Assembly: GCA_963840855.1 (NCBI GenBank)
Contig: CAWJBB010000081.1
Location: 11,367 to 75,366, forward strand
DNA: 64,000 nucleotides
DNA from: an uncultured delta proteobacterium
GTDB lineage: Bacteria; Desulfobacterota; Binatia; UBA9968
Reading direction: 5' to 3'
Part shown: piece after piece, positions 1 through 64,000 of the stretch
Layout of the letters: each line of letters starts with the position of its first letter
Position numbering within the stretch: position 1 is the stretch's first letter
Position numbers and translations under genes: made by a program
The notes under the pieces: generated by a model
Databases searched by the model: none
Seen by the model: the letters and a program-made list of their open reading frames with translations, nothing else
What the model was told of the DNA's origin: nothing

Positions 1-801
1 TTAACACTGCTCCTGGGTGATCCCGACGACCGGCGCAACGCCATTGTCATCCTTCATCCTGGTGCCGGCGGCACGGAGGCGCAGGATTGGGCGGAAATTC
101 TTTTGCGCATGTATCTGCGTTGGTGCGACCGGCGCGGCTATCGGAAAGAGATTCTCGAATACCAACCGGGCGAAGAAGCGGGCGTGAAGAGCGTGACCTT
201 CCTAGTGGAAGGCGACTACGCTTACGGCTATCTGAAAGCCGAAGCGGGCATTCACCGGCTCGTGCGCATCTCGCCCTTCGACGCCAACTCGCGGCGCCAC
301 ACTTCATTCGCATCCGTCTTCGTCTATCCGGAAGTGGACGACGATATCAAAATTGAGATCGATGACGCCGATCTGCGCGTCGACACCTATCGTTCCAGCG
401 GCGCGGGCGGCCAGCATGTCAACAAAACCGATTCCGCCGTGCGCTTGACGCATTTTCCCTCCGGCATCGTCGTGGCCTGCCAAAACGAACGCTCACAGCA
501 TAAAAATCGCGCCATGGCGATGAAGATTTTGAAATCGCGTCTTTACGAGCTCGAGATCGAAAAGCAAAAAGAGAAAATGGAGAGCTATCACAAGACCAAA
601 AAGGACATCGCCTGGGGCAGCCAGATCCGCTCCTACGTGCTCCATCCCTACCGCATGGTCAAAGACCACCGGACGAATATCGAGATCGGCAACGCGGACG
701 GCGTGCTCGACGGCGATATCGACGAATTCATCCAGGGATACTTGTTGCAGTCCAATGATGTCCGTTATACCAAGGCCGTCCGACTCCGAATAATCGACTA
801 A
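1..801 (+). CDS. prfB: Peptide chain release factor 2, 5'-truncated by the window edge
   Basis: Frame 1 is open from base 1 ([11 protein letters not shown]). Contains the RF2 SPF motif (RISPFD) and the GGQ motif ([17 protein letters not shown]). Confidence 0.96.
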
Positions 802-910
802 GAGTGTGTCAAAAATACGTTCATGCTTCAGCACGAACGGAACATCGTCGGAACTTTTCCGCGACTTCCACCGTTTTAAATGCATCTTGGTCAAAGGTAT
901 GGCCGATTTT

Positions 911-1033
911 GGTAGTGGTTCAGTTTTGCAAACATTTGTAGGGGCGACCCCCTGTGGTCGCCCGTCCCAGAGGGCAGACACACGGGTCTGCCCCTACATT
1001 GACGATTCGTTGAAATCAAATTGAACCACTATC
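911..1033. mobile_element. MITE with IS1-like ends carrying an internal GTAG-type REP doublet
   Basis: Terminal inverted repeats GGTAGTGGTTCA (911-922) and TGAACCACTATC (1022-1033). Exact 8-bp flanking direct repeat CCGATTTT (903-910, 1034-1041). Internal GTAGGGGCGACC...GGTCGCCC and GGGCAGAC...GTCTGCCCCTAC palindromes. Confidence 0.8.
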
Positions 1034-1103
1034 CCGATTTTGGCTTGCGTGAAATTTGCGAAGATGGTTTCCTGGGATAAGGAACGTTCGCCAGGGAGGG
1101 TCT

Positions 1104-2313
1104 ATGGGGGGTCAATCGCCGACTGGTGTCAACGACGCCGCGGGAAGCGACGGAAACAAAATCAGCCTTGAGCAGGCGGTTCTCGATCGCTACGGCAACG
1201 CAGCCCAGGAAGTTGAAGCTTCCTTATGCTCGCCGGTGAGCTACGACAACGCTCTGCTGAAAGTCATCCCCGATGAAATCATCCAGAAAGATTACGGCTG
1301 CGGTGATCCGTCGCGCCATATCCGTGAAGGCGAGACCGTTCTCGACTTGGGTTCGGGCAGCGGCAAAGCCTGTTACATCATTTCCCAGATCGTTGGCGCC
1401 AAAGGCAAGGTTATCGGCGTTGACTTTAATCCGCCGATGCTGGAGCTTGCGCGCAAATACCAATCGTCCATCGGCGGCAAGCTCGGCTATCACAACGTCG
1501 AGTTTCGCCGCGGCAAAATTCAGGATCTGAAAACCAATCTTGAACTTGTAGACTATCATCTGCGGGAAAATCCCGTGCGCTCGCTGGCGGATCTTTCGCG
1601 ATTGGAGGAATTCGAGAATAGAATCCGGCACGACCGGCCGCTGGTGGCCGACGAAACCATCGACGTGATAGTTTCCAACTGCGTGCTAAATCTCGTCCGT
1701 CCCGAAGACAAAAAGGCGCTGTTCGCCGAGATGTACCGCGTGCTCAAACGGGGTGGGCGCGTGGCGATCTCCGATATCGTCAGTGACGAGCCGGTGCCGA
1801 AACAGCTGGCAGAAGACCCCGATCTTTGGAGCGCCTGTGTGTCCGGCGCTTTTCAAGAAGAGGAGTTGCTGCGCGCTTTTGAAGAAGCGAAGTTTCATGG
1901 AATGCAGATTGAAGAGTTTCGCAGCGAAGCGTATCAAACCGTCGAGGGCATCGAATTTCGCGCCATTACGGTGACGGCTTACAAGGGCAAAGAAGGCCCC
2001 TGCATAGAGCGCAACCAGGCGGTGATTTACCGCGGGCCGTGGAAACAAGTCGTCGATGACGATGGCCATACCCTGGCGCGCGGCGCGCGTACGGCCGTGT
2101 GCGACAAAACGTTCAAGCTTTATTCGCAAGCACCCTACGCCGGGCAATTCATTCTCGTTCCGCCGCGGGACGAAGTCGTCATGGAAAACGCCGGCGTGTT
2201 CGACTGCTCGCGTGACCACAAGCGCCATCCGCGCGAGACCAAAGGGTATGGATTATAAAGTTACAAAGATTTCCGCCGGTGTGTGCGGTCCGGACTCCAA
2301 TTGCTGTCCGTAA
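1104..2313 (+). CDS. ArsM-like SAM-dependent methyltransferase (arsenite methyltransferase family); frameshift near 2246
   Basis: DYGCGDP, VLDLGSGSG and IVSNCVLNL motifs; GGAGG RBS before ATG 1104. Removing one G from AAAGGG (~2241-2246) extends the protein to a Cys-rich tail, ...GVCGPDSNCCP, ending at 2313. As sequenced it stops at 2258. Confidence 0.8.
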
Positions 2314-2422
2314 GAACAGAGATGGCGAAGGGGAGACAGGGGACAGGGAGGTGTTACGAGCATGATAAATATTATGCTGCCAGTCCCTTGACGGGAGAGG
2401 ATCGAGGTGAGGGTGATCTTCC

Positions 2423-3388
2423 ATGCAACCTTTTGCACAGAGACTTCATTAAAGGTGACGGCACTAAAACGCCGCGCCGTTGATGTACTGCAGGTAAATC
2501 TTGGGGCGGTATTGCAATTTGGCCTGTATTCACTGCCATGTCGAAGCCGGGCCGACGCGCAATGAGATGATGAGCCGGTAGAACGTCGACGCGGTGCTGC
2601 GCTTTCTGGCGAGCACGGAGATTCCAACTCTCGATATCACCGGCGGGGCGCCGGAGTTGCACCCTGACTTCGATTACCTGGTCGAGTCAGCGCGCAAACT
2701 GGGCCGCCATGTGATGGACCGCTGCAATCTGACGGTGATCTTTGAGCCGGGAAAGGATTATCTGCCCGAATTTTTTAAGCGCCAAAATGTGGAACTGGTG
2801 TGTTCGTTGCCCTGTTATTCGGAAGAAAACGTCGATAAACAACGCGGCAAAGGAACCTTTGATTTGAGCATTCGAGCATTGCAGATTTTCAATCAAATCG
2901 GCTACGGGCAGCCGGACTCGGATTTGGTTTTAAATCTAGTTTACAACCCCGTCGAGCCGCATCTCCCGCCAGCCCAAGACAAGCTCGAACGGGACTACAA
3001 ACGAATTCTCAACGACCAATTCGGCATCGTCTTCAATCATCTCTATTGTCTCAGCAACATGCCGATCACGCGCTATGAGACGCACCTCAGGTTGCGCGGT
3101 GAATTTGATCGGTACATGAAACTACTGGCCGACAACTTTAATGCCGCCACTTTAGATCAAGTAATGTGCCGGTATCTGATCAGCGTTGGCTGGGACGGTG
3201 CGATTTACGACTGCGACTTCAATCAAATGCTCGGTCTTTCCCTCCGGGACGCCCGCGGCGAAGCGCTTAACATCGGATCGCTGACGTCATTGGATCAAGT
3301 TCTAGAAAGGTCCATTACCATCGGCAATCACTGCTACGCCTGCACGGCCGGTTCTGGCAGCAGTTGCGGCGGCGCGCTACTGTCCTGA
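2423..3388 (+). CDS. arsS: Arsenosugar-biosynthesis radical SAM protein ArsS family; 5' end disrupted as sequenced
   Basis: LQVNLG-RYCNLACIHCHVEAGP (CxxxCxxC) lies at 2488-2554, upstream of the called ORF. DITGGAPELHP and C-terminal HCYACTAGSGSSCGG motifs. Lesions: frame change near 2450, extra G at 2503-2506, in-frame TAG at 2579-2581. Confidence 0.85.
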
Positions 3389-3558
3389 CCCAGAAGTTCG
3401 CAAAAGAAGTCGGTGGCCTTCGCACCGTCATACCCGCGAAAGCGGTAGCTTGTAGGGGCGGGTTTCAAACCCGCCCTTACCCTGGATTCCGGGTCGCGCT
3501 AGCTATCGTCAGCTTGCCCGGAATGACGAATTGTGTGACGAACTTCCGGGTCAGGACA
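3381..3558. mobile_element. MITE with 20-bp terminal inverted repeats and nested REP-like palindromes
   Basis: TGTCCTGACCCAGAAGTTCG (3381-3400) matches the reverse complement of 3539-3558 at 19/20. Internal GTAGGGGCGGGTTTCAAACCCGCCC and GTCATACCCGCG...CCCGGAATGAC palindromes. Confidence 0.75.
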
Positions 3559-3587
3559 TTGGATCTCACTTGCCTTGAGTCATAGGT

Positions 3588-5840
3588 ATGAAGGCGAGCA
3601 AGCCTATTCTGATCGTCCTGCTGCTGAGCGCGCTCGTGGCGGCAGTTCTATTGCTGCCGATTCGCGAATGGTTCATGCATTTTGAGAGCTACGTGCGCTC
3701 GCTCGGAACCATCGGCCCAGTCGTCGTGGTTCTGGTCTATATTATCTGCACCGTGCTGTTTATTCCCGGCAGCGCGATTACAATCGGGTCGGGCACCCTA
3801 TTTGGATTGACGACCGGCTTTATTGTCGTAGTGCTGGGCGCCAACCTCGGCGCGCTCTGCGCTTTTTTTCTCGCGCGCAGCTTTCTCCGTGAAAAGGTCG
3901 CGACTTGGGCGGCGGCGAATCCGAAGTTCCACTCCCTCGACCAGGCGATCGGCCGTCAAGGCTTCAAGATGGTTCTATTGATGCGATTGAGCCCGGTGTT
4001 TCCCTTCGTGTTGCTGAATTATTTATTGGGTCTCACCGCAGTGCGCCCGGCAGCCTACGCGCTCGCCAACTTGCTTGGCATGCTGCCGGCGACATTTCTA
4101 TTCGTCTACATCGGCGCGGCGGCGCGCGATGCGATTGCCGGCCAAATGGACGTCTCGGCGGGGTTGTACCAACAAATCTTGAAATACGTCGGGCTTGCGG
4201 CGACGCTCGCGGTGGTTTTGGTCGTGACGCGTATCGCGCGCAAAGCTTTGCGCGCGGCGGAGCAACAGCAGGAAGGCAGCGTGGCAGCGGGCACGGTGCG
4301 GCGTGGATTCGATCACCAGCCGACGACGTTCGATAAGATGATGCTGGTCGACGATCCCCATGACCGGATGTTGATCGAAAACTGCCATCCGCCGCGCTGG
4401 GTCAATCCGACACCCAATGGCAAATACAATCTCGTCGTTATCGGCGCGGGTACAGCCGGATTGGTTAGTGCCGCTGGCGCCGCTGGGCTGGGCGCCAAAG
4501 TCGCGCTGATCGAACGCAATCTGCTGGGCGGCGACTGTTTGAATGTCGGTTGCGTACCGTCTAAAGGCGTCATCCGCGCGGCGCGCGCAGCGTTCGATTC
4601 TCGCAACGCTACGGAGTTCGGCATCCACTCCGATACGCAATCCAAAGCGGACTTCGCTGCGGCGATGGCGCGCATGCGGCGGCTGCGCGCAGGCATCAGC
4701 CAACATGACTCGGCGGAACGGTTTCGAAAACTCGGCGTGGATGTCTATATCGGTCATGGGCAATTTGCCGGGCCGTCCACGGTTGAGATCGAGGGCAAGC
4801 GCCTGGAATTCCACCGCGCGGTTATCGCTACCGGTGCGCGCGCCGCTGAGCCGCCCATACCTGGCCTCAAAGAAGCTGGCTGCTACACCAACGAAACGAT
4901 CTTCACGCTTACCGAATTGCCGCGCCGGTTGGTTGTCATTGGCACAGGACCCATTGGCTGCGAGCTGGCCCAGTCTTTTCGCCGCTTCGGTAGCGAAGTG
5001 ACTGCCATCACGGACGGAATGGAGATTCTACCGAAAGAAGACTGTGACGCCGCCGCCATCGTGCGGATGCAAATGGACCGCGAAGGCGTCCGGGTCGTTA
5101 CGCGCGGCATGATTAAGCGGGTGAGTGGCAATGGCGCGGCTAAGCGCGTGTCGGTGGCAGTGGAAGGCAATGTCGAAGAAATCGACTGCGACGCGATCCT
5201 CGTTTGCGTTGGCAGGCAGCCGAATCTGGAAGGGTTGGGTTTGGATGCCGCAAACGTGAAATATGCGCGCGGCGGCGTGCTGGTGGACGAGCGGATGCGC
5301 ACGACGAATCCGCGCGTGTTCGCCGCCGGCGATATCTGCTCGCGCTATAAATTCACCCACGCTGCCGATGCCATGGCGCGTATCGTCATTGCGAACGCGC
5401 TTTTTATGGCGCGGCGCAAGGTAACCGATCTCGTAATTCCATGGTGCACGTATACCGATCCGGAAGTCGCCCATGTGGGCTATTATGAAAAAGACGCCAA
5501 AGCCGCCGGCTTCGATGTCGCAACGATCACCGAGCATCTGAATCACGTTGACCGCGCGATCCTCGACGGAGAAGACGACGGTTTCGCGCGGGTTCACTAC
5601 GACAAGAAAACTGGTAAGATTCTCGGTGGAACCATCGTGGCGCGCCACGCCGGTGAGATGCTAGGTGAATTGACCTTGGCGATGGTAGCGAAACAGAACG
5701 TCGGTGTTTTGTCGTCGACCATACACTCTTATCCCACTCAGGCGGAGGTGTTGCGCAAAATCGGCGACGCCTACATGCGCGCCAAGCTAACGCCGACGGT
5801 GAAAAAAGTATTTGCGAAGTGGCTGGCGTGGCGGCGTTGA
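3588..5840 (+). CDS. TVP38/DedA (VTT) membrane domain fused to a MerA/LpdA-like FAD-dependent pyridine nucleotide-disulfide oxidoreductase
   Basis: N-terminal ~220 aa are hydrophobic with RLSPVFPFVLLNY. Followed by GAGTAG, the redox-active GGDCLNVGCVPSK, GTGPIG, AAGD and HSYPT. Confidence 0.88.
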   Translation: MKASKPILIVLLLSALVAAVLLLPIREWFMHFESYVRSLGTIGPVVVVLVYIICTVLFIPGSAITIGSGTLFGLTTGFIVVVLGANLGALCAFFLARSFLREKVATWAAANPKFHSLDQAIGRQGFKMVLLMRLSPVFPFVLLNYLLGLTAVRPAAYALANLLGMLPATFLFVYIGAAARDAIAGQMDVSAGLYQQILKYVGLAATLAVVLVVTRIARKALRAAEQQQEGSVAAGTVRRGFDHQPTTFDKMMLVDDPHDRMLIENCHPPRWVNPTPNGKYNLVVIGAGTAGLVSAAGAAGLGAKVALIERNLLGGDCLNVGCVPSKGVIRAARAAFDSRNATEFGIHSDTQSKADFAAAMARMRRLRAGISQHDSAERFRKLGVDVYIGHGQFAGPSTVEIEGKRLEFHRAVIATGARAAEPPIPGLKEAGCYTNETIFTLTELPRRLVVIGTGPIGCELAQSFRRFGSEVTAITDGMEILPKEDCDAAAIVRMQMDREGVRVVTRGMIKRVSGNGAAKRVSVAVEGNVEEIDCDAILVCVGRQPNLEGLGLDAANVKYARGGVLVDERMRTTNPRVFAAGDICSRYKFTHAADAMARIVIANALFMARRKVTDLVIPWCTYTDPEVAHVGYYEKDAKAAGFDVATITEHLNHVDRAILDGEDDGFARVHYDKKTGKILGGTIVARHAGEMLGELTLAMVAKQNVGVLSSTIHSYPTQAEVLRKIGDAYMRAKLTPTVKKVFAKWLAWRR

Positions 5841-5888
5841 GCGACTTTAGTTAGGGTGAAAGGTCAGGAGTATCGGGCCTCAATACCA

Positions 5889-6719
5889 ATGAAGTCGATT
5901 CACGCTATCTTGGGTCTTGTTATTGTATTTGGACCGGCTCTGCTGGAGGCGGCGCCTAAGGCGGAGCTTTGGCCGCGCTGGCGGAAGCATGATGCAGCGA
6001 GTAAACAGAAAATCGATCACGGCGCGTGGGAGTCGTTCCTCAAGAAGTATATTGTCGCGCCCCATCCCTCGGGCATCAATCTTGTTCGTTACGCGGCGAT
6101 CAGTCCGCAAGAGCGCGCTCAGTTGAAAACCTATCTCGACGCGCTGCAGGCGGCGCCGATTTCCACCTACAACCGGGCTGAGCAGAGGGCATATTGGATC
6201 AATCTTTACAATGCGCTCACGGTGGAGGTTATTCTTTCGCGCTTTCCGGTGGAGTCGATTCGCGATATCAATATTTCACCCGGTTTTTTCACACGCGGGC
6301 CCTGGGGCGCGAAGCTATTGACCATCGAAGGCGAAAAACTTTCGCTGGACGATATTGAGCACCGCATTCTGCGCCCGATCTGGAAGGACAACCGAGTGCA
6401 CTACGCCGTCAACTGCGCCAGCCTCGGTTGTCCGAACCTGCAGCCGGTTGCCTATACCGGTGAAAACACCGAGGCGCTGCTCGAAAAAGGCGCGCGGGAG
6501 TTCATCAACCATCCCCGCGGCGTCGCCATTATGAATGGCAAGCTCAAGGTGTCGAGCATTTATGTTTGGTTCCAAGAAGATTTCGGTGGCAGCACCGAGG
6601 GGCTGATCGAACATTGGAACAAGTACGCGACTGGATCTCTTGTGGAAAAGTTGAAGAACTACCGGGGCGGTCTCGACCATGATTATGACTGGCGGCTGAA
6701 CGGCGCGGAGCCAAAATAA
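5889..6719 (+). CDS. DUF547 domain exported protein
   Basis: Signal-peptide-like N-terminus; AYWINLYNA, SLDDIEHRILR, RVHYAVNCASLGCPNL and YDWRLN motifs. Confidence 0.85.
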   Translation: MKSIHAILGLVIVFGPALLEAAPKAELWPRWRKHDAASKQKIDHGAWESFLKKYIVAPHPSGINLVRYAAISPQERAQLKTYLDALQAAPISTYNRAEQRAYWINLYNALTVEVILSRFPVESIRDINISPGFFTRGPWGAKLLTIEGEKLSLDDIEHRILRPIWKDNRVHYAVNCASLGCPNLQPVAYTGENTEALLEKGAREFINHPRGVAIMNGKLKVSSIYVWFQEDFGGSTEGLIEHWNKYATGSLVEKLKNYRGGLDHDYDWRLNGAEPK

Positions 6720-6728
6720 GGATCGCCC

Positions 6729-7406
6729 ATGGGCATCTCGGTTGTTGTTCCCATCCTTAACGAAGAAAGAACCATCGCGGCGCTGCTGCGGGCGCTCATG
6801 CAACTCAAGCCCGACGAGTTGATACTTGTCGATGGTGGCAGCAGCGACGGCACGCAGGCGATCTGCCGGCAATTCGGTGTCGAAGTATTAACGTCGCCGC
6901 GCGGGCGGGCGGCGCAGATGAATTACGGCGCGCGGCGGGCAACCGGCGATGTGTTACTGTTTTTGCACGCCGACACGCGGCTGCCACCGACCGCTTTTAG
7001 CGACATAAGAGACGCGCTTGGCGATCCGCGCTTCGTGGGCGGACGCTTCGATATTCAACTGGACGGCGATCATTGGATGCTGCGAGTGATCGGTGCGATG
7101 ATCAGCCTGCGCTCGCGGTTGAGCAAGGTCGGCACCGGTGATCAGGGGATTTTCGTCCGGCGCGAAGTGTTCCAAAGGATGGGCGGCTTCCCGGAGATTC
7201 CGCTCATGGAAGACATCGCCTTCTGCCGCGCGCTCAAGCGCCTCGGCGAGGTGGCCTGTTTGAGAAGCAAAGTTATTACCTCCGCGCGGCGCTGGGAATC
7301 GGGTGGTGTCTGGCGCACGATCTTTAGAATGTGGATGCTCAAGTCGCTCTATCTGATGGGCGTCTCGCCGCAACGGCTGAAACGTTACTATAGCGACGGC
7401 CGGTAA
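6729..7406 (+). CDS. Family 2 glycosyltransferase (TIGR04283-type, rSAM/selenodomain-associated)
   Basis: ISVVVPILNEE, VDGGSSD, FLHADT, GDQGIF, PLMED and TSARRW motifs; cluster context. Confidence 0.88.
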   Translation: MGISVVVPILNEERTIAALLRALMQLKPDELILVDGGSSDGTQAICRQFGVEVLTSPRGRAAQMNYGARRATGDVLLFLHADTRLPPTAFSDIRDALGDPRFVGGRFDIQLDGDHWMLRVIGAMISLRSRLSKVGTGDQGIFVRREVFQRMGGFPEIPLMEDIAFCRALKRLGEVACLRSKVITSARRWESGGVWRTIFRMWMLKSLYLMGVSPQRLKRYYSDGR

Positions 7407-7469
7407 CGCGGACATCGATGCTCACGCCTTGGAATTTACTACGTAACATTTTTTTCCCATCCGTGAATA

Positions 7470-8150
7470 ATGCAGAAGAACGCACTGATCATAATGACGA
7501 AGGCTCCCGAGCCGGGCGAGGTGAAAACCAGGCTGGTCCCGCCCTTGACGTTTTTAGAAGCGGCTGATCTGGCGCGGGCGTTGTTAGCGGATCAGCTGAA
7601 GAGCGTCGCGCAATTTGGCAGAGCGGAATTGTTTATTGCGTTTACGCCGGATGAAGCGCGGGGCTACTTTGAAAACTTCGCCACGCTGGGGTTTTCCTGT
7701 TTCGCTCAGAAGGGCGGTGATCTTGGCGCGCGAATGAGCAACGCGTTTAAGCAGGTCTTCGAATTTGGATTCGGTAATGTCGTATTGATCGGAAGCGATC
7801 TGCCGGCGCTCCCATTGACTACGTTTGAGCGGGCTTATGCTTCTTTGCAGAAATCCGACTGCGATCTTGTCTTTGGGCCGAGCGAGGATGGGGGTTATTA
7901 TCTCGTGGGCATGGGCCGACCGATTTTTGACATTTTCCAAGACATCGTCTGGAGCCGCAACGATGTGCTGGCGCGCAGCGTCGAAAAGTTGGCCGAGCTG
8001 GGCGTTAATTACGAGCTTCTGAATTATAGTTATGATATTGATACGTTAGACGATTTAAAACGCCTACTATCAGACTGTGAACACCATCATCTTGGGATGC
8101 ATAGTACCTTGACTCTTTTGCGTCAGCTGAAGCAGAGAGGCATAGTATAA
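7470..8150 (+). CDS. TIGR04282/DUF2064-type transferase (rSAM/selenodomain-associated)
   Basis: KAPEPGEVKTRL, QKGGDLGARM, LIGSDLP, GPSEDGGYYLVG and DIDT motifs. Confidence 0.85.
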   Translation: MQKNALIIMTKAPEPGEVKTRLVPPLTFLEAADLARALLADQLKSVAQFGRAELFIAFTPDEARGYFENFATLGFSCFAQKGGDLGARMSNAFKQVFEFGFGNVVLIGSDLPALPLTTFERAYASLQKSDCDLVFGPSEDGGYYLVGMGRPIFDIFQDIVWSRNDVLARSVEKLAELGVNYELLNYSYDIDTLDDLKRLLSDCEHHHLGMHSTLTLLRQLKQRGIV

Positions 8151-8252
8151 GCTAGGGTCCAATGCTTGCTCAATCGAATAAAAATCTAACTGCGAAATTT
8201 CTGTCAGATGGTACAGCCATTGCGCATTGGAACGGGTGGGAGACGTTTACTT

Positions 8253-10308
8253 ATGGCGAGTCAAAGTATTGACGCGTTGTGTATCGACACGATCCGCACC
8301 TTATCGATGGATGCGGTGCAAAAGGCAAACTCCGGCCATCCGGGGGCGCCCATGGGGCTTGCGCCGGCGGCTTATGTTTTATGGACGCGCTTTCTAAGCC
8401 ATAACCCGCGCAATCCCTCATGGCCCGACCGCGACCGCTTCGTCCTCTCCGCCGGGCATGCCTCGATGCTGCTTTACAGCATGCTTCATCTTACCGGGTA
8501 CGATCTTCCGCTCGAACAGATCAAACAATTCCGCCAGTGGGGGAGCCGCACGCCCGGCCATCCTGAGCGCAAGCTGACGCCAGGAGTAGAAACAACCACG
8601 GGACCGCTCGGTCAAGGTTTCGGCAACGGCGTCGGCTTGGCCATGGCGGAAGCGTACCTGGCGGCGCGCTACAACCGCCCGGGATTCGAGGTCGTCAATC
8701 ACTTTACCTACGGCATCGTCAGCGACGGCGACTTGATGGAAGGCGTGGCAGCGGAAGCCGCCAGCCTCGCCGGCCATCTGAAATTGGCCAAATTGATTTA
8801 CCTCTACGACAACAACCACATTTCGCTCGCTGCCTCCACTGACTTGACGTTCACGGAAAACTGCGCGATGCGGTTCGAGGCCTATGGCTGGCACACGCAA
8901 ACGGTGGACGACGGGAATGATATCGAGGCCATCGACCAGGCGCTCGGCGCCGCGCGCGGCGAGACGACCCGGCCATCGTTGATAATTTTACGCACGCATA
9001 TCGGATACGGATCGCCGGGGAAGCAGGACACCTTCGAGGCGCATGGGTCGCCTTTGGGGGAAGAAGAAGTCAAGCTGACAAAAAAGAACCTGGGCTGGCC
9101 GGCGGAGCAACCGTTTTTCATTCCGGATCCGGCGCTGGCGCATTTTCGCGAGGCAATCGGCAAGGGAGAACGGGCTGAGGCGGAATGGAATGAGCGGTTC
9201 TCCTCCTATGCGAGGGAATTTTCCGACATGGCGAGAGAGCTGGAAGACGCGCTCCGCGGCGTTTTGCCGATGGGTTGGGAAGCGGCGATTCCCGAATTTC
9301 CCCCGGACGCGAAGGGGCTGGCGACCCGGGCGGCATCGGGGAAAGTTTTAAACGCGATAGCGCCCAAGCTTCCGACATTGATCGGCGGCTCGGCGGATTT
9401 GAATCCATCAACGTTCACGGTGCTGCAGAAGCTGGGTGATTTTCAAAGCCCAGCAGAGAGAGTGCACCGATAGCCAGGGGTCGGCGGGGGGCGGTTGGGG
9501 CTACGGCGGACGCAACTTGCACTTCGGGGTGCGCGAGCACGGCATGGGCGCGGCGCTGAACGGCATGGCGGCCCATGGCGGAATCATTCCCTTCGGCTCG
9601 ACCTTCCTCATATTTTCCGATTACCTGCGCCCGTCGATCCGGCTCGCGGCAATAATGGAGCTGGGCGTGATCTATGTCTTTACGCATGACAGCATCGGTG
9701 TCGGCGAGGACGGCCCGACGCACCAACCGGTCGAGCAGTTGGCCGCGCTGCGCGCCATACCGCGCCTGGTCGTAATTCGTCCTTGCGACGCCAATGAGAC
9801 CGCCGTGGCATGGAGGTTTGCCATCGAGAGTCGCGATGGTCCGGTGGCGCTGGCGTTGACCCGTCAAAATCTGCCGACCCTCGATCGCACACAGTTCGCC
9901 GCAGCCGGCGGACTGCGACAAGGAGCTTACGTCCTGGCTGACGCACCGGATGGCAGGCCCGATATAATTTTGATCGGCACCGGATCAGAAGTGGCCTTGG
10001 TCATCGCGGCGCGGGAAAAGCTCGCGCAGCTAAATATTCAGGCGCGCGTTGTTTCCATGCCCAGTTGGGAACTCTTCGATGCGCAGTCTCAGAAATATCG
10101 CGACTCAGTCTTGCCCCGGCCTGTGCGGTCGCGACTTGCTGTGGAAGCGGCTCTGCCGCAAGGGTGGCATCGCTACGTCGGCGACGGCGGCGACGTCATC
10201 GGGGTAGAGCGTTTCGGCGCCTCGGCCCCCGGAAATGTGGTGATTGAAAGATTGGGCTTTACCGTGGAACATGTTGTCGAGCGCGCTCTCGCGCTGGTGG
10301 AAAAATAA
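8253..10308 (+). CDS. tkt: Transketolase, split by one frameshift at ~9450
   Basis: SGHPG and the ThDP-binding SDGDLMEG in the first ORF; [24 protein letters not shown] and FGASAP in the second. The junction lies next to an AG repeat. Confidence 0.93.
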
Positions 10309-10311
10309 AAA

Positions 10312-10770
10312 ATGCGCGTCGCCATCGGCGCCGATCACGCGGGGTTCGAGCTGAAACAAATTCTCCTCGACTATTTGCGTCACCGCGGCCACGAGGTGAT
10401 CGACCTAGGGACAACCAGCGAAGATCCCGTGGACTATCCGGACTTCGCCGAAGCCGTGAGCAAGGTGCTGTTGGACGGCGCCGCGGAGCGCGGCGTGCTC
10501 GTCTGTGGCAGCGGCGTGGGCGCTTCGGTTTCAGCCAATAAAATACCCGGCATTCGGGCCGGGCTTTGTCACGATACCTACTCGGCGCGCCAGGGCGTCG
10601 AGCATGACGACATGAATATTCTTGTGTTGGGGGCTCGGGTGATCGGCGTAGAGCTTGCGCGCGAGCTGGTGAACAACTTCTTGGCTGCGAACTTCAACGG
10701 TGAAGAGCGTCACCGCCGCCGCATCGAGAAGATCAAAGCCCTCGAAAAACGCTACGGCAAAGCGAAGTAA
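10312..10770 (+). CDS. rpiB: Ribose-5-phosphate isomerase B
   Basis: GADHAG, DYPD and [13 protein letters not shown] motifs. Confidence 0.95.
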
Positions 10771-10782
10771 GGGAGAGACATC

Positions 10783-13545
10783 ATGAACCCTCTGAATGAA
10801 TTGCTCGGACAAGGACAGTCCGTCTGGCTCGACTATATTCGGCGCAATTTGATCCGCAGCGGCGAGCTGAAGCGGATGGTGCAAGAGGATGGCGTCCGCG
10901 GCGTCACCAGTAATCCCACGATCTTTGAGAAGGCCATCGCAGGGAGCACGGACTACGATGAGGCGCTAGCCGTCGCGCTCGCGGGCGATCCCAGCGCCGC
11001 CGTGGAAAAACTCTACGAGCAGTTGGCCATCGAAGATATTCAAATGACCGCCGACGTCCTGCGCCCGGTGTTCGACGAGACGCAAGGGGGAGACGGATAC
11101 GTGAGCCTGGAGGTGTCGCCCCATCTCGCCCACGATACTCAAAGCACGATCAGCGCAGCAAAGCGCTTGAAAGCGGCCGTAAACCGGCCAAATCTGATGA
11201 TCAAGGTGCCGGCGACGCCCGAGGGGATTCCCGCCATCGAAGCGCTCATCGCCGACGGCGTGAGCGTCAACGTGACCTTGATGTTCTCCATAAGCCATTA
11301 CGAGGCCGTGGCGCGCGCCTACATCAAAGGCTTGGAACGCTGCGCCGAGCCGTCCAAGATCGCGTCTGTGGCATCGTTCTTCGTTAGCCGTGTGGATACG
11401 ATGGTGGATCGGGCCCTGGCGAGTTTAGGTACGCCGCAGGCGCAGAGCCTGCTGGGCAAAATCGCCGTCGCCAATTCCAAGCTGGTTTACAACCGGTTCC
11501 GCGAGATCTTTCATGGCGAGGGATTCGCCGCACTGCGCCAGCGCGGTGCCAGAGTGCAAAGACCGCTGTGGGCCAGCACCGGCACAAAAAACCCCGCTTA
11601 CTCCGACGTTCTCTACGTGGAAAATCTGATCGGCCCGGAAACAGTCAACACTATGCCGCCCGAAACGCTCAATGCTTTTAAAAATCATGGCAAAGTGATC
11701 GATAGCTCGGTGCGAGAAAATCTCGATCAGGCGGCGGCGGCGTTAGGACGGCTGAAAGCGCTGGGAATCGATCTCAATATTATCGCCGAAAAGCTACAGC
11801 AAGATGGTGTGGCTGCCTTCGCCGCGTCCTTCGACGCGCTACTTTCAGCGCTGGAGAAAAAGCGACAATCGATGGTTGGCGGAGAGCTAAATCGCCAGGA
11901 GCTGGAGCTAGGAAAGTATCAGGCTCGGGTCCAGCGGCGCCTGAAAAGTTGGCAGGCGGCGGGGTTCGCCGGCCGGATATGGAAAAAAGACTGGACGATC
12001 TGGTCGTCCACGCCGCAACCCGAACTGGCGGACCGCCTTGGCTGGTTGGATTTGCCGCAGAAGATGGCGCAAGACGTCGCTAATCTGGCTGCCTTCGCCG
12101 GCAAGGCAAAGGCCGACGGTATCCGCTATGTCGTGCTTCTCGGTATGGGGGGATCGAGCCTCGCGCCCGAGGTCTTTCAGAAGACTTTCGGCAATGCTCC
12201 GGGTCATCCCGAGCTAGTCATGCTCGACAGCACCCATCCCGGCGCAGTGAAAAGCGTGGAAACGAAAATTGATTTGGCGCAGAGCCTATTTCTAGTTTCG
12301 AGCAAGTCGGGCACGACCACGGAGACCAACTCATTCTTCTTCTACTTCTGGGATAAATTAAAACGGATCAAGGATGATCCCGGCCAGCATTTCGTTGCCA
12401 TCACCGATCCGGGTACCCCGCTGGAGAAGCTCGCCGCGGAAAGAAAATTCCGCGCGACTTTCAATGCGCCGGAAGACATCGGCGGCCGCTATTCCGCCCT
12501 TACGGTATTTGGTTTGGTTCCGGCTGCGCTTATCGGCGTTGATATTGGCGCTCTGCTGGCGCGCGCCCGTCGAATGAGCGAAAGCTGCGGCGCTCTAGTG
12601 GAGGAGAGTCAAAATCCCGCGCTGGCGCTGGGCGCGGCGCTGGGGGAACTGGCGCTGGCAAAGCGCGACAAAGTAACGTTCTTGTGCTCGCCGTCGCTGG
12701 GCGCTTTTCCCGATTGGGTCGAGCAACTGATCGCCGAAAGCACGGGCAAAGAGAAAAAGGGCATCGTGCCGGTGGCCAATGAAGGCGACGGAGCGCCCGA
12801 GAAATATGGCGACGATCGGTTCTTCGTTTACTTGCGCCTGAAGGGTGACGAGAATCACCGCCTTGACCGCCAGGTGGCGGCGCTGCAAGAGAACAGCCAC
12901 CCGGTGGCGCGCATTGATTTGAACGACAAGCTCGATCTCGGCCAGGAGTTTTTCCGGTGGGAATTCGCCGTGGCGGCCGCAGGGGCGGCCATCGGTATCC
13001 ATCCTTTCAATCAGCCCGATGTTCAACTCGCCAAGGATTTGGCCAAGAAAGCGATGAGCGAGAGCGCCGGCGGCAAGAAAGCGGGCGCGATACTGAGAGA
13101 TGAAGTCGCCGTTAGCGATGACGGCCAATTGCGCCAAGCGGTTGCGTCATGGCTGGGCAAGAAAAAGACGCGCGATTATGTCGTTGTCCAGGCATACCTG
13201 ACGCCGTCGCCCGAACACGCCGCAAGATTGCGGGAGGTCTCAAGGATCATCCGCGACCGGCTAGGGGTGGCCACCACGCTCGGTTTTGGCCCGCGCTTTC
13301 TCCATTCCACCGGACAGCTCCACAAAGGAGGGCCGAATTCGGCATTGGTATTACAAATCGTCGATCAGCCTGCCGATAATTTAGCCGTGCCGGAGACGAA
13401 CTATACCTTCGACGCGTTAATTCAAGCTCAAGCGCTAGGCGATTTAACGGCGCTTAAGCAACGGCGGCGGCGCGTGCTCAGAATCAATCTTGGCGGCGAA
13501 ACCTTGAGCGGACTGGATCGGTTAGTGCAGGCAGTCCGGTCTTAA
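10783..13545 (+). CDS. Bifunctional transaldolase / phosphoglucose isomerase
   Basis: N-half: GVTSNPTIF, MIKVPAT, NVTLMFS, RPLWASTG. C-half: GMGGSSL, SSKSGTT, GGRYSAL, EQLIAESTGK, FNQPDV. Confidence 0.93.
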   Translation: MNPLNELLGQGQSVWLDYIRRNLIRSGELKRMVQEDGVRGVTSNPTIFEKAIAGSTDYDEALAVALAGDPSAAVEKLYEQLAIEDIQMTADVLRPVFDETQGGDGYVSLEVSPHLAHDTQSTISAAKRLKAAVNRPNLMIKVPATPEGIPAIEALIADGVSVNVTLMFSISHYEAVARAYIKGLERCAEPSKIASVASFFVSRVDTMVDRALASLGTPQAQSLLGKIAVANSKLVYNRFREIFHGEGFAALRQRGARVQRPLWASTGTKNPAYSDVLYVENLIGPETVNTMPPETLNAFKNHGKVIDSSVRENLDQAAAALGRLKALGIDLNIIAEKLQQDGVAAFAASFDALLSALEKKRQSMVGGELNRQELELGKYQARVQRRLKSWQAAGFAGRIWKKDWTIWSSTPQPELADRLGWLDLPQKMAQDVANLAAFAGKAKADGIRYVVLLGMGGSSLAPEVFQKTFGNAPGHPELVMLDSTHPGAVKSVETKIDLAQSLFLVSSKSGTTTETNSFFFYFWDKLKRIKDDPGQHFVAITDPGTPLEKLAAERKFRATFNAPEDIGGRYSALTVFGLVPAALIGVDIGALLARARRMSESCGALVEESQNPALALGAALGELALAKRDKVTFLCSPSLGAFPDWVEQLIAESTGKEKKGIVPVANEGDGAPEKYGDDRFFVYLRLKGDENHRLDRQVAALQENSHPVARIDLNDKLDLGQEFFRWEFAVAAAGAAIGIHPFNQPDVQLAKDLAKKAMSESAGGKKAGAILRDEVAVSDDGQLRQAVASWLGKKKTRDYVVVQAYLTPSPEHAARLREVSRIIRDRLGVATTLGFGPRFLHSTGQLHKGGPNSALVLQIVDQPADNLAVPETNYTFDALIQAQALGDLTALKQRRRRVLRINLGGETLSGLDRLVQAVRS

Positions 13546-13681
13546 CGGCTCAGAACGAAGCAGGGCAGCCGTTTCAAAATCGTTCGAACAGTTCAAACCG
13601 ACTAAAAGAGATACGGCTGAAACGGCTTGAACTGCTGGAACGTTTGGAATCGCCATTCTTTAACCGGAAGGAGGAACGACT

Positions 13682-14578
13682 ATGGAATTGGGCATGATCG
13701 GTCTCGGCCGCATGGGCGCCAACATGACCGAACGGCTTGTGCTCGGCGGCCATCGAGTGGTCAGTTACGACCGCAGCCCCGAGGCGATTCAACATGTTGT
13801 CGACAAAGGCGCCTTGGGCGCCCATTCTCTTGCGGACTTTATCAAGCAACTGAGCCCGCCGCGGGCCATCTGGCTGATGGTTCCATCGGGCGACCCCGTC
13901 GATCAGACCATCGACCAATTGCGGCCGAATTTGACCAAAGGCGATGTCATCATTGACGGCGGCAACTCCAACTACAAAGATTCCATTCGCCGCGCCGAAA
14001 AGCTCAAGCAGCAAGGCTTTCACTTCGTTGACGCCGGTACCAGCGGTGGCATCTGGGGTTTGCAGGTCGGCTACTGCATGATGGTCGGCGGCGACAAAGA
14101 GATCGTCGAGCGGCTTGTGCCGATCTTCAAGACCCTCGCACCCAAAGACGGCTATCTCCACGCCGGTCCCAGCGGCGCGGGCCATTTCGTCAAGATGATT
14201 CATAACGGCGTCGAGTACGGCATGATGCAAGCCTACGGCGAGGGATTTGAGCTGCTCAATGCGTCTCAATTCGATCTCGACCTGGGGAAAATCGCTCATC
14301 TGTGGAACCAGGGGAGCGTTGTGCGTTCATGGCTCCTGGAACTCTGCGAAAGCGCCTTTGCGAAAGACCCGCGACTTTCATCGATCAAGGGTTACGTCGA
14401 AGATTCCGGCGAGGGACGCTGGACGGTGGAGGAAGCGATCGATAGAAGCGTGCCCGCGCCGGTCCTGACGCTTTCACTCTTCGCGCGTTTTGCTTCACGC
14501 CAAGGCGATTCCTTTGCGGCCAAAGTCACCGCCGCGCTGCGCAACGAGTTCGGCGGCCACGCCGTAAAAAAGGACTAG
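13682..14578 (+). CDS. gnd: 6-phosphogluconate dehydrogenase, decarboxylating (short type)
   Basis: GLGRMG, IIDGGNS, DAGTSGG, VKMIHNGVEYG and FGGH motifs. Confidence 0.95.
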   Translation: MELGMIGLGRMGANMTERLVLGGHRVVSYDRSPEAIQHVVDKGALGAHSLADFIKQLSPPRAIWLMVPSGDPVDQTIDQLRPNLTKGDVIIDGGNSNYKDSIRRAEKLKQQGFHFVDAGTSGGIWGLQVGYCMMVGGDKEIVERLVPIFKTLAPKDGYLHAGPSGAGHFVKMIHNGVEYGMMQAYGEGFELLNASQFDLDLGKIAHLWNQGSVVRSWLLELCESAFAKDPRLSSIKGYVEDSGEGRWTVEEAIDRSVPAPVLTLSLFARFASRQGDSFAAKVTAALRNEFGGHAVKKD

Positions 14579-14584
14579 ACGGCA

Positions 14585-16129
14585 ATGGCCAGCGACCCGC
14601 ACTACTATTTGCCCCAAGGTTTAGCCGGCGGCAAGAAGCCCCACGCCTGCGTGGTGACGATCTTCGGCGCGTCGGGCGACCTCACCAAACGCAAACTAAT
14701 CCCCGCGCTTTACAATCTCGCTTTAGAAAAGCGCTTGCCGGAGCGCTTCGCCGTGGTCGGTTACGCGCGCAGCGAAATGACCCATGAGGCCTTTCGCGAG
14801 AAGATGCGCGAAGCAGTCAGCGCATTCTCCAGGACCGGCTTGAAAGATGAAGCGGTGTGGCAGCAGTTCGCCAGTACACTGTATTACGTGCGCGGCGGCT
14901 ACGAGGAGAACGACGGCTATCAGAGCTTGAAAGATCTTATCGACGGCTTCGACCGCGGCAGCCGCGTGCTGCCAGCGCGGGTTTTTTATCTGGCAACGCC
15001 GCCGGACCTTTACGGAGCGGTCGTCGAGCGCATCGCAGCCGCGGGGTTGGCGCCGAAGGAAACCGACGGCGAGCCGCGCAGCCGAGTGGTAATTGAGAAA
15101 CCCTTCGGCACTGACTTGCAAACCGCGCGCGAGCTCAATCGCCGAGTGCACGAAGTGCTCGATGAGAAACAGATCTACCGGATCGATCACTATCTCGGCA
15201 AAGAAACCGTGCAGAATATCATGGTCCTCCGTTTCGCTAACGCCGTCTTCGAGCCGATTTGGAACCGCCGCTATGTCGACCACGTGCAGATTACCGCGGC
15301 GGAAACCGTCGGCGTGGAGAACCGCGGCGGTTATTACGAGGAAGCGGGCGTCGTGCGCGACATGTTTCAGAATCATTTGCTGCAGTTGCTGTGCATGACG
15401 GCGATGGAGCCGCCGGTGGGTCTCGACGCCGACGCGGTGCGCGACGAGAAAGGCAAACTGCTGAGATCGGTGCGCCAAGTGGCGCCGGAGGAAGTAGCGG
15501 GAGCGGCGGTGCGGGGACAGTACGGTCCGGGCAAGGTCGACGGCGAAGAGGTGGTCGGTTATCGACAGGAACCGGGCGTCTCAAAGACCTCGCCGACGGT
15601 AACCTACGCGGCAATCCGGCTCTTCGTCGACAACTGGCGTTGGGAAGGCGTGCCCTTTTATCTTCGCTCGGGCAAGCGCATGGCCAAGCGCGTGACCGAA
15701 GTCGCTATACAGTTCAAGCGGCCACCTCTGTTGTTGTTCAAGTCCCACGCCGTGGAAGACGTCAACCCCAACGTCTTGGTCATGCGCATTCAACCGGATG
15801 AAGGCGTATCCTTAACCTTTGAAGTCAAACCGCCCGGACATGACATAGTCATCCGTCCGCTCAGCCTTGATTTTAATTACGAGGAGGCCTTCGGCAACAG
15901 CTCGCCGGAGGCGTATGAAGCGCTGCTGGAGGATTGTATCGAGGGAGATTCGACGCTGTTCACGCGTCACGATTGGGTGGAGCTGGCCTGGTCGCTGATG
16001 GATCCGATTATTCAGGTTTGGAACCTCAGCAAGCCAAAAAACTTTCCCAACTACGAGGCCGGCAGTTGGGGTCCCCGGGAAGCGGACGAATTCATGCAGC
16101 ACGACGGGCGGCGCTGGCGCAGGCCGTAG
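14585..16129 (+). CDS. zwf: Glucose-6-phosphate 1-dehydrogenase
   Basis: GASGDL, EKPFG, RIDHYLGKE and RWEGVPFYLRSGK motifs. Confidence 0.97.
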   Translation: MASDPHYYLPQGLAGGKKPHACVVTIFGASGDLTKRKLIPALYNLALEKRLPERFAVVGYARSEMTHEAFREKMREAVSAFSRTGLKDEAVWQQFASTLYYVRGGYEENDGYQSLKDLIDGFDRGSRVLPARVFYLATPPDLYGAVVERIAAAGLAPKETDGEPRSRVVIEKPFGTDLQTARELNRRVHEVLDEKQIYRIDHYLGKETVQNIMVLRFANAVFEPIWNRRYVDHVQITAAETVGVENRGGYYEEAGVVRDMFQNHLLQLLCMTAMEPPVGLDADAVRDEKGKLLRSVRQVAPEEVAGAAVRGQYGPGKVDGEEVVGYRQEPGVSKTSPTVTYAAIRLFVDNWRWEGVPFYLRSGKRMAKRVTEVAIQFKRPPLLLFKSHAVEDVNPNVLVMRIQPDEGVSLTFEVKPPGHDIVIRPLSLDFNYEEAFGNSSPEAYEALLEDCIEGDSTLFTRHDWVELAWSLMDPIIQVWNLSKPKNFPNYEAGSWGPREADEFMQHDGRRWRRP

Positions 16130-16171
16130 AACTCCGGCAAGATCACCAATCGCGTTATTTCAAAAACCATC

Positions 16172-17173
16172 ATGGCAAGCCAGAAATTCATTCTCGCCGG
16201 CGATATCGGCGGCACCAAGACTAGTCTGGCGCTGTACTCACTGCGAAGCGGCAAGCTTAAAGTTGAGGCCAAAGAAACCTTTCCTAGCAAAGACTACTCG
16301 GGCCTGGAGGCGGTTCTCAAAGAATTTCGCGCCCATCAAACACAGCCGATACTTCGGGCGTGCTTCGGCGTCGCCGGTCCGGTGATCGACGGGAAAGTGA
16401 AGACACCCAATCTGCCGTGGGTGATTCGCGCCGGTCAGGTGGCTAAGGCGTTCAAGCTCAAAACCGTCACCTTGTTGAATGATCTCGAGGCCGCTGCCTA
16501 TGGAATCTTCACGCTCAAGCCGCGCGAGCTTTTCACGCTAAATTCAGGCAAAGGCAAGAGGCCCGGCAACAAGGCGCTGATCGCGGCCGGCACCGGCCTG
16601 GGCGAAGCGGCGCTATTCGATAACGGCGAGGAATATTTTCCATCCGCATCGGAGGGAGGCCACGGCGACTTCGCGCCGCGCAACGAGGTCGAAGTCGAGC
16701 TTTTGCGCTACCTGATCGGCAAGTTCGGCCACGTAAGCTACGAGCGCGTCGTATCGGGCCCCGGACTGTGGAATATTTATGAATACCTCAAACAGAGCGG
16801 ACGGCTCGAGGAACCTCGCTGGCTAACCGATAAACTCGCCGCGGCCGATGACCGGAGCGCCGTGGTGACGCAGCTCGCGCTGGCAGGCGAGAGCGCGATC
16901 TGCGAGCGGGCTCTGGAGCTGTTCGTTTCGGTGTACGGCGCGGAGGCGGGCAACCTGGCGCTGCGCGCCAAAGCCACCGGCGGCATTTACCTGGGCGGCG
17001 GCATCGCGCCGAAAATTCTTGGAAAACTCCAGGATCAAACTTTTATGCGCGCGTTCACCGACAAGGGCCGCTACGGCGAACTTCTTTCCGCCATACCCGT
17101 GCGGGTAATCTTGAACGAGCAGACCGCCCTACAGGGCGCAGCCTACTACGCCGCCTTTAGAGCCCATGGCTGA
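16172..17173 (+). CDS. glk: Glucokinase
   Basis: GDIGGTKT, LNDLEA, GTGLG, SEGGH and SYERVVSGPGL motifs. Confidence 0.95.
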   Translation: MASQKFILAGDIGGTKTSLALYSLRSGKLKVEAKETFPSKDYSGLEAVLKEFRAHQTQPILRACFGVAGPVIDGKVKTPNLPWVIRAGQVAKAFKLKTVTLLNDLEAAAYGIFTLKPRELFTLNSGKGKRPGNKALIAAGTGLGEAALFDNGEEYFPSASEGGHGDFAPRNEVEVELLRYLIGKFGHVSYERVVSGPGLWNIYEYLKQSGRLEEPRWLTDKLAAADDRSAVVTQLALAGESAICERALELFVSVYGAEAGNLALRAKATGGIYLGGGIAPKILGKLQDQTFMRAFTDKGRYGELLSAIPVRVILNEQTALQGAAYYAAFRAHG

Positions 17174-17912
17174 ACGGCAAATCATCATCTGCCGCGACAA
17201 CGCCGATCTAAGCGAGCGCGCGGCGGAAGAATTCGTCCGGCTGGCCAGGCAGGCGATTCAATTAGCAGGCCGGTTCACGGTTGCCCTATCTGGCGGCTCG
17301 ACTCCCAAGGCGCTGTATACGCTGCTCGCTACGCCCGGTTTTGCGCAGCGCCTTTCTTGGAACCGCGTTCATCTATTCTGGGGTGACGAGCGCTGCGTGC
17401 CGCCGGATCATCCGGAGAGCAATTACCGGATGGTTGAAGAAACGCTGATATCGAAGATTCAGATTCCGCAGGAAAACGTGCACCGCATGGCCGGTGAGAA
17501 AGCACCGCAAATTGCGGCGCGGGAATATGAAGCCGAATTGAAAAAGTTCTTCGAACTCGCTGACGGCGCGCTACCGCGCTTCGATTTAATCTTGCTCGGC
17601 CTGGGCGAAGACGGCCACACCGCGTCGCTTTTTCCGGGAAGCGCCGCGTTGAACGAAGAAGAGCATCTCGTTGCGGCGGTATATGTTGATAAAATGAATA
17701 CCTATCGGTTGACGCTGACGTTGCCGGTGTTGAACGCTGGAAAGGAAGTCATCTTCCTCGTCGCCGGCTCAAGCAAAGCGGCCATCGTGAAAGAGCTGCT
17801 CGGCGGCCAGGCAAGCGCGACGAATTATCCCGCCGCAAAAATTCAAGCGCGCGACGGCAAGCTTATCTGGATGATAACGGCAGATGCCGCGCCGCCGGAA
17901 AAGATTATTTAA
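17166..17912 (+). CDS. pgl: 6-phosphogluconolactonase
   Basis: ALSGGSTP, WGDERCVPPDHPESNY and LGLGEDGHTASLFP motifs. Confidence 0.95.
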   Translation: MAERQIIICRDNADLSERAAEEFVRLARQAIQLAGRFTVALSGGSTPKALYTLLATPGFAQRLSWNRVHLFWGDERCVPPDHPESNYRMVEETLISKIQIPQENVHRMAGEKAPQIAAREYEAELKKFFELADGALPRFDLILLGLGEDGHTASLFPGSAALNEEEHLVAAVYVDKMNTYRLTLTLPVLNAGKEVIFLVAGSSKAAIVKELLGGQASATNYPAAKIQARDGKLIWMITADAAPPEKII

Positions 17913-17994
17913 CCACTGACAAATTAGGATTTACCACGAAGTGATTCATGATCTTACGCTCGCCCACAGAGAATGAAAATGGAGGATTCCCCTC

Positions 17995-18105
17995 GTAGCC
18001 CGGATGGAGCAAAGCGTAATCCGGGTTTCTTCATTCACGCACGCCGTTGCCTCTGCCACGTCCCATGTCACCTTCCTGGATTCCGCTTCGCTCCATCCAG
18101 GCTAC
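17995..18105. repeat. GTAG-type REP doublet
   Basis: GTAGCCCGGATGGAGC...ATCCGGG with an inverted partner CCTGGATTCC...GCTCCATCCAGGCTAC. Confidence 0.7.
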
Positions 18106-18238
18106 AATTCTGACAACATTCAGGATCTACCACGAAGGTCACGAAGAACACGAAGGAAAGAGAGAGTTAACCATAGAGGGCATGTTTTCCTCCCGCTTTT
18201 TGCTGCTAACCACTCACGCCTCGCGCCTAACGAATAAC

Positions 18239-18355
18239 TCAATCCGCCATTGCCAGCACGTTCGGCGGGATCGTCAGCCCGATCTGTTTTGCCGCCTTGA
18301 GATTTATAATGAACTCAAACTTCTTCGGCTGCTCCATAAGCAGATCCGCAGGCTT
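18239..18355 (-). pseudogene. C-terminal remnant of an ABC transporter substrate-binding protein (copy 1)
   Basis: Minus strand reads [38 protein letters not shown]; no N-terminal part is present. Confidence 0.75.
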
Positions 18356-18414
18356 GTGATTCATTGACGGTAAAATACCTGCGTGATAAAAATATCAAAC
18401 GAACCGAGGCCTGG

Positions 18415-18981
18415 ATGTCTACTCCCATGCACATTCCGAAAGGGAAGATTGTTCTCACCTATGAGGACTACGTCCTTTTGCCCAACGATCGCAACCGGTA
18501 TGAGATTCTCGAAGGAGAACTTACCGTGACGCCAGCCCCTAGCACAAAGCATCAAACAGCCTCGGGAAATCTTTTCGTTCTTCTTGCTCATTACATTAAG
18601 CAACGTGACTTAGGCAAACTCTTCTATGCTCCCATCGATCTCATCTTAGAGTCTACTTCGGTGCTGCAACCTGACCTTCTTTTCGTATCTAAAGACCGTC
18701 AGCACATCATCACTGAGAGGGCCATCGAGGGCGTTCCTGATCTAGTGATAGAGATCCTGTCGCCAGGAACAAGTCGCACTGACCGAGTAACCAAGGCCCA
18801 GATTTATGCCCGCTACCGCGTCCCTGCATACTGGATCGTGGATCCCGAGCAGGAGGTTATCGAGATTTATCTGCCAGAAGCAGATGGCTATCGGCTGGCA
18901 GCCACCCTTCAGGGAGCGACGCCAACTATTGCTCCGCCATTCACAGAGCTTGAGATTGTCGCAAGAGATGTATTTGTCTAA
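18415..18981 (+). CDS. Uma2-family (DUF820) putative endonuclease
   Basis: TYEDY, RYEILEGEL, QPDL, PDLVIEILSPGT and YWIVDP motifs. Confidence 0.9.
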   Translation: MSTPMHIPKGKIVLTYEDYVLLPNDRNRYEILEGELTVTPAPSTKHQTASGNLFVLLAHYIKQRDLGKLFYAPIDLILESTSVLQPDLLFVSKDRQHIITERAIEGVPDLVIEILSPGTSRTDRVTKAQIYARYRVPAYWIVDPEQEVIEIYLPEADGYRLAATLQGATPTIAPPFTELEIVARDVFV

Positions 18982-19091
18982 GCGATACAACCATTCCAGC
19001 CTCATTTCTCTCTCTTCATAAATCACTCTTCGAACGTTACCGCTTAACATAGGCGATTCCTGACGGGATTTCCTCGTTTCCCGTGGGCAAT

Positions 19092-19292
19092 TCATCTAAT
19101 GACGTTTTTCGCTCTTGCAAGCACATTCGGCGGAATCGCCTACCGATTTTGGATTTTCGTCTACGGGGGCCGCTTTTGGATTTTAGATTGTTCGGTCATC
19201 GGATTACTTTGTCGGCTCTAGCCAGAACATTGGGAGGAATTGTTAACCCGATCTGCTTCGCCGTCTTGAGATTAATAACGAATTCGAACTTC
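19092..19292 (-). pseudogene. Two further remnants of the same ABC substrate-binding C-terminus (copies 2 and 3)
   Basis: 19092-19139 reads [15 protein letters not shown]. 19196-19292 reads [31 protein letters not shown]. Confidence 0.75.
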
Positions 19293-19671
19293 GGAGAGCT
19301 GGGGCGCCACGGGAGCCTGATCAACAAAGAATACGGCGCGAGTTTTCGCCCCGGCTTCGTCACGACGGACTTGCCCCTTACCGAGGACAAGCCTCTTGAG
19401 TTCGGCGTTCAGGACTTTTGCATGAACTGCAATGTCTGCCAGCTCAACTGTCCCGGCGACGCCATTCCCCAGGGGTCATGTCATGACGCAAGGTACCAAG
19501 CGCTGGTTGATCGATCTGGAGAAGTGTTATCCCTACTCCCGCCTGCGCGACGAATACTGCCATCTGTGCGTCGACGTATGTCCCTACAACGTGAAATCTC
19601 ATCCGGAGACTTACAAAGCATTCATGAAGGAACGCAAACAAGTCGGCTACAAAACGCCGAAGTCGTGGTAA
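19293..19671 (+). pseudogene. 5'-truncated, frameshifted reductive dehalogenase/QueG-like 2x[4Fe-4S] domain
   Basis: [10 protein letters not shown]...YG...VTTDLPL..DKP..FG..DFCMNCNVCQLNCPGDAI, then a frame change at ~19470, then KCYPY...CHLCVDVCPYN. No start codon or N-terminal domain. Confidence 0.7.
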
Positions 19672-19678
19672 AAACAAA

Positions 19679-19891
19679 ATGGACAAGCTCTACGTCAATG
19701 AAATTCGCCCGGATGGCGACGTGAGCACGGTGGGTCTGTTCTACTCGCGCGCCGAAGCGGAAAATATCGTCGCCCAACTTCGGAGTATCCCGGAAAAAGC
19801 CAGTTGTTTTTATGAGATCAATGAGGCTGTCGGCGGTTCTCCGTCGACAAATCCGCGTAAACAATCGCGCGGACCTGGATTCGAACGGTGA
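19679..19891 (+). CDS. Small hypothetical protein
   Basis: ATG start 7 bp after the upstream stop; protein-like composition only. Confidence 0.4.
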   Translation: MDKLYVNEIRPDGDVSTVGLFYSRAEAENIVAQLRSIPEKASCFYEINEAVGGSPSTNPRKQSRGPGFER

Positions 19892-19944
19892 GCCGTCGCA
19901 GGTTAGTTTACGCAAGGTAGCGCGGTGATACGTAAATCGCGGGC

Positions 19945-20529
19945 CTAGGAAATTTTGTTAACCGCCTGAAGCACCTGCTGATTCGTCGGTCTTTTCCTGT
20001 AGTCCACCTCGACGAACTTCCAGCGCACGATTCCCTGTTTGTCGATCACGTAGGTCGCTGGATGCGGCCAACCCTTACCATCAGGGTTAAATAGGCCGTA
20101 GCGGTCGATGACCTTGTGGTTCCTGTCTTCGAGAAACGGAAAGTCGTAGTTTCCGGGGGAACGCTCTTGCAGTTTTTGGATGAACTTTTTTGAGAGATCG
20201 TGACTGTCGATGCTAACTGCAAGGATTTCAACCGTGTCTTTCTCCTTGAGCAAGTCTTTCAGCTCGCCGAGCTGCTGTGCGCAGTAGGGTCACCAGTGGC
20301 CACGATAGAATACCAGGACAACGTTTTTCTTGCCGCGAAAGTCGAACAGTGAAATTCGTCTCCCGGTCATATCCTCCAGCGTGAAATCCGGCGCGGCCTG
20401 GTCGACTTTCACGCGCTCCAAATCGGTCGCCGGCAGGTTGCCGCCGTCTTTGGGTCCCAGCTGGGCAAAGGCGGAGGCGTAAACGACCGAGAAGATAAAC
20501 AGCAAGGGTAGTACAACCTTGGAATTCAT
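19945..20529 (-). CDS. Exported AhpC/TSA peroxiredoxin-like selenoprotein (UxxC), read through UGA at 20290-20292
   Basis: Two consecutive ORFs in one frame are joined by a single TGA, giving VLVFYRGHW-U-PYCAQQLGEL. Signal peptide, APDFTL, AVSID and PATYVIDKQGIVRW motifs; AGGAGG RBS. Confidence 0.9.
20260..20274 (-). promoter_or_regulatory. Candidate bacterial SECIS hairpin
   Basis: CAGCUC-GGC-GAGCUG: a perfect 6-bp stem with a G-led loop, starting 16 nt after the UGA. Confidence 0.65.
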
Positions 20530-20588
20530 GATTCCTCCTTTGCTTTGATTAACGGTTTACGCTGTTTTCTAGTTCCCGGTACGGCGGA

Positions 20589-21395
20589 TCACGCTGCGGC
20601 TTTTCTGCGTGCGATCACGTAGGAGCGGAACGCGCGAAGGGCGCCGGAGCGAAAGAGACCGGGCGCCGTGCGCGCGGCGCGCGTTATCAGCGCGAGTGAC
20701 CACGGCATGACAACTTCAAACTTTTTCCCCGCGATCGCGCGGATAACCAGCTGTGATACGGTCTCCGGCTCCAGCATCAGGAAATCGGGCGACTTGGGCT
20801 TGCTGTTGGCAAAACCCTTACTAAAACCCGTCCGCACGGGTCCGGGGCAGATGACCGAGACGTGAATGCCCAGCGGCTTCAACTCATAGTAAAGGCTCTC
20901 CGAAAAACCGTTCATGGCGAATTTTGAGGCGCAGTAACCGGAAAGGTAGGGGGTGCCGATTATCCCAGCCACCGATGAAATATTTACGATATGACCGCCG
21001 CCTCGGGCGATCATCGATGGCAGGGCGGCGTGGGTGCAGTAAACCATGCCGAAATAATTTATGCGCATGATTTCTTCGATGGTGTCGACAGAAGTTTCGG
21101 CGAACAGCTTGCGCATGCCGATGCCGGCGTTGTTGATAAGGATGTCAATCTTGCCGAAGTCGGCGAGGACTTTGGCCACCATCGACTGGACTTCCTGCCG
21201 GTTGCCAACGTCACAAGGGATCATTGTCGATGACGGACTTGCGCGGCGGACTTCATCCAAGGTCCGATCCAACCGTTCCTGCGAACGGCCGCAGCCAATC
21301 ACGACCGCGCCTCGTTGGGCAAAATCGAGGGCGAGGCACCGCCCGATGCCACTCGACGCGCCAGTGATGAGGACGACTTGGTTGGTGGAGTTCAT
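20589..21395 (-). CDS. SDR family oxidoreductase
   Basis: TGASSGIG, NNAG, NISS and YCASK motifs. Confidence 0.92.
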   Translation of the reverse strand: MNSTNQVVLITGASSGIGRCLALDFAQRGAVVIGCGRSQERLDRTLDEVRRASPSSTMIPCDVGNRQEVQSMVAKVLADFGKIDILINNAGIGMRKLFAETSVDTIEEIMRINYFGMVYCTHAALPSMIARGGGHIVNISSVAGIIGTPYLSGYCASKFAMNGFSESLYYELKPLGIHVSVICPGPVRTGFSKGFANSKPKSPDFLMLEPETVSQLVIRAIAGKKFEVVMPWSLALITRAARTAPGLFRSGALRAFRSYVIARRKAAA

Positions 21396-21456
21396 ATCGA
21401 ATTGTATTGCGCATCGCGAACACGGAAATCAACCAGCTGCGAAATGTAAAACGAAA

Positions 21457-21592
21457 CTAGTGAACCCAACAGTTGGTTCGGGTCTGAGTTCGAAGAACCC
21501 TTGAAAGCTCGGGGTGAACGGCTGGCCAAGCCGTTCATGGTAGGTTTCGAGTCATGAACGGCAAACACTATAGAGCCGTTACAGTTTACTAG
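21457..21592. repeat. Degenerate MITE/REP composite with CTAG-bounded ends
   Basis: CTAGTGAAC...GTTTACTAG ends; internal TGAACGGC/GCCGTTCA palindromes. Confidence 0.5.
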
Positions 21593-21901
21593 AGTGTCCG
21601 ATTAAGATAGCCAAAAAGTGTGCGGTTTCACCATGTCATGAGCAAGACGACTTCAAGGGAATCTTAAACCCGCCAGGACGCGCAAGGATGTCATTTCGAC
21701 CGGAGGGAGAAGTCGCTTCATAGTATTCCCGTCGAAACCGGTTGCTGAAACCCCGCTCAGTCGATAACCAGGCAACGGAGGCCTGACACTTGGACCGTGT
21801 CGTTGTGCAGAGGCTCTTTAAGCGCGAGATATCTTTTGCCGATTCGGTAATTCAAAAACAACGCAAATTTCAAAAGTGGTCTGTCTAGGAATCAGCCTCG
21901 A

Positions 21902-23578
21902 ATGCCCCAAGAGTTTACGACACAGGAACTGGAAAGTCTCGCCCCATTTTTCACCAATCTCGATAGCAACGTTTTTGGCCTCAAGCTGCCGCAGGAGGTA
22001 GCCGGCGCGTTATTCTCACGTTATAGCCGGTCCGCGAAAAGTTTGCGCCGGACGTTTCTCGACGAGTTTCTCGGCGATCCTGAGCTCGCGATCAAAGATC
22101 TTCTTGGCGCCCAGACTTCGGCCACCGACGACAGCGCGGCGCTCAAAAAGGCGCGCGCCTTCTATGACCGCGTGCTCGTTGGCTACGGCGACGATTCCGT
22201 CGCGCAACTCGGCGGCGCGCATATCGCGTGTGAAAATATTTCCAACGTCGCCGCAAAGCTTCTCGAAGACGCGCGCATCGGCATCGCGCCGCTGGAAAAG
22301 TCAACGCGCTACGTGCGCTTCGATCAGAAAGATGCCAACGGGGACTATTTATTTTATCGCGAGCCGAAAATCATGGCATCGCGCCACCGCGCTGAGTATC
22401 TCCGCGTCATGAATCTGCTCTTCGACACGTACTCGCGGCAGATGGAGCCGATGCTCGAGAATATCGCGCAGTCATTGCCAATCGAACAATTGGAGGTTAG
22501 AGACCCAACAACCGGCAAGGGACTGAGCTATGACGAGGCAAAACGAGACGGGCGCCTAAAACGCTGGGCGGAAACTGCCTACCGCGCCACCGTGCGCGCG
22601 CACGCCTGCGACGTCCTGCGGAGCTACCTGCCGGCCGCGACGTTGACCAACCTCGGCATGTATGGCGTCGGCCAGGCGTTCGAATATCTCTTGAGCAAAA
22701 TGTATTCGCACGAACTGAGCGAAGCGAAAGAACTAGCCACGGTGATGCACAATGAGCTAAACCAACTCATTCCATCGTTCGTGAAGCGAGCGCAGATGAA
22801 CGATTATCTGGTCAGCACCGGCGCGTTGGCGAAAACTCTGGCGGCCCATGCGCCGCAAACGGCTTTGGCCGCTACAAACGAGTCGGTGATGTTGATCGAT
22901 TACGATCGCAATGCAGAGGAGAAAATCGTCGCGGCGATTTTTTATCCCCATGTACGCCATCCGTTGCAGGAGCTGCGGCAAATTGTCGCCCGAATGACCG
23001 CGGACGACCGGCGGAAAATTCTCGACGAATATCTTAGCAAACGGCGCCACCGTCGCGACAAACCAGGGCGGGCGTTCGAAAACGTTTATTACACCTTCGA
23101 CATCCTGGGAAATCTCGGACTCTACCGCGATCTACACCGCCACCGTATCCTGACTCAGGAGCGGCAGGATTTTACAACCGTGCATGGCTACGACACGGCG
23201 CCGGAAATTGAAGAAGCAGGGTTCAAGCAGCAATTCGACGATTGCATGGCGCAGGTAGCAACGCTCTACGAAAACATTTACCGCGATCTTCCGTGCGAAG
23301 CGCAGTATGTTGTCCCCTTCGCCTACAAGGTCCGCTGGTGCATAAAAATGAACCTGCGGGAAGCGCTCCACATGGTCGAGTTGCGCACCATGCCGCAAGG
23401 CCACCCTGATTACCGTTCAATCTGCCAGGAGATCTGGCGCAAAATTCAGGAAGTTCACCCGGCCCTGGCCGAGTGCGGCAAGTTCATCGACTGGAAGAGC
23501 TATCGACTGGGGCGATTGCAGTCGGAGATGCGCACGGAGTACAAGAAGTCCGGGTTCGAGAAGGAAGAGAAAAATTGA
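21902..23578 (+). CDS. thyX: FAD-dependent thymidylate synthase, long tandem-domain type
   Basis: SRYSRS, GYGDDSVAQL and EKSTRY in the first domain; RDLHRHR, NLREALHMVELR and QGHPDYR in the second. Confidence 0.88.
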   Translation: MPQEFTTQELESLAPFFTNLDSNVFGLKLPQEVAGALFSRYSRSAKSLRRTFLDEFLGDPELAIKDLLGAQTSATDDSAALKKARAFYDRVLVGYGDDSVAQLGGAHIACENISNVAAKLLEDARIGIAPLEKSTRYVRFDQKDANGDYLFYREPKIMASRHRAEYLRVMNLLFDTYSRQMEPMLENIAQSLPIEQLEVRDPTTGKGLSYDEAKRDGRLKRWAETAYRATVRAHACDVLRSYLPAATLTNLGMYGVGQAFEYLLSKMYSHELSEAKELATVMHNELNQLIPSFVKRAQMNDYLVSTGALAKTLAAHAPQTALAATNESVMLIDYDRNAEEKIVAAIFYPHVRHPLQELRQIVARMTADDRRKILDEYLSKRRHRRDKPGRAFENVYYTFDILGNLGLYRDLHRHRILTQERQDFTTVHGYDTAPEIEEAGFKQQFDDCMAQVATLYENIYRDLPCEAQYVVPFAYKVRWCIKMNLREALHMVELRTMPQGHPDYRSICQEIWRKIQEVHPALAECGKFIDWKSYRLGRLQSEMRTEYKKSGFEKEEKN

Positions 23579-23981
23579 ATAGCTCTATGAGATAGCAAGA
23601 TTAAAGGACCTAGGCTTTGGTTTGAGGTTGAGATTGATCGCATTGCACGCGCAGCGAAGGGATTCAGGAGTTCCGCGCGGCGTGACGTACACCCAGGATT
23701 CACAGGCTTCACAACGAAAACATCCGAGAAGGTCCTCACAGATTTCAGGGTCAGGTCTAGCAACGTAGTACGAGGTTGAATTTCTCCGCTTCTTTTGGAC
23801 TGGTGCAGCGCCTCTTCTTCCGTGTCGCGCAACACTGCGCAAAGGCTCGGTGGCAAGTCGCGTCCACGAAAAACTTCATATCAACAAATGTTGATGTGTC
23901 AACATGTGGCGACCGATGAGATCGGGTCTAAGTCGAAAATCGAGCCAGTTGAATTTCTGTGATTGGCAAGATTGTCGGAAA

Positions 23982-25166
23982 CTAACCCCACACCTGCCCC
24001 GCGACCTCCACCAGCCGGTCGAATTTACGCCACATGTCGTCTTCGCTCATCGCTTTGGAATCGATACCGCCGAAACCGCATTGGGGGCTGATGGCGAGCT
24101 GTTCGAGGGGAACGTAACGCGAGGCCTGGTCAATGCGGTGTTTGAGATCCTTGGCGGGTTCGATGTCGGAGCTCTTCGTTGTGATAAGGCCCAAGACGAT
24201 GACTTTGTCCTTTGGGACGAATCGCAAAGGCTCGAAGCCACCGGCGCGTTCGCTGTCGTATTCCAACAGAATACGATCATGCTTGAGACTGCCGAAGAGT
24301 TGTTCGGCGATGGGGTCGTAGTGGCCTTCACGGTGCCACTGCGGCACGAGCTTGCCCGTGTTCGGGTCAATGGTGCGGGCGTTGCCGCGACAGACGTGAA
24401 TACCGAAGGTCACACCAGGGAAGCCTTGGATGAGCGCGTTATCCGCGTCGATGGATCGTGCGAAATTTCTCTTCGGATCTTCGCCACGGGAACGCATTCG
24501 ATCGAGAGAAACTTGATCGACGTAGGCGGTGTAACCCGGCGCGTCGATCTGGATGTATTTGCAGCCGGCGTCAACCAGTTCGGCGATCATTTGTCGCTGA
24601 ATTGCAACGACATGATCGACGAAGTCGTCAAGACCTTTGTAAACCGCTTGCGAAGCTTCCCAGCGAAATCGCTGCGCCACCCGATCGGGGCCGATGAGCG
24701 TGGTTTTGACGGGTGCCTTAGCCACGCTCTGGGAGTAACGAAACTCTTCCAGGGGTACGTTTCTAACTAATTTCAATCGTTCGGCGGCGCCGCGCCGGGT
24801 GATGATGGCGGGTCCCGTTTCATCGAAGTTTTGTTCAGCACGTTCCAGTGGGTTAAGGTTGACCTGTCTCGTTTCATAATAACTAGACGTGTCTTGCGGC
24901 ACGTCGAAGCCGGCGACGGCTTCTGAAAAACTCTCTTGGAAGTTGTGACGGCGAAATTCGCCGTCGGTGACGATGTGAAGGCCGCGGGCTTCCTGGCTGG
25001 CGATGACGTTTCGGATCGCCTCATCCTGCGCATGGCGCAATTCTTCCGAGCTGGCTTGTTTTCGATCGAAGCGGGCAAACAGTTCTCTCAACTGAGCCGG
25101 ACGAACCAGACTGCCGATGTGATCGACGCGGATCTCGTTTAAGTCATTACTTGCGGCTGATGCCAT
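23982..25166 (-). CDS. Cobalamin-independent methionine synthase II-family (single-barrel MetE-like) protein
   Basis: DHIGSLVRP, TDGEFRR and YIQIDAP motifs; Zn ligands in HVCRGN, LEYD and SPQCGF. Confidence 0.88.
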   Translation of the reverse strand: MASAASNDLNEIRVDHIGSLVRPAQLRELFARFDRKQASSEELRHAQDEAIRNVIASQEARGLHIVTDGEFRRHNFQESFSEAVAGFDVPQDTSSYYETRQVNLNPLERAEQNFDETGPAIITRRGAAERLKLVRNVPLEEFRYSQSVAKAPVKTTLIGPDRVAQRFRWEASQAVYKGLDDFVDHVVAIQRQMIAELVDAGCKYIQIDAPGYTAYVDQVSLDRMRSRGEDPKRNFARSIDADNALIQGFPGVTFGIHVCRGNARTIDPNTGKLVPQWHREGHYDPIAEQLFGSLKHDRILLEYDSERAGGFEPLRFVPKDKVIVLGLITTKSSDIEPAKDLKHRIDQASRYVPLEQLAISPQCGFGGIDSKAMSEDDMWRKFDRLVEVAGQVWG

Positions 25167-25175
25167 GGCTACCTC

Positions 25176-25307
25176 CAGCAGGCTGCTGAAAAACTCCCTC
25201 GGAGTCCTTCGACGGGCTCAGGACGAACGGAGGGGGTTGAAATGATTTAGAAAATTCCGTTCATGCCGAGGCTCTCGAAGCATGAAATACCTTTTTTCAA
25301 GAGCCAG
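25176..25307. mobile_element. MITE/REP composite; uninterrupted relative of the element at 53555-55233
   Basis: AGCAGGCTGCTGAAAAACTCCCTCGGAGTCCTTCGAC..GGCTCAGGACGAACGGAGGGG...TTCCGTTCATGC.GAG..CTCGAAGCAT...TTTTTCA aligns with both flanks of the IS110. Confidence 0.8.
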
Positions 25308-25316
25308 GATTCCTCA

Positions 25317-26477
25317 TCACATGAATTGTACAAAAATCGAATTTGCGACCATCATCCCTTTGTGGGTCAAGCAAAGGAACCCGTTTTTCTCCTCCATGAG
25401 CTCGGCTTCAAGCCAATCCGCAATTCGCGGAAAGTATGCCGCCGGGCTCCGGCCAAACCTGGCGCTGAACAAATCGGTAGATATACCCTCCGTCATGCGC
25501 AGACCGAGAAACATAAACTCGCCGGCGGCTTTAACCCGGTCGACTTGTTCTCGGTCAACGATGGCTTGGCTCGCTTCATCGACGAGCGCCATGTACCGGC
25601 CCGGATTTTTCTCATTACTCCATCTTTGTCCGCTGACGTCGTCGATGTTCGTACTTTTGTAGCTGTGCGCGCCCGCGCCCAGGCCTAGATAATCACCGCC
25701 GCGCCAATAGTTGACGTTGTGACGGGAGTGCCGGCCCGGTTTAGCGTAGTTTGAGATCTCGTAGCGCTCTAGCCCGGCGCCGCTTAGCTTGTTTTCAATG
25801 AGCTCGGCCATGGCGATCTCTTCCTCTTCGCTCAACGAACAGAGCCTGCCGGCGCGGTACTCATGGTGGAACGGTGTACCCTCTTCAAAAGTTAGATTAT
25901 ACGCCGATAAGTGCGGCGATTTAAATTCGAGTGCGGCATCGAGATCAGCCTCTAACTCAGCCAGGGTCTGGCCGGGATTGGCGTAGATCAAATCGAAGCT
26001 GAAATTCTCAAAGCCGGCCTTTCTGACCACGCGCAGCGCCGCCCGGGCATCATCCGCTGAGTGCGTCCGCCCAAGAAATTTGAGCAGGCGCGGCTCGAAC
26101 GATTGCACGCCGACGCTGATCCGATTGACCCCGGCTTCCCGGTAACCGAAGAAGTTCTTTTGGTCAACGGTTCCGGGATTGGCTTCTAACGTGATTTCGC
26201 AGCTCGGGTCGACGGGGAATAATTCTGCGACTCGTTTGAGAATTCTATCGATACTTTCGGGCACGAACGTCGACGGCGTGCCGCCGCCGAAAAAGATGCT
26301 CTGCGCCGGCCGGCCATGCCAATCGCTCAGCTGGCCGAAGTGATCCAACTCGCGAAGTAAGGCGTCGGTGTATTGCTTTTCGGGTATATCCGGAACGACG
26401 TGCGAGTTGAAATCACAATAGGGACATTTACTGATGCAATACGGTATATGGATGTAAAGAGAGAACAGTGCACTCAT
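25317..26477 (-). CDS. hemW: Radical SAM heme chaperone HemW
   Basis: YIHIPYCISKCPYCDFN, GGGTPS, EANP, YEISNY and HNVNYW motifs. Confidence 0.92.
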   Translation of the reverse strand: MSALFSLYIHIPYCISKCPYCDFNSHVVPDIPEKQYTDALLRELDHFGQLSDWHGRPAQSIFFGGGTPSTFVPESIDRILKRVAELFPVDPSCEITLEANPGTVDQKNFFGYREAGVNRISVGVQSFEPRLLKFLGRTHSADDARAALRVVRKAGFENFSFDLIYANPGQTLAELEADLDAALEFKSPHLSAYNLTFEEGTPFHHEYRAGRLCSLSEEEEIAMAELIENKLSGAGLERYEISNYAKPGRHSRHNVNYWRGGDYLGLGAGAHSYKSTNIDDVSGQRWSNEKNPGRYMALVDEASQAIVDREQVDRVKAAGEFMFLGLRMTEGISTDLFSARFGRSPAAYFPRIADWLEAELMEEKNGFLCLTHKGMMVANSIFVQFM

Positions 26478-26604
26478 CTGCCGCCTATCATATTTTCGCC
26501 CAGGCTGTTGTGCAACCGGCTGATTTTCTGTTTGGTCAAGCCGGCCGGGATTGTGTATGTTCGGTTGGCTTGGAATACTCTGCCTTCCGGAAGGACGGTT
26601 GACA

Positions 26605-27555
26605 ATGACGACTGATTCAAGCTTCTCCGCAACGAAGGCCGCCGAGGAGCCGAACCGACGGAGGTTTAGCTTTCACGGTTCAGGCGGTTCCCTTTTCGGC
26701 ATTCAGATCGTTAACCTGTTTCTGACCCTGGTTACACTCGGCATTTATTCATTTTGGGGCCGGGTAAAAGTGCGTAAATACATGATGAGTCAAAGCGACT
26801 TCGAAGGCGACCGTTTTGCCTATCATGGCACCGGCAAAGAATTACTGATCGGCTGGCTAAAAGCAATCATCATCGTCGGCGTGCCCATCGTCGCTTTGAT
26901 GCTGCTTTCAGCGGGGGCGCTGGTTTATGTCGTCTTTGCCGTATTCATGCCGGTGGCGGTGGTCAACGCGCGGCGCTACCGCTTAAGCCGCACATCCTGG
27001 CGCGGCATTCGTTTCTCTTTCCGCGGCGAGGTCATGGACTTTTTCAAGATTTCCATTAAGGGTTGGCTGCTTACGGCGGTCACCTTGGGTATCGCCTATC
27101 CGATCTGGCAAAACTGGCGGCAGGAATTTCTGGTATCCCATGCTTATTTCGGCAACCGGCGATTTGAATACGACGGCAGCGGCAAGGATCTATTGTGGAG
27201 TTATGTTCTGAATATTCTTCTGTCGCTGCCGACATTCGGCATCTGCTGGGTTTGGTACTGGGCGCGGGTACAGCGCTATTATTCGGAGCACACGCGGTTC
27301 GGCGGCGGAAATTTCCGATCGACGGTAACCGGCGGTGGACTCTTTGGACTGATGTTCGGCAATTTACTCTTGCTCATTATTACCCTGGGCCTCGCCTGGT
27401 CCTGGGTTCTCGTGCGCAATGCGCGGTTTTTCCTCGGGCATCTCTATTTGGACGGGCCGCTGGAGACGGCGGAAATCATGCAAGAGGCTCAAGCCGCCGA
27501 CGCCACGGGAGACGTGCTCTCGGGGTTTTTTGATCTGGATTTTGATCTCGGTTGA
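26605..27555 (+). CDS. YjgN/DUF898 family membrane protein
   Basis: FSFHGSG, LTLVTLGIYSFW and TSWRGIRFSF repeats; paired with an M48 peptidase. Confidence 0.85.
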   Translation: MTTDSSFSATKAAEEPNRRRFSFHGSGGSLFGIQIVNLFLTLVTLGIYSFWGRVKVRKYMMSQSDFEGDRFAYHGTGKELLIGWLKAIIIVGVPIVALMLLSAGALVYVVFAVFMPVAVVNARRYRLSRTSWRGIRFSFRGEVMDFFKISIKGWLLTAVTLGIAYPIWQNWRQEFLVSHAYFGNRRFEYDGSGKDLLWSYVLNILLSLPTFGICWVWYWARVQRYYSEHTRFGGGNFRSTVTGGGLFGLMFGNLLLLIITLGLAWSWVLVRNARFFLGHLYLDGPLETAEIMQEAQAADATGDVLSGFFDLDFDLG

Positions 27556-27572
27556 GCTCTTAGGACAACGCC

Positions 27573-28703
27573 ATGCAGCTTGAATGGCAAGCTTTTTACC
27601 TGGACGGCAAGACCGCCCTCCGGCGCGCCGCAACCGTGCAACTGCAGCCGTCGGCTCTGCGTATCGTGATCGACGGCGGGGATACTGTCTACTGGCCTTA
27701 TGAATCCATCGAGCAGACGCAGGGCTCCTATACAGGTGAACAGGTAAGGCTCGAACGCGGCGCGGAGTTTCCCGAGATTCTGCTCCTGTCCGATCACGGT
27801 TTTCTTGCCGCTTTGCATCAATTTGCGCCGGCGCGCGCCGGGCGCTTCCACAATCCGGCTCGCCGGCAGGCCAGGATTCGGGCGACGATACTGGCCGGCG
27901 TCGTTTCCGTAATCCTGGTGGTGCTGGCGTATCTTTACGGTATTCCTGCGCTTGCTACGGCGGTCACGCCTTGGGTGCCGATTGCGTGGGAAGAATCGCT
28001 CGGTGCTCTGGCGGTGGATCATTTGGCAGCGCCCGAGTCTCGCTGCGCCGATCCAGCGCGGCAACAGATTCTCAACGACTTGATCGCCCGATTGAGCGCG
28101 GCTGTGCCGAAGTCGCCCTACAAGATTCGCGTGCTTGTGGTCGACAATCCGATGATGAATGCGCTTGCCGCGCCTGGTGGCTATATTGTCGTCTTTCGTG
28201 GCCTGATCGATGCAGCGCGAACTCCGGAAGAACTGGCCGGAGTGTTGGCCCATGAACTGCAGCACGTGTTACGACGCCACTCGACGCGGCTGTTGCTACA
28301 GCATGTCTCGACCGGACTGTTGATGGCCGCACTGTTTGGTGACGCGAGTGGTCTGGCGTCCTTTGGCCTTGACGCGGCTCAGAATTTGGCGCTGCTGCGC
28401 TACAGCCGAAGTCACGAAACCGAAGCGGATGAAGAGGGGCTGCGAACTCTCATCGCCGCTGGGATCGATCCTAACGGGATGGTCTCGTTTTTTGAAACGC
28501 TGCAGCAAAAAGAAGGCAGGGAACCTCGTTATCTCGCCTATCTTTCCAGCCATCCGAACACGCTAGAGCGCATCGATCGCCTTAAATCCCTGATCGCCCA
28601 AACGCCATCCACCCGAACCAAGCTGCTCGCCCCGGAGACATTGACCGAGCTTAAGATGATCTGTCCAGTGCTTCCGGGCAAAGAGAAACCTCCCACAAAC
28701 TAA
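27573..28703 (+). CDS. M48 family metallopeptidase
   Basis: NALAAPGG, GVLAHELQH (HExxH), YSRSHETEAD and LSSHP motifs. Confidence 0.9.
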   Translation: MQLEWQAFYLDGKTALRRAATVQLQPSALRIVIDGGDTVYWPYESIEQTQGSYTGEQVRLERGAEFPEILLLSDHGFLAALHQFAPARAGRFHNPARRQARIRATILAGVVSVILVVLAYLYGIPALATAVTPWVPIAWEESLGALAVDHLAAPESRCADPARQQILNDLIARLSAAVPKSPYKIRVLVVDNPMMNALAAPGGYIVVFRGLIDAARTPEELAGVLAHELQHVLRRHSTRLLLQHVSTGLLMAALFGDASGLASFGLDAAQNLALLRYSRSHETEADEEGLRTLIAAGIDPNGMVSFFETLQQKEGREPRYLAYLSSHPNTLERIDRLKSLIAQTPSTRTKLLAPETLTELKMICPVLPGKEKPPTN

Positions 28704-28794
28704 ATATTTGGCTGCGGGTGGGAGAAATACGTCGAATTGAATTGGCCTCGGGCGGCTGTTATATTCCGTGCGAGAACTACGCACGAGGCTCAGC

Positions 28795-29319
28795 ATGTCG
28801 GTTCCAGAGCACACTTCGGTCCACGAGCATAAAGAAAGGGCGAAAAGAAGTATTCGCTGTTTTGTCGTAACTGTCAGCGACACGCGGGATGAGACCACGG
28901 ATACGAGCGGCCTGGCGATTAAGAAGTACTTGAGTGATGAAGGCCATCAGACGGCCGGTTACCGCATCGTCAAAGACGAACCGGACCAGATAGAAGCGGC
29001 ACTCAATGACGCGCTTGGCGGCGGCGATGTCGAGGCGGTGATCGTCAACGGCGGTACCGGTATCGCACCGCGGGACGGCACCTATGAAGTCGTGAGCCGG
29101 TTTTTGGAGAAGAAGCTCGACGGCTTCGGCGAGATTTTTCGCTATTTAAGTTTCCTAGACATCGGTTCGGCGGCGATCATGAGCCGTGCCGCGGCGGGAA
29201 CGGCGCGCGGCAAAATATTGATCTCCCTGCCGGGGTCGAAGGGAGCCGTCACGCTGGCTATGGAGAAACTCATCTTGCCGGAAATCCGCCACATGGTTTC
29301 GCAGCTCCAGGGACGATGA
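28795..29319 (+). CDS. moaB: MoaB/MogA molybdenum cofactor biosynthesis protein
   Basis: TVSD, GGTGIAPRD, LDGFGEIFR, SRA and LPGS motifs. Confidence 0.88.
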   Translation: MSVPEHTSVHEHKERAKRSIRCFVVTVSDTRDETTDTSGLAIKKYLSDEGHQTAGYRIVKDEPDQIEAALNDALGGGDVEAVIVNGGTGIAPRDGTYEVVSRFLEKKLDGFGEIFRYLSFLDIGSAAIMSRAAAGTARGKILISLPGSKGAVTLAMEKLILPEIRHMVSQLQGR

Positions 29320-29561
29320 AAGTTCGAGTCAAGTTCTTCGCCATTCTCCGGGAGCGGGCGGGAACGGCCGACGCCACAAAAGAGCTTGCCGAAGGCAGCA
29401 CGGTGTCCGACCTTTGGCAGGCGCTCAGGAAAGATTACCCTAAGCTGGATGTTCCAGGAATTCGCCTCCTGTACGCCGTGAATCGAAGCTACGTGAGTCC
29501 GGATCATAAACTTGCCGACCAGGACGAAGTGGTTTTTATTCCTCCCGTGAGCGGGGGTTAG
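29316..29561 (+). CDS. moaD: Molybdopterin synthase sulfur carrier
   Basis: C-terminal PPVSGG. Confidence 0.93.
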   Translation: MKVRVKFFAILRERAGTADATKELAEGSTVSDLWQALRKDYPKLDVPGIRLLYAVNRSYVSPDHKLADQDEVVFIPPVSGG

Positions 29562-29563
29562 AG

Positions 29564-29995
29564 ATGTTTCGTGTAACCAACCAGCCGTTAAATCTCCAAG
29601 AACTTGTCGATTTTGTCACCGATCCGGGTGCGGGTGCCATTGCGACGTTTATCGGTACGACGCGCAATAACAATGAGGGGCGCAGGGTCGTCGCTCTCGA
29701 TTACGATGCCTATCCGGAGATGGCTGAGAAGGAACTGAGACGAATTGGCGACGACGCAAGCAAGAAATGGCAGCTTTGCCGCATGGCGATCGTGCACCGC
29801 ATCGGTCCCGTTCAAATTACCCAAGCGAGCGTCATGATCGCCGTATCATCGGCGCATCGCGAGGCGGCCTTCGCCGCTTGCCGGTTCGCCATCGAAGAGA
29901 TCAAAAAAACCGTGCCGATCTGGAAAAAGGAACTTTATGAAGGTGGAGAGTTATGGATCGGCACGCAAAGTGGCCAGCCTATGCTCGGCGGCTAA
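29564..29995 (+). CDS. moaE: Molybdopterin synthase catalytic subunit
   Basis: GAIATFIGTTR, HRIG, SAHR and PIWKKE motifs. Confidence 0.93.
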   Translation: MFRVTNQPLNLQELVDFVTDPGAGAIATFIGTTRNNNEGRRVVALDYDAYPEMAEKELRRIGDDASKKWQLCRMAIVHRIGPVQITQASVMIAVSSAHREAAFAACRFAIEEIKKTVPIWKKELYEGGELWIGTQSGQPMLGG

Positions 29996-30013
29996 GCGCC
30001 CGAGCCTGAAAAG

Positions 30014-30694
30014 TCACTGGTTCTGATTTAATATTTTTCCCCGGACGCGCGAACGCAGCCAGATGATCACGGCGAGAGTCGCGGCGATGAGCAAAGCGGA
30101 GACGATGGATTCGGCTTTGTCGATTCCCTTCGCAATGCCGTGATAGGTTTCGCCGAGTCCCCAGCCGAGATAACCAAGAAAAAGGCAGCGCGGAATTGTT
30201 CCGTAAAACGTCCAAAGGCTGAATTGTTTGACCGGCAGCCGAAGCAGCCCCGCCGCGGCAGAGATAACGGAGAGCGGAAAGATCGGCAAGGCGCGCAGGA
30301 AAAATATCGAAGCCTTGACCCCGCTGTCCTTAAACCTCCGTTCCATCGCTTCGACGTCGCTCCAGCTAAATCCCAGAAAGGATTTCCAGCGGTCGATCAT
30401 CGGCTTCCCGCCAAAGTAGCCGATGCCATAGCCGATATAGGCGCCGACGGTGGAAGCGATGGAGCCGGGCAAGACGATCTGAAGAACAATCGGCGCCAGC
30501 GCTTCCATAAATTTCAAGTCCGCACTGATAAGCACGAAGCCCGCGCCCATGATGATCAGCGGCGACGGGATCGGCACGATCACCGATTCAATAATAACGC
30601 CGATAAAAACACTCCATGGCCCGTAGGCGCGGATGGAGTCCATGATCCAATTGAGAATATCGGCCAAGTGCCCTCTCTCCCAAAAAATCTTCAT
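30014..30694 (-). CDS. DedA family membrane protein
   Basis: ESVIVPIPSPLI, FFLRALP and ISAAAG motifs; start uncertain. Confidence 0.85.
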   Translation of the reverse strand: MKIFWERGHLADILNWIMDSIRAYGPWSVFIGVIIESVIVPIPSPLIIMGAGFVLISADLKFMEALAPIVLQIVLPGSIASTVGAYIGYGIGYFGGKPMIDRWKSFLGFSWSDVEAMERRFKDSGVKASIFFLRALPIFPLSVISAAAGLLRLPVKQFSLWTFYGTIPRCLFLGYLGWGLGETYHGIAKGIDKAESIVSALLIAATLAVIIWLRSRVRGKILNQNQ

Positions 30695-30742
30695 TCAGAG
30701 TAGCAGTAAATTCGAGTGAAGTTAACCCAAGCCCGGCGGGGC

Positions 30743-32182
30743 TCAGATGACCTGGAGAATCGTCAGCAGGTAAAGCGCAGCAAGGACAAGATAGGCGAGA
30801 GAGGAGATCACGAGTAATACGAGATTCAATTTTCCCGGCCGCGCCATGGCGGGCAAGTGACGCGGCAGATAAACATGATTGAGAAAGATCAGAGCGACGG
30901 TGAACAGCACCGTGCCGACGAATCCGATAACGGCGGATAGAAGTATCAGCGGCCCGGGCTCGGCGAAGCCCATTGTAAGGCCGGTGATGCCGGTCAGGAG
31001 AAAAAGAAAGACGAGATACCAGGCGCGAAACGAAATCGACTGCGAGCGGGGGAAAAAGGCATAAATGCAGTCCGTATGGATACGGCTGACGGCGTCGACG
31101 GTCGCCACCCAGGTATCGGAGAGAAAAGCCGCGGCGATGATTAAGAAAATCATTCTCCCGGCCAAGCCCCAGCCCGCTTCGAAGAAGCGGCTCTGCACCA
31201 CTGCGAGCTCCCATCCCTGCGGAATGAGTCCTTTGGGAAAGAGCAGCGCATAAGCCAATAGACAGGTCATGAGGGTGGTCAAGAGATTGCCGCCGATGCC
31301 GATGCTGATGTCGCAAAAAAGATAGCGATTCCACCGGCGCACATGCGCTAGCCCTTCATCGTTGCCCGGCAGGGAGCCTGACGCTGGTATCGTCTCCGGC
31401 TTACCCGTGATCGGCCCGGTGAGCCTGCCCATGTAATGCGCCATGCCGACGCCTTTGTCGCGCGCCCAATAGGAATAAAAAAGCGACCAGAATCCGCCCA
31501 GCCCCGCGAAGGTGATAGCCGTCAGAAGCTTTGTCGCGTCCGCCGGGTCCCAGGGGCGCGGCATGGTGGAGGGCGGGACGAACAAACCTTTGATAAAGGC
31601 CGGCAGTACCTGCAACGCTTCCTGGTTTGCGCTTGCCCACAGAAGTCCAACGAGCGTTACCAGGGCGACGACCCGCATGAAAATCTCGACGAAACGGTAG
31701 ATCACTTTGCTCAGAAGGATAGCCGCGAGAAAAACCGCCATGGAACAGTAGCCCCAGAAGAGCGTTTGTTCCTTGGGCGACCAGGCCGCGGGAAAATTTG
31801 TCAGCGCCGCCAAAGAGGTTCCGCCAGCGGCGGCAAAGGCGCCGAACCAGAGGAAGGAAAGCGTCATCAGAATCCAGAGCGCCAGCGCAAAGAAGCGGTT
31901 TAACCGGATGAAGCCTTGGAAAATGCTCTCGCCGGTGAGCAGGGTGTAGCGGCCGATTTCGTAGATGACCGGGAACTGGAGCAAGCAGGCCGGCAGCAGA
32001 AGAAAAAGAAACGTCAGGCCGTATTTCGCGATAATATAGGGCCACCAGATGAGTTCCCCACTGCCTTGGGCGAGGGCCATGAAGATAACGCCGGGCCCCA
32101 AGGCAGAGAGCAAATTGATAAGCGGCGGCAGCGGAGCGCGCTTGAAAGGCGGTAGGGTCCCCCAGAGTCGGCGGTCCGACAT
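30743..32182 (-). CDS. Nramp-like (APC superfamily) transporter
   Basis: LGPG...GSGELIWWP and EIGRYTLLTGE motifs; about 11 hydrophobic segments. Confidence 0.75.
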   Translation of the reverse strand: MSDRRLWGTLPPFKRAPLPPLINLLSALGPGVIFMALAQGSGELIWWPYIIAKYGLTFLFLLLPACLLQFPVIYEIGRYTLLTGESIFQGFIRLNRFFALALWILMTLSFLWFGAFAAAGGTSLAALTNFPAAWSPKEQTLFWGYCSMAVFLAAILLSKVIYRFVEIFMRVVALVTLVGLLWASANQEALQVLPAFIKGLFVPPSTMPRPWDPADATKLLTAITFAGLGGFWSLFYSYWARDKGVGMAHYMGRLTGPITGKPETIPASGSLPGNDEGLAHVRRWNRYLFCDISIGIGGNLLTTLMTCLLAYALLFPKGLIPQGWELAVVQSRFFEAGWGLAGRMIFLIIAAAFLSDTWVATVDAVSRIHTDCIYAFFPRSQSISFRAWYLVFLFLLTGITGLTMGFAEPGPLILLSAVIGFVGTVLFTVALIFLNHVYLPRHLPAMARPGKLNLVLLVISSLAYLVLAALYLLTILQVI

Positions 32183-32192
32183 GCGCCGCGCT

Positions 32193-32921
32193 CTAGTCGA
32201 TGCGGTGGACCGCGCCGTCGGGCAGAGAAGCGAGAAAACTCTGTAAGGCGCGATCGAGGTAGGCGGCGTCTTTCGATTCTAGAGTCACTTTGACCTTGTA
32301 GTCGGGTAAATCGAGGACCGGATAAGAACCAAGCAGAAGCTCCGGAAACTTCGCCAACAATTCGTTGAGCATCGCGGCGATGACTCCCTCGCCATATTTG
32401 AGATAAACGTTCTTCAGAAAATAGGGCGCTTCGCGAAAGCGTTCTTTGATGGCGTGGAAGCGTTCCTGGAGAATCTTCGGAATGCCCGGGAAAATGTAGA
32501 CGTTGCGGTAATTCACCACGGGAGCGAAGAGCGCCTCGGTGGCCAACAGAGTAGCGCCCTCCGGGACATTCGCCATTCTCAGTCTGGCCTCGTTGACGTC
32601 GTTACCAAGGCGCTGGTACATTCGCCGCTCGATATCGGGATGGCGCACGACTTTCACGCCGAAGCCGTGGGCGATGCCGTCGATGGTCACGTCGTCGTGC
32701 GTCGGCCCGACGCCGCCGGACGTAAAAACATAGTCAAAGCGTTTGGAAAAATCCGCAACTTCCACGCCGATCAGCTCGATTTCGTCTTGAATGGTAGAAA
32801 TCCTCTGCACTTCGACGCCGAGCTGACGCAGTTCCGTGCAGAAGAAGTGAGAATTGGTGTCCAGGGTTTTCCCCGAGAGGACTTCGTTGCCAATAATCAC
32901 GATACCAGCGGTTTTGGACAT
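32193..32921 (-). CDS. CinA-like molybdopterin-binding domain protein
   Basis: IIGNEVLSGKTLDTN, SGGVGPTHDD and PGIP motifs. Confidence 0.85.
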   Translation of the reverse strand: MSKTAGIVIIGNEVLSGKTLDTNSHFFCTELRQLGVEVQRISTIQDEIELIGVEVADFSKRFDYVFTSGGVGPTHDDVTIDGIAHGFGVKVVRHPDIERRMYQRLGNDVNEARLRMANVPEGATLLATEALFAPVVNYRNVYIFPGIPKILQERFHAIKERFREAPYFLKNVYLKYGEGVIAAMLNELLAKFPELLLGSYPVLDLPDYKVKVTLESKDAAYLDRALQSFLASLPDGAVHRID

Positions 32922-33062
32922 GGTCTGTTTTCTACCGCAATGAAGCGGTCACTCGCAAGCGGGGCGCAGCCACAGCGCGGCTTCGGGACCCGCGCACCGA
33001 GCTGTTGGGAAACTTGGCAAGCAAAAAGGGGGATGACAAAGCACGTGCCGGAGGAGTCCGCA

Positions 33063-33236
33063 TCACATGTCGAATTCGCTGCAACTCATGAAGAAACGGC
33101 AAAGGGGATTGGAGCAGACAAATCGACATTTATGGTTCACCAGCCTAGAGCTGCAAACCGGGCAAAACTCCCACCAATTGTCTTCTTTCTGGTCGGACGC
33201 GTTATTTACCTCCGGATCAGTCCGAATGTCCTTCAT
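33063..33236 (-). CDS. Small Cys-rich zinc-finger-like protein
   Basis: CPVC...KCRFVCSNPLCRFFMSCSEFD in a 57-aa ORF from ATG 33236. Confidence 0.65.
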   Translation of the reverse strand: MKDIRTDPEVNNASDQKEDNWWEFCPVCSSRLVNHKCRFVCSNPLCRFFMSCSEFDM

Positions 33237-33383
33237 TAATGGTAGTTGTAATTCAATCCCTCGATGCTGGCAAACGGTTTTTTGTTGTGGCGGAATAAAT
33301 TGAACTCTCCCCAAAAATCGTAATATAGTTCGAAGAACGTTAACCGGCCGCTCGGCGGAGACCATAATGGCGTCGGTTCAACT

Positions 33384-33635
33384 ATGGACGCATCGAATAC
33401 CAACGGAGATCAACCTCTCCCGGAGTTCGTTGAAGAATTCAAAAGGCGGCGCCGGCGCGAGCGCTGGTCCGCCTTTCTGGCGCCGCTCATCACGCTGGTC
33501 TCCATCGTCGTTTCAATTGGCCTTCTGATGTTTATCATACGGACCCGCGAGCAGCGTGTCCCGCACAATCCGCTTTTCCAGCAGCACGGCGCGCGGCCAC
33601 CATCGGACGTACCCCCAACGCGGCCGCAGCCGTAA
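33384..33635 (+). CDS. Small single-pass membrane protein
   Basis: Basic patch, one hydrophobic helix and a Pro-rich tail. Confidence 0.5.
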   Translation: MDASNTNGDQPLPEFVEEFKRRRRRERWSAFLAPLITLVSIVVSIGLLMFIIRTREQRVPHNPLFQQHGARPPSDVPPTRPQP

Positions 33636-33660
33636 CAACGCAAAGGATGACTGTAGCGGA

Positions 33661-34863
33661 GTGAGACTACCCCCGGCGCTGCGCTATCGCGATTTCCGCG
33701 TCTTTACCGCTGGCTATCTGCCGGCGGAAACCGGCGAGTACATTCATTTCGTCATCCAAAACTGGCTCGCCTGGGAACTGACCCATTCCGCATTTGCCCT
33801 GGGCCTGATTGGATTCTGCGAATTTGCGCCGCGCTTCGTCTTCGGTCCCATCGGCGGCGTGATTGCCGACCGCATGGACCGCCGCAAGCTGCTCATCATC
33901 AGCCGGGCTGCCAATCTTCTGCACACCCTGGTTTTCGCGTCGCTGGTTTACTTTGAAGTGATTCAATTCTGGCACATCGTCGTGCTGGTAGTTTTCATGG
34001 CCATCGTCAGCTCTTTCAGCACGGCGGCACAACAGGTCTTGATCGTTTCGCTCGTGCCCCAGGAGGGTGTGGTAAGCGCTCTGGCGTTGCACTCCGCGAC
34101 GCATAACCTGACCAAAGTCATCGGACCATCCATCGGCGGCGTACTGCTGACCCTCATCGGCGCCGCGCCATGTTTGATGATACAGGCTTTGACGATCTTG
34201 TGCATGCTCGTCGCGCTGTTCAAATTGCCCGTGCCTAGGACGCGGGTCTCGGCTGCAAAAGGCGACTGGTGGAAGGATATCGCCGAAGGAGTTTCGTATC
34301 TGCGCCAGAACCGCCGTGTCTTTGCAACTATTCTCACCACCTATTCCAACGGTTTCTTCGGTATCTCATATGCTCAATTCCTGCCGTATTTCGCCCAAGA
34401 GGTTTTGCATGTCGGACCGTCGGGGTATGGTCTTTTGGTATCCGCTCCGGGCGCGGGCGCGGTGGTGATCAGTTTTTTTCTTTCCACGCTCACGCGTTTG
34501 CAAGGCATGCGCCGGCTGCTCACGGGCGCCAGTCTTATCTATGCGGGGGCGATTTTTATGTTTGCAATTTCTCCGTTCATGGTCCCGTCGACGATCTTGC
34601 TTGCCGTGGTGGGTTCCATGCAGATGAGCTACCGCGTGCTGGCGCGGGCGATCATTCAAGAAGAGTGTCCAGAGCATCTTCTCGGACGCGCCATGAGTTT
34701 GTTCTTTCTCGACCGCGGTTTCGGTTCCCTGGGCGCCATCGGCATCGGCAGCGTCGCGGCAATTATTCCGGTGCCCTTTGCCGTGGCGGGCAGCGCCATG
34801 GCTTGCGGCGTCGTCTCGTGGATTTTGCCACGGTGGGCGGCGGTGACGAAAGCTTCCGTTTGA
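33661..34863 (+). CDS. MFS transporter
   Basis: ALRYRDFR and motif A GGVIADRMDRRKLL; 12-TM pattern; start approximate. Confidence 0.88.
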   Translation: MRLPPALRYRDFRVFTAGYLPAETGEYIHFVIQNWLAWELTHSAFALGLIGFCEFAPRFVFGPIGGVIADRMDRRKLLIISRAANLLHTLVFASLVYFEVIQFWHIVVLVVFMAIVSSFSTAAQQVLIVSLVPQEGVVSALALHSATHNLTKVIGPSIGGVLLTLIGAAPCLMIQALTILCMLVALFKLPVPRTRVSAAKGDWWKDIAEGVSYLRQNRRVFATILTTYSNGFFGISYAQFLPYFAQEVLHVGPSGYGLLVSAPGAGAVVISFFLSTLTRLQGMRRLLTGASLIYAGAIFMFAISPFMVPSTILLAVVGSMQMSYRVLARAIIQEECPEHLLGRAMSLFFLDRGFGSLGAIGIGSVAAIIPVPFAVAGSAMACGVVSWILPRWAAVTKASV

Positions 34864-34916
34864 TTGGGCATGTACTTTGTTTATAATCGATCATTCGCTG
34901 GAGCTTGATTGAAAAC

Positions 34917-36311
34917 ATGACGGAAATAGGTGTCATAATTTTGGCGGCGGGCCGGGGTACTCGAATGAAGTCCGGCTTGCCCAAGGTGTTGCATAGAATC
35001 GGCGGCAAACCGCTTTTTTTGCATGTCCTGAAAACTGCGAGGCTTTTGCAACCGCGCCGCGTGGCAATTGTCGTTGGATATGGCGCGGATGCGGTGCGGC
35101 ATGCCTACGGCGGCGCTGACGTAACCTGGGTGACGCAGGAAAATCAGCTTGGCACGGGACATGCTGTACTGTCCGCCAAGCGGAGCTTCAGTGATTTTCC
35201 CGGCGATCTCTTAATTCTCAGCGGCGATGTGCCTCTGATTTCGGAGCAGACTCTTCGAACGATGGTTGCCCGCCATCGCGATGAAAAGGCGGCGCTGACG
35301 CTCATGACGGCTGTTTTGGACAAGCCGAGCGGCTATGGCCGTATCCTGCGCGATGGCCACGGCGCGCTAAAGGCGACCGTTGAAGAGAAGGACGCAACGG
35401 AGGAGCAGCGGCGGATTCAGGAAGTGAGCGTCGGGGCGTATGTCGCGCAGGGAGAATTTCTTTTTAAAACTCTGGAACAAGTCAGGAACGATAACCGGCA
35501 AGGGGAATATTATCTACCGGATATTGTCGGCATCGGGATCGTCCACGGACGGAAGATCGCGACGGTACAGGTCGCAGACCCAAGGGAGATGATGGGAATC
35601 AATACCCGAGAGGAGCTTGCGCGTATGGAAAAGACCCTGCGGGAACGCATTAATAAAAGATGGATGGACGCCGGCGTCACGCTCAAGGATCCAGATACCA
35701 CATACATCGAGGACGGCGTGACCATCGGCCGCGACACTGTTATCGGTCCCAACACCCAGCTTTGCGGCCGTACGATTATCGGTGAGCGCTGTCAAATCGA
35801 CGGCACCGCCTTTCTCACGGACGTCGAAATCGGTGATGACGTGCAGCTGAAATTTTCGGTTGTGATGACGAGTTCGCGCATCGATCCCGGCGCCATCGTT
35901 GGCCCGTTTGCGCATTTGCGTCCCGGAACATGGTTGGGGCGCAACGTGCACATCGGCAACTTTGTGGAAGCCAAAGCGGCTCAAATCGGCGAAGGCACCA
36001 AGGCGAATCATCTTACCTATCTCGGTGACGTCACCATCGGCCGCGACACCAATATCGGAGCCGGCACGATCACCTGCAATTTCGACGGTTTTAACAAATA
36101 CAAAACCCAGATCGGTGACCGCGTGCAAGTCGGAAGCGATACGACCCTGGTGGCGCCGGTCGCCCTCGGCGACGACGCCTATGTTGCGACGGCGACCACG
36201 GTGCGCCGCGATGTTCCGGCCGGCTCGCTGGTTTATAACGAGCGCCAGGAACGGGTGCGCGAAGGGTGGACCGAGAAAAAGCGGAACAAAATGAAGGGTA
36301 CGAAAGATTAA
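34917..36311 (+). CDS. glmU: Bifunctional UDP-GlcNAc pyrophosphorylase / GlcN-1-P acetyltransferase
   Basis: LAAGRGTRMKS, QLGTGHA, EYYLPD, hexapeptide repeats, GNFVE and HLTYLGD. Confidence 0.96.
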   Translation: MTEIGVIILAAGRGTRMKSGLPKVLHRIGGKPLFLHVLKTARLLQPRRVAIVVGYGADAVRHAYGGADVTWVTQENQLGTGHAVLSAKRSFSDFPGDLLILSGDVPLISEQTLRTMVARHRDEKAALTLMTAVLDKPSGYGRILRDGHGALKATVEEKDATEEQRRIQEVSVGAYVAQGEFLFKTLEQVRNDNRQGEYYLPDIVGIGIVHGRKIATVQVADPREMMGINTREELARMEKTLRERINKRWMDAGVTLKDPDTTYIEDGVTIGRDTVIGPNTQLCGRTIIGERCQIDGTAFLTDVEIGDDVQLKFSVVMTSSRIDPGAIVGPFAHLRPGTWLGRNVHIGNFVEAKAAQIGEGTKANHLTYLGDVTIGRDTNIGAGTITCNFDGFNKYKTQIGDRVQVGSDTTLVAPVALGDDAYVATATTVRRDVPAGSLVYNERQERVREGWTEKKRNKMKGTKD

Positions 36312-38140
36312 TGTGTGGCATAGTCGGTTACATCGGCAAGCAGGATGCTGCGCCGCTGATCCTCGAAAGTCTCAAGAAACTTGAATACCGGGGGTACGAC
36401 TCGGCGGGGATTGCCGTGGTTACCAACGGCCGGGCGGAAGTGCGCCGCTGCGAAGGCAAGCTCAAAAACCTGGAATCCTTGCTCGAACGCGAGCCGATAA
36501 GGGGAACCATCGGCATCGGTCATACCCGTTGGGCGACCCATGGCCGCCCGTCTGAAACCAACGCGCACCCGCATCGCGCCGGCGACGTTGTGGTGGTGCA
36601 CAACGGGATCATTGAAAACTACCTCGATCTCAAAGCAGAACTGATCGCGCGCGACACGAAATTCTCCTCCGAGACGGACACTGAAATCGTCGCCCATTTG
36701 GTTGGCGAAAAAGTCGCCAAAGGAATTGATTTTTTCGACGCGGTCAGGAAAAGCCTGAAAGAGATTCGCGGTTCTTACGCGCTACTGTTTCTCAACCAGA
36801 AAGATCCCACGCGGCTTGTGGTGGCAAAAAATTCGACGCCCATCGTGATCGGCTGGGGCGATGGTGAAACTTTTATCGCTTCGGATATTCCCGCGCTGCT
36901 CGACCACACTCGCAAAGTGACCTTCCTCGAGGACGGCGAGGTCGCCGAGGTTGCCATTGGTTCGTTTCGGCTGTTTGACGGTAAGGGCAAGGCCGTTCAA
37001 CGGCCTGTCAAAGAGATTACCTGGGATGCCGTGGCAGCGCGCAAAGATGGGTACGACCATTTCATGCTCAAGGAGATTCACGATCAACCGCGCGCCGTTG
37101 CCGATACCTTTCGCGGCCGGATTTCCCTCAAAGAGGGCGACGTGGCGCTTGAAGACCTGCGCATTACCGACAGCCAGGCAAAAAAGGTTCAACGTCTTCA
37201 TCTGGTCGCCTGCGGCACCGCCTGGCACGCCTGCCTGGTCGGAAAGTTCATGCTCGAGGAAATTGCGGGCCTTCCGGCGGAAGTAGATTACGGCTCAGAG
37301 TTTCGCTATCGCTCGCCGATGATGGATTCGCGTTCGATGCTCTTGATGGTGAGCCAGTCCGGCGAAACCGCGGATACGCTCGCGGCGGTGGAAATTGCCC
37401 GGCGGAAAAAAGCCAAGGTTCTCTCCATCTGCAACGTCGTCGATTCCTCCATCCCGAGAAAGTCGGACGGCGTTTTGTATACCCACGCCGGGCCGGAGAT
37501 CAGCGTCGCGAGCACCAAGGCCTTTACCACGCAGCTTACCGCGCTTTATCTCTTGGCGGTCGCGTTGGGGCGGCGCCGCGGAACTGTCAATCGCGCGCAA
37601 GCGACAAATTACCTGGCGGCTCTCTTGCATCTGCCGCACTGGATCGAGGAAGCGCTGAAGACTGAAAGCGAAATCAAGCCCTTGGCGCGGGAGTTGATCA
37701 GCGCCAACGATTTTCTCTACCTTGGCCGCGGCATCAATTATCCCATCGCCCTTGAGGGAGCGCTCAAGCTCAAAGAGATTTCGTATATTCACGCCGAAGG
37801 TTACCCCGCGGGCGAAATGAAACATGGCCCCATCGCGCTCATCGATGAAAAAATGCCGGTGGTTGTGCTGATGCCGCGTGACCGCTATTTTCAGAAGTCG
37901 CTGGGAAACTTAAAAGAAGTCGAGTCCCGCGGCGGCAAGGTCATTATCGTGACCGATGAGGAAAAACTTCCGGCTGATATCCCGTCCTACGGCTTGTTAA
38001 GGGTACCCAAGGCGTCGCATTTTCTGACCCCCATCGTAATGAGCATTCCGCTGCAGCTGCTGGCTTACACCATCGCGGTCATGCGCGGCACCGACGTGGA
38101 TCAGCCGCGCAATCTCGCCAAGAGCGTAACGGTGGAATAA
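36311..38140 (+). CDS. glmS: Glutamine-fructose-6-phosphate transaminase
   Basis: MCGIVG start overlapping the glmU stop (TAATG); GHTRWATHG, SQSGET and PRNLAKSVTVE. Confidence 0.97.
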   Translation: MCGIVGYIGKQDAAPLILESLKKLEYRGYDSAGIAVVTNGRAEVRRCEGKLKNLESLLEREPIRGTIGIGHTRWATHGRPSETNAHPHRAGDVVVVHNGIIENYLDLKAELIARDTKFSSETDTEIVAHLVGEKVAKGIDFFDAVRKSLKEIRGSYALLFLNQKDPTRLVVAKNSTPIVIGWGDGETFIASDIPALLDHTRKVTFLEDGEVAEVAIGSFRLFDGKGKAVQRPVKEITWDAVAARKDGYDHFMLKEIHDQPRAVADTFRGRISLKEGDVALEDLRITDSQAKKVQRLHLVACGTAWHACLVGKFMLEEIAGLPAEVDYGSEFRYRSPMMDSRSMLLMVSQSGETADTLAAVEIARRKKAKVLSICNVVDSSIPRKSDGVLYTHAGPEISVASTKAFTTQLTALYLLAVALGRRRGTVNRAQATNYLAALLHLPHWIEEALKTESEIKPLARELISANDFLYLGRGINYPIALEGALKLKEISYIHAEGYPAGEMKHGPIALIDEKMPVVVLMPRDRYFQKSLGNLKEVESRGGKVIIVTDEEKLPADIPSYGLLRVPKASHFLTPIVMSIPLQLLAYTIAVMRGTDVDQPRNLAKSVTVE

Positions 38141-39540
38141 TGCCCCTCGTAAGACGAGGGCGAGAGTCTCTTTCCCGGGCTCTCGCGTCGCTGCGTCACC
38201 GTAATTACCGTTTGCTCTTTATTGGCACGAGCCTGTCTCATGTCGGTGATTTCGTCCAGGCCATGGCGCAAAGCTGGCTGGTCTGGAAGATGACCGGCTC
38301 ACCGTTTCTACTGGGCGTGGTTGGATTCTGCCAAGCAGTGCCACGTCTTCTTCTAGGCGCCGTCGGCGGCGCCATCGTCGATCGCTTGGAGCGGCGCCGG
38401 CTGATGCTGTGGACCCAAGGCTTGGCGATGGCGCAGGCATTTAGTTTCTGGGCCCTGGTTTATTTCGACTTAATTCAATTCTGGCATGTCCTCGTACTGG
38501 TTTTGTTCCTAGGGACCGTAAACTCGCTCAATCAGACTGCACGCCACTCGCTGATCAACGGCTTGGTCCCGCGTGAGGAATTGATGAATGCCATCGCTCT
38601 TAATTCATCGGTGGCAAATTTTGCCAAGATTATCGGCCCATCTTTGGGTGGCGTGCTTATTAGCATCATCGGCGTCGCCGGCTGCCTGTTCGTCAACGCC
38701 GTAAGCTTTTTCGCGATCATCGTGACCCTCGTCGTCATGGATTTTTCCACGGCTCGCGGCAAGACAAAAGAGGAAGCGACGTTTTGGCAGGAAGTTGCCG
38801 AAGGCTATCGCTTCGTGCGTGGCCAGCGCCGGCTTTCCTCGATTATTCTATTGACCTATGGCATCGCTCTGGTCGGGTCGCCTTATTCTCGCTTTCTGCC
38901 GGTCTTCGCCACCGATGTATTGCATGCCGGGCCATCGACTTTCGGGTTGCTGCTGGCGGCGCCTGGAATTGGCGCTGTTATCGCTGGACTCGGGATTGCC
39001 TCCTTGACCAGGTTGCGCCGGCGCATGCATTTTGTCGCGATGAGCGTCTATGCCTTTTCCCTGGCTCTGATTCTATTTTCATTTTCTCGTTCCCTTCCTC
39101 TATCCATGATGTTTTTGGTCCTGGTCGGCGCCAGCAATATTGCCATTCGCTCCGTGTCCAACGGCATTGTCCAGATGGAGACTCCGCCCCATTTATTGGG
39201 CCGAATCCTCAGTCTATTTTTCATGGATAAAGGGCTTTGGTCCTTGGGTACGCTTTTTATCGGTACCGTCGCGCACTTGTTTGGAACGCCGCGGGCGATC
39301 ACAATTGCCGGCATTGCCTGCGCCCTGGCGGCGTCGGCGCTGTTGTATCAGCAACGGCCGGCACCGGGAAATCCCGCAGACGGAAAACTTAGAGCGCCAC
39401 GTCGCGAAGTAGCCGCGCCGCGTCTTCGGGCGCAAGCGGATTCATATAGCAACCCGATCCCCACTCAAACCCGGCGAAATGGTGCAGCTTGGGTAAAATC
39501 TCCAGGTGCCAATGATAATGATCATTCTCAGGCTCGTTGA
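38140..39540 (+). CDS. MFS transporter, paralogue of 33661-34863
   Basis: SLRHRNYR and GGAIVDRLERRRL motifs. The non-hydrophobic tail overlaps galT by ~150 bp, so the true 3' end is uncertain. Confidence 0.85.
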   Translation: MPLVRRGRESLSRALASLRHRNYRLLFIGTSLSHVGDFVQAMAQSWLVWKMTGSPFLLGVVGFCQAVPRLLLGAVGGAIVDRLERRRLMLWTQGLAMAQAFSFWALVYFDLIQFWHVLVLVLFLGTVNSLNQTARHSLINGLVPREELMNAIALNSSVANFAKIIGPSLGGVLISIIGVAGCLFVNAVSFFAIIVTLVVMDFSTARGKTKEEATFWQEVAEGYRFVRGQRRLSSIILLTYGIALVGSPYSRFLPVFATDVLHAGPSTFGLLLAAPGIGAVIAGLGIASLTRLRRRMHFVAMSVYAFSLALILFSFSRSLPLSMMFLVLVGASNIAIRSVSNGIVQMETPPHLLGRILSLFFMDKGLWSLGTLFIGTVAHLFGTPRAITIAGIACALAASALLYQQRPAPGNPADGKLRAPRREVAAPRLRAQADSYSNPIPTQTRRNGAAWVKSPGANDNDHSQAR

Positions 39541-40393
39541 GAGGGTTGTTGTGGAAAAAATAATTGAGAGGCGGTTCATCGAAGCGCCGGCTCAGACGAA
39601 TCAACGTCTCGCGCAACGAGCGCGCCAAGGCAAGGAAATCCGCTTTCGAACCAGATTCGAAACAAGATGAATGGCGCTTCGGCAGAATCCATGTCTCACC
39701 GGCCACGCGGGACGCAAACGGACAAAAAACGATGAACCGATCGTTTTCCAAGACGATGCGCCGGCCGATTTCGCTCTCGCGCTGCGCGATGACACAATAC
39801 ACGCAGCGGCCGGCGGACGCGAAGTACTTCTTTCCTGCCTCGATCTCCTCGAGAGGCTCCTTTGGCACCATGGGCAACGCGGTGATTTGCGAATGGCCAT
39901 GGGCCAGCGTTGCGCCGGCTTCGGCTCCTTGATTTTTGTAGATGAGCGCGTAACGCCAGCGCGGATCGCCGCGCCATTGCAGCAGCCGACGGCGGTAAGC
40001 GTGGAAAACAAGTTCGATATCCCTTTCGCCGAGCGCGGCCATGTCGATGACATGTTTTGGGCTTTCGATGACTACTTCATGCACGCCGGCGCCGTTCATC
40101 GAAATGTATGGGCCGTCGGTTCGTGGAGCCGCAATTTGTTGATCTACTAGGGCGGGATATTTGTTGGGCACCACGCGCACCGACCAAATCGCTGCGCCGG
40201 GCCGGGCATCGCTATCAGTCAATACCAGCACTGGAGGCGGGGTCATGCTCTCATTGCCCGCGCAAAACGGACAAATGCCCAGATCCGCTGTGTAAACGCG
40301 CTCCGGCTTGCTTTGCGGCCGCTTGGCCCGTTCCGCCGCGATGATCACCCAGCGCTCGACCACGGGGTCTTTTCTAAATTCGGGCATTGCCAA
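39389..40393 (-). CDS. galT: Galactose-1-phosphate uridylyltransferase family
   Basis: WVIIAAERAKRP, CPFCAGNE, PNKYPAL, GATLAHGHSQ (HxHxQ) and GFEWGSG motifs. Confidence 0.9.
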   Translation of the reverse strand: MAMPEFRKDPVVERWVIIAAERAKRPQSKPERVYTADLGICPFCAGNESMTPPPVLVLTDSDARPGAAIWSVRVVPNKYPALVDQQIAAPRTDGPYISMNGAGVHEVVIESPKHVIDMAALGERDIELVFHAYRRRLLQWRGDPRWRYALIYKNQGAEAGATLAHGHSQITALPMVPKEPLEEIEAGKKYFASAGRCVYCVIAQRESEIGRRIVLENDRFIVFCPFASRVAGETWILPKRHSSCFESGSKADFLALARSLRETLIRLSRRFDEPPLNYFFHNNPLNEPENDHYHWHLEILPKLHHFAGFEWGSGCYMNPLAPEDAARLLRDVAL

Positions 40394-40411
40394 GAAAACC
40401 AGTCTTAACGC

Positions 40412-41023
40412 TTATGGATCAGCAGTGTTTTTTGGATAAAAATCTTTGGCGCAGAAATAAAACTCCGACGAGGCCCGCCGCGTCGCCTCGGGGCGTGTGC
40501 GCTCAACGACGCGGAAAGATTTTTTAAGCTCCAGAGTGAACCCATGGAGATCGTTGCTGACAAAGCTTTTGATCAAAAGGTTTCCAGCCGGTTTCAGAAG
40601 CCGCACGGCGACCCGAAGCGCTGTTTGGTTAAGCTCGAGGCAGCGCGCGCTGTCCGCATCGCGGATGCCGCTTAGCTTCGGCGCGAGGTCGGATATGACG
40701 CAGTGGGCGGGCGCGGCCAGTAGATGTTCGATCTTTTGCCGGGTTTCGTCCGAGGTGATATCGCCCTGGACGACGATGATATTGGGCTCGCGAAACGCAT
40801 CCATCGGTTGGAGATCGACGCCGATGACTCTACCCTTTGGGCCGACGATCTTGGCCGCTACCTGGAGCCAGCCGCCGGGAGCGGCGCCGAGATCGACGAC
40901 CCAATCGCCGGGTTTCAATAATCGAAAGCGCTGCTGCAATTCGATTAGTTTGTACGCTGCCCGCGAGCGATAACCTTCTTGTTTGGCTCTTTTGTAGTAA
41001 GTGTCGTGAGGATTATAAGCCAT
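40412..41023 (-). CDS. rlmE: 23S rRNA Um2552 methyltransferase
   Basis: GYRSRAAYKL, DLGAAPGGW and SDLAP motifs. Confidence 0.93.
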   Translation of the reverse strand: MAYNPHDTYYKRAKQEGYRSRAAYKLIELQQRFRLLKPGDWVVDLGAAPGGWLQVAAKIVGPKGRVIGVDLQPMDAFREPNIIVVQGDITSDETRQKIEHLLAAPAHCVISDLAPKLSGIRDADSARCLELNQTALRVAVRLLKPAGNLLIKSFVSNDLHGFTLELKKSFRVVERTRPEATRRASSEFYFCAKDFYPKNTADP

Positions 41024-41047
41024 GGCGCAACAATAGCGCGACGGGAC

Positions 41048-41082
41048 AAAAAAAAAGGCCCAGCCTGCGAACAGGCCGGGCC
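41048..41082 (-). terminator. Rho-independent terminator
   Basis: Minus strand GGCCCGGCCTG-TTCG-CAGGCTGGGCC followed by T9. Confidence 0.88.
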
Positions 41083-41106
41083 CTAGATCGGAAACATCAG
41101 TTCTCT

Positions 41107-41863
41107 TTATTGGGCCGCTTTTACTTGAAACTCGACTCGGCGATTCACCGCATGCGCCCAGGGGCTATCCTGGCTGACCATGGGCTTGCTTTCGCCCAAG
41201 CTTGCGGTCGACATTTTGCCCGCATCGACGCCGAAAACGGTGAGTTCCTTCATAATCGCATCGGCGCGCCGCATGCCGAGTTTTTGATTATATTCATCCG
41301 TGCCGACGCTATCGGTGTGGCCTTCGATGACGATAGTGACGTCGCTCTGATCCTTGTAGCGCTGGGCGGCCAGGTAGACTTGGCCTTTGCCAAGATCGGT
41401 CAGCTCAGCTGAATCGAAATGAAAAGCAACGCCGGGGAAAATCACGCGCTCGACTTCCACGACTTTCGGAACTTCAACGACTCTCTCGACGGGCACCTCG
41501 ACGACCTTCACCAGTTCACCCGCGGGCATCGCGGCGACTTGCTTAGGTCCGGATTGCAGCTTGCTTTAGCGGAACCTTTTTGGCCATGCCAAAATCGTAA
41601 AGCGGCTGCGGTTCCGTGAGCAGCGGTGGGTGCGGCCGATGGCCGAAGAAGTATTCAGTTCCTTCGGTCGCGCTGACCAGAAAGTGAAATGGCCGCAAAA
41701 ACAGCCACTCGGTAATCACGCCGAATGGGTTCAACAAATAGGCGGCGATTCTGAAAGGATTCGACTGGCTTTCGTCATATTCATCCGGAGCGGCAAAACC
41801 GGATTTGGGTGTAAGAGACAAACAAACAACAAACGCGAAAACTATAACTATCGAGCGCTTCAT
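41107..41863 (-). CDS. Exported OmpA-family peptidoglycan-binding protein, frameshifted at ~41548
   Basis: A signal-peptide ORF (41543-41863) continues after a one-base shift as PKQVAAMPAG..., then VEVP repeats, then an OmpA domain (FHFDS, EGHTD, YNQKL..RRA, NRRVEF). Confidence 0.78.
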
Positions 41864-42066
41864 AGAGTCTCCTTTTAAATCTGACCTGTAGTGTAGAGCC
41901 TGACTCTTGGGATGTCAAACTTATCTTATAATCGGCGGCTGAGGTTGAAAGTAAAGCGCCGCCGGACTAGAAAAGAAAACCAGGGATAACGAGGGAGCAG
42001 GTGGGAAGTTAGAGGCGGCGCATCCTATAAAAATGCGGGCACCAATGCCAGAAAATCATTGAAAAT

Positions 42067-42828
42067 ATGAGCGTGAGGCTTGAAAAATCAGAGCGGGTGA
42101 TTTCAATCACCCTGGATCATCCGCCGCTCAATATCATGGATATCTCCCTGTTGCGCGAACTCGATGCGGTCTTGAGCACCTGTGCAAGCGACCCGGCCGC
42201 GGATCTTGTGGTGCTCCGCGGCGCCGGCGAGCGCGCTTTTTCCGCGGGCGTCGATATCAAGGATCACAGCCGCGAAAAAGTACCGGAGATGCTCGAAGTC
42301 GTGCATGGAGCGCTGCGCAAGTTGTTGGCGTTACCGCAAGTCACGATTGCCCGGGTCCAGGGCGTCTGTCTTGGCGGCGGCTGCGAGTTGGCGAGCTGCT
42401 GCGATTTCATTCTTGCGGCGGAGAACAGTTCTTTTGCCACGCCCGAGATTCTAGTTGGCTGTTACCCGCCGGTGGCATTGGCGCGCTTTTCATCCCTCAT
42501 CGGCTACCGGCGTGCCGCCGACCTGATTCTCACGGGCAGGAGTATTTCCGCCGAGGAAGCCCTTTCGATGGGACTGATCAGCCGCGTTGCGCCGCAGGGG
42601 CAGTTGGAAACGGCCCTCGCGGCACTGCTAGACGAGCTTCTTGGCAAGAGCGGTGCGGTTTTGCGCGTCACGTTGAAGGGGCTACGCGAATTGTCCCTGC
42701 GCGGTTTTGCCGATGCGCTCCAACGGTCGGAACAAATTTACTGTGATGAGCTGCTCAAGACGGAAGATGTCGAAGAGGGGGTCCGCGCCTTTCTCGCCAA
42801 ACGCAAACCGCGCTGGACGCATCGCTAG
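42067..42828 (+). CDS. Enoyl-CoA hydratase/isomerase family
   Basis: AFSAGVDI, LGGGCEL, PEI and EGVRAFLAKRKP motifs. Confidence 0.9.
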   Translation: MSVRLEKSERVISITLDHPPLNIMDISLLRELDAVLSTCASDPAADLVVLRGAGERAFSAGVDIKDHSREKVPEMLEVVHGALRKLLALPQVTIARVQGVCLGGGCELASCCDFILAAENSSFATPEILVGCYPPVALARFSSLIGYRRAADLILTGRSISAEEALSMGLISRVAPQGQLETALAALLDELLGKSGAVLRVTLKGLRELSLRGFADALQRSEQIYCDELLKTEDVEEGVRAFLAKRKPRWTHR

Positions 42829-42900
42829 GCCGAATGAATTTCCCAAATTGCTATCGAATAGTAAGCCTGTATGGTCGCGAGCAGTGGGGCTGCACTGGCG

Positions 42901-43350
42901 TTACCCGGCTAACTGCTTCTTGATGTTTTCGACGAACTCCTTGAGCATCGCGTCCGCTTTCTTGCGGATGATCGGCTGGCCGAATTCGCCGATTTTGCCC
43001 AATATATTCACATCGGTTTCGACCAGCAGCTCGGTCTGATTGGGGCCGAGTTGTTTGAGCGTCATACTCGTCTTGCCATTGACTGCGCCGGCTGCCATAC
43101 GGTCCTTGGCTTCGGCGCGCAGCGCCGCGCGCCAGTCGGCCTTGTTCTGCTCTTCGAGAATGATCTTTCCTTGCAGGTTTAATTTGATCGGGCCGACGCG
43201 CACCACCAATGCTCCCTCGTAAGTGGTGTCGTCGATCTTGCTGACCGATTCCACCCCTGGCAGCGATTTCGCCACTTTGGGCACGTCCATGAGAAATTCC
43301 CAGAGAGGCTCCCGGGCAACGGGAATCTGGGCGCTCTGGGAAAATTTCAC
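42901..43350 (-). CDS. CoxG/SRPBCC family protein
   Basis: LPG, VRVGPI and GKIGEFGQ motifs; cox context. Confidence 0.85.
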   Translation of the reverse strand: MKFSQSAQIPVAREPLWEFLMDVPKVAKSLPGVESVSKIDDTTYEGALVVRVGPIKLNLQGKIILEEQNKADWRAALRAEAKDRMAAGAVNGKTSMTLKQLGPNQTELLVETDVNILGKIGEFGQPIIRKKADAMLKEFVENIKKQLAG

Positions 43351-44297
43351 CTGCGGCTCCGTTTCTTGGCTGCTTTCTTTGTAGCTTTTTTCTTGGCCTT
43401 CGGCTTGGCGGAGGCCCTGACTCTGGCCTGCTGCCGGATATCGCCGAGAGCTTTTTCCAGTGCCCGGCGCACAAAGACCGCAGCCATTTCCTTTTTGTAG
43501 CCCGCCGAACCCCGGAAGTCGCTAATGGGGTCCACGGCTTCTTTGGCTTTCTCGCCGGCTTCGGCGAAGGCTTCCGCCTTGACCGGTTGTCCGCGCAGGA
43601 CAGCTTCCGCCGCCGTGGCACGGATCGGCGTCGTGCCGACGCTGCCCAGTGCGATGCGCACGTCATTGATGGTCTTCAGATTTTTGTCCAGCGTCAATAC
43701 CGCGGCGGCGGAAACGGTAGCGTAATCGTCCGCCGTGCGCGGCAAGAATTTTAAATAGGCCGCGCCCGTGTTGGGCGCGAGCTTGGGAACAAAAAGCTCG
43801 GTGAGAATCTCGTCGGGATTGAGCACGGTTTCATAATAATCGGTGAAAAACGCGTCCAGGGGGAGCACGCGGCTGCCATTGGCCGAGGTCGCCTTTACCG
43901 TGGCGCCGAGGGCGATCAAGGTCGGCGGCGGGTCTTGATTAGGATCGGCATGGGCCAAGCCGCCGCCCACGGTGGCCATATTGCGCACGCGGATGGTGGC
44001 GACGTGATGGAAGGTCTCCGCCAGCACTGGCAGGCGCCGGCGCACCAGCGAAGAGCTTTCGACTGCGCGGTGGGTGGCCAAGCCGCCGATGCTTATGCCG
44101 CCGTCTTTGACTTCGATGCCGTTAAAGCCGCGCACCGAACGCAGGCTGACCAGGCAGCTCGGGCGCACCAGCCGCTGCTTCATCATGATCACCAGCGCCG
44201 TGCCGCCGGCAATGAGCTTCGCGTCGGGGCCGAATTCCTGCAACGAGGCGTGAACTTCCTTGAGATTTTTTGGCGTGCGGTATTCAAAAGGTATCAT
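43347..44297 (-). CDS. Xanthine dehydrogenase/CoxM-family FAD-binding subunit
   Basis: AGGT, RNMATVGG, ADP and DFRGSAGYK motifs. Confidence 0.9.
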   Translation of the reverse strand: MIPFEYRTPKNLKEVHASLQEFGPDAKLIAGGTALVIMMKQRLVRPSCLVSLRSVRGFNGIEVKDGGISIGGLATHRAVESSSLVRRRLPVLAETFHHVATIRVRNMATVGGGLAHADPNQDPPPTLIALGATVKATSANGSRVLPLDAFFTDYYETVLNPDEILTELFVPKLAPNTGAAYLKFLPRTADDYATVSAAAVLTLDKNLKTINDVRIALGSVGTTPIRATAAEAVLRGQPVKAEAFAEAGEKAKEAVDPISDFRGSAGYKKEMAAVFVRRALEKALGDIRQQARVRASAKPKAKKKATKKAAKKRSRR

Positions 44298-44307
44298 GGC
44301 TTTATCC

Positions 44308-44775
44308 TTACTTTGCGAATTGATGCGCCTTCTCGATCGACTCGATGATCTTATAATAACCGGTGCAGCGGCACAGGTTGCCCATCATCCAGTCTTTGAT
44401 CTCTTCTTCGTTAGGCTTCGGATTCTGTTCCAGCAAGGCGGTGGCCGCCACAACCTGGCCCGGCGTGCAAATGCCGCATTGGAAGCCGCCGTACTGGATG
44501 AAGCTCTTCTGCACCGGATTCAGTTCGCCGTTCTTGGCGAGCCCTTCGACGGTGGTGATATCGTGGCCATCGGCAAATACCGCCAACTCCAGGCAGGAAC
44601 TCACCATGTCGCCGTCCATCAGCACGGTGCAGGCGCCGCACACGCCGACGCTGCAACCTTCCTTGGTGCCCGTGAGTCCCAGATCATAACGCAAACAGTC
44701 GATCAAAAGACGGTTCGTGGGGACCTCCAGTTCATGCTTTTTTCCGTTGACGCGAAACTTGATCTTCTTGTTCAT
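44308..44775 (-). CDS. Xanthine dehydrogenase/CoxS-family (2Fe-2S) subunit
   Basis: GCSVGVCGACTV, QCGICTPG and GNLCRCTGY motifs. Confidence 0.93.
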   Translation of the reverse strand: MNKKIKFRVNGKKHELEVPTNRLLIDCLRYDLGLTGTKEGCSVGVCGACTVLMDGDMVSSCLELAVFADGHDITTVEGLAKNGELNPVQKSFIQYGGFQCGICTPGQVVAATALLEQNPKPNEEEIKDWMMGNLCRCTGYYKIIESIEKAHQFAK

Positions 44776-44889
44776 CGCCGTTCCTTTCTCAGAATATTTC
44801 AGTTTGCTAGTTGGCGCGCGATCTGCCAAAACTCATAGGGGTTTCTTATAGAAAGAAATGCCATAAACTGCAAGCCAAATTCCACTCCC

Positions 44890-45561
44890 ATGGCGGAAAT
44901 ATTCACGAGCCTGCTAAGACGGCGAGGAGACAGGATTTGGCGCGCCATCCACGGCCATGCGTTTCTGCGCGAGCTGCATGCCGGCGCGCTGGCAAAAGAA
45001 CGTTTCACCTACTTCATCCTGCAAGACTATCTTTACTTATTGGACTTCGCCCAGGTGCTCTGCCTGGGCGGCGCGAAATCACCCGATCTCGCGACGTTGG
45101 AGATTTTTGCCCGCCATGCCCTCGCGGCGGTGGAAGTCGAGCGCAGCTTCCACGCAAGTTTCGGCAAGACGCTGGGTTTTTCACAAAAGCAATTGGACGC
45201 CACAAATAAGGGGCCGGTGACCCAGGCCTATATCGATCATCTGCAAGCGGTAGCGCGCGGCGGGCGCCTGGGTGAGCTTGTCGCGGCGGTGCTTCCCTGC
45301 TATTGGATTTACGGCGAGGTAGGCAAGCAGCTTTACAAAGGCCGCCCGCGGGAGCCGAAAATCTACCGCCAGTGGATCGAGCTTTACGCTTCGGCGGAAT
45401 TTTGGCGGCCCGTGCGCGAACAGATGCGCTTGATGGATCGGCTGGGCGCGCAGGCGAGCTCCACTGAAAGGCGCTTGATGACTGCGCATTTCTTGCTCAG
45501 TAGCCGGTATGAGTATCTTTTTTGGGACCAGGCCTACCGAATGGAGCAATGGCGAATTTGA
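44890..45561 (+). CDS. tenA: Thiaminase II / TenA
   Basis: YILQDYLYL, LPCYWIY, YRQWIELY and EYLFWDQAY motifs. Confidence 0.88.
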   Translation: MAEIFTSLLRRRGDRIWRAIHGHAFLRELHAGALAKERFTYFILQDYLYLLDFAQVLCLGGAKSPDLATLEIFARHALAAVEVERSFHASFGKTLGFSQKQLDATNKGPVTQAYIDHLQAVARGGRLGELVAAVLPCYWIYGEVGKQLYKGRPREPKIYRQWIELYASAEFWRPVREQMRLMDRLGAQASSTERRLMTAHFLLSSRYEYLFWDQAYRMEQWRI

Positions 45562-45599
45562 AAGATAATCGAGCGGCATAAAAAACACTAGGAGGAGAC

Positions 45600-46016
45600 A
45601 TGATCAAACTAACCGACGAAATGCGTAACATGATTGATCCCGCGCTCGCCAACGGCTGTCCATGCATTTTGGCGAGCGTGTCGGGCGATGGCGAGCCGGA
45701 TATCGGCTACAAGGGGAGCATGATGGTCTTCGACGACGGGTCCCTCGCTTACTGGGAGCGCACCCGGCGCCAGCATCTAAAGAATGTTAAGGAAAATTCC
45801 AACGTGATCGTGCTTTTCCGCGACGCCAAGACCCGGGTCGGCCTGCGCTTTCACGGTAAGGCCGAAGTGCACGAACAAGGCGCGTTGCGCGACCAGGTGA
45901 TGGCCAAAACGGTAAAGGACGAACTCGACAAGGACCCGGAGCGCAAAGGAGCGGCTGTGATTATCCGCCTCGACCGCGTGACCAACATGGCCGGGCAGGT
46001 ATTGCAGTCGCGCTAA
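45600..46016 (+). CDS. Pyridoxamine 5'-phosphate oxidase-like FMN-binding split barrel protein
   Basis: LASVSGDGEP...KGS and NVKENSNV motifs; AGGAGG RBS. Confidence 0.75.
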   Translation: MIKLTDEMRNMIDPALANGCPCILASVSGDGEPDIGYKGSMMVFDDGSLAYWERTRRQHLKNVKENSNVIVLFRDAKTRVGLRFHGKAEVHEQGALRDQVMAKTVKDELDKDPERKGAAVIIRLDRVTNMAGQVLQSR

Positions 46017-46024
46017 GCGCGCCC

Positions 46025-46143
46025 GTTCAAGGTTCAAGGGTTCAAACGCTTCCGCTGTTCAAGGTTCAATGTTCAAAGTTCAAGGAGGGATGGGTCGTTG
46101 AACCTTAGAACCGCGCCGACGGCGCCACTTTGAACCTTGAACT
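46025..46143. repeat. GTTCAA/TTGAAC short tandem and inverted repeat tract
   Basis: Seven GTTCAA units followed by inverted TTGAAC units, between convergent genes. Confidence 0.75.
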
Positions 46144-46173
46144 GGCTAAATCCGTCGACGTAATAATGACTGC

Positions 46174-47421
<1,248 letters not shown>

Positions 47422-47443
47422 TCAAAGCAAAGGAGGGCGTCTT

Positions 47444-48061
47444 ATGTTTGTCGAAATGCGCACTTATTTACTTAAGCCGGGCGCTACGGCGGGCTTCGAG
47501 GAACGTTTTACGGAAGGTCTTTCAGCGCGGGCGAAAATTTCGCCCTTTGGGGGACTATGGAAATCGGAGGTCGGCGGGCTGAACAGGGTCGTGCATATGT
47601 GGCCCTATGAGAGCTTTGAGGACCGAGAGCGAATTGCCGGGGAGGCCAGGAAAACCGGCAAGTGGCCACCCAAGACCCAGGAATTCATCATCGAGCAAGA
47701 AAACCGGATTATTCAACCGGCGCCGTTTTCTCCACCTCTGGAACCGCGGTCGATAGGGAACACCTACGAGTTCCGAATGTATACCTATCAGCCGGGCACC
47801 ATGCCCACGGTGCTCGAACGGTTTGGCGAGGTTATGCCGAGGCGCACGAAGGTATCACCGCTGGTGTTCGCGGGGCATACGCTTATCGGACCGCTCAATC
47901 AGTATATTCACGTCTGGGCATACAAAGACGGCGGTGAGCGCGACCGCTTGCGGGCGGAAGCATCGAAGAGCGTCGCAGGCTGGCCGCCGCAGACCCGAGA
48001 ATTTATCGTCAAGCAGGAAAACATGGTGATGGTACCCTGTGCTTGCTCGCCGATGAAGTAA
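47444..48061 (+). CDS. Tandem NIPSNAP domain protein
   Basis: Two EMRTY/EFRMY...G.LN...H.W.Y repeats; GGAGG RBS. Confidence 0.88.
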   Translation: MFVEMRTYLLKPGATAGFEERFTEGLSARAKISPFGGLWKSEVGGLNRVVHMWPYESFEDRERIAGEARKTGKWPPKTQEFIIEQENRIIQPAPFSPPLEPRSIGNTYEFRMYTYQPGTMPTVLERFGEVMPRRTKVSPLVFAGHTLIGPLNQYIHVWAYKDGGERDRLRAEASKSVAGWPPQTREFIVKQENMVMVPCACSPMK

Positions 48062-48204
48062 GCAAATAAGATTGCCTTGGATTCGCGAAAAGAGGTAAGG
48101 CACACAATGCTTTGCCTCTTTTCTTTTTCGGGATTCAGTTTTCATGGTTTCCGCGCGGGGCGCTAGCTCTGCGAAAAATTTTCCGCTACACCATTTTCAG
48201 GTCC

Positions 48205-49320
48205 ATGATCTACAAATCGCTCATTCGTCCCTGGCTCTTTCGCAAAGACCCCGAACAGAGCCATGAGGCAATCTTGGCTCTGCTTTCCCATCTGGAATTT
48301 CTCTATGGCATCATCGAGGCTTTCTACAAGGTCGAGGACGAACGCCTGAAGATTAGGTTGGGGCCGTTGACGTTGCCAAACCCGGTGGGGCTGGCCGCCG
48401 GCTTCGATAAGAACGCCGTGGCGGCGAAAATGATTTCCGCTTTTGGTTTCGGCTTCATGGAAGTGGGCGCGATCACGGCCCGAGCGCAGCCCGGCAATCC
48501 CAAGCCGCGGCTTTACCGGCTGCCGGAGGATCTCGCGCTGATTAACCGCCTGGGTTTCAATAATGAAGGCGTCGAGGCGATCGCCAGCAGGCTCCACCAC
48601 CTGCGCGCGCGCGGTGACAGGCCTCAGATACCGCTAGGCATGAACATCGGGCGGAGCAAGAACGTCGACACCAAGGATGCCGTGCCGGACTTTCTTTCTT
48701 GTTTTGAAAAACTATTCCCGCACGGCGACTTTTTTACCCTGAACGTCAGCTCGCCGAACACGCCTCATCTGCGCGATCTGCAGGAAAGAAATTTGCTGCA
48801 CGAGTTGTCATCGGCGGTACAGGAGAAAAACCACGCACTGGCGAAGCGCGCCAAGATTGCCGCGAAACCGGTGTTCGTGAAGATCGCTCCTGACATGGAG
48901 TTTTCCCAGGTCGATGAAATCATCGAAGTCGTCGACGCGGTGAAACTTAACGGCATAGTAGCGACCAATGCCACCGCCTTTATGCGCGACAAACTGAAGT
49001 CGATTCATGGGCCGGAGCCCGGCGGGCTAAGCGGCAGGCCAATTACCGCGATGGTGACGTCGTTTATCGCGCATATTTACAAGATCACGCGGGGCCGGGT
49101 GCCGATCATCGGTGTCGGCGGTATTTTCAATGCCGAGGATGCCTACGAGAAAATCAAAGCGGGGGCCAATGCCGTGCAGATCTATACCGGCTGGGTCTAC
49201 GAAGGGCCTGGAGCCGTGAAGCGGATCAATCAGGGATTGCTCAGGTTGCTCAAGCGGGATGGGCTAAAACATATCTCAGAGGCGGTGGGCGAAGGCAATC
49301 AACACAACTGTTCTGACTGA
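48205..49320 (+). CDS. pyrD: Quinone-dependent dihydroorotate dehydrogenase
   Basis: GLAAGFDKN, NRLGFNN, NVSSPNTP, KIAPD and GGLSG motifs. Confidence 0.95.
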   Translation: MIYKSLIRPWLFRKDPEQSHEAILALLSHLEFLYGIIEAFYKVEDERLKIRLGPLTLPNPVGLAAGFDKNAVAAKMISAFGFGFMEVGAITARAQPGNPKPRLYRLPEDLALINRLGFNNEGVEAIASRLHHLRARGDRPQIPLGMNIGRSKNVDTKDAVPDFLSCFEKLFPHGDFFTLNVSSPNTPHLRDLQERNLLHELSSAVQEKNHALAKRAKIAAKPVFVKIAPDMEFSQVDEIIEVVDAVKLNGIVATNATAFMRDKLKSIHGPEPGGLSGRPITAMVTSFIAHIYKITRGRVPIIGVGGIFNAEDAYEKIKAGANAVQIYTGWVYEGPGAVKRINQGLLRLLKRDGLKHISEAVGEGNQHNCSD

Positions 49321-49344
49321 ACGGGTTTGAATCAGCGTAAGGCG

Positions 49345-49932
49345 TCAAGCCAACAGTTTTATCCGCTCATAATCTTTTTGATCGTCGATATCCATGAACG
49401 GCGCTTCTTCGTTCCATTGGACGAGTTCGAGCCGGTCTTGGTATTTTTCAATCACCGCTCGTCCGCCGCGGTCGCCCTCGAGCTTGAGCAGCTCGGGAAA
49501 GAGTTCGCGGCGAAACAGCGCGGGGTTTCGAACCTGTCCTTGAAAAGTTGGCGCGATAATCGGCGCTGAAACCCTGTTGAAACGCTCGATGAGCGCGTTG
49601 ATCAGTTCGCTGCTGATCAACGGCTGGTGACCGACGGCGAATAGGGCTGCGTCGGCCTTCGAATCGACGGCCCACAGGCCGGTAATTACCGAAGAACTCT
49701 GCCCGGCATCGGCGCGGTCGTTGACGAGCCATGAGAGCCGGTGGTCCGCGACGGAGATATGCGCGCGGACCGCGGCCAAATCGCGCACCACGCAAATGAC
49801 TTCGATCACTGCCGTTGCCAGTACGCTTTCGAGCGCCCATTGAAGCACCGGCTTATCGTGGAGCGGCAAGAACAACTTCGGCTGCCCCATTCGTTCGGTC
49901 TTCCCGGCGGCCAACACAATCGCAGAGATCAT
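49345..49932 (-). CDS. MocA/YgfJ-like molybdenum cofactor nucleotidyltransferase
   Basis: LAAG...RMGQPK, NPALF, GDRGGR and DID motifs. Confidence 0.85.
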   Translation of the reverse strand: MISAIVLAAGKTERMGQPKLFLPLHDKPVLQWALESVLATAVIEVICVVRDLAAVRAHISVADHRLSWLVNDRADAGQSSSVITGLWAVDSKADAALFAVGHQPLISSELINALIERFNRVSAPIIAPTFQGQVRNPALFRRELFPELLKLEGDRGGRAVIEKYQDRLELVQWNEEAPFMDIDDQKDYERIKLLA

Positions 49933-50149
49933 AGCGAGGCGTCCTCTATACTTGAAAGTTTTCGCAGCTTGCGCAAATTTTATTCCGAGATTTTGTGACC
50001 GAGGGTGTCTTCGCGAAATAGATTCTCACCACGAAGGCACGCCTTCCGCTCGGGCATGTTCCAAACGTTCAAATCGGTCAATACGTTCAAGTTGTGCAAC
50101 GAACCCATATCGCTCGGGCGGCTTGAACTCCTCGAACCGGCCGCGCTCA

Positions 50150-50246
50150 ACGTTGCAAGGTGAAAAAGCATCGTGGTCTTGCCGCCGGCGCCGATGAAGG
50201 AAACCATTTCTCCGGCCTGGATGCCCAGCGACTCCGCGAGAATCAT
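50150..50246 (-). pseudogene. N-terminal remnant of YqeC (selenium-dependent hydroxylase accessory protein)
   Basis: LAESLGIQAGEMVSFIGAGGKTTMLFHLA, then the frame runs into repeat DNA. Lies directly upstream of the MocA-like gene. Confidence 0.65.
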
Positions 50247-50382
50247 CGCCCCTCACGTAGCTTGTCTAAGGTCAAATTGCAACTATTTTTTATACGTTTT
50301 CATGAGTCCCTAATTGACACAGGAGAGAGCTTTGAGCTTCGTGAACTTGAATCATCCGCGGCTTTTCGCTAACGTCCGCCTC

Positions 50383-50874
50383 ATGCCGCGCCGTTTTAGC
50401 ATCGAAGTTGCCAAGGACTATTTCAATTTCGCTTCCGCGCATTTTCTTATTTTCGCCAACGGACGGAGAGAAGCGCTGCACGGTCATAACTACCAGGTCT
50501 CAGTGGCGGTGGAAGGCGAACTGGACCGGGCGGGAGTGGTTTTGGACTTTATTACATTCAAGCCGTTGGTGAAGCGCGTTTGCGACGATCTCGACCACCG
50601 GACTTTGATCCAAAGCGAAAACCCTATTTTGACGCTTCGGAAAAGAGGAGCAGGCATCGAGATATTTTACAAAAAACAAAAACTGCTCTTGCCGAAAAGC
50701 GATGTAATTCTCCTTCCTCTCGCGAACACGAGCACGGAGCTGCTCGCCGAGTATATCGCCAAGCAAATTAACCGCCGCGTGCGTCAGACCTTTTCTGCGA
50801 CAAAGTTGAAATACATGGAAGTCGTGGTGGAGGAAGCGCGCGGCCAGCGGGGCATCTTTCGCGGCGAGTTTTAA
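50383..50874 (+). CDS. 6-pyruvoyl-tetrahydropterin synthase family (T-fold), ExxHGH type
   Basis: FASAHF, REALHGHNY, LDF, LDHR and TSTELLA motifs. Confidence 0.85.
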   Translation: MPRRFSIEVAKDYFNFASAHFLIFANGRREALHGHNYQVSVAVEGELDRAGVVLDFITFKPLVKRVCDDLDHRTLIQSENPILTLRKRGAGIEIFYKKQKLLLPKSDVILLPLANTSTELLAEYIAKQINRRVRQTFSATKLKYMEVVVEEARGQRGIFRGEF

Positions 50875-51024
50875 CGACGCGACCAGTTCCAGTCGTTCAA
50901 GCCGTTCAAAACGTTAGCCCGAAAACTTGAAATTGGAGTCTCGCATCGATCGGAATAGAGTATCGTCAGCACTGCTGGGCGGACGTCTTTTCCGACGGCT
51001 TGAACGTTTTGAACGGAGGTTTAG

Positions 51025-51969
51025 TCAAGCCTGGAATCCGCGCCGCCATAGTTCGGCTACTTTGTCGAGGTCACCCGCCGGCAAAGTCACGTCGGCGCCA
51101 GCCGCGTTCTCGCGCATCTGCGCGGCGTTGCGCGCGCCGGGGATCGTGATGCTGACGGCGGGATGGGCGACGCAAAAGGCGATCGCCGCCTGGACCAGGG
51201 ACTGGACTGGGCCGTGAACCAGGAACCGCAATTGTTCGGCTTTAGCCAGCTCCTTACGAAAAGCCTCGCCTTTGAAGCTCCGCGCCCGCACATCTTCGCC
51301 CTGAAATCTTTGTTCGTCGGCCGCGGTCATTTTGCCGGTTAAAATTCCGCGCTTGAGCGGGACCCGCGCGATGATGCCGACATTCGCCGCTTGCGCGAGC
51401 GAAAAGAATGCTGCCGCCGGCTCCTGAGCCAACAGATTATACTCGGTCTGGATCGTCTCGGAACGGCCATCCTTTACCGCTGCGATTCCTTCTTCCATGG
51501 TATTGATGGAAACGCCGTAGTGGCGGATCTTGCCTTCCTTTTTGCGCCGTTCGAGCACCTCCCAGACCTCGCCCCCCTCGATCACGTCAACGGTGGGATT
51601 GTGCAACTGGTAGAGATCGATGTAGTCGGTCTGGAGCCGCTTCAAGCTTTCGTGCAGCACGCCGTCGATATATTCCGGGGTGAAGATTCTCTTGCCGCGG
51701 TTCGGCCCGGTCATGACGTTGCCGCCCTTGGTGGCGATGATCACCTTATCGCGGCGCCCTTTTAGAGCGTTGCCAAGGAGGGTTTCGGCATAGCCCGCGC
51801 CGTAAGCATCCGAGGTGTCGATGAAATTGACTCCTAATTCCAATGCCGCATCGATGGCGCTCAGGGACTCTTCATCCTTCATCGGTCCGAAGTGGCCCGC
51901 ATGGACCATGGTGCCCAGACCAACTGTGCTGACATTTAATCCGGTTTTTCCCAATATTTTGTACTTCAT
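51025..51969 (-). CDS. Aldo/keto reductase
   Basis: GLGT, DTSDAYG, ATK, SLKRLQTDYIDLYQLH and IPGA motifs. Confidence 0.92.
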   Translation of the reverse strand: MKYKILGKTGLNVSTVGLGTMVHAGHFGPMKDEESLSAIDAALELGVNFIDTSDAYGAGYAETLLGNALKGRRDKVIIATKGGNVMTGPNRGKRIFTPEYIDGVLHESLKRLQTDYIDLYQLHNPTVDVIEGGEVWEVLERRKKEGKIRHYGVSINTMEEGIAAVKDGRSETIQTEYNLLAQEPAAAFFSLAQAANVGIIARVPLKRGILTGKMTAADEQRFQGEDVRARSFKGEAFRKELAKAEQLRFLVHGPVQSLVQAAIAFCVAHPAVSITIPGARNAAQMRENAAGADVTLPAGDLDKVAELWRRGFQA

Positions 51970-52121
51970 GCTCTTACCATAGGATAACTTTCCACATTCT
52001 CGCAAGTGCGCGTAATTGAACCAGCGGATAATTCCGGGAACCTTTCACTGGGAAAATCAGTTGGTCAACTGAAAGCCCGGAATTGGACACCACATTCAGC
52101 CTTCGATACAATCGCCGGGTC

Positions 52122-52694
52122 ATGAAAGGGATCAAGGCTGGCGATCTTGACCGCGAGCGCTTCGCGTCAGAGATCATGACCTATCTCGATCATCTCTACC
52201 GGGTGGCTTACTATCTCGTCAAAAACGCCGACGAGGCGCAAGATTGCGTTCAAGAGACCTGCGTGCGAGCGCTGGGCTCGCGCAGCCAATTTACTCCGGG
52301 CACCAATATGAAGGCCTGGTTGACGCGAATTCTTTATAACTTTTCTTATGATGTCTACGCGCGCAATCGACGAATGGTTTCCGCCGAGGTTCTGATCGAA
52401 GCTGGAGAGCAGACTAAAGATTTTTGGGAGACGCTGCCGACGGCGAACCCCGGCCCCGAAACGATCGCGCTGGAGCGAGAACTGGGAGCGAAAATCGGCG
52501 ACGCGCTAAGGCGTATTCCCGAGGAGTTTCGCGCGCCGATCGTTTTGGTGGATATGGGTGATTTATCTTACGCGCAGGCCGCGCAGATTCTTTCCTGTCC
52601 TGTCGGCACGATCAGGTCGCGCTTGTCGCGCGGTCGCAAACTGCTGGAGAAGCAGTTGTGCGGCTACGTGGGCATCACCGGAACGGATCGATAA
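52122..52694 (+). CDS. ECF sigma-70 factor
   Basis: AQDCVQET, KAWLTRI and LSYAQAAQILSCPVGTIRSRLSRGR motifs. Confidence 0.92.
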   Translation: MKGIKAGDLDRERFASEIMTYLDHLYRVAYYLVKNADEAQDCVQETCVRALGSRSQFTPGTNMKAWLTRILYNFSYDVYARNRRMVSAEVLIEAGEQTKDFWETLPTANPGPETIALERELGAKIGDALRRIPEEFRAPIVLVDMGDLSYAQAAQILSCPVGTIRSRLSRGRKLLEKQLCGYVGITGTDR

Positions 52695-52697
52695 ACC

Positions 52698-53508
52698 ATG
52701 CGCTGCGACGAAGCCCAAGAACTGATTACCGCTCGAGTGGATGGCGAGCTGAGCGCCGACGAGCAGCTCGCCATCGAGGCTCACTTGAAAATCTGCGGTC
52801 CGTGTCGCGAGGCCTTCACCGCGGAAAGTTACCTGAAGCAGCAAACCAAATTGGCTGGCCGCGGTATCACAGCGCCGGCTTCATTGCGCCAGGCGATCGA
52901 AGCGAGATTTGCCGGAGGGCGGCCAATTTTCATAGGGAGAAGCAGCGAATCCGTGCGGCGGTGGTTTGGTATCTCCGGCTGGCGGCCGGCGTTTGCGGCG
53001 GCGCTTCTTCTCCTTACAGTAGCTTCGGTCATTTATATGAGATGGCCTTCGCAAAACATCGGCCTTTCAGCACTGGAGACGCACGCGAGTATCCTCAATG
53101 GCAACACTGTTCTCGTCCGGTCTGGCGATCCTGCGGCAATGAGAGACGAGCTGGCCCGGGCAGTGGGTGAGCGTTTTAGGCCGGTAGCTTTCGATCTCTC
53201 TATAATGAAGCTTTACCCGGTTTCCGGCTTCGTTCAGAAAGTCGGTCACCGTGAAGTGCTCGTCACGGTTTATCAAGGCGACGGTCCCACGATTACCTGT
53301 TTCACTTTTCTCGGCAGCGAAGCCGACGCGCCCGACGGCGCGGAGCGGTTCTACGATGCCGACATGCGGCTCGACTTTTATTCGTTCTCGCGCGGCGGGT
53401 GTGAACGGACTCCTGCATCGAGAAGGGGAGGTAATCTGCCTGCTGGTGTCAAAAATGCCGGCCGCCGACCTGCTCGCAATGATTCGTGGAAAATCAGCCC
53501 ACGCGTAA
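52698..53508 (+). CDS. Zinc-binding (HxxxCxxC) transmembrane anti-sigma factor, frameshifted at ~53400
   Basis: AHLKICGPC and one TM helix. After one base is removed the C-terminus continues GVNGLLHREGEVICLLVSKM to a stop at 53508. Confidence 0.8.
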
Positions 53509-53619
53509 ACCGGCAGGCGGTCGGAGTGTTGGAGTACTGGAGCGATGGTTCTAATTAACAGGTTGCTGAAAAACTCTCTCGGAGTCCTTCGACTAGGCTC
53601 AGAGCCTTATATTAGGTCT

Positions 53620-53815
53620 GTTGCAGATTATCATATTGGAGATCATGTTTATGTGACACTGATTTCAAGAGCTTGCTGGAATGAGGACCATCGGGGCCTA
53701 ATCCCTCTCACGAGGATCAAGGGCAGACTGTCCCGTCCAGTAAGAGAACGGATCTGAGGTTCAATAGAAAGTTGTCCCTTTGTTGAGGACTTATATAAGG
53801 CGAACTTTCCGTTCA
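53620..53815 (+). ncRNA. IS110 bridge RNA (5' stem-loop, target-binding loop, donor-binding loop)
   Basis: Guides TCGGGGCCT (53691-53699), AGGGCAG+AC (53720-53728), ATAGAAAGT (53764-53772) and ATATAAG+GC (53793-53801) match the target and donor. Closing stems CTTGCTGGA/TCCAGTAAG and GAACGGA/TCCGTTC. Ends approximate. Confidence 0.85.
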
Positions 53816-53858
53816 TAGCTATTGGAATTGGAAGAACACAACCAAGGAGGAAGAGAGA

Positions 53859-55084
53859 GTGAAACGATACTATGTGGGAGTGGATTGGGCTGATGAATTT
53901 CACCAGGTATGGGTCAGCGATGCCGAGGGCAAGAAAGTAGCCGAGATGAAGGTTGAGCAGAGTCCCAAGGGCATGGGCGAGTTTGGCCGTTGGTTCCATG
54001 AACGTCAGGCAGAACAGATAGAGCTTTGGGCGGCCATCGAGAAGCCCCAGGGGCGGATTGTGGATTTTCTGTTGGACCACGGGGTAGTGGTCTATCCGGT
54101 TAATCCCAAGGCCCTGGACCGGGTCAGGGACCGGTTTCGCATGAGCCAATCCAAGAGCGACTCCTTTGATGCTCATGTGTTGGCGGACTTTGTCAGGACC
54201 GATCATGCTCATTTGCGAGCTCTTGAGCCTAACTCTGCTCCGGCCCAAGAGTTTAAGATGCTCACCCGGGATCACCACCGATTGGGGCGCCATAAGACTC
54301 GGCTCATCAATCAGATCGAGGCAACGCTCAAAGAGTATTACCCTCGCCCCCTGGAGGTTTTCTCTGATCTGGAATCGAAGATTGCGTTGGATTTTCTACC
54401 CAGTATCCGACTCCACGGGCACTGTCTGATCTTACCCGTAGAAAATGGAACCGCTTTGCCAAGCGCGAGCACCATCTCAGTGAGGCGCGCTGTAAAGAGC
54501 TGTGGGAGAAGCTGAACCAGCCGCAGTTGGGAATTCCAGAACACGTGATCAGAGCCAAGGCGCAATTGCTTTTGGTGCTCGTCGCTCAGCTTAAGGCCTT
54601 GGCTCAGGCGGTGGAGAGCTACAGCGAGGAGATCCAACGTTTTTTCGCCTCTATGCCGGCGGCTAAGCTTGCGCAGACACTGCCGGGAGGAAAAAGTGGG
54701 ACCATCGTACCGATGCTTTGGGCCGAGCTGGGCGATGTCAAGAGCCGATGGCAATCCTTTCGTCACCTTCAAGCCGAAGCGGGAGGGGTCCCGGTAACCC
54801 AATCCAGCGGCAAGAGCCATGTCGTACTGTTTCGTTTTGCCTGTAACAAGCTGATGCGATACGCCTCGTACTGGTTGTCGTTTAACTCGCTCAATCGCTG
54901 TGAGTGGGCGAACAAGTACTATCGCGACCAACGGGCGAAAGGACATCATCATCCCCAAGCGCTTAGGGCTTTGGCAGCGAAGTGGTTGAAAATTATTTTC
55001 ATCATGTGGAGAGACGATAAGCCGTACGATGAGAACTATCACTTGGCGAACATCGCCCGTCAGACGATGCGCCAGGCGGCATGA
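53859..55084 (+). CDS. IS110 recombinase (DEDD RuvC-like plus Tnp domain), frameshifted at ~54397
   Basis: YVGVDWA, AIE and KSDSFDA catalytic motifs; C-terminal AGGVPVTQSSGK (catalytic Ser) and ALRALAAKW. Adding one base joins the halves (LDFLTQYPTP). AGGAGG RBS. Confidence 0.92.
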
Positions 55085-55103
55085 AAAAAAATAAACAGGG
55101 GAC

Positions 55104-55126
55104 TTGACAAGTCTCATAGAATGTCT
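55104..55126 (+). promoter_or_regulatory. -35 half of the circle-junction sigma70 promoter (-10 half TATATT at 53608-53613)
   Basis: Joining the ends at the CT core gives TTGACA-17 nt-TATATT. Confidence 0.85.
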
Positions 55127-55262
55127 GCCCTGTTTATCGAAGGGACGAACGGAGGGGAATTGATACCGTTGATGAATTTCCGTTCATGCTGAGACCTCGA
55201 AGCATTCCGAACCGTTTTTCAGCGACCTGCTAACTCACAACACTCCGTATTTTCCGCTCTGA

Positions 55263-55291
55263 TTGACAACCAGTGGTGAATTCCATACAGT
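55263..55291 (+). promoter_or_regulatory. Sigma70-type promoter for tRNA-Gly
   Basis: TTGACA-17 nt-TACAGT ending 26 bp before the tRNA. Confidence 0.65.
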
Positions 55292-55317
55292 TCAATCGCT
55301 TCTCCGCCTAACCCTGA

Positions 55318-55392
<75 letters not shown>

Positions 55393-55857
55393 AACCTCTC
55401 TAAAGTCAATCTCATATCGTTCTACGCGATCAATATATTGGCCCAGTCTTGTCCCATTCAGCGTGACAAAGACCACGAACACCGATTATGACTCGCGCAA
55501 AGTCGCAAAGGGCGCCAAGTTAAGCGGATTGCACCTGGACTAATACCGCAAAAATATTCTCCTCTTTTGGCTGATTCGAGATCTCGAGACGCCGACATAC
55601 CAAACGCGCGGATCATTGTTGACTTGCTTGAGGTACGCCGACGTGACGCAGTCGGGGAGGTGTCTCGATGAATCAGCCGATCACTTCGAAACCATCTTCA
55701 AATCCGCCGCAGGGTTTGCATTCGGACTCTGGCGGAAAGCAAAGCATGCAGAGCTCGGCGCCTTCCATTTCTCTTCCTGAGGTCGGCGCAGTAGAAGCGG
55801 ACAAGTAAGTATGAACACATTCGATTCGTATTAACCGGCGCGCAACGGTCTACGCAA

Positions 55858-55884
55858 TTTTGGATACACCTACTGTATCCAAAA
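55858..55884. promoter_or_regulatory. Perfect dyad, candidate enhancer-binding-protein site
   Basis: TTTTGGATACA-cctac-TGTATCCAAAA (11-bp arms), ~100 bp upstream of the -24/-12 motif. Confidence 0.6.
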
Positions 55885-55986
55885 GTTGCCTATATGTTCA
55901 CTTATCAACGTAAGCTCATGCAGTTCGCACAAGTATTTTTGCAGTCATGCGGAGAACTTCATCATTTCAAGCGAGGAACGGTGACA

Positions 55987-56002
55987 TGGCATTGTTATTG
56001 CT
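55987..56002 (+). promoter_or_regulatory. Sigma54 (-24/-12) promoter
   Basis: TGGCATTGTTATTGCT fits TGGC-N(8)-TGC with exact GG-N10-GC spacing. Confidence 0.65.
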
Positions 56003-56274
56003 TTGTTAAAAAAAAACAAAAAGAAGCTAACGCGAATCGCATGCATTGCCGCAGATGGCATCCGCGATTTTCAAAGAGTCGACGGGGCAACGATTTGGGA
56101 ACATTTAGAATGCCGGAAAATGAGGGAGGAATTCAATATTATCTGCAGCATTTGGATACTGCGAAATCCGTTCGGGATGTAGTTGTAGTTAAGGACGGCG
56201 GAAATCTGGGCAAAGTTAAAAACCTCATCAACCTCGCGTTAAGGAAAACGCGTTAATGGAAAGGAGTTAGAATC

Positions 56275-57852
56275 ATGGCACTAGTGGAACCGAGCGTAAT
56301 GGTCAACTCGATCATGGGCAAGCTCTACAACATCCTTACTAACGGTGATGACACGGTACCTAAGTCCGAGGACAATTTTTTTAGCTGGGCGACGCCTGGC
56401 ATACCCATCGAGCCCGGCGACTTTGAGTTTCTGTCACAAGGACTAACCGGCGTCGTCAAGAAAGCCAAGCTAGACGAGATACGCGGGCAGGGAGCTGAGA
56501 ACGGAAACAATCCGGTGGAGGTGACCCCGCAGATGCTCGAGTCGTTGCGTGCCCAGGACACCGCCGGGCTGTACATGCAGGCGGAGAACTTCTCACGGCT
56601 CGTCGATTTCGTACCCGATCTGGCGAGCACCACGAACAATCAGTTCGCGCAGTTGAGCATCATGAACAACGAGGGAACGTTATCAGAGCGTTACGAGTAT
56701 ATCTTGCGCATGAGCCAGATCATGCAAACAGAGTTGCCCGAGGAAACAAAAAAGAAAATCGAAAAATTTCGCGGCTTGTTAAGTGTCACGAAGACGAAGA
56801 AGAACCTGATCGATGATACCGAAACCCAAGTAACTGAACCCAGCCCTCTGGTAGTCGTTTACAACCAGAAGATGGGCGAATACGAAAATGCGGCTCTGGA
56901 ATACAACTCCCATCGTATCGATGCGCTGACAGCCGATAATGTAAAGGCCGTTCATTACTGGGCCATCAATGCAAACATCCTGCGAAACAAGGTGAAGGCC
57001 GCGATGGCCGATTGGGTGAGTAGTGGCTACAAGAATGAGTATGACCAGATGGCCGCGTTCATTGATCAGGTTATGCAGCGCGATATGGCGTTGCTCAAGC
57101 AGCAATACCGGGACGATTTGGAAAAGGCCAGACTGACCGGTATGGCTTCGGGCAGCGATTTTTACTATACCTCGCTGGTGCCAGGCAATTTCATGAAGGC
57201 GTCCGGTTGGACCGAGTTTGGCTTCAGTTCGTCCGATTTCAACACTTCTTCGAATTCAAGCTACAGTTTTAGCAGGTCTTCTACGAGCGCCGCGGGTGGA
57301 TGGCTGGGTATTTTCGGCGGCGGAGGAACAGCGAGCAGCGCCGGCGGCGAATCACAATCCCATGTTCAGTTCGACAGCGATCATTTCGGTATGAACTTCA
57401 AGATCACGCAAGTGCCGATCGTACGTCCGTGGTACAAGACCGCTTTTTTGGTCAGCAAGCTGTGGCGGTTCGACCAGAACAATCCGGAAGCCAAGGGCGA
57501 TATGGTGAGCGATGGCGGCAAGCCACCGAAAGGTCTAATCCCGGCCTATCCCACTTCGCTGATTTGCATCAAGGATCTCTCGCTGTGCTTCGCCAAGAGC
57601 AGCGGCTTTGAAGATGCTCAATCGAGCTGGAAGCGTTCATCGGCGAGCGGTGGCGGGGCTATCCATTTCGGTCCATTCCATCTCGGTGGCTCGCATAGCC
57701 GCAGTTCAGCTAGCGGACAGCGCTCGTCCCAGTATCACTACGACTCCGAGACGCAGACCATGACCGTGCCCGGTGCGCAAGTGATCGGGTTCAAATGCCA
57801 CATCATGCCGAAGTCTCCCGAGCCGAACAGCAGCATCACTCAGTGGATATAA
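56275..57852 (+). CDS. Uncharacterised protein A (525 aa) with two Ser/Gly-rich segments
   Basis: AAGGAG RBS and a long ORF; collinear similarity to the downstream gene. No family recognised. Confidence 0.85.
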   Translation: MALVEPSVMVNSIMGKLYNILTNGDDTVPKSEDNFFSWATPGIPIEPGDFEFLSQGLTGVVKKAKLDEIRGQGAENGNNPVEVTPQMLESLRAQDTAGLYMQAENFSRLVDFVPDLASTTNNQFAQLSIMNNEGTLSERYEYILRMSQIMQTELPEETKKKIEKFRGLLSVTKTKKNLIDDTETQVTEPSPLVVVYNQKMGEYENAALEYNSHRIDALTADNVKAVHYWAINANILRNKVKAAMADWVSSGYKNEYDQMAAFIDQVMQRDMALLKQQYRDDLEKARLTGMASGSDFYYTSLVPGNFMKASGWTEFGFSSSDFNTSSNSSYSFSRSSTSAAGGWLGIFGGGGTASSAGGESQSHVQFDSDHFGMNFKITQVPIVRPWYKTAFLVSKLWRFDQNNPEAKGDMVSDGGKPPKGLIPAYPTSLICIKDLSLCFAKSSGFEDAQSSWKRSSASGGGAIHFGPFHLGGSHSRSSASGQRSSQYHYDSETQTMTVPGAQVIGFKCHIMPKSPEPNSSITQWI

Positions 57853-57859
57853 ACCGCCT

Positions 57860-57888
57860 GGCGGTCCCGCTTCATGTGCGGGGCCGCC
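57860..57888 (+). terminator. GC-rich intergenic hairpin without a U-tract
   Basis: GGCGGTCCCGC-ttcatgt-GCGGGGCCGCC, 7 bp after the stop of gene A. Confidence 0.55.
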
Positions 57889-57927
57889 TTCGCGACACGA
57901 CGGCAATTCGATAGTTGAGGAGTAGAC

Positions 57928-59433
57928 ATGGATTCCGCAGTGCAATTGGCTTTAATGACCAAAGCAAAAAAGGTATTCGGCGCCGATGATACCTTCCTGA
58001 GTTTCCCGGTGTCGCCGCTACCTCACACGAAGCGGCAACTGGATTTTTTCGCGCAACAGGATGCAACTGCTCTCCGCCAGAGCCTGCAAAACCTGCAGGC
58101 GTTTTCGACGCTGGTGAATCTGATCCCTAGCGATGAGGCGTGGCTACCGACGGAGACGCGCTTCCTTTGGGACGTTTACGAACAGATGCTCAAAGAAGCG
58201 CAGTTTGCATCTTCGACTCGCACACCCGAGGAGGAAGCGGAGTACCAGCAGGCGCTGGCCTACCTCCGCGTAGCCGGCGATGGCGGCGCGTGGGAGGAGA
58301 GCGCGCCGGTCAAGGCCTATAGACAGCATAAGGATGCCTATGTGTTGGCTCAACAGAATTATCTAGCCGCTAAGAGTACGGCTGAATGCGGGACCGACGC
58401 CGAGAGACAGCGATGGCGGGATGTCGATGAGCCTGCGCGGCGTAAGGAGCTCGATGCGCTGCAAGCGCAGTGGATCATCGCGGGAAAGAATGAGGTGGAG
58501 GCTGCGCAGAATAAGGTTATAAGTCTCGGAGCGAAATCGCCGATTCAAACATGGGGTGAATGGAACAGCCGGTTCAATCGCGATATCGACACTTTGACCG
58601 GCGCATCTGACAGTTTTACGGTTTTCCCTAGCCTTTTTTCACCTTCCAACGCGCTCGAAGAGGGCGCGTGGAAGCCATTTAAGCTCAGCGAGCAGGAAGT
58701 CAAAGTCTTGCTCAATGAAGCGCCTGCGGAGCTGCGCACCCGGTTCGCGGCGGATAGCGCGGCGTCGTCGGTGGCGTCGCTGACCTTCGAGTTCAGTTCC
58801 GCGGTCATCCTGCGACCCTGGTTTGTGTCTGAGGCTTTCCGGGTGCGGTTCTGGCGGTTTGCGGATGCGAGCAGGATCCTCTCGGATGGCGGTACGCCAC
58901 CGAAGGGGACGTGTCCTGCTTACGTGACGGCTATCGTCTTTGCGCGCAGGGTGGCTGTGGAAGAAAAGCGGGCCGAGCCGGCACCGGGCGCCAAGCCGTT
59001 CGACGGGTTCCGCTTTACGGTCGCAGTCAAAGATCAAGAGAGGCTTACGCGGATACCGCCCGAAGTTTTAATCGCAACGCAACCTCGCACCGTTAATGCG
59101 ACTTCACCGACGATGAATGTAAGGGTGGCGGAAGCCGTGTCGCCGAGGACAGCCAATATTCGTGTGGCGAACCCCCAACTAATGCGAGCGGCTGACATGA
59201 ACGTTGCGGTGGCGAGGCCGGTTACAGCTCAGGAAGTTTCCGCACGTCCCTTACGCAATCTGAGCACCGTGGCTGTCACTCGGTTGCCGCAGCAGCCTGT
59301 TGCCGGCACCGGAACCACCGCTCCTTCCCCCTCACCGCAGGCGACAACTCCGGATGATGAGATTTATATCCTCGCGTTCATATGCAAAACCCTGCCGAAA
59401 AGTCCCGATCCCGATCTTACTTTACAGTGGTAG
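57928..59433 (+). CDS. Uncharacterised protein B (501 aa), paralogue of A
   Basis: GAGGAG RBS; shares RPW, WRF, SDGGxPPKG, PAY and FxCxxxPKSPxP...QW with A. Confidence 0.85.
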   Translation: MDSAVQLALMTKAKKVFGADDTFLSFPVSPLPHTKRQLDFFAQQDATALRQSLQNLQAFSTLVNLIPSDEAWLPTETRFLWDVYEQMLKEAQFASSTRTPEEEAEYQQALAYLRVAGDGGAWEESAPVKAYRQHKDAYVLAQQNYLAAKSTAECGTDAERQRWRDVDEPARRKELDALQAQWIIAGKNEVEAAQNKVISLGAKSPIQTWGEWNSRFNRDIDTLTGASDSFTVFPSLFSPSNALEEGAWKPFKLSEQEVKVLLNEAPAELRTRFAADSAASSVASLTFEFSSAVILRPWFVSEAFRVRFWRFADASRILSDGGTPPKGTCPAYVTAIVFARRVAVEEKRAEPAPGAKPFDGFRFTVAVKDQERLTRIPPEVLIATQPRTVNATSPTMNVRVAEAVSPRTANIRVANPQLMRAADMNVAVARPVTAQEVSARPLRNLSTVAVTRLPQQPVAGTGTTAPSPSPQATTPDDEIYILAFICKTLPKSPDPDLTLQW

Positions 59434-59622
59434 TCGGGGCGACCCGATACACGACAGACAAATGCTCTTTATTTCGAATCCCCCCTAGAGAAAAGGAAAA
59501 GTTACTGGGTGGCGGGGTCCTTGAATAGAAATCCGTATGCGCAAATATGCGAAGCTAGTCAGCGTGCTGAAAATCTCTGATTGCAGGCTGCTAGTTTTTT
59601 GCTCAGGCTTTAGTCATGTGCG

Positions 59623-61533
59623 TTACCGCGTGAACACCAGCAGGCTGTTCGCCGGCAGCGCGAGGGCTGCGGAGTGGCTGAAGTCGTGCAGCGGTTGGGG
59701 TTCCGTGTGGATCCTTCCGCCGTTTCCGACGGTATTGGTGTTGACCCAGTTCTCGTAGACATCGCTGTTAAAAACTTCGCGCCAATCACCGCCGCCGGGA
59801 AAGCCGATTCGATAATCGAAGCGATTGAAATTCCCGAGGTGCACGACCACGATCACGTCGTGGCCTTCTCCCTCCACCCAGCGGTGAAATGCGAGCACGC
59901 GATTCTGATCGTGGACATGCACCACGCGGAAACCCTGGCCGCGCAAGCCCGGATAGCGCCAGCGAAGTTTGATGAGTTCCCGCGTGAAACGCACATGATC
60001 AAGCATTTGCTTGTCGCCGGCGTCGAGTCCGGCCCAGTGCAGCAGCAGGTTCTGGTGAAACTGGAAGTTGTCCGACCACTGTTTGTCCTCGAGAAATTCC
60101 TGCCCCATGAACAGCATCGGAATGCCGGGCGCTGTGAGGCTGATTCCAGTGGCCACGCGGGCACGGCTGCGGCCGTACCAGGAGCGTGGATTACTCGGAT
60201 CGCCAAGCCGGGCGATACGTTGCTCGCGGCCGTTGTAAACGATGTCGTGGTTCTCCGGTCCCTGGACAAAGCGCCAATGCTCGTTGAAGCCCTCCGGCCA
60301 GAGGCTCCGCGCCAGGCCGGACATGTCAAGCGGCCGCTCATCCGGTGCGCTCGCGTTACCGATGACGTTGCGAATCGCGATGCGCAGCCCGTCGGTCAAA
60401 GTGGTATCGAAACCCGCTCCCTCGGGCGGCGGCTTCACCACGTAGGGATTGACGTTCCAATATTCGGCCTTGTCGAGCACGCCCGGTTTGTGATGGCGTA
60501 ACGTCGAAGTGAGATCCTGGCAAAAGCGCCAACCGTGGGGCGCGCCATCGTGGTCGATGACGCTCACCTGGTCATAGCGCAAGCCGTCGATCCGATATTC
60601 ATCGAGAAAAAACTTCGCGTTCTGTATCAGAAAGTCGCGAACCTCAGGCTTGCCGAAGTCGAACACGAGTCCGCCGGCATGGCCTATATCGGTGAAGTAG
60701 AGGGAATTGCGATTGCCGCCTTGGTTAGACTGGCGGTCGAAGAAGTAGAGGCTCTCATCGCCGAAGTCGCCGCCCGCGTGGTTGTATACCACGTCCAGGA
60801 TTACGGCGAGTCCGTAGAGGTGGCAGAGATCCACCAGTGCCTTGAGTTGGTTCATCTCGCCGCGCAAATCTTCGACCCGATAGCGCGCTCGTCCTATGAC
60901 ATCGAGCAGTTTGTTCACCTCCGCGGCGTAGGGCCCGACGTCAGCGTCTTCCACGGCAAAATCCATTTCCGGCGAGAAGTAATCGGTGCCGTTGTAGCCC
61001 AAACTGAATTGAGTTTGGAACTCTTGGATCGGCATGAGCTGGATCGCGGTCACGCCGAGATCCGCGAAGTGCGGAATCTTGCGCGCTACGTCGAGGAAGG
61101 TGCCGGCTTTCCGGGGCAGGTTGGGCGTGAAGAAAGTTCCGACATGAAGCTGATAGATTACGAAGTCGTGAAACTTCGGCGTGACGTAGCCGCTCTCGTG
61201 CCAGGGAAAGTCAGTTTCGCGGACGATGCACTCGCTCGGAAAAGGAGTTTGAAGTTCTCGCGCGTAGGGATCGCGCTTAGGACCTTCGCTCCCAGCGCCG
61301 ACGACATAAAACATGTACCGCTGGCGATCGCGCACGCCGGGAATAAAGCCTCGCCAGTGGCCCAGGGTATCCCGGGTCAGCAGGCTGGCATCGTTGCGCT
61401 GGCGGTTGTTAAAGTCGCCAAACACATGGACGGACCGTGCATTTGGCGCCCACGCTCGAAACGTTGCGCCATCGGCAATGAGATTGGCCCCCATCGGGGT
61501 ATTAGGGCCAATATGTTCGAGGGAGGCGGGCAC
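59623..61533 (-). CDS. GH13 alpha-amylase-family enzyme (branching enzyme/TreZ-like)
   Basis: FRAWAPNA, DPYAR, IYQLHVGTF, DVVYNH, DGLRYD, ENHD and PMLFMGQEF motifs. Confidence 0.9.
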   Translation of the reverse strand: MPASLEHIGPNTPMGANLIADGATFRAWAPNARSVHVFGDFNNRQRNDASLLTRDTLGHWRGFIPGVRDRQRYMFYVVGAGSEGPKRDPYARELQTPFPSECIVRETDFPWHESGYVTPKFHDFVIYQLHVGTFFTPNLPRKAGTFLDVARKIPHFADLGVTAIQLMPIQEFQTQFSLGYNGTDYFSPEMDFAVEDADVGPYAAEVNKLLDVIGRARYRVEDLRGEMNQLKALVDLCHLYGLAVILDVVYNHAGGDFGDESLYFFDRQSNQGGNRNSLYFTDIGHAGGLVFDFGKPEVRDFLIQNAKFFLDEYRIDGLRYDQVSVIDHDGAPHGWRFCQDLTSTLRHHKPGVLDKAEYWNVNPYVVKPPPEGAGFDTTLTDGLRIAIRNVIGNASAPDERPLDMSGLARSLWPEGFNEHWRFVQGPENHDIVYNGREQRIARLGDPSNPRSWYGRSRARVATGISLTAPGIPMLFMGQEFLEDKQWSDNFQFHQNLLLHWAGLDAGDKQMLDHVRFTRELIKLRWRYPGLRGQGFRVVHVHDQNRVLAFHRWVEGEGHDVIVVVHLGNFNRFDYRIGFPGGGDWREVFNSDVYENWVNTNTVGNGGRIHTEPQPLHDFSHSAALALPANSLLVFTR

Positions 61534-61889
61534 AGGACGCTCGTTGAGCGAATGAGATTCTCCGCTTTGATTTTAATCACCGACCAAACGGGCGGTAGGA
61601 ACCCTCATTTTTGAGAGCACCTTGGCGGCTAAAGTGTTTACGTACAGAGACATTAAATCATGGCGATCGAATTGCGCAAGGCCATGAGACTGACAACTCC
61701 CAAGATAATCGGCGCGTGGCTTCTAATAATTCCTTTCAAGACTTTCCTCAATTGCCACCTACTGGCTTGATTCCCTCGCTCTTGTCGGCGCCCTCCGCGG
61801 TAAAATCGCCGAATTCTTCTCTGAGCTCCGGGACCGAAGCACTGAGGAGAGACTGCCAAAAGATCAGACGGACGGGCTGCTGGAATTTT

Positions 61890-62957
61890 TTAATTGGGAA
61901 GACCCTCGACGCCCAAGTCAAACGCTAAATGCTGCAGATCCTTGAAAAGGGTATCATTCATCGGAATCCCGGTGGCGCTTCGCTCGAGCCATGTCGCATG
62001 ACTCTGCTCGCCTGGGAGTCGAATACGTTCCACGCCAGACATCTTCCTCGAATTCCTCATCTCACGGATGACCTGGTCCACGTTGCGCTTAAATGTTTCA
62101 ACGGGTGAAAAGCGCGAGACATCAAGTGCCACGATCGCTTGACCGGTATTCGTCGGAGTCTTGTCGTCTTTGTTGAAATCAATCACATCACGCCCAAACG
62201 CGGCGCTGTTCAGCGTCCCGGCTAACAGACCAAAGACCAGGGCAAGGCCATAACCTTTGTAACCGCCGATGGGAAGTAGGAAGCCCTCTTCAGCTCGTCG
62301 CGGGTCAGTCAAAGACCTGCCGAACGCGTCAATCATCCAGCCTTCAGGCATCGTCTCACCACGTTGAGCTTTTGTCTTGACTTTGCCGTAAGCGGTCACG
62401 CTGGTGGCGATGTCCAGAACGATCGGCGCCTCTTCCAAAGCCGGTACGGCAAAGGCGATCGGGTTGGTGCTGAGAAGCAGATCGAGCCCGCCCCACGGCG
62501 GCATATGATTGGCACTGCCGACCGCCAGGTAGATCCCGATCATATTTTTCTCCAGCGGCATCATCGCATAGAGCGCTGCCGGCCCCGCGTGATTGCTCTG
62601 GCGCGCGCCAACCCAAGCGACCCCTACGCGCCGAGCCTTCTCGATGGCGACCTTGGCGGCAAACTGCATCACTAAATGGCCCATGCCGTTGTCGCCGTCG
62701 ACCAGGGCCGTCGCTTCCGTCTCTTGCGTCACGCAGATGTTCGGCCGCACGTTCATTCCTCCAGCTCTGATGCGGCGAACGTATTGCGGCAAACGGAAAA
62801 TGCCGTGGCCGTCAGAGCCGCGCAGATCGGCCAGGATCATCAGCCGCGCGACCTGCCCAGCATCCGACGCAGGCAAACCGACCTTTGTTAGCACGCGCGC
62901 AACGAAGGCTTCGAGAACGCTCGAATGGAATCGACGCTCAGCTGGAGTTTGGGTCAT
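61890..62957 (-). CDS. Ldh_2 family (malate/L-lactate/sulfolactate-type) dehydrogenase
   Basis: ADLRG..GHG, DGDNGMG, SNHAG, TNPIAF, GGYKGYGL and RLPGE motifs. Confidence 0.9.
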   Translation of the reverse strand: MTQTPAERRFHSSVLEAFVARVLTKVGLPASDAGQVARLMILADLRGSDGHGIFRLPQYVRRIRAGGMNVRPNICVTQETEATALVDGDNGMGHLVMQFAAKVAIEKARRVGVAWVGARQSNHAGPAALYAMMPLEKNMIGIYLAVGSANHMPPWGGLDLLLSTNPIAFAVPALEEAPIVLDIATSVTAYGKVKTKAQRGETMPEGWMIDAFGRSLTDPRRAEEGFLLPIGGYKGYGLALVFGLLAGTLNSAAFGRDVIDFNKDDKTPTNTGQAIVALDVSRFSPVETFKRNVDQVIREMRNSRKMSGVERIRLPGEQSHATWLERSATGIPMNDTLFKDLQHLAFDLGVEGLPN

Positions 62958-63186
62958 GATGGGTTCAAATCGTTCAACCGCTCCGCTCCGTTTAACCGCT
63001 GCGCTCAGTTTCAACCGTTTAAACGGTTTGAACGTATTGAACGGTTGGACTGTAATAGCTCTTCTTGAAAAACGCGGCCTGTGCGGTGAATCTAACAGCG
63101 GCTTCGCGGGTCCGTCAAGCTAGACATTCGACCCGCCTTGCAGTATTGGGAGAATCAAACCGACCGCGAGAATAGGAGGAATAAAA

Positions 63187-63594
63187 ATGCCTTTTTACAA
63201 AATTGCCGAGATGCAAAAAAATCCCGCTACGGCAAACCCACAGCAGTTCGTTCAAACCGCTGTTGGCGAATTCATGAAGGCGGGAATCGTGACCAAGCCG
63301 GACGAGGAAGGCCCGCCGCTTCACATGCACCCAAACGAGGAACAATTCACTCTGGTCATTGAGGGGAAGCTTCACTTTGTCCTCGGTGACGAAGAGCGTA
63401 TCTGCGAGGCAGGAGACTTGATCCATATTCCTCGCTTTACCAACCATAGAAGCCGCGCCATCGGCGGCCCAGCGGTTTTCTTTACGGTGAAGAGTCCCGC
63501 GGGCGACGGCGATTTAGATCAGGACTACAACAAGGCAGAGGGTGCCGAAGAAGCGGAGAAGCGCTTCGAGGAGGCCAAAAGAAAAAATTTATAA
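63187..63594 (+). CDS. Cupin domain protein
   Basis: HMHPNEEQ and GDLIHIPRFTNH motifs; AGGAGG RBS. Confidence 0.88.
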   Translation: MPFYKIAEMQKNPATANPQQFVQTAVGEFMKAGIVTKPDEEGPPLHMHPNEEQFTLVIEGKLHFVLGDEERICEAGDLIHIPRFTNHRSRAIGGPAVFFTVKSPAGDGDLDQDYNKAEGAEEAEKRFEEAKRKNL

Positions 63595-63674
63595 GCAAGC
63601 GCCTGTAACAACAGTCGCCGCTCCGATCAGAGTTTTCGCTGACTCGCGCCGATTAGTTTTGTTCCTTCTTCCCT

Positions 63675-63940
63675 GAGACTGTGTCGCAATACCGTTCATG
63701 GTTCGAGAGCCTCACCACGAACGGTATTGCCTAATCGTAAATTCAAGTACTTACCCGTTCGCCCTGACCCCTCGACAGGCTCGGGACTAAAGGCTGTCGG
63801 GGGGCCCGCCCTGAGGCCCCTCGGGTCGAAGGGCTCCGAGTGAATTGCGATACTGTCTCCCTTGCGGGAGAAGGCTAGGATGAGGGGTAGTTCAATTTTC
63901 ACCCTCACCTCATTCCTCTCCCGTCGAGGGAGAGGAGGTA
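63675..63940. repeat. MITE/REP cluster
   Basis: GAGACTGTGTCGCAAT and ATTGCGATACTGTCTC inverted ends (63675-63859), with nested CCGTTC/GAACGG and CCCTGA..TCGA palindromes. Followed by CTCCC..GGGAGA repeats also seen at ~2385-2416. Confidence 0.65.
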
Positions 63941-64000
63941 GAGATCGCACGGTGAGTGCCAATGTGTCAGCAAACTTCAGCCGGTGAGGACTTCGCGGTT

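Follow-up and report, generated by a model that had tools for sequence, protein, structure and literature searches.

The best described counterpart of the element reported here is IS621 of E. coli, a bridge-RNA-guided insertion sequence (Durrant et al. 2024; Hiraizumi et al. 2024). As portrayed in these reports, IS621 has a CT core and a long left end encoding an RNA in which a 5′ stem-loop precedes two guide loops (Durrant et al. 2024), each formed by a stem-loop with an internal loop. The 5′ side of a guide reads like the top strand of the DNA, its 3′ side is complementary to that strand (7 nt with the core), and two-base handshake guides, as defined by Hiraizumi et al. 2024, fit the non-cognate DNA. 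A -35 box lies in the right end and a -10 box in the left end, and insertion is into a repeated palindromic element. All of these features recur at the present locus, the RNA and its stem-loops as predictions. The two elements differ in their donor ends and target, and ours is known from sequence alone.

Elements of the IS1111 group share the recombinase family and the RNA-guided principle, but according to published descriptions their guide RNA lies in the right end, whereas here it would be encoded in a 253-nt left end opposite a right end of only 42 nt. IS1111 elements are also described as having subterminal inverted repeats; none of 7-17 bp was noticed here on reading both ends, and no terminal inverted repeats were seen when the ends were inspected by eye. 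ISPpu9 and ISPpu10 (Pseudomonas putida, IS110), which we compared by description and which insert into REP or conserved intergenic sequences, resemble our element in occupying palindromic repeats between genes, and insertion of IS110 elements into repeat families has been reported (Durrant et al. 2024).

Positions 53606-55126 of the window (the whole stretch of DNA that was analysed, 64,000 nucleotides) very probably constitute an IS110-group insertion sequence of 1521 bp that moves, as IS621 does, by bridge-RNA-guided recombination. Coordinates below refer to the forward strand. The first two and last two bases of the element are the CT core (53606-53607 and 55125-55126); 77 of 79 located left ends begin with CT. 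The flanks supply the left target half (LT, positions 1-7; TCAGAGC, 53599-53605) and the right target half (RT, positions 10-14; GCCCT, 55127-55131); the same flank, with an exactly matching TCAGAGC guide, also occurs in three relatives (L022, L025 and L064). The left donor half, ATAGAATGT (55116-55124), closes the right end before its CT, and the right donor half (RD), TATAT, gives the left end CT-TATAT (53606-53612). The boundaries, the target TCAGAGC-CT-GCCCT and the donor ATAGAATGT-CT-TATAT were all located exactly as the initial annotation had reconstructed them. A left non-coding end longer than the right, with CT at both junctions, is likewise found in the four other copies in this genome and in relatives.

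The two ends also hold the halves of a predicted promoter. TATATT (53608-53613), which overlaps RD, is the candidate -10 box of a promoter that would form only at the circle junction. Of 79 located left ends, 74 have TATATT immediately after the CT, a count from a fuzzy-pattern search that is partly high by construction. TTGACA (55104-55109), the putative -35 box, would lie 17 nt (55110-55126) before TATATT once the ends are joined via one CT, and it stands at the same distance in 79 of 82 located right ends, again partly by construction of the search pattern. A predicted TTGACA-17-TATATT promoter is present across the reconstructed junction, and relatives have the same arrangement.

The window copy (A1) is inserted in one member of a family of ~150-nt palindromic repeats, between an anti-sigma factor gene and a tRNA-Gly. 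The left half of the interrupted repeat, to which no strand is assigned, occupies 53556-53605 and has 16 matches in the genome; the right half, 55127-55235, has 21, and uninterrupted copies of the repeat are also present. Across the whole genome, a degenerate motif for the target written in the guides matched nowhere perfectly; with up to one mismatch it had 11 matches compared to 11 for the control, and so gave no sign of a reservoir of free target sites. Four contig joints that skip the element were considered as possible empty sites of the A1 locus; each of them either has other letters between its two sides or derives from a run aligned at 90% similarity, and we read them as other members of the palindromic repeat family.

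The predicted bridge RNA begins with a 5′ stem-loop (53639-53666), drawn from the minimum-energy fold of this single sequence. It is followed by a putative target-binding stem-loop (53672-53744) and a putative donor-binding stem-loop (53746-53814), to both of which folding, pair covariation and a covariance model point. The target loop is closed by an outer stem, CTTGCTGGA (53672-53680) with TCCAGTAAG (53736-53744), and an inner stem, GGAC (53685-53688) with GTCC (53730-53733), and has a terminal hairpin at 53701-53717. Its left guide, TCGGGGCCT (TCGGGGC+CT, 53691-53699), reads like the top strand of LT plus core and would thus pair with the bottom strand; compared to the A1 flank, five of its seven target bases are identical and two form G:T wobbles, with both core bases matching. 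The right guide, AGGGC+AG (53720-53726), is the reverse complement of CT+GCCCT and fits its own flank at all seven positions. Directly after it comes the handshake dinucleotide AC (53727-53728), which is the complement of the GT with which the left donor half ends, and which recurs in 82 of 83 rows compared.

The donor loop is organized in the same way, with outer stem GAACGGA (53746-53752)/TCCGTTC (53808-53814), inner stem AGGTTC (53757-53762)/GAACTT (53802-53807) and terminal hairpin 53774-53790. The left donor guide, ATAGAAAGT (53764-53772), matches the element's right end at eight of nine bases, and the right donor guide, ATATA+AG (53793-53799), is the reverse complement of CT+TATAT at 7/7; a GC handshake completes the segment 53793-53801 and is complementary to target positions 6-7 (GC). 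In A1, then, it is the non-cognate DNA, and not the cognate one, whose positions 6-7 fit the handshake guides. The closing stems and guides of both loops are where the initial annotation had put them, including the two A>G changes in the target loop that it read as compatible with G:T wobble, the 8/9 match of the left donor guide and the exact ATATAAG.

Minimum-energy folding yielded both stem-loops with their internal loops. The fold energy of 53668-53820 has a z-score of -2.51, with 3 of 200 shuffles folding as well, and that of the whole 253-nt left end a z-score of -0.91 (36 of 200 shuffles); taken by itself, fold energy counts as weak evidence. What places the structure above chance is comparison: conserved pairing, a covariance model and covariation between guides and flanks. 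Across 71 related sequences, 95.5% of the cells at the 34 proposed pairs are standard pairs, compared to 26-49% in slid controls, and compensatory changes were found in 13 of the 34, values that none of 500 shuffles reached. A covariance model built from 67 sequences, all from other assemblies with this genome left out, matched the window once, at 53656-53829 (179.8 bits, E 1.8e-53). An Rfam 15 search of 53000-55800 (E up to 10) returned only the tRNA-Gly and three chance-level hits, and no bridge RNA family, of which Rfam may hold none. An RNAalifold consensus missed the AGGTTC/GAACTT helix and put a 3-bp helix inside the left donor guide; we rejected it because the pair-covariation test supports the structure given above.

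For comparison among relatives, we assembled 87 loci from other assemblies, comprising seven genome loci and the best 80 of 308 confirmed metagenome loci, with 54-95% protein identity over full-length matches. Unlike IS621, these relatives come from metagenome assemblies of soil and groundwater that bear the label Binatia or Deltaproteobacteria. L010 was left out of the protein alignments because its gene is broken, and L086, which misaligns in its 5′ part, was left out of the left-guide counts and the covariance model. The variable columns of the 71-sequence alignment are those of the target-loop guides, and the donor loop is nearly invariant.

The variable guides follow their flanks. Identity between right guide and right flank was 0.84, compared to 0.57 when permuted, and was reached by none of 2000 permutations, which disregard kinship among loci; counting by guide classes lessens this problem and does not remove it. 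Shifting the register by one or two bases abolished the signal, and pairing ends exactly after target position 14, with an identity of 0.06 at the next base. Among 61 unique pairs, each of target positions 10-14 forms a Watson-Crick pair in 55-59; all five do so in 45, and in 54 all five are Watson-Crick or wobble. Among 22 distinct right-guide 5-mers, 16 have an exact flank of their own and 21 fit no foreign flank as well as their own; the covariation of guides with flanks in homologues, which the initial annotation had proposed to test, is thus seen. At one locus, L039, guide and right flank do not match. For the left guide, all loci taken together show a mixed register, which the last guide base resolves into two subgroups that are offset by one base; for C-rich targets it is still ambiguous and may be an alignment effect, caused by a one-base difference beside the terminal hairpin. 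Within the subgroup ending in CT (27 unique pairs), left-guide identity was 0.76 compared to 0.55 permuted (reached by 0/2000 permutations of the same kind) and increased towards the core.

Donor guides agree with the element ends almost throughout: the left donor guide equals the right end exactly in 71 of 76 loci, the three A copies of this genome making up three of the five exceptions, and the right donor guide equals the left end in 76 of 79. Two-sided donor changes occur in L007 (T in both the left donor guide and the right end) and in the L077 group. Of 64 unique pairs, 62 have the first base of the donor-loop handshake paired with target position 7, both partners being changed in L091, and 26 have the second base paired with position 6.

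Besides A1, the genome contains A2, which is one base longer and has an intact ORF, A3, which is 98% identical, and B1 and B2, two identical copies of a 78% relative. All five occupy different sites of the form ..GC-CT-GYCC..: TCAGAGC-CT-GCCCT (A1), ACATGGC-CT-GCCCT (A2), CGGGAGC-CT-GTCCT (A3), TCGTGGC-CT-GTCCC (B1) and TAAGGGC-CT-GCCCT (B2). The initial annotation had named flanks unrelated to the guides in other copies as grounds for abandoning its reading; the flanks do relate to the guides. A1 and A2 are identical in the bridge RNA region and at both ends. Over the 253-nt left end, A3 departs from A1 at four positions, of which two fall within the 16 guide bases, and its right guide, AGGACAG in place of AGGGCAG, is the exact complement of its own changed flank, CT-GTCCT. 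The initial annotation needs a correction on the left guide, which is imperfect at all three A sites, with 5, 4 and 4 of 7 Watson-Crick pairs and 2, 1 and 1 wobbles at A1, A2 and A3, respectively. In all three, the left donor guide also mismatches the right end at one base (A opposite T, top strand). IS621 is reported to tolerate mismatches poorly.

The recombinase gene follows the left end. A ribosome-binding site, AAGGAGG (53844-53850), lies 8 nt before a GTG start, from which the first part of the gene (53859-54515, 218 codons) encodes the DEDD RuvC-like domain (PF01548; 112.6 bits where 29 is the cut-off, E 2e-32, matched over the full profile of 155 positions). The second part, in a shifted frame (54398-55084; listed ORF 54527-55084), encodes the Tnp domain with the conserved Ser (PF02371; E 1.7e-05, 25.5 bits against a cut-off of 21.3). 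In this assembly the A1 gene is split into these two ORFs because a single C, present in every other copy, is missing after 54397. A2, A3, B1 and B2 each have one uninterrupted 408-codon frame, and this genome carries A2 and A3 on two contigs other than that of A1. A2 scores 153.6 bits with the NCBIfam equivalog NF033542 (IS110 family RNA-guided transposase; cut-off 140), and the 78% relative B1 falls under the cut-off at 133.3.

D9, E61, D101, D104 and S317 are invariant in 57 relatives, and phmmer aligns D9, D101/D104 and S317 with D11, D102/D105 and S241 of IS621. E61 is presumably the counterpart of IS621 E60, a match that phmmer puts a few columns off. Only IS621 (8wt6, E 9.1e-08) and, second, the bridge recombinase ISCro4 (9t56, E 3.5e-07), considered here together with IS622, were hit in a phmmer search of PDB sequences. 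The ten best Foldseek PDB matches of an AF2 model (pLDDT 87.2) are likewise all chains of IS621 (8wt9, 8wt6) or ISCro4 (9t56; E 3.6e-10), with E values from 7.5e-11 to 1.6e-09 and TM scores of 0.58-0.61 by target length. IS621 is thus the best match in both sequence and fold and shares the DEDD and Ser catalytic residues, but identity over the structural alignment is just 18-20%, with ISCro4 equally distant at 18%. The protein is also longer, at 408 aa compared to the 328-aa IS621 chain, and the extra length lies between the aligned blocks, residues 4-155 and 238-395. Together, the features tested agree throughout with the IS621-type bridge RNA architecture and DEDD/Ser recombinase that the initial annotation had recognized from the letters.

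By analogy with IS621, we infer RNA expression, circle formation and catalysis as parts of the following cycle. The element would excise as a circle in which, by homology, the right and left ends are joined via one CT, and the junction would create the TTGACA-17-TATATT promoter, driving a ~200-nt RNA from the left end. The target loop of this RNA would bind the target, and the donor loop, by means of ATAGAAAGT and ATATA+AG, the circle junction; once the first strands had been exchanged, the handshake bases AC and GC would pair with the other DNA, while a tetramer of the DEDD/Ser recombinase would swap strands at the CT core. Its own gene being split by the one-base deletion, A1 could be mobile only with enzyme supplied by the two intact 408-aa copies on other contigs. 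No Logan contig of the public runs joins the right end back to the left end, and contigs of two RNA runs partly cover the recombinase gene and the flanking repeat, with next to none over 53655-53796; since starts, ends and absence are not visible in contigs, neither result bears on expression or excision.

A structured left end might instead be a leader that controls recombinase expression, with the protein picking the target and the loop-flank matches due to chance or descent. The stems are indeed highly conserved, the left end as a whole folds with unremarkable energy, and related elements tend towards related repeats, which could mimic covariation. This reading is nonetheless very improbable and is already contradicted by the guide-flank covariation: the right-guide 5-mers track their own flanks, nearly all of them with no equally good foreign flank, a shift of one base abolishes the signal, pairing stops sharply after position 14, and both strand polarity and handshake bases are as in the IS621 structure. 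We give still less credence, practically none, to the idea that A1 is intact as it stands and expresses its split gene by programmed ribosomal frameshifting. Two overlapping frames do span the whole protein, but the interruption is a single missing C and not a conserved slippery site, and the two-frame arrangement was not seen in the other copies, with A2, A3, B1 and B2 uninterrupted and 68 distinct stop-free translations of at least 400 aa among the 84 tabulated loci (matches from residue 1; A1 set aside).

A1 itself could be a dead relic, immobile even with enzyme in trans, and this we regard as a real but minority possibility. It would accord with the deletion that splits the ORF, with a left guide fitting its own flank at 5/7 and a left donor guide fitting the right end at 8/9, and with a genome that offers no perfect unoccupied target site. 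Against it, the RNA region and ends of A1 are the same as those of the intact A2, leaving the missing C as the only difference that matters, and IS621 accepts its RNA in trans. The donor mismatch is common to three A copies at three different sites, and hence did not prevent at least two moves. The deletion, moreover, could be an assembly error: contigs of all four public runs that cover the region carry the C.

Bridge-RNA systems have been known since 2024, so the element adds to a known kind and is not a new system. The initial annotation called it a distinct orthologue with 7-nt right guides; it is an orthologue, but its novelty was overrated because predictions of such RNAs for thousands of IS110 elements had already been made by Durrant et al. 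2024, and 7 nt falls within the right-guide range of 4-7 nt given there. It raises no new question, and as a cleanly decodable addition to a system already described and already engineered its practical value is modest. What the genome offers is two intact enzyme genes and three natural guide-target pairs; because the intact 408-aa copies are present, the frameshift-repaired enzyme called for in the initial annotation is not needed for an assay. Some 70 related natural pairs with the same donor module could further serve as a data set for which guide positions matter.

The 87 loci share one donor loop and one pair of ends, and among the 71 RNAs that were aligned there are at least 22 different right guides along with many left ones. 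We tentatively suggest, as a possibility that we do not favour, that the 408-aa clade is one bridge recombinase naturally reprogrammed many times, including retargeting within this genome (A3), and that it tolerates one donor mismatch as well as imperfect pairing, by wobble or mismatch, in the distal part of the left guide. Should the intact copies prove active, we would have here a compact and permissive orthologue for which natural guide-target pairs already map the programming rules.

For annotation, the element accounts for the split 'transposase' ORFs, the 253 non-coding nucleotides before them and the interrupted repeat beside the tRNA-Gly. A long ORF also runs antisense to the recombinase gene, with 259 aa in the window and 489 aa in L002, and is taken for a by-product of the coding strand.

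The element in the window (copy A1, 53606-55126) starts and ends with CT and is flanked by TCAGAGC on the left and GCCCT on the right. Its 253-nt left end is non-coding and contains, in their expected places, all of the stems and loop sequences from which the initial annotation had read a bridge RNA with two guide-bearing internal loops, a target loop followed by a donor loop. The recombinase gene is split between two frames, with ORFs at 53859-54515 (PF01548, the DEDD RuvC-like domain; E 2e-32) and 54527-55084 (PF02371; E 1.7e-05), and is followed by a 42-nt right end.

A DNA search of the same assembly (7.1 Mb, 93 contigs) revealed five copies of the element: A1; A2, which lies on a different contig and is one base longer; A3 (98% identical); and B1 and B2, which share one sequence and represent a 78% relative. 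A single C after position 54397 is missing from A1 but present in A2 and A3, and it is also carried by contigs from all four public runs aligned to the region. The frame break is therefore peculiar to A1 or to this assembly. A2, A3, B1 and B2 each encode a single uninterrupted 408-aa protein. A long antisense open frame also covers the recombinase gene (54338-55117, minus strand, 259 aa; 489 aa at 1544-3013 of L002, a locus with an intact copy) and is probably a side effect of the coding sequence opposite it.

The A2 protein passes the NCBIfam equivalog 'IS110 family RNA-guided transposase' (153.6 bits; cut-off 140), and the B relative falls under the same cut-off at 133.3 bits. Sequence matches in the PDB were confined to IS621 (E 9.1e-08) and ISCro4 (E 3.5e-07). 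Chains of these two proteins also made up the ten best Foldseek matches (18-20% identity) of an AlphaFold2 model built from 57 relatives (pLDDT 87.2), followed by TIGR-Tas and Nop5-type proteins. Residues D9, E61, D101, D104 and S317 are invariant among relatives. Compared to IS621, the recombinase is ~80 residues longer, with the extra residues located between the two aligned blocks.

The five copies occupy the sites TCAGAGC-CT-GCCCT (A1), ACATGGC-CT-GCCCT, CGGGAGC-CT-GTCCT, TCGTGGC-CT-GTCCC and TAAGGGC-CT-GCCCT. Their right guides (AGGGCAG in A1 and A2, AGGACAG in A3, GGGGCAG in B) fit their own right flanks exactly or with one G:T wobble. The left ends of A3 and A1 differ at four positions, two of them within the sixteen guide bases, and the altered right guide of A3 is the exact complement of its altered flank: a retargeting step visible inside one genome. 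Left guides match more poorly than right guides, forming Watson-Crick pairs with their own sites at five of seven positions in A1 and four of seven in both A2 and A3, the mismatches being located away from the core. B1 has its right end within an ORF that encodes a TcdB_toxin_midC domain (Pfam E 5.3e-37; 2934-4376, minus strand, of locus L004, contig C61 of this genome); this ORF extends into the element and stops there, the gene apparently having been cut by the insertion. A 1590-nt contig from a public metagenome run (X1) carries the same element with seven differences, the extra C and other flanks, and would represent one more site of insertion, in a different sample or strain.

Beyond this genome, a search with the intact protein found seven loci in species genomes (full or near-full matches, 54-95% identity; assemblies labelled Deltaproteobacteria, Candidatus Binatia or Syntrophobacteraceae), and a search with a protein alignment confirmed 308 metagenome loci, of which the best 80 were used (64-94% identity). 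Across 71 distinct left ends, the variable columns are the two guide stretches of the target loop and the donor loop is nearly unchanged, the same pattern that Durrant et al. (2024) describe for the IS110 family. Element ends in relatives were located by fuzzy patterns, and each RNA was then paired with its own flanks. Identity of right guide to right flank was 0.84 versus 0.57 for permuted pairs, with none of 2000 permutations, which ignore the relatedness of loci, reaching 0.84. Shifting the register by one or two bases left no signal. In the numbering given by Hiraizumi et al. (2024; target positions 1-7, core 8-9, then 10-14), right-guide pairing ends after position 14, identity at the next base being 0.06. 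At each of positions 10-14, 55-59 of the 61 unique pairs are Watson-Crick; in 45 pairs this holds for all five positions, and in 54 all five are Watson-Crick or wobble. Because related loci are not independent, we also counted by guide class: 16 of the 22 distinct right-guide 5-mers match their own flank exactly, and for 21 no other class's flank fits equally well. Together with A3, these results bear out the expectation that guides covary with flanks across copies and homologues.

The left guides of the family (alignment columns 46-56, corresponding to window 53690-53700) form two subgroups whose register differs by one base (27 and 44 unique pairs). The split may be genuine, or it may stem from the way an additional base next to the terminal hairpin is aligned. 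Within A1's subgroup (27 pairs), guide-flank identity was 0.76 versus 0.55 (0 of 2000 permutations reached 0.76), rising from 0.44 at the position farthest from the core to 1.0 at the one adjoining it. Guides of the larger subgroup agree with the first core base and often not with the second. In four relatives (L022, L025, L026 and L064) the guide is TCAGAGC, a sequence identical to the left flank of A1, so A1's two G-for-A differences look like drift absorbable by G:T wobble, as had been proposed at the outset. Two relatives have CC in place of CT at the left junction (L022 51; L061 312; CCTATATT).

The minimum-energy fold of the A1 left end returned the two proposed stem-loops with large internal loops. 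Its energy gave a z-score of -2.51 over 53668-53820 and of just -0.91 over the complete left end; fold energy on its own is weak evidence for the structure. The 34 proposed base pairs are standard pairs in 95.5% of cells across 71 sequences, versus 26-49% with slid partners; 13 show two-sided changes, and none of 500 shuffles reached any observed pairing measure. A covariance model, a check suggested in the initial annotation, drew on 67 sequences, all from other assemblies (own-genome sequences and locus L086 excluded). It recovered the A1 left end as its sole match in the window (53656-53829; 179.8 bits, E 1.8e-53) and, over the whole genome, exactly the five copies.

Handshake guides, a circle-junction promoter and donor mismatch counts extend the original description. 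Hiraizumi et al. (2024) describe handshake guides, two bases long and located directly 3' of the core-complement of either loop, which pair with positions 6-7 of the non-cognate DNA once strands have been exchanged. In this element, the target loop reads AGGGC-AG-AC, its AC complementing GT, the final two bases ahead of the donor core, and the donor loop reads ATATA-AG-GC, its GC complementing target positions 6-7 (GC). Among 83 rows, 82 have the target-loop AC. In the donor loop, 62 of 64 unique pairs show pairing between the first handshake base and target position 7, which accounts for the C before CT at every site. Between TTGACA (55104-55109) and the end of the element lie 17 nt, and TATATT directly follows the CT of the A1 left end, so a circle joined through one CT would carry TTGACA-17-TATATT; a promoter reconstituted at the circle junction is among the IS110 features described by Durrant et al. 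(2024). Relatives retain both motifs (TTGACA in 79/82, TATATT in 74/79), counts partly forced by the end-finding patterns. Left donor guide and right end agree fully in 71 of 76 loci, A1, A2 and A3 being among the five exceptions; in L007 the same T occurs in both.

The architecture of IS621 is matched in every respect tested. The element also lies inside the IS110 ranges stated by Durrant et al. (2024) for protein length (300-460 aa), guide lengths (8-9 and 4-7 nt) and RNA location (left end). Bridge-RNA IS110 elements have already been described, with an RNA predicted in 85.7% of those catalogued there. The observation is confirmed, and its interpretation as a further member of a described kind is supported. 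From these comparisons we infer RNA expression, circle formation and guide-dependent recombination by the element.

The flanks of A1 (53556-53605 and 55127-55235) are the two halves of one member, interrupted by the element, of a family of ~150-nt palindromic repeats. The repeat begins close to GCTGCTGAAAAAC and finishes close to GTTTTTCAGC. Genome-wide, the left half has 16 matches and the right half 21, and the two abut in several uninterrupted copies, one of them in the window (~25179-25299). The genome shows no enrichment of sites similar to the target that the guides encode. Neighbouring genes are a zf-HC2 anti-sigma gene with an ECF sigma factor gene on one side and tRNA-Gly(CCC) (55318-55392) on the other; for a 525-aa ORF downstream of the tRNA (56275-57852), Pfam gave no match at E 0.001. 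Presence of the recombinase is patchy within the order, with matches of E ≤ 1e-50 in 10 of 40 other genomes, a tally that counts one unpublished genome (G009).

Follow-up and report, generated by a model that had tools for sequence, protein, structure and literature searches.

An IS110-family insertion sequence lies in the window (the whole 64-kb stretch of DNA analysed here), and a bridge RNA with handshake bases, like that of IS621, is most probably encoded in its left non-coding end, a reading to which we give a probability of about 88%. It draws on the anatomy of the sequence, the boundaries of the copies, the covariation of guides with flanks, the structure of the RNA, the catalytic residues of the recombinase and a promoter split across the element ends. 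An earlier note on this DNA had reported two nine-base matches between the left end and the junctions, and both were exact on direct reading and by script. AGGGCAGAC (53720-53728) is the exact reverse complement of the right junction GTCTGCCCT (55123-55131), and ATATAAGGC (53793-53801) is the exact reverse complement of the left junction GCCTTATAT (53604-53612). Each is laid out as in IS621, with a right guide of five bases, a core-pairing AG and two handshake bases. Since the bases bordering both matches are non-complementary (53719/55132, 53729/55122, 53792/53613 and 53802/53603), each match is exactly nine bases long, that is 5+2+2.

The insertion sequence, its copies and its recombinase gene

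The window's 1.5-kb repeat, which has at least five copies in the genome, is explained as an IS110-family element, and the window copy is defective. The element measures 1,519 bp when the left core is left out and the right core is included (Table 1). The same genome holds three near-identical copies, the window one included, and two relatives at 78%. All five have CT at both boundaries, in the arrangement ..C-CT-TATAT ... GT-CT-.., and unrelated flanks. Identity between the window copy and two of the in-genome copies extends over 53604-55131 and 53602-55132 (query 45-1572 and 43-1573 of a stretch beginning at 53560), and because these limits set the junctions, the junction positions are independent of the nine-base matches. 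The element ends, which the earlier note had taken from the matches, are thus fixed independently by the in-genome copies and by an empty paralogous repeat in the same genome that joins the two flank types.

The repeat that hosts the window copy is found at eight further places in the genome, and the left flanks of the other two near-identical copies are unrelated. The window copy sits between the inverted repeats CCTTCGA (53586-53592) and TCGAAGG (55137-55143). Vacant, fully wobble-compatible target sites in the element's own genome (pattern YCRRRRCCTGYYYT) were not enriched, with 16 matches compared to 20 for the reversed control. The stretch or its relatives are also present in six RNA libraries and in contigs of many soil metagenomes. 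Some contigs join the flanks without the element (in run X16, 53606 to 55132 with four other letters between); at 90% likeness, these are compatible with paralogous copies of the repeat and do not attest excision.

The recombinase gene ends only 42 bp (from its stop codon) before the end of the element and is read as two open reading frames, 53859-54515 with PF01548 (E 2e-32) and 54527-55084 with PF02371 (E 1.7e-5). An alignment shows a 1-bp deletion after 54397 (TTTTCT-ACCC in the window, TTTTCTCACCC in the four other in-genome copies), which splits the gene between the RuvC-like and the Tnp domains and leaves them in different frames. The deletion is private to the window copy; the other copies encode 408 aa. 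An intact paralogue scores 153.6 bits against NF033542 ('IS110 family RNA-guided transposase', cut-off 140). All of 25 homologues share the five residues D9, E61, D101, D104 and S317. If a two-residue chain offset is allowed, these align with D11, E60, D102, D105 and S241, which are described as the catalytic residues of IS621 (PMC11208158). Similarity to the recombinases in the PDB is remote but alignable (IS621, E 9.5e-8; ISCro4, E 4e-7).

Because of the frameshift, the window copy is unable to make its recombinase, and the pairing between its RNA and its junctions could be a fossil, left by a dead insertion in which nothing operates now. That the missing C is present in contigs of all four public runs (X1, X15, X16 and X17), as well as in the four other in-genome copies, speaks for a truly broken gene, whereas an assembly error could also account for the deletion. 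We consider the fossil reading possible but rather doubtful, since copy L002, with an open 408-aa frame, has exactly the same ends, cores, guides and RNA region as the window copy, and since the bridge RNA of IS621 is described as working when supplied in trans (PMC11208160), so that complementation would be possible. Its ends and RNA are undamaged and do not differ from those of an intact copy elsewhere in the genome, so that mobilisation of the window copy in trans is conceivable.

The two ends of the element also carry the halves of a predicted promoter. Computed across the joined right and left ends, TTGACA and TATATT are separated by 17 nt, and the -10-like hexamer faces the -35 box only in the circular form. 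Among 60 loci, 54 have TTGAC[AT], and the 17-nt spacer is kept in 42 of these. A promoter rebuilt across the RE-LE junction has been described for IS110 elements (PMC11208160), and the sequence of the present element predicts the same for its circular form, as expected of the IS110 group.

The predicted bridge RNA and its four guides

The approximate 5′ end of the predicted bridge RNA was placed from the -10 box, and its 3′ limit was drawn at a conserved stem, GAACGG/CCGTTC, in the fold of the single sequence, both ends being approximate. The minimum free energy fold of the single sequence has two domains and agrees with the consensus structure obtained with RNAalifold from 39 sequences, in which 16 of the 25 pairs show compensatory changes. 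Taken alone, the single-sequence fold is only marginally better than shuffled sequences (z = -1.65; 15 of 200 shuffles fold equally well). A search of 53000-56000 with Rfam 15 (E up to 1) returned the neighbouring tRNA only and no RNA family over the left end. By the consensus, the non-coding left end thus specifies an RNA that has two internal loops, as in the IS110 group. Both nine-base matches lie on the 3′ side of these loops, and all four guide segments lie upstream of the recombinase gene, within 53691-53801.

Table 1. Features of the insertion sequence and its predicted bridge RNA (positions in the window)
Feature	Position	Strand	Basis or remark
IS110-family insertion sequence, 1,519 bp	53608..55126	+	copy boundaries, empty paralogous site, family profiles
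Left target half-site LT (t1-t7, TCAGAGC; t6 t7 = GC)	53599..53605	+	host DNA within REP-like repeat; differs among the three copies
Left CT core	53606..53607	+	CT at both boundaries in all five in-genome copies
-10-like hexamer TATATT, with right donor half-site RD TATAT (53608-53612)	53608..53613	+	RDG/RD pairs; predicted joined-end promoter
Predicted bridge RNA	53620..53815	+	approximate 5′ end from -10 box; 3′ limit at GAACGG/CCGTTC stem
Target-binding domain	53673..53743	+	consensus structure of 39 sequences, mapped to window
Target-domain outer stem	53673-53680 with 53736-53743	+	consensus structure
Target-domain closing stem GGAC/GTCC	53685-53688 with 53730-53733	+	consensus structure
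Left target guide LTG TCGGGGC + CT	53691..53699 (guide 53691-53697, CT 53698-53699)	+	same sense as LT + core; would pair with bottom strand
Target-domain inner hairpin ATCC/GGAT	53701-53704 with 53714-53717	+	consensus structure
Right target guide RTG AGGGC	53720..53724	+	pairs with RT top strand GCCCT
Target-loop core-pairing AG	53725..53726	+	AG/CT 64, GG/CC 2, TG/CA 1 of 67
Target-loop handshake AC	53727..53728	+	A with donor T7 (55124), C with donor G6 (55123); putative function, from IS621
Donor-binding domain	53758..53806	+	consensus structure, mapped to window
Donor-domain closing stem GGTT/AACT	53758-53761 with 53803-53806	+	consensus structure
Left donor guide LDG AGAAAGT	53766..53772	+	same sense as LD
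Donor-domain inner hairpin GTCC/GGAC	53774-53777 with 53787-53790	+	consensus structure
Right donor guide RDG ATATA	53793..53797	+	pairs with RD top strand TATAT
Donor-loop core-pairing AG	53798..53799	+	AG/CT 63, GG/CC 3, TG/CA 1 of 67
Donor-loop handshake GC	53800..53801	+	G with target C7 (53605), C with target G6 (53604)
Recombinase gene, frameshifted	53859..55084	+	two ORFs: 53859-54515 and 54527-55084
-35-like hexamer TTGACA	55104..55109	+	right end, 17 nt from end of core
Left donor half-site LD (d1-d7, AGAATGT; d6 d7 = GT)	55118..55124	+	right end of element
Right CT core	55125..55126	+	as for the left core
Right target half-site RT (GCCCT)	55127..55131	+	host DNA

The guides were compared with their sites in about 150 homologous loci. 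Set A had 77 rows (the window, the four other copies in its genome and 72 of 79 loci on genome contigs), of which 67 were usable on each side, and set B had 75 of 80 metagenome loci, of which 65 were usable for the right target guide. Junctions were placed by conserved end motifs, because placing them by the guides would have been circular.

For the left target guide, the window has five Watson-Crick pairs and two G:T wobbles out of seven, and the best same-sense match of guide and half-site averages 6.09 of 7 over 67 loci, compared to 4.46 (maximum 4.77) with shuffled partners. The right target guide follows its host flank even more closely. Among the 67 usable loci of set A, which contain 30 distinct right target guides, all five Watson-Crick pairs are present in 55, four in 11 and three in one, with a mean of 4.80 pairs compared to 2.06 (maximum 2.58) for shuffled partners; in set B, the match is complete in 50 of 65. 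Two outliers in set B, with 0/5 and 2/5 pairs, have right flanks that carry the target of another lineage. Within the window's own genome, copy L003 has the guide AGGAC and the flank GTCCT.

The core and the donor guides behave in the same manner. The left core is CT in 63, CC in three and CA in one of 67 loci, the RNA bases match each of them, and in both loops of set A the core-pairing bases follow the core (AG/CT, GG/CC and TG/CA). Guide and left donor half-site covary through the versions AGAAAGT, AGGAAGT, AGGAGGT and AGAATGT, the window's own guide having one mismatch to its half-site; the two bases after this guide (TG in the window) match the T of the core in no version. On the right donor side, the pairs are ATATA/TATAT in 48 loci, GTATA/TATAC in 16 and CTATA/TATAG in one, and two of the 67 are imperfect. 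In summary, guide-site covariation, judged against shuffled partners, assigns both target halves to loop 1 and both donor halves to loop 2, on opposite strands.

The handshake bases before and after strand exchange

In IS621, the handshake guides (bridge RNA 81-82 and 166-167) are described as pairing, once the top strands have been exchanged, with the non-cognate DNA at positions 7 and 6; wild-type IS621 goes from one to three Watson-Crick handshake pairs on exchange, and a pre-exchange configuration blocks recombination (PMC11208158, PMC13626964). The window has the same layout, as the earlier note had proposed: the two bases 3′ of the core-pairing AG complement positions 7 and 6 of the non-cognate top strand in both loops, four out of four.

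By analogy with IS621, we infer that the RNA is transcribed and bound by the recombinase, that strand exchange follows the same chemistry and that the handshake has the same kinetic role. The target-binding loop would use the left guide with its CT and the first right guide, and the donor-binding loop the second pair of guides, each right guide being followed by the AG that would pair with the CT core and then by the two handshake bases. The recombinase, with its DEDD RuvC-like domain and the serine nucleophile of its Tnp domain, would cut both top strands after CT and swap them, whereupon the AC of the target loop would pair with T7-G6 of the incoming donor strand and the GC of the donor loop with C7-G6 of the incoming target strand. 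An integrated element would then display each nine-base segment as the perfect complement of one junction, and the integrated arrangement would be the product state of insertion. Under the IS621 rule, by which RNA and DNA pair more after than before exchange, such an arrangement would favour insertion and disfavour excision.

The handshake bases of the window form two Watson-Crick pairs and one wobble before exchange and four Watson-Crick pairs after it. Before exchange, the A of the target loop is unpaired, both C's form Watson-Crick pairs and the G of the donor loop (53800) can wobble with donor T7; as t6 and d6 are both G, the C's at 53728 and 53801 pair equally well with their cognate DNA. 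The gain would therefore come from position 7 only, with A·C becoming A:T in the target loop and G·T becoming G:C in the donor loop. Hence, the earlier claim that this pairing is possible only after strand exchange is overstated for the window copy, in which position 7 alone discriminates. The same bias was found across the loci: Watson-Crick handshake pairs are more numerous after than before exchange in 58 of 60 loci of set A and 56 of 58 of set B, with equal numbers in the rest and fewer in none. After exchange, set A has four pairs in 31 loci, three in 26 and two in three, and set B has four in 31, three in 25 and two in two.

The bases after the right guides might instead be fixed for structure or protein contact, within a real RNA with four real guides, and their complementarity to the junctions would then be a by-product with no handshake pairing. 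Covariation of these positions across homologues, the check that the earlier note had named, gave a divided answer. At position 7 it is uninformative, because neither the bases nor their partners vary in the loci examined: A stands with dT7 in 67 of 67 and the donor-loop G in all usable rows, as would equally be expected if proteins held them. On the DNA side, all 59 unique right junctions have G at d6 and T at d7, and t7 = C in 58 of 63 unique targets of set A, in which t1-t6 are variable; over 109 unique left junctions, the first donor-loop base and t7 are G:C in 101, G:T in six and G:G in two.

For the second base of the target loop, no covariation was seen. Handshake and d6d7 are AC/GT in 62, AG/GT in four and AT/GT in one of the 67 loci of set A, and the handshake is AC in 52 and AG in 13 of the 65 of set B; C has changed to G or T while d6 remains G (5/67 and 13/65), and these lineages lose the pair. 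The second base of the donor loop is associated with t6 in other clades than the window's. Where it is G (19 cases), t6 is C in 11 and T in eight and never G or A; where it is C (90 cases), t6 is G in 62, C in 14, T in eight and A in six (permutation p below 5e-5, 109 unique junctions). On a tree, in which copy L013 stands in for the window row (left out since its frameshifted translation was misplaced), this association is phylogenetically thin: there are about eight changes, and among five well-supported independent pairs about two go the expected way, none the opposite way and about three show no difference, so that a sign test on these five pairs is not significant. In the window's own clade, delimited at a protein identity of at least 64%, all 26 unique left junctions go with a donor-loop handshake of GC despite a t6 of G in 11, C in six, T in six and A in three; in the window's lineage, the ninth base of the left match is thus not tuned.

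Fixation for structure or protein contact in place of handshake pairing is nevertheless improbable. The arrangement at position 7 is the one described as experimentally important in IS621 (PMC11208158, PMC13626964), and it has been retained although the recombinases are only remotely similar. A donor-loop G never stands opposite G or A (0/19), and pairing improves on exchange in 114 of 118 loci, the other four being equal. We therefore keep the reading of an IS621-type bridge RNA with handshake bases. Tentatively, we suggest that selection in this soil-bacterial subfamily may act on position 6 of the handshake as well as on position 7, and lineages with a pyrimidine at t6 would have switched the donor-loop C to G (19/19 pairable). 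The subfamily would then be a bridge system that is 'post-handshake-optimised' by nature, and its preference for insertion over excision should exceed that of IS621. On this view, the uncompensated C-to-G variants of the target loop would be a second solution, one that removes the pre-exchange C:G6 pair with the cognate target.

Coincidence is unlikely for two such segments, as had been claimed. AGGGCAGAC occurs three times on both strands of the window, at its two junction-linked places and at 971, for a shuffled expectation of 0.43 per window (three reached in 2 of 100 shuffles), and ATATAAGGC is found only at its two named places, for an expectation of 0.11 (two reached in 1 of 100). Short inverted repeats are common near the ends of insertion sequences, and one of the segments does recur in the window, but the idea of chance matches, or of repeats at or near the ends of a classical transposon that are bound by protein, has next to nothing left to it, since five of the nine right-side bases lie in host DNA outside the element and change with the right target guide in 30 versions, a covariation that is impossible for internal repeats.

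Comparison with known systems

The element adds one member to a type of RNA-guided mobile element that is already known, and these results leave the known IS110/IS621 mechanism unchanged. In the IS1111 group, the seekRNA is located downstream of the recombinase gene, unlike the guide RNA of the window element, which lies upstream of the gene in the left end and so does not share the IS1111 layout. The group is alike in consisting of RNA-guided DEDD recombinases of the same superfamily (PMC13604230). IS622, of the same family, is described as a bridge recombinase used for genome engineering (bioRxiv 10.1101/2025.05.14.653916), and ISCro4 (PDB 9t56), also of this family, likewise applied in genome engineering and the second match in the PDB, is no closer than IS621 when the recombinase only is compared. 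ISPpu10 of Pseudomonas putida is described as inserting into copies of a repeated intergenic sequence (bioRxiv 10.64898/2026.03.19.712850), as the window copy does, but ISPpu10 targets one conserved intergenic repeat, whereas the other two near-identical window-type copies have unrelated left flanks.

The closest parallel is IS621 of Escherichia coli (structures 8WT6-8WT9, 9WHX and 9WHY). In both, the recombinase consists of two domains and has DEDD residues and a catalytic serine, the element is bounded on either side by a CT core, and a bridge RNA with two loops (predicted here) lies in the left end. In each loop, an inner hairpin stands between a left and a right guide, and the core-pairing bases and two handshake bases follow. 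As far as IS621 is described in the reports cited, the logic at position 7 does not differ (A of the target loop with donor T7, G of the donor loop with target C7), target positions 6-7 are GC in both, and both have a promoter split between the right and left ends, predicted in the present case.

The two differ in that the recombinase of the window family has 408 aa and the solved chain of IS621 has 328 residues, with the remote similarity given above. Donor positions 6-7 are GT here and AT in IS621, and the handshake bases are AC/GC here and AU/GU in wild-type IS621, according to the same reports; through these differences, the window copy has four Watson-Crick handshake pairs after exchange and two before it, compared to three and one in IS621. 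Four such pairs, natural in window-type elements, were engineered into IS621. The hosts here are uncultured soil and groundwater bacteria by their record labels (Binatia, Methylomirabilota/Rokubacteria, Nitrospirales and others).

The arrangement of the handshake at position 7 is unchanged over the distance from IS621 to the window family, and the junctions of this only remotely related family suffice for reading the guide code of IS621 together with its handshake bases. The approximately 150 loci form a natural catalogue of matched guide-target pairs, with three cores, two versions of the donor-loop handshake and, in one of the sets, 30 different right target guides, and may aid the choice or design of bridge recombinases.

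Nine-base matches and the limits of the element

Two segments of the predicted bridge RNA of this IS110-family element had been claimed to match the junctions 9/9 on both sides, and both pairs were confirmed as exact reverse complements: AGGGCAGAC (53720-53728) is that of the right junction GTCTGCCCT (55123-55131), and ATATAAGGC (53793-53801) that of the left junction GCCTTATAT (53604-53612). Both matches are exactly nine bases long, extension by one base failing on either side. Across both strands of the whole window, the first 9-mer is present at its two named sites and at 971 (shuffle mean 0.43), and the second at its two named places only (0.11 expected).

Elsewhere in the own genome (7.1 Mb, 93 contigs) there are four further copies, of which two share 98-100% identity and two share 78% with the window copy. 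Alignment to the near-identical copies spans 53604-55131 and 53602-55132, with unrelated flanks outside; all five in-genome copies begin ..C-CT-TATAT and end ..GT-CT-G(C/T)CC(T/C), and a paralogous repeat on contig C67 has both flank types joined with nothing between them. From these copy boundaries, shared end motifs and the empty repeat, the element is 53608-55126 with CT on each side, in agreement with the ends proposed in the earlier note.

A single gene lies between the junctions, split in the window copy into ORFs 53859-54515 and 54527-55084, with the Pfam domains DEDD_Tnp_IS110 on the first half and Transposase_20 on the second. The window copy is without one C after 54397 that is present in the four other in-genome copies, where a 408-aa frame is open; this C is also present in contigs of all four public runs compared. 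The intact protein passes the NCBIfam 'IS110 family RNA-guided transposase' model, and in a PDB search the IS621 and ISCro4 recombinases were its sole matches, both weak. By comparison with the IS621 residues named in PMC11208158, its DEDD residues and serine are in place.

The host sequence around the element (53545-53603 and 55132-55240) is a repeated, partly palindromic intergenic unit, in which CAGGTTGCTGAAAAAC in the left flank faces GTTTTTCAGCGACCTG in the right, and CCTTCGA (53586-53592) faces TCGAAGG (55137-55143) across the insertion point. An own-genome search gave 10 matches to either flank at 8 other places, with both flank types adjacent at 2, and several relatives' right flanks also read G(C/T)CCTGAG...TCGAAGG. 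By its sequence, the unit looks like a REP-like target family. A tRNA-Gly (CCC) gene (55318-55392, + strand) lies ~190 bp downstream of the element; upstream, the translations of ORF 52083-52694 and of ORF 52698-53558, which follows it, resemble by eye an ECF-type sigma factor and an anti-sigma factor whose N-terminus has a Cys/His motif, respectively.

Guide anatomy and guide-flank agreement in relatives

The fold of 53620-53825 has two stem-loop domains; taken alone, this sequence does not fold significantly better than its shuffles (z = -1.65). Aligning 39 homologous left ends yields a consensus fold with 25 pairs, compensatory changes being seen at 16. In it, each 9-mer makes up the 3' side of its loop; the first stops one base short of its closing stem, the second immediately before it.

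Features of the window copy of the element
Feature	Position	Remark
Outer stem	53673-53680 with 53736-53743	consensus fold
First loop closing stem	53685-53688 with 53730-53733	consensus fold
First loop 5' strand, TCGGGGC-CT	53691-53699	same sense as left flank TCAGAGC-CT
First loop inner hairpin	53701-53704 with 53714-53717	consensus fold
Target-loop handshake bases	A53727, C53728	
Second loop closing stem	53758-53761 with 53803-53806	consensus fold
Second loop 5' strand, AGAAAGT	53766-53772	same sense as AGAATGT, the element's final bases ahead of the core
Second loop inner hairpin	53774-53777 with 53787-53790	consensus fold
Donor-loop handshake bases	G53800, C53801	
Target t6 t7	G53604, C53605	
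Donor d6 d7	G55123, T55124	
TTGACA	55104-55109	right end, 17 nt ahead of the core's end

We examined 79 loci from species-representative genomes (37-95% protein identity), 80 from metagenome contigs (one sister clade) and the own-genome copies. The alignment columns that hold the window's 9-mers gave the guide segments of each row. For the junctions we relied separately on the right-end motif and the first bases of the left end, both conserved, and rows with too little flank or without the motif were left out. Set A (own-genome and species-representative loci) comprises 77 rows, usable for 67 right junctions, 67 left and 60 both; set B (metagenome loci) comprises 75, usable for 65, 67 and 58. 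L039, a set A locus on the same contig as L016, enters the right-junction count only, and none of the conclusions rests on it.

In set A, the five-base right target guide (RTG) comes in 30 versions. Against the five host bases that follow the right core, all five of its bases pair in 55 loci, four in 11 and three in 1, an average of 4.80 pairs, versus 2.06 (maximum 2.58) with shuffled partners. In set B, 50/65 loci pair 5/5, 11 pair 4/5 and four do worse. RTG AGGAC stands beside GTCCT in the in-genome copy L003, and AGGGC goes with GCCCT in the window. The core-pairing bases track the core in both loops (AG/CT, GG/CC, TG/CA). The left target guide (LTG) agrees with the left flank of its own element at a mean of 6.09 of 7 positions, versus 4.46 with shuffled partners, and the left donor guide (LDG) changes in step with its half-site, LD. 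This agreement of RTG, core, LTG and LDG excludes protein-bound terminal repeats as the origin of the 9-mers, and likewise chance, which the earlier note had already thought unlikely. In 24/60 loci of set A and 21/58 of set B, each of the two 9-mers is complementary to its own junction along its whole length.

Among the core variants, L099, L100 and L102 have CC and L085 and L119 have CA; in each of these, the two cores have changed together with the bases that pair with them in the two right guides (GG with CC, TG with CA). The distance from the LTG end to the inner hairpin varies by up to 2 nt (tail 5, 6 or 7; e.g., L064, L076 and L103 compared with 53691-53704 in the window), and with the shortest tails the RNA is without core-matching bases after the LTG, GA replacing CT. 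On metagenome contigs, L133 has a full target site of its own lineage (LT-CT-RT) after the right core, so that the 9 bases of LT+CT flank the element on both sides, and the right flank of L116 is a near-target of a different lineage; these junctions may stem from chimeric assembly or from a non-standard pathway. Decayed or truncated copies are L067 and L068 (normal left end missing upstream of the target loop, in-frame TAA) and L107 (both end motifs lost, TGA stop within the frame); the three also carry the labels L021-L023.

Predicted pairing of the handshake bases before and after exchange

PMC11208158 and PMC13626964 describe for IS621 that, once the top strands have been exchanged, bRNA bases 81-82 and 166-167 bind positions 7 and 6 in the top strand of the other DNA, that prior pairing with the cognate DNA blocks the reaction, and that the wild type has one Watson-Crick handshake pair before exchange and three after it. 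In the window, all four handshake bases are paired after exchange; before it, they would give A·C (no pair), C:G, a G·T wobble and C:G. The claimed bias towards post-exchange pairing was borne out (four pairs after, versus two and a wobble before). That pairing is possible only after exchange holds fully for one base and for a second only as Watson-Crick versus wobble, and fails for both C's, which already pair before. The earlier reading is largely right, the correction being how much of the 9/9 discriminates. Handshake pairs are more numerous after exchange than before in 58/60 loci of set A and 56/58 of set B, and fewer in none.

The proposed check for covariation across homologues came out mixed. 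The target-loop A is opposite d7 = T in 67/67 (set A) and 65/65 (set B), and the base facing the donor-loop G, t7, is C at 101, T at 6 and G at 2 of 109 unique left junctions; t7 is C in 58/63 unique targets, while t1-t6 vary freely. Position 7 thus keeps its IS621 identities and, being invariant, is uninformative for covariation. At the second base of the target loop, C is found in 62/67 (set A) and 52/65 (set B), and this base changes without d6: in the remaining loci it is G or T while d6 stays G, and the pair is lost. A sub-lineage with handshake AG instead of AC, d6 still being G, comprises L055, L059, L061, L082 and 13 set B loci; most have t6 = G, and the change also abolishes a possible pre-exchange C:G with the cognate target.

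The donor-loop second base, C or G, is associated with t6 before relatedness is allowed for. With G (19 unique junctions), t6 is always a pyrimidine, C in 11 and T in 8, never G or A; with C (90 unique junctions), t6 is G in 62, C in 14, T in 8 and A in 6 (p < 5e-5 by shuffling, relatedness ignored). On a FastTree of the recombinases this base changes ~8 times, and of 5 well-supported independent pairs ~2 go in the expected direction, none in the opposite and ~3 show no difference, a number with which significance is unreachable. In the window's clade the base is C in 26/26 while t6 varies (G 11, C 6, T 6, A 3). The ninth matched base at the left junction is therefore a property of the target this copy happens to occupy, not a sign of tuning. 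Covariation across orthologues is the subject of Extended Data Fig. 7 in PMC11208158, which may already cover lineages like this one.

A predicted split promoter and comparison with IS621

The left end begins TATATT, and the two ends joined as in the excised circle read TTGACA-17-TATATT. A -35 of the form TTGAC[AT] is found in 54/60 loci, 42 of those with the 17-nt spacer; for IS110 elements, PMC11208160 describes a promoter rebuilt across the RE-LE (right end-left end) junction. The near-invariance of the right donor half-site (RD) and its guide (RDG) may be explained by a dual role of TATAT.

In summary, judged at the sequence level, the element has every feature expected of the bridge-RNA elements in the IS110 group and of handshake guides like those of IS621. 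It shares with IS621 the layout of LTG, RTG, LDG and RDG in the left end and, as its relatives do, the position-7 identities. In contrast to IS621, its recombinase is longer and distant, donor positions 6-7 are GT, the handshake bases are AC/GC, and there are four post-exchange pairs rather than three.

Follow-up and report, generated by a model that had tools for sequence, protein, structure and literature searches.

The A-B Gene Pair and Its Surroundings

The window, a 64,000-nucleotide stretch of DNA, carries on its forward strand two adjacent open reading frames, designated A and B, next to an insertion element and a tRNA gene:

53859..55084, + strand, IS110-family transposase in two open reading frames beside the A-B cassette (Pfam DEDD_Tnp_IS110, E = 2e-32; Transposase_20, E = 1.7e-5)
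55318..55392, + strand, tRNA-Gly(CCC), between the IS110-type element and the cassette
56275..57852, + strand, gene A, open reading frame of 525 residues, putative hairpin-bearing pore-forming subunit
57853..57927, + strand, A-B spacer of 75 nt
57928..59433, + strand, gene B, open reading frame of 501 residues, paralogue of A without the two hairpins, putative non-inserting partner

The IS110 element is flanked by a 20-nt inverted repeat (53555-53574 and 55214-55233). No terminator-like site was found in the A-B spacer, and RNA contigs of run X17 overlie the spacer region (57677-57999). Metatranscriptome contigs from four runs in three studies span positions 56074-57861, which indicates from RNA libraries that gene A is real and expressed somewhere.

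An initial annotation made from the sequence alone had described A and B as collinear paralogues. In agreement with this, BLASTP aligned A 79-437 with B 29-344 (E = 7e-11, 20% identity over 369 columns) and detected a second collinear segment at the C-termini (A 503-524 and B 481-501, E = 5e-4), and each motif pair quoted in the annotation was present in both translations. By sequence comparison, the resemblance is far above chance expectation; at the DNA level, a trace of it persists as a 23-nt repeat (57511-57533 and 58885-58907, 87% identity). As the annotation also held, no named family fits either protein: A and B matched nothing in Pfam (0 families in hmmscan of Pfam-A at E<=1), NCBIfam, PADLOC or PHROG, and a 65-sequence profile of A searched against all PDB sequences returned just two chance rows (E>=1). 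The N-termini of both proteins were unlike signal peptides in a crude hydropathy scan (highest 19-residue Kyte-Doolittle means of 1.27 for A and 1.28 for B), which agrees with the earlier view that neither carries one.

Two Conserved Ser/Gly-rich Segments in Protein A

Protein A was divided into the following segments:

56275..57129, + strand, A residues 1-285, helical for the most part, including a long helical hairpin (191-250), and with a strand at 34-45 (full-length model)
57211..57423, + strand, HP1, first predicted long beta-hairpin, A 313-383 (domain-model strands 28-51 and 68-98)
57250..57363, + strand, Ser/Gly-rich tip of HP1, A 326-363, turn GGWLGIFGGGG
57424..57543, + strand, conserved inter-hairpin linker, A 384-423 (RPW[YF]...WRF...SDGG.PP.G..PAY)
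57544..57804, + strand, HP2, second predicted long beta-hairpin, A 424-510 (domain-model strands 139-172 and 192-225)
57610..57729, + strand, Ser/Gly-rich tip of HP2, A 446-485, turn HFGPFHLGG

The Ser/Gly-rich segments that had been noted near nt 57295 (residue 341) and nt 57655 (residue 461) fall inside residues 326-363 (32% Ser, 24% Gly) and 446-485 (30% Ser, 18% Gly, containing GAIHFGPFHLGG). In HP1 the alternation runs W335/A337/A339/L341/F343, turn, F347/I349/A351/A353, and in HP2 it runs I457/A459/G461/V463/F465, G466-P467, F468/L470/G472/Y474. Conservation in homologues, against which the annotation had proposed to check these segments, was evident: across 65 members of the family (25-79% identity), both are conserved in place, in length and in character. 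Column hydropathy of the family alignment revealed hydrophobic and small residues alternating on either side of a Gly or Gly-Pro turn; in the A protein of the window itself, the tip-proximal strands are mainly Ser, Gly and Ala, with few strongly hydrophobic side chains. The linker between the hairpins, in which R384 and W397 are invariant, is the best-conserved block common to A, B and the short lipoprotein partners described below (the latter by hhalign), and its counterpart in B retains R296, W298, W309, G321 and G327. Candidate roles for residues 1-285 are regulation, autoinhibition or targeting.

Loss of Both Hairpins from Protein B

An alignment of 53 B orthologues and BLASTP defined three segments of B:

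58672..58812, + strand, B 249-295, short fixed-length helix-like segment (E..L..EAPAELR) in the place of HP1 (53-orthologue alignment)
58948..59361, + strand, B 341-478, variable low-complexity insert in the place of HP2 (53-orthologue alignment)
59362..59430, + strand, B 479-501, conserved last strand and tail (IYILAFICK.LPK.PDP..LQW), matching A 503-525 (BLASTP)

Both hairpins are missing from all 53 orthologues. The short helix-like stretch and the long insert by which B had been said to differ from A were located at residues 249-295 and 341-478, respectively. The first is 47 residues long, opens with EQEVKVLLNEAPAELR... and is 24 residues shorter than its counterpart in A. The second comprises 138 residues in the window and is rich in Ala, Val, Pro, Thr and Arg; across the orthologues its length varies from 106 to 277 residues, and it is Pro/Ala-rich in most. 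Whole domains lie inside the insert or downstream of it at three loci (L014, L029 and L032), and 1 of the 53 orthologues carries a PG_binding_1 domain. In the tail, C486 and P493 are invariant.

Predicted Structure of Protein A

The full-length model of A reached a pLDDT of 77.2, with the HP1 and HP2 segments at low confidence and mostly disordered. When residues 286-525 were folded alone, the best model (pLDDT 76.5; the other four, 62-70) contained strands of 24-34 residues (28-51/68-98 and 139-172/192-225) forming two long hairpins, of which the confident strand parts (pLDDT 85-97) are 13-24 residues long and the tips have a pLDDT of 35-52. These extended hairpins were seen only with the N-terminal 285 residues omitted and are absent from the full-length model; residues 443-459, for instance, are modelled as helix for the full-length protein and as strand for the domain alone.

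Foldseek searches of the domain model against the PDB gave 13 matches at E<=1e-3, and among those listed were perforin, poly-C9, pleurotolysin, membrane attack complex and perforin-2 pores (best values: 7pag, 3.3e-5; 5fmw, 6.1e-5; 4v2t, 2.4e-4), followed by the bacterial gasdermin and GSDMD pores at E values of 5e-3 to 7e-3. Among 48,161 chains compared by VIA-align, 11 had Z>=5, and all 11 were pore-state MACPF or gasdermin protomers or an entry titled "Aegerolysin-L pore" (Z 5.2-6.6, 135-195 residues aligned; lower rows, about 50 residues). MACPF pores scored Z 6.4-6.6, bacterial and animal gasdermin pores 5.2-6.3, the pneumolysin pore 5.9 and small beta-toxins about 2. The structure prediction and Foldseek comparison that the annotation had suggested, applied to A, led to pore-state protomers of MACPF, gasdermin, CDC and CDCL proteins only, and the predicted four-long-strand architecture matched pore-state structures exclusively. 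Pore-state MACPF, CDC and CDCL structures matched with Foldseek E values of 3e-5 to 0.2 and Z 5.6-6.6, and gasdermin pores fit equally well; at the level of the model, the fold match does not separate MACPF/CDC from gasdermin. The matches are modest (Z 5.2-6.6, TM 0.2-0.4, rmsd 8-13 A), a Z below 8 may reflect merely a common arrangement, and any model with four long antiparallel strands would be expected to match these pore entries. The full-length model gave no significant match in the fold searches, the top Foldseek row being the inactive bacterial gasdermin 7n51 (E = 0.18, probability 0.35), and residues 1-285 matched generic helical hairpins only (Z<=8.4, under the noise level quoted for helical models).

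We consider it rather probable from these models that A is a giant-pore-type pore-former of a new family and B its non-inserting paralogous partner. The annotation had arrived at a beta-pore former with a non-inserting partner, and the conserved hairpin segments, the domain model, the loss of the hairpins from B and the co-inheritance of B with A (see below) lend this reading computational support.

A possible but distinctly less probable reading is that A and B form no pores and are a soluble or envelope-associated beta-sheet pair, such as an oligomeric scaffold or an adhesin-like or cell-wall-associated assembly. The Ser/Gly and Pro/Ala segments would then be flexible linkers, and the long hairpins would have arisen as a modelling artefact from the truncated, low-complexity input; the poorly defined tips, the single model out of five that reached 76.5 and the full-length model without the extended form are consistent with this. 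Linkers, however, would not be expected to stay constant in length and to preserve an invariant frame of Trp and Gly together with alternating hydrophobic residues across 25-79% identity, and the confident strand parts already measure 13-24 residues. The matches do not exceed Z 6.6 or TM 0.40, and no sequence link to any pore-former was seen, but only pore-state protomers among the 48,161 chains aligned beyond about 110 residues. The peptidoglycan-related neighbours that recur near the pair (see below) are equally compatible with a cell-wall role, whereas the loss of exactly HP1 and HP2 in two independent kinds of paralogous partner would be expected if a pore-former were paired with a protein that does not insert.

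Distribution of the Pair and a Sister Subfamily

Searches at E<=1e-3 returned 661 homologues of A (1,093 cluster representatives at the same threshold) and 154 of B. Within the window's subfamily, the gene immediately downstream of A is B in all 31 loci with room for it, and the gap measured by tblastn is 12-405 nt in 30 of the 31 related loci; the A-B pairing is one of co-inheritance. At each of the 31 loci, conservation is higher for A than for B (mean identity, 65.6% versus 42.2%), and the two identities are correlated (r = 0.79). The subfamily with both genes extends over at least 8 phyla. None of 60 relatives of the host genome was found to carry the cassette, phyla are intermixed on the tree (13 label changes versus a minimum of 7), and no homologues were found in 50,697 phage records or IMG/VR. 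We read A and B as a two-gene cassette, self-contained and horizontally mobile, of an unnamed protein family.

In a sister subfamily, the A-like gene adjoins a gene for a 244-298-residue protein with a lipobox or signal peptide in 9 of 9 loci with enough flank. By hhalign, this short protein shares homology with the core of A and B (probability 88-89%, E about 3e-6); it is a truncated, lipoprotein-type paralogue without the hairpins; its A-like neighbour has no signal peptide either. A hairpin-less partner, whether B or the short lipoprotein-type paralogue, is therefore the rule in this family.

Proposed Mechanism

In the mechanism that we propose, the conserved twisted beta-core of A would bear HP1 (313-383) and HP2 (424-510), which may be disordered or partly helical in the soluble protein. 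Upon oligomerization, both segments would extend as amphipathic beta-hairpins, each protomer thereby contributing four strands to a large membrane barrel, with the Gly-rich aromatic hairpin tips leading insertion. A would in this way function after the manner of perforin/C9, the cholesterol-dependent cytolysins and the gasdermins. B appears to retain the N-terminal helical region, the beta-core and the inter-hairpin block, the likely protomer-protomer surface. Because B lost both hairpins and kept the shared core, it would dock on A through that core without inserting. B might cap A or hold it inactive, as a decoy protomer or an immunity-like inhibitor, or it might seed assembly and aim it through the variable insert; we regard the two roles as roughly equal in likelihood. 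Oligomerization, membrane insertion, A-B binding and the biological role are inferred. As to that role, we lean slightly toward antagonism against other cells after release over killing of the producer from inside.

Genomic Neighborhood and a Possible Action Inside the Cell

A total of 87 neighbour proteins were scanned, and these included one Mrr (restriction-type), one integrase and one transposase domain, the others being housekeeping or unknown; the neighbours of the pair do not look like a defence island. A, B and the upstream open reading frame matched 0 families of PADLOC-DB 2.0 at E<=1. A neighbour of about 310 residues with an invariant Q..NLCGP/FPNH motif (Cys/His), possibly a protease, occurs in 4 of 33 loci, and a cluster of eight hemopexin-repeat proteins, two of them with HExxH, is distributed over 7 of 33 loci. 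In a Nitrospira locus, an AAA ATPase and an NlpC/P60-like protein lie near the pair. Peptidoglycan-binding, cell-wall hydrolase, LRR and hemopexin domains occur in neighbours and B variants, some of which have signal peptides.

The same molecules might act inside the cell, with A as a gasdermin-like executioner on its own membrane, in abortive infection or programmed death, and B as a cytosolic inhibitor or sensor whose fast-evolving disordered insert would be the part on which an invader or protease acts. We hold this to be somewhat unlikely and give it a minority share of the likelihood assigned to pore formation, contained within that likelihood and not added to it. The absence of a signal peptide from A in both subfamilies and from B in the window's subfamily is consistent with such a role, as are the accessory and patchy occurrence of the cassette, the adjoining insertion element and tRNA, and the faster evolution of B with its hypervariable insert. 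The possible proteases that recur nearby (the Q..NLCGP/FPNH protein, the metallopeptidase-hemopexin proteins and the NlpC/P60-like protein) and the bacterial gasdermin at the top of the full-length search, albeit at E 0.18, point in the same direction. However, neither PADLOC nor the neighbours give a defence picture, and the lack of phage or IMG/VR homologues, although neutral for defence, leaves no trace of counter-defence. That the sister subfamily has an exported, lipoprotein-type partner would suit a site of action on the outer face of a membrane, and the wall-related domains of neighbours and B variants, in part with signal peptides, also argue against an inside-acting pair.

Comparison with Known Pore-forming Proteins

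In the two-component CDCL toxins of Bacteroidota, which consist of a long and a short component, a 30.4-kDa lipoprotein immunity protein, BcdI, blocks the pores, as described in PMC11169675. One component polymerizes to a giant beta-barrel, whose assembly is started or steered by the other (as set out in PMC11169675 and PMC11952106), and the expressed forms of the CDCLs studied in the former began after the cysteine of an SpII (lipoprotein) signal peptide (PMC11169675). By these accounts, A and B resemble CDCLs as two adjacent paralogous genes on mobile DNA, and the lipoprotein blocker of about 30 kDa recalls the 244-298-residue lipobox protein that accompanies the A-like protein in the sister subfamily. 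Alignment of the EaCDCL pore with the domain model of A covered 142 residues (Z 5.6, rmsd 4.8 A). In contrast to the CDCLs as described there, A and B have no signal peptide; they also share no sequence similarity with CDCLs, and the Pfam profile Thiol_cytolysin (PF01289) did not match either protein at E<=1. In the present family, by contrast, the partner lacks the hairpins, and where it is of the lipoprotein type it is a shortened paralogue of the putative pore-former. A begins with a helical region of 285 residues, and a CDC-type domain 4 is absent; the chain ends 15 residues past the last core strand and therefore has no room for a C-terminal Ig-like domain 4.

The MACPF proteins (perforin, C6-C9, pleurotolysin B and perforin-2) provide the best fold matches of the A domain model and, like that model, have two hairpin-forming segments on one sheet. 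In the membrane attack complex, paralogues form hetero-oligomers and CD59 is a lipid-anchored inhibitor. The MACPF signature is [YW]-G-[TS]-H-[FY]-x6-G-G, and a regular-expression search for this form had no hits among 65 A and 53 B sequences; the MACPF profile (PF01823) likewise matched neither protein in hmmscan at E<=1. The hairpin segments are mostly disordered in the full-length model of A, whereas those of MACPF proteins are two helical bundles, and A and B are leaderless and cytosolic.

A shares with gasdermins the character of a leaderless cytosolic protein and, by prediction, four strands per protomer in a giant barrel, but it has double the size of bacterial gasdermins, and its extra region is N-terminal and not a C-terminal inhibitory tail. 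The gasdermin profile (PF04598) did not match A or B at E<=1. The constant neighbour of A is a paralogue and not a protease, protease-like neighbours being facultative (the Cys/His-motif protein in 4 of 33 loci; HExxH in two of the eight hemopexin-repeat proteins). Pyroptolysins are described as gasdermin-CDC chimeras, with a fold convertible from suicide to attack, in a sequence set restricted to 325-400 residues whose proteins carry a CDC-like Ig domain (bioRxiv 10.64898/2026.10.05.756811). A differs from the pyroptolysins of that set in having no CDC-like Ig domain.

The XaxAB/YaxAB toxins and the tripartite AhlABC are encoded by adjacent paralogous genes without signal peptides, are active only together and insert helical hairpins. 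A and B share the gene arrangement and the lack of signal peptides, and AhlC and XaxA are weak matches to the helical hairpin of A, although the conserved insertable-looking elements of A are beta and these matches are no better than those of unrelated coiled coils. It is very unlikely that the pair is a binary alpha-helical pore-forming toxin resembling XaxAB/YaxAB or AhlBC, with a membrane-active N-terminal helical region: AhlC (Z 7.9 over 92 residues; Foldseek E 0.45-0.75) and XaxAB (E 1.1) cover only the generic helical hairpin 154-270, AhlC ties with F-BAR, colicin, efflux-adaptor and designed coiled coils (Z 7.2-8.4, below the quoted helical noise), the crude scan found no hydrophobic helical stretch, its 1.27 maximum lying in a beta-strand, and the conserved hairpin segments and their loss in B would be left unexplained.

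A more far-reaching reading, which we regard as improbable, is that the family is a fourth giant-pore lineage in addition to MACPF, CDC/CDCL and gasdermin, carried by gene transfer into bacteria of at least seven phyla and perhaps into an archaeon and controlled by decoy protomers, with death-switch and immunity roles. If this were true, a hairpin-less paralogue on the pore-former's assembly surface would constitute a principle not described for MACPF, CDC/CDCL or gasdermin. The cytosolic pair of the window would be a prokaryotic perforin-like death switch, with the fast-evolving disordered insert of B as its sensor or bait, and the sister-subfamily decoy, now an exported lipoprotein, would be an immunity factor. 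As leads only, a language-model look-up placed Thiol_cytolysin and MACPF as the nearest named clusters for both proteins (0.85 and 0.84 for A; 0.83 and 0.82 for B).

RESULTS

A and B Are Collinear Paralogues outside the Named Families

The cassette consists of two genes on the same strand, separated by 75 nt.

56275-57852, + strand, ORF of 525 aa (A)
57928-59433, + strand, ORF of 501 aa (B)

BLASTP aligned A with B over 369 columns at 20% identity (E = 7e-11) and detected an additional collinear segment at the C termini (E = 5e-4), confirming the collinear paralogy proposed in the initial annotation; the motif pairs listed there were all found in A and B (6/6). At the DNA level, a trace of the SDGG.PPKG block of the two genes is seen as a 23-nt repeat (87% identity). 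The Ser/Gly-rich segments of A lie at residues 326-363 (32% Ser, 24% Gly) and 446-485 (30% Ser, 18% Gly). At the corresponding positions, B carries a 47-residue helix-like stretch and a 138-residue insert rich in Ala, Val, Pro, Thr, and Arg, and both composition and position agree with the replacement described from the sequence. As also described, no signal peptide was apparent at either N terminus in a crude hydropathy scan, and in A and B hydropathy was at most 1.28 in every 19-residue window.

The failure to recognise a named family was likewise upheld, as A and B had no match in Pfam, NCBIfam, PADLOC, or PHROGs, nor did the small ORF upstream of A; the A-family profile gave only chance rows against PDB sequences. 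Among the candidates scored in a 90%-clustered collection, 661 homologues of A were found at E ≤ 1e-3; the 120 of these that were listed are 62-100% identical, and where a listed homologue has a source name, that name is "hypothetical" in every case but one. The corresponding number for B was 154 (E ≤ 1e-3). Among 1.84 billion 50%-cluster representatives, 1,093 belonged to the A family at E ≤ 1e-3 and 540 at 1e-10. The family occurs in soil, sediment, and gut organisms and ranges from Actinomycetota to Cyanobacteriota. A search for A-family fusions of 920-2,625 aa, in itself weak evidence, found none, and in 17 N-terminally extended relatives (443-727 aa) no Pfam domain scored above its family's curated cut-off, with sub-threshold matches to DUF3496 (protein P0128) and VWA_2 (protein P0231). 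A keyword search found no literature on the family, and differently worded papers or supplementary data could exist.

The Ser/Gly Segments of A Are Conserved and Alternate in Hydropathy

The initial annotation had made its pore-forming reading depend on conservation of the Ser/Gly segments in homologues. In an alignment of 65 A-family members (identity 25-79%), both segments are kept, holding their position and nearly their length, and column-wise hydropathy alternates on either side of the turn in each. In the first predicted hairpin (HP1, residues 313-383), the alternating positions are W335, A337, A339, L341, and F343, followed by an L-G-[LI]-F turn and F347, I349, A/G351, and A353; in the second (HP2, residues 424-510), they are I457, A459, G461, V463, and F465, followed by a G466-P467 turn and F468, L470, G472, and Y474. 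Clean alternation continues in the core-proximal strands 371-383 and 496-510. Judged from the alignment, this is the pattern of amphipathic beta-hairpins, and the segments would be conserved features rather than linkers.

A Model of the Isolated Beta-core of A Matches Pore-state Protomers with Modest Scores

The model of full-length A (65 sequences; pLDDT 77.2, pTM 0.68) has a strand at residues 34-45, a helical region to residue 285 that includes a long hairpin (191-250), and a beta-core (286-525) in which pLDDT falls below 50 at 326-363 and 454-485 and a helix occupies 443-459. Foldseek returned no match to this model at E ≤ 1e-3, the top row being bacterial gasdermin 7n51 (E = 0.18), and both VIA-align runs gave generic helical hairpins (Z ≤ 8.4), swamped by the hairpin at 154-270. 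These full-length searches were uninformative, and residues 286-525 were therefore folded alone.

The resulting model (77 aligned sequences; pLDDT 76.5, compared with 62-70 for the other four) contains four strands arranged as two long hairpins, 28-51/68-98 and 139-172/192-225 in domain numbering, with core-proximal pLDDT of 85-97 and tip pLDDT of 35-52. Foldseek gave 13 matches at E ≤ 1e-3, and those listed were all pore-state MACPF proteins: perforin (7pag, 3.3e-5), poly-C9, pleurotolysin, the membrane attack complex, as well as perforin-2. Lower rows held bacterial gasdermin and GSDMD pores (5e-3 to 7e-3) and EaCDCL and pneumolysin pores (0.1-0.2). When the list was re-examined, its best 25 rows were pore- or oligomer-state MACPF, gasdermin, CDC, and CDCL proteins or an entry named "Aegerolysin-L pore." Among 48,161 representative chains, VIA-align placed 11 at Z ≥ 5, each a pore-state MACPF or gasdermin protomer or the "Aegerolysin-L pore" entry, with Z of 5.2-6.6 over 135-195 residues, where by the tool's notes a Z below 8 can mean merely a common arrangement; the next rows aligned about 50 residues. 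Pneumolysin scored Z 5.9 (rmsd 6.6 Å, 168 aligned), EaCDCL Z 5.6 (rmsd 4.8 Å, 142 aligned), and lysenin and gamma-haemolysin Z ∼2. These fold scores do not tell MACPF, CDC, and gasdermin apart, and no sequence profile or signature placed A or B in any of the three. A protein-language look-up, which provides leads only, placed both proteins nearest, among named clusters, to those of Thiol_cytolysin and MACPF (0.82-0.85).

The extended hairpin form was seen only with the N-terminal region removed. Close to the tips, the A encoded in the window has mostly small residues at its lipid-facing positions, a weak point of the hairpin reading. In the main rival explanation, the long hairpins would be an artefact of modelling, and A and B would do something else at the envelope; set beside the alternation kept across the family, we regard this as less likely.

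An Apparently Mobile Two-gene Cassette Recurs across Phyla

A scan of one genome per species gave 33 related loci in Pseudomonadota, Nitrospirota, Cyanobacteriota, Bacteroidota, Actinomycetota, Acidobacteriota, and Thermodesulfobacteriota, plus one bin labelled Methanosarcina. Cultured carriers include Holophaga foetida DSM 6591, Xanthomonas bonasiae FX4, Phormidium tenue FACHB-1052, and Nodosilinea FACHB-131. A B homologue lies downstream of A in 31 of the 33 loci, and in the other 2 the contig ends. In 30 loci, 12-405 nt separate the genes; in one Fermentimonas bin (L033) the gap widens to 2,044 nt, and a 465-aa ORF (12132-13529) intervenes. A is more conserved than B in all 31 loci (mean identity to the window 65.6% versus 42.2%), and the two identities correlate (r = 0.79). 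No constant third gene was found across the related loci.

On a maximum-likelihood tree of 34 A proteins, phylum labels require 13 changes (minimum 7), some rows being metagenome bins for which single placements may reflect mis-binning; the Xanthomonas and Holophaga proteins are sisters (support 100/99). The window's own genome holds one copy, and at E ≤ 1e-10 the gene was not detected in 60 relatives (0/4 of the same genus, 0/32 further genomes of the family, and 0/24 of the order). Searches of 50,697 phage records and of IMG/VR did not recover the pair, and one distant relative was found among 72,556 plasmids. In the 4756-8025 region of Acuticoccus plasmid p3 (L037), this A-like protein (495 aa, 25% identity) has a signal-peptide protein of 260 aa on one side and an OmpA-family protein on the other. 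The plasmid is small and also encodes VapBC together with a restriction-modification system; no paralogue lacking the hairpins was detected there. L003 is the genomic relative closest to the window (92% identity); its A appears at 10001-11579 as two tblastn pieces (residues 1-417 and 419-525) with a longest ORF of 448 aa, which may reflect a frameshift or an error of sequencing close to residue 418.

Two Kinds of Hairpin-less Paralogue Accompany A

In 53 B orthologues, the HP1 position is taken by a segment of fixed length with a conserved E..L..EAPAELR motif and the HP2 position by an insert of 106-277 residues that is Pro/Ala-rich in most; one of the 53 has a peptidoglycan-binding domain there. 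In other B proteins, domains are duplicated or an LRR_5 region is joined by a C-terminal extension. In two Fermentimonas bins (L032, 11706-14402; L033, 13662-16358), B is 898 aa long and carries, beyond the conserved C-terminal motif, an LRR region of BspA type together with Cys-rich stretches resembling zinc ribbons and a hydrophobic segment at the C terminus.

A sister subfamily, found by scanning metagenome contigs with the single query protein P0137, comprises leaderless A-like proteins of ∼470 aa. No full-length B was found beside these genes; in 9 of 9 loci with enough flank (3 more were cut), the A-like gene adjoins one for a 244-298-aa lipobox/signal-peptide protein. Profile-profile comparison aligned this short protein with the cores of both B (probability 88%, E = 3.2e-6) and A (probability 88.9%, E = 2.4e-6), covering the W-strand, the RPWF block, and the next strand, with no hairpin. 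B and the homologous short protein both lack hairpins, and therefore two kinds of hairpin-less paralogue accompany the hairpin-bearing A. Hairpin loss in the partner is a rule of the family.

In four metagenome contigs, some labelled gut (L043-L045 and L047), the A-like gene is divided into two ORFs (241+222 or 187+274 aa), and near-identical versions in L042 and L046 are intact (469 aa); frameshifting, gene breakage, or misassembly could each account for the split.

A Is a Candidate Giant-pore Former

Perforin, complement, cytolysins, and gasdermins act through giant beta-barrel pores, which play a central part in the immunity of animals and in the virulence and warfare of bacteria, and the kinship among the three known lineages is an open question in the field. 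The reading of A as a pore former with B as its non-inserting partner, put forward in the initial annotation, holds as far as computation reaches, on the conservation of the hairpins, the pore-state fold matches, and the lack of hairpins in B, and we consider it moderately probable. A and B would then constitute a new family that has no sequence relation to the giant-pore formers and works as they do, a mechanism that we favor with some reserve. If pore-forming, the family would be a new branch with a different regulatory logic, the hairpin-less paralogue being the obligatory partner of A, and would provide small, easily expressed two-gene systems for dissecting pore assembly, capping, and targeting. 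From their co-inheritance, A and B may bind each other.

The two-component CDC-like toxins of Bacteroidota are the closest precedent. In these, a long paralogue is paired with a short one, and the two assemble in the manner of the complement membrane attack complex; the toxins need proteolytic activation and are borne on a mobile element (PMC11169675, PMC11952106), and an adjacent 30.4 kDa lipoprotein blocks pore formation (PMC11169675). The A/B family has the logic in common with them and not the sequence; unlike them, it is without signal peptides and without domain 4, and it has, as partner or immunity-like proteins, paralogues from which the hairpins were lost. Gasdermins resemble A and B in being leaderless and cytosolic. 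CDCL and pyroptolysin proteins are reported to "straddle" or chimerise the lineages (PMC11952106; bioRxiv 10.64898/2026.10.05.756811), and the pyroptolysin preprint describes these proteins as a gasdermin fold turned into an attacking toxin (bioRxiv 10.64898/2026.10.05.756811). Pepco and EACC1, protease-linked pore effectors, are small proteins and differ from A and B.

Neighbouring Genes Suggest a Possible Role at the Envelope or on Other Cells

Of 106 ORFs located no more than two genes away from the pair, we scanned 87, leaving out 19 that had already been scanned separately, were near-duplicates from sister loci, or were a B fragment or one long sensor kinase. At E ≤ 1e-5, 44 of the 87 had no Pfam match and most others were housekeeping proteins; the defence or mobility domains were one Mrr-type nuclease, one integrase, and one transposase. 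The A-B neighbourhood does not look like a defence island.

Proteins with hemopexin or DUF346 repeats (tectonin-like propellers) lie beside the pair at seven loci (L003, L004, L011, L016, L021, L022, and L024) from at least five lineages. Two of the hemopexin-type neighbours have an HExxH motif in a matrixin-like layout (L004 and L016), and two have a signal-peptide-like start (L021 and L022); at L029 the same place is held by an RCC1-repeat plus Lcl_C protein. Cell-wall hydrolase or peptidoglycan-binding neighbours occur at L008, L020, L030, and the Nitrospira loci. In each of the four Nitrospira loci (L011, L019, L021, and L022), B is followed on the same strand by genes for an AAA-family ATPase (519-521 aa) and for a CHAP/NlpC-P60-like protein; these may extend the cassette in this lineage or simply reflect conserved synteny.

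A further neighbour of ∼310 aa, directly adjacent and on the same strand, was found at four loci in three phyla, in a beta-proteobacterium, Xanthomonas, Nodosilinea, and Holophaga.

Positions of the ∼310-aa Cys/His-motif protein
L003, 13172-14122
L009, 13314-14225
L005, 9012-9950
L018, 8997-9947

It has an invariant Q-x3-N-L-C-G-P-A-A and a later F-P-N-H and belongs to no Pfam family, its best match being a weak one to the Legionella effector Ceg10 (E = 0.33); by this Cys/His motif, it may be a papain-like protease.

The neighbour associations, with the exported partner of the sister subfamily, lean toward action at the cell envelope or on other cells. The lack of a signal peptide on A, and on B in the window's subfamily, leans toward action from inside or release by lysis. 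Between the two, we incline very slightly to antagonism. A cytosolic death module would instead be a new kind of prokaryotic cell-suicide effector.

Genomic Setting and Occurrence in RNA Libraries

The pair adjoins a tRNA-Gly(CCC) and an IS110-type element, and the G+C content of the cassette stretch is slightly lower (0.52 versus 0.55-0.60).

53859-54515, IS110-family transposase, first ORF (DEDD_Tnp_IS110)
54527-55084, IS110-family transposase, second ORF (Transposase_20)
55894-56256, small ORF of 120 aa directly upstream of A

The transposase gene is probably frameshifted or broken. A 20-nt inverted repeat (53555-53574/55214-55233, 90% complementarity) flanks the element, and a further direct copy of this motif lies just 3' of B at 59560-59578 (19-nt pair 53559/59560, 84%); instead of an island border, this motif may represent a target sequence of REP-like type, and the 53559/59560 pair may alternatively be chance. 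A search for an att-like direct repeat of the tRNA end was negative, promoter-like and terminator-like sites did not exceed their frequency in shuffled sequence, and the tRNA was the sole match in an Rfam scan. Just upstream of the element (52083-53558) are genes for an ECF sigma factor (Sigma70_r2/r4) and a zf-HC2 anti-sigma factor, whose link with the cassette was not seen in other loci. The small ORF, with no family match and no tblastn counterpart in the 33 loci, is probably not a gene and was set aside.

Contigs from four metatranscriptome runs in three studies matched A (56074-57861) at 90-99% likeness. The non-coding stretch upstream of A had no contig cover in any of the four runs. Cover was missing over 55662-55969 and parts of B, which is uninformative because B is too divergent for reads of relatives to map. 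Strand and level are not readable from these contigs, RNA libraries can contain DNA, and many contigs come from relatives; the result is therefore only that A-family genes occur in soil and sediment RNA libraries. One such contig, 56074-56333, spans the small ORF into A and may mark a 5' leader.
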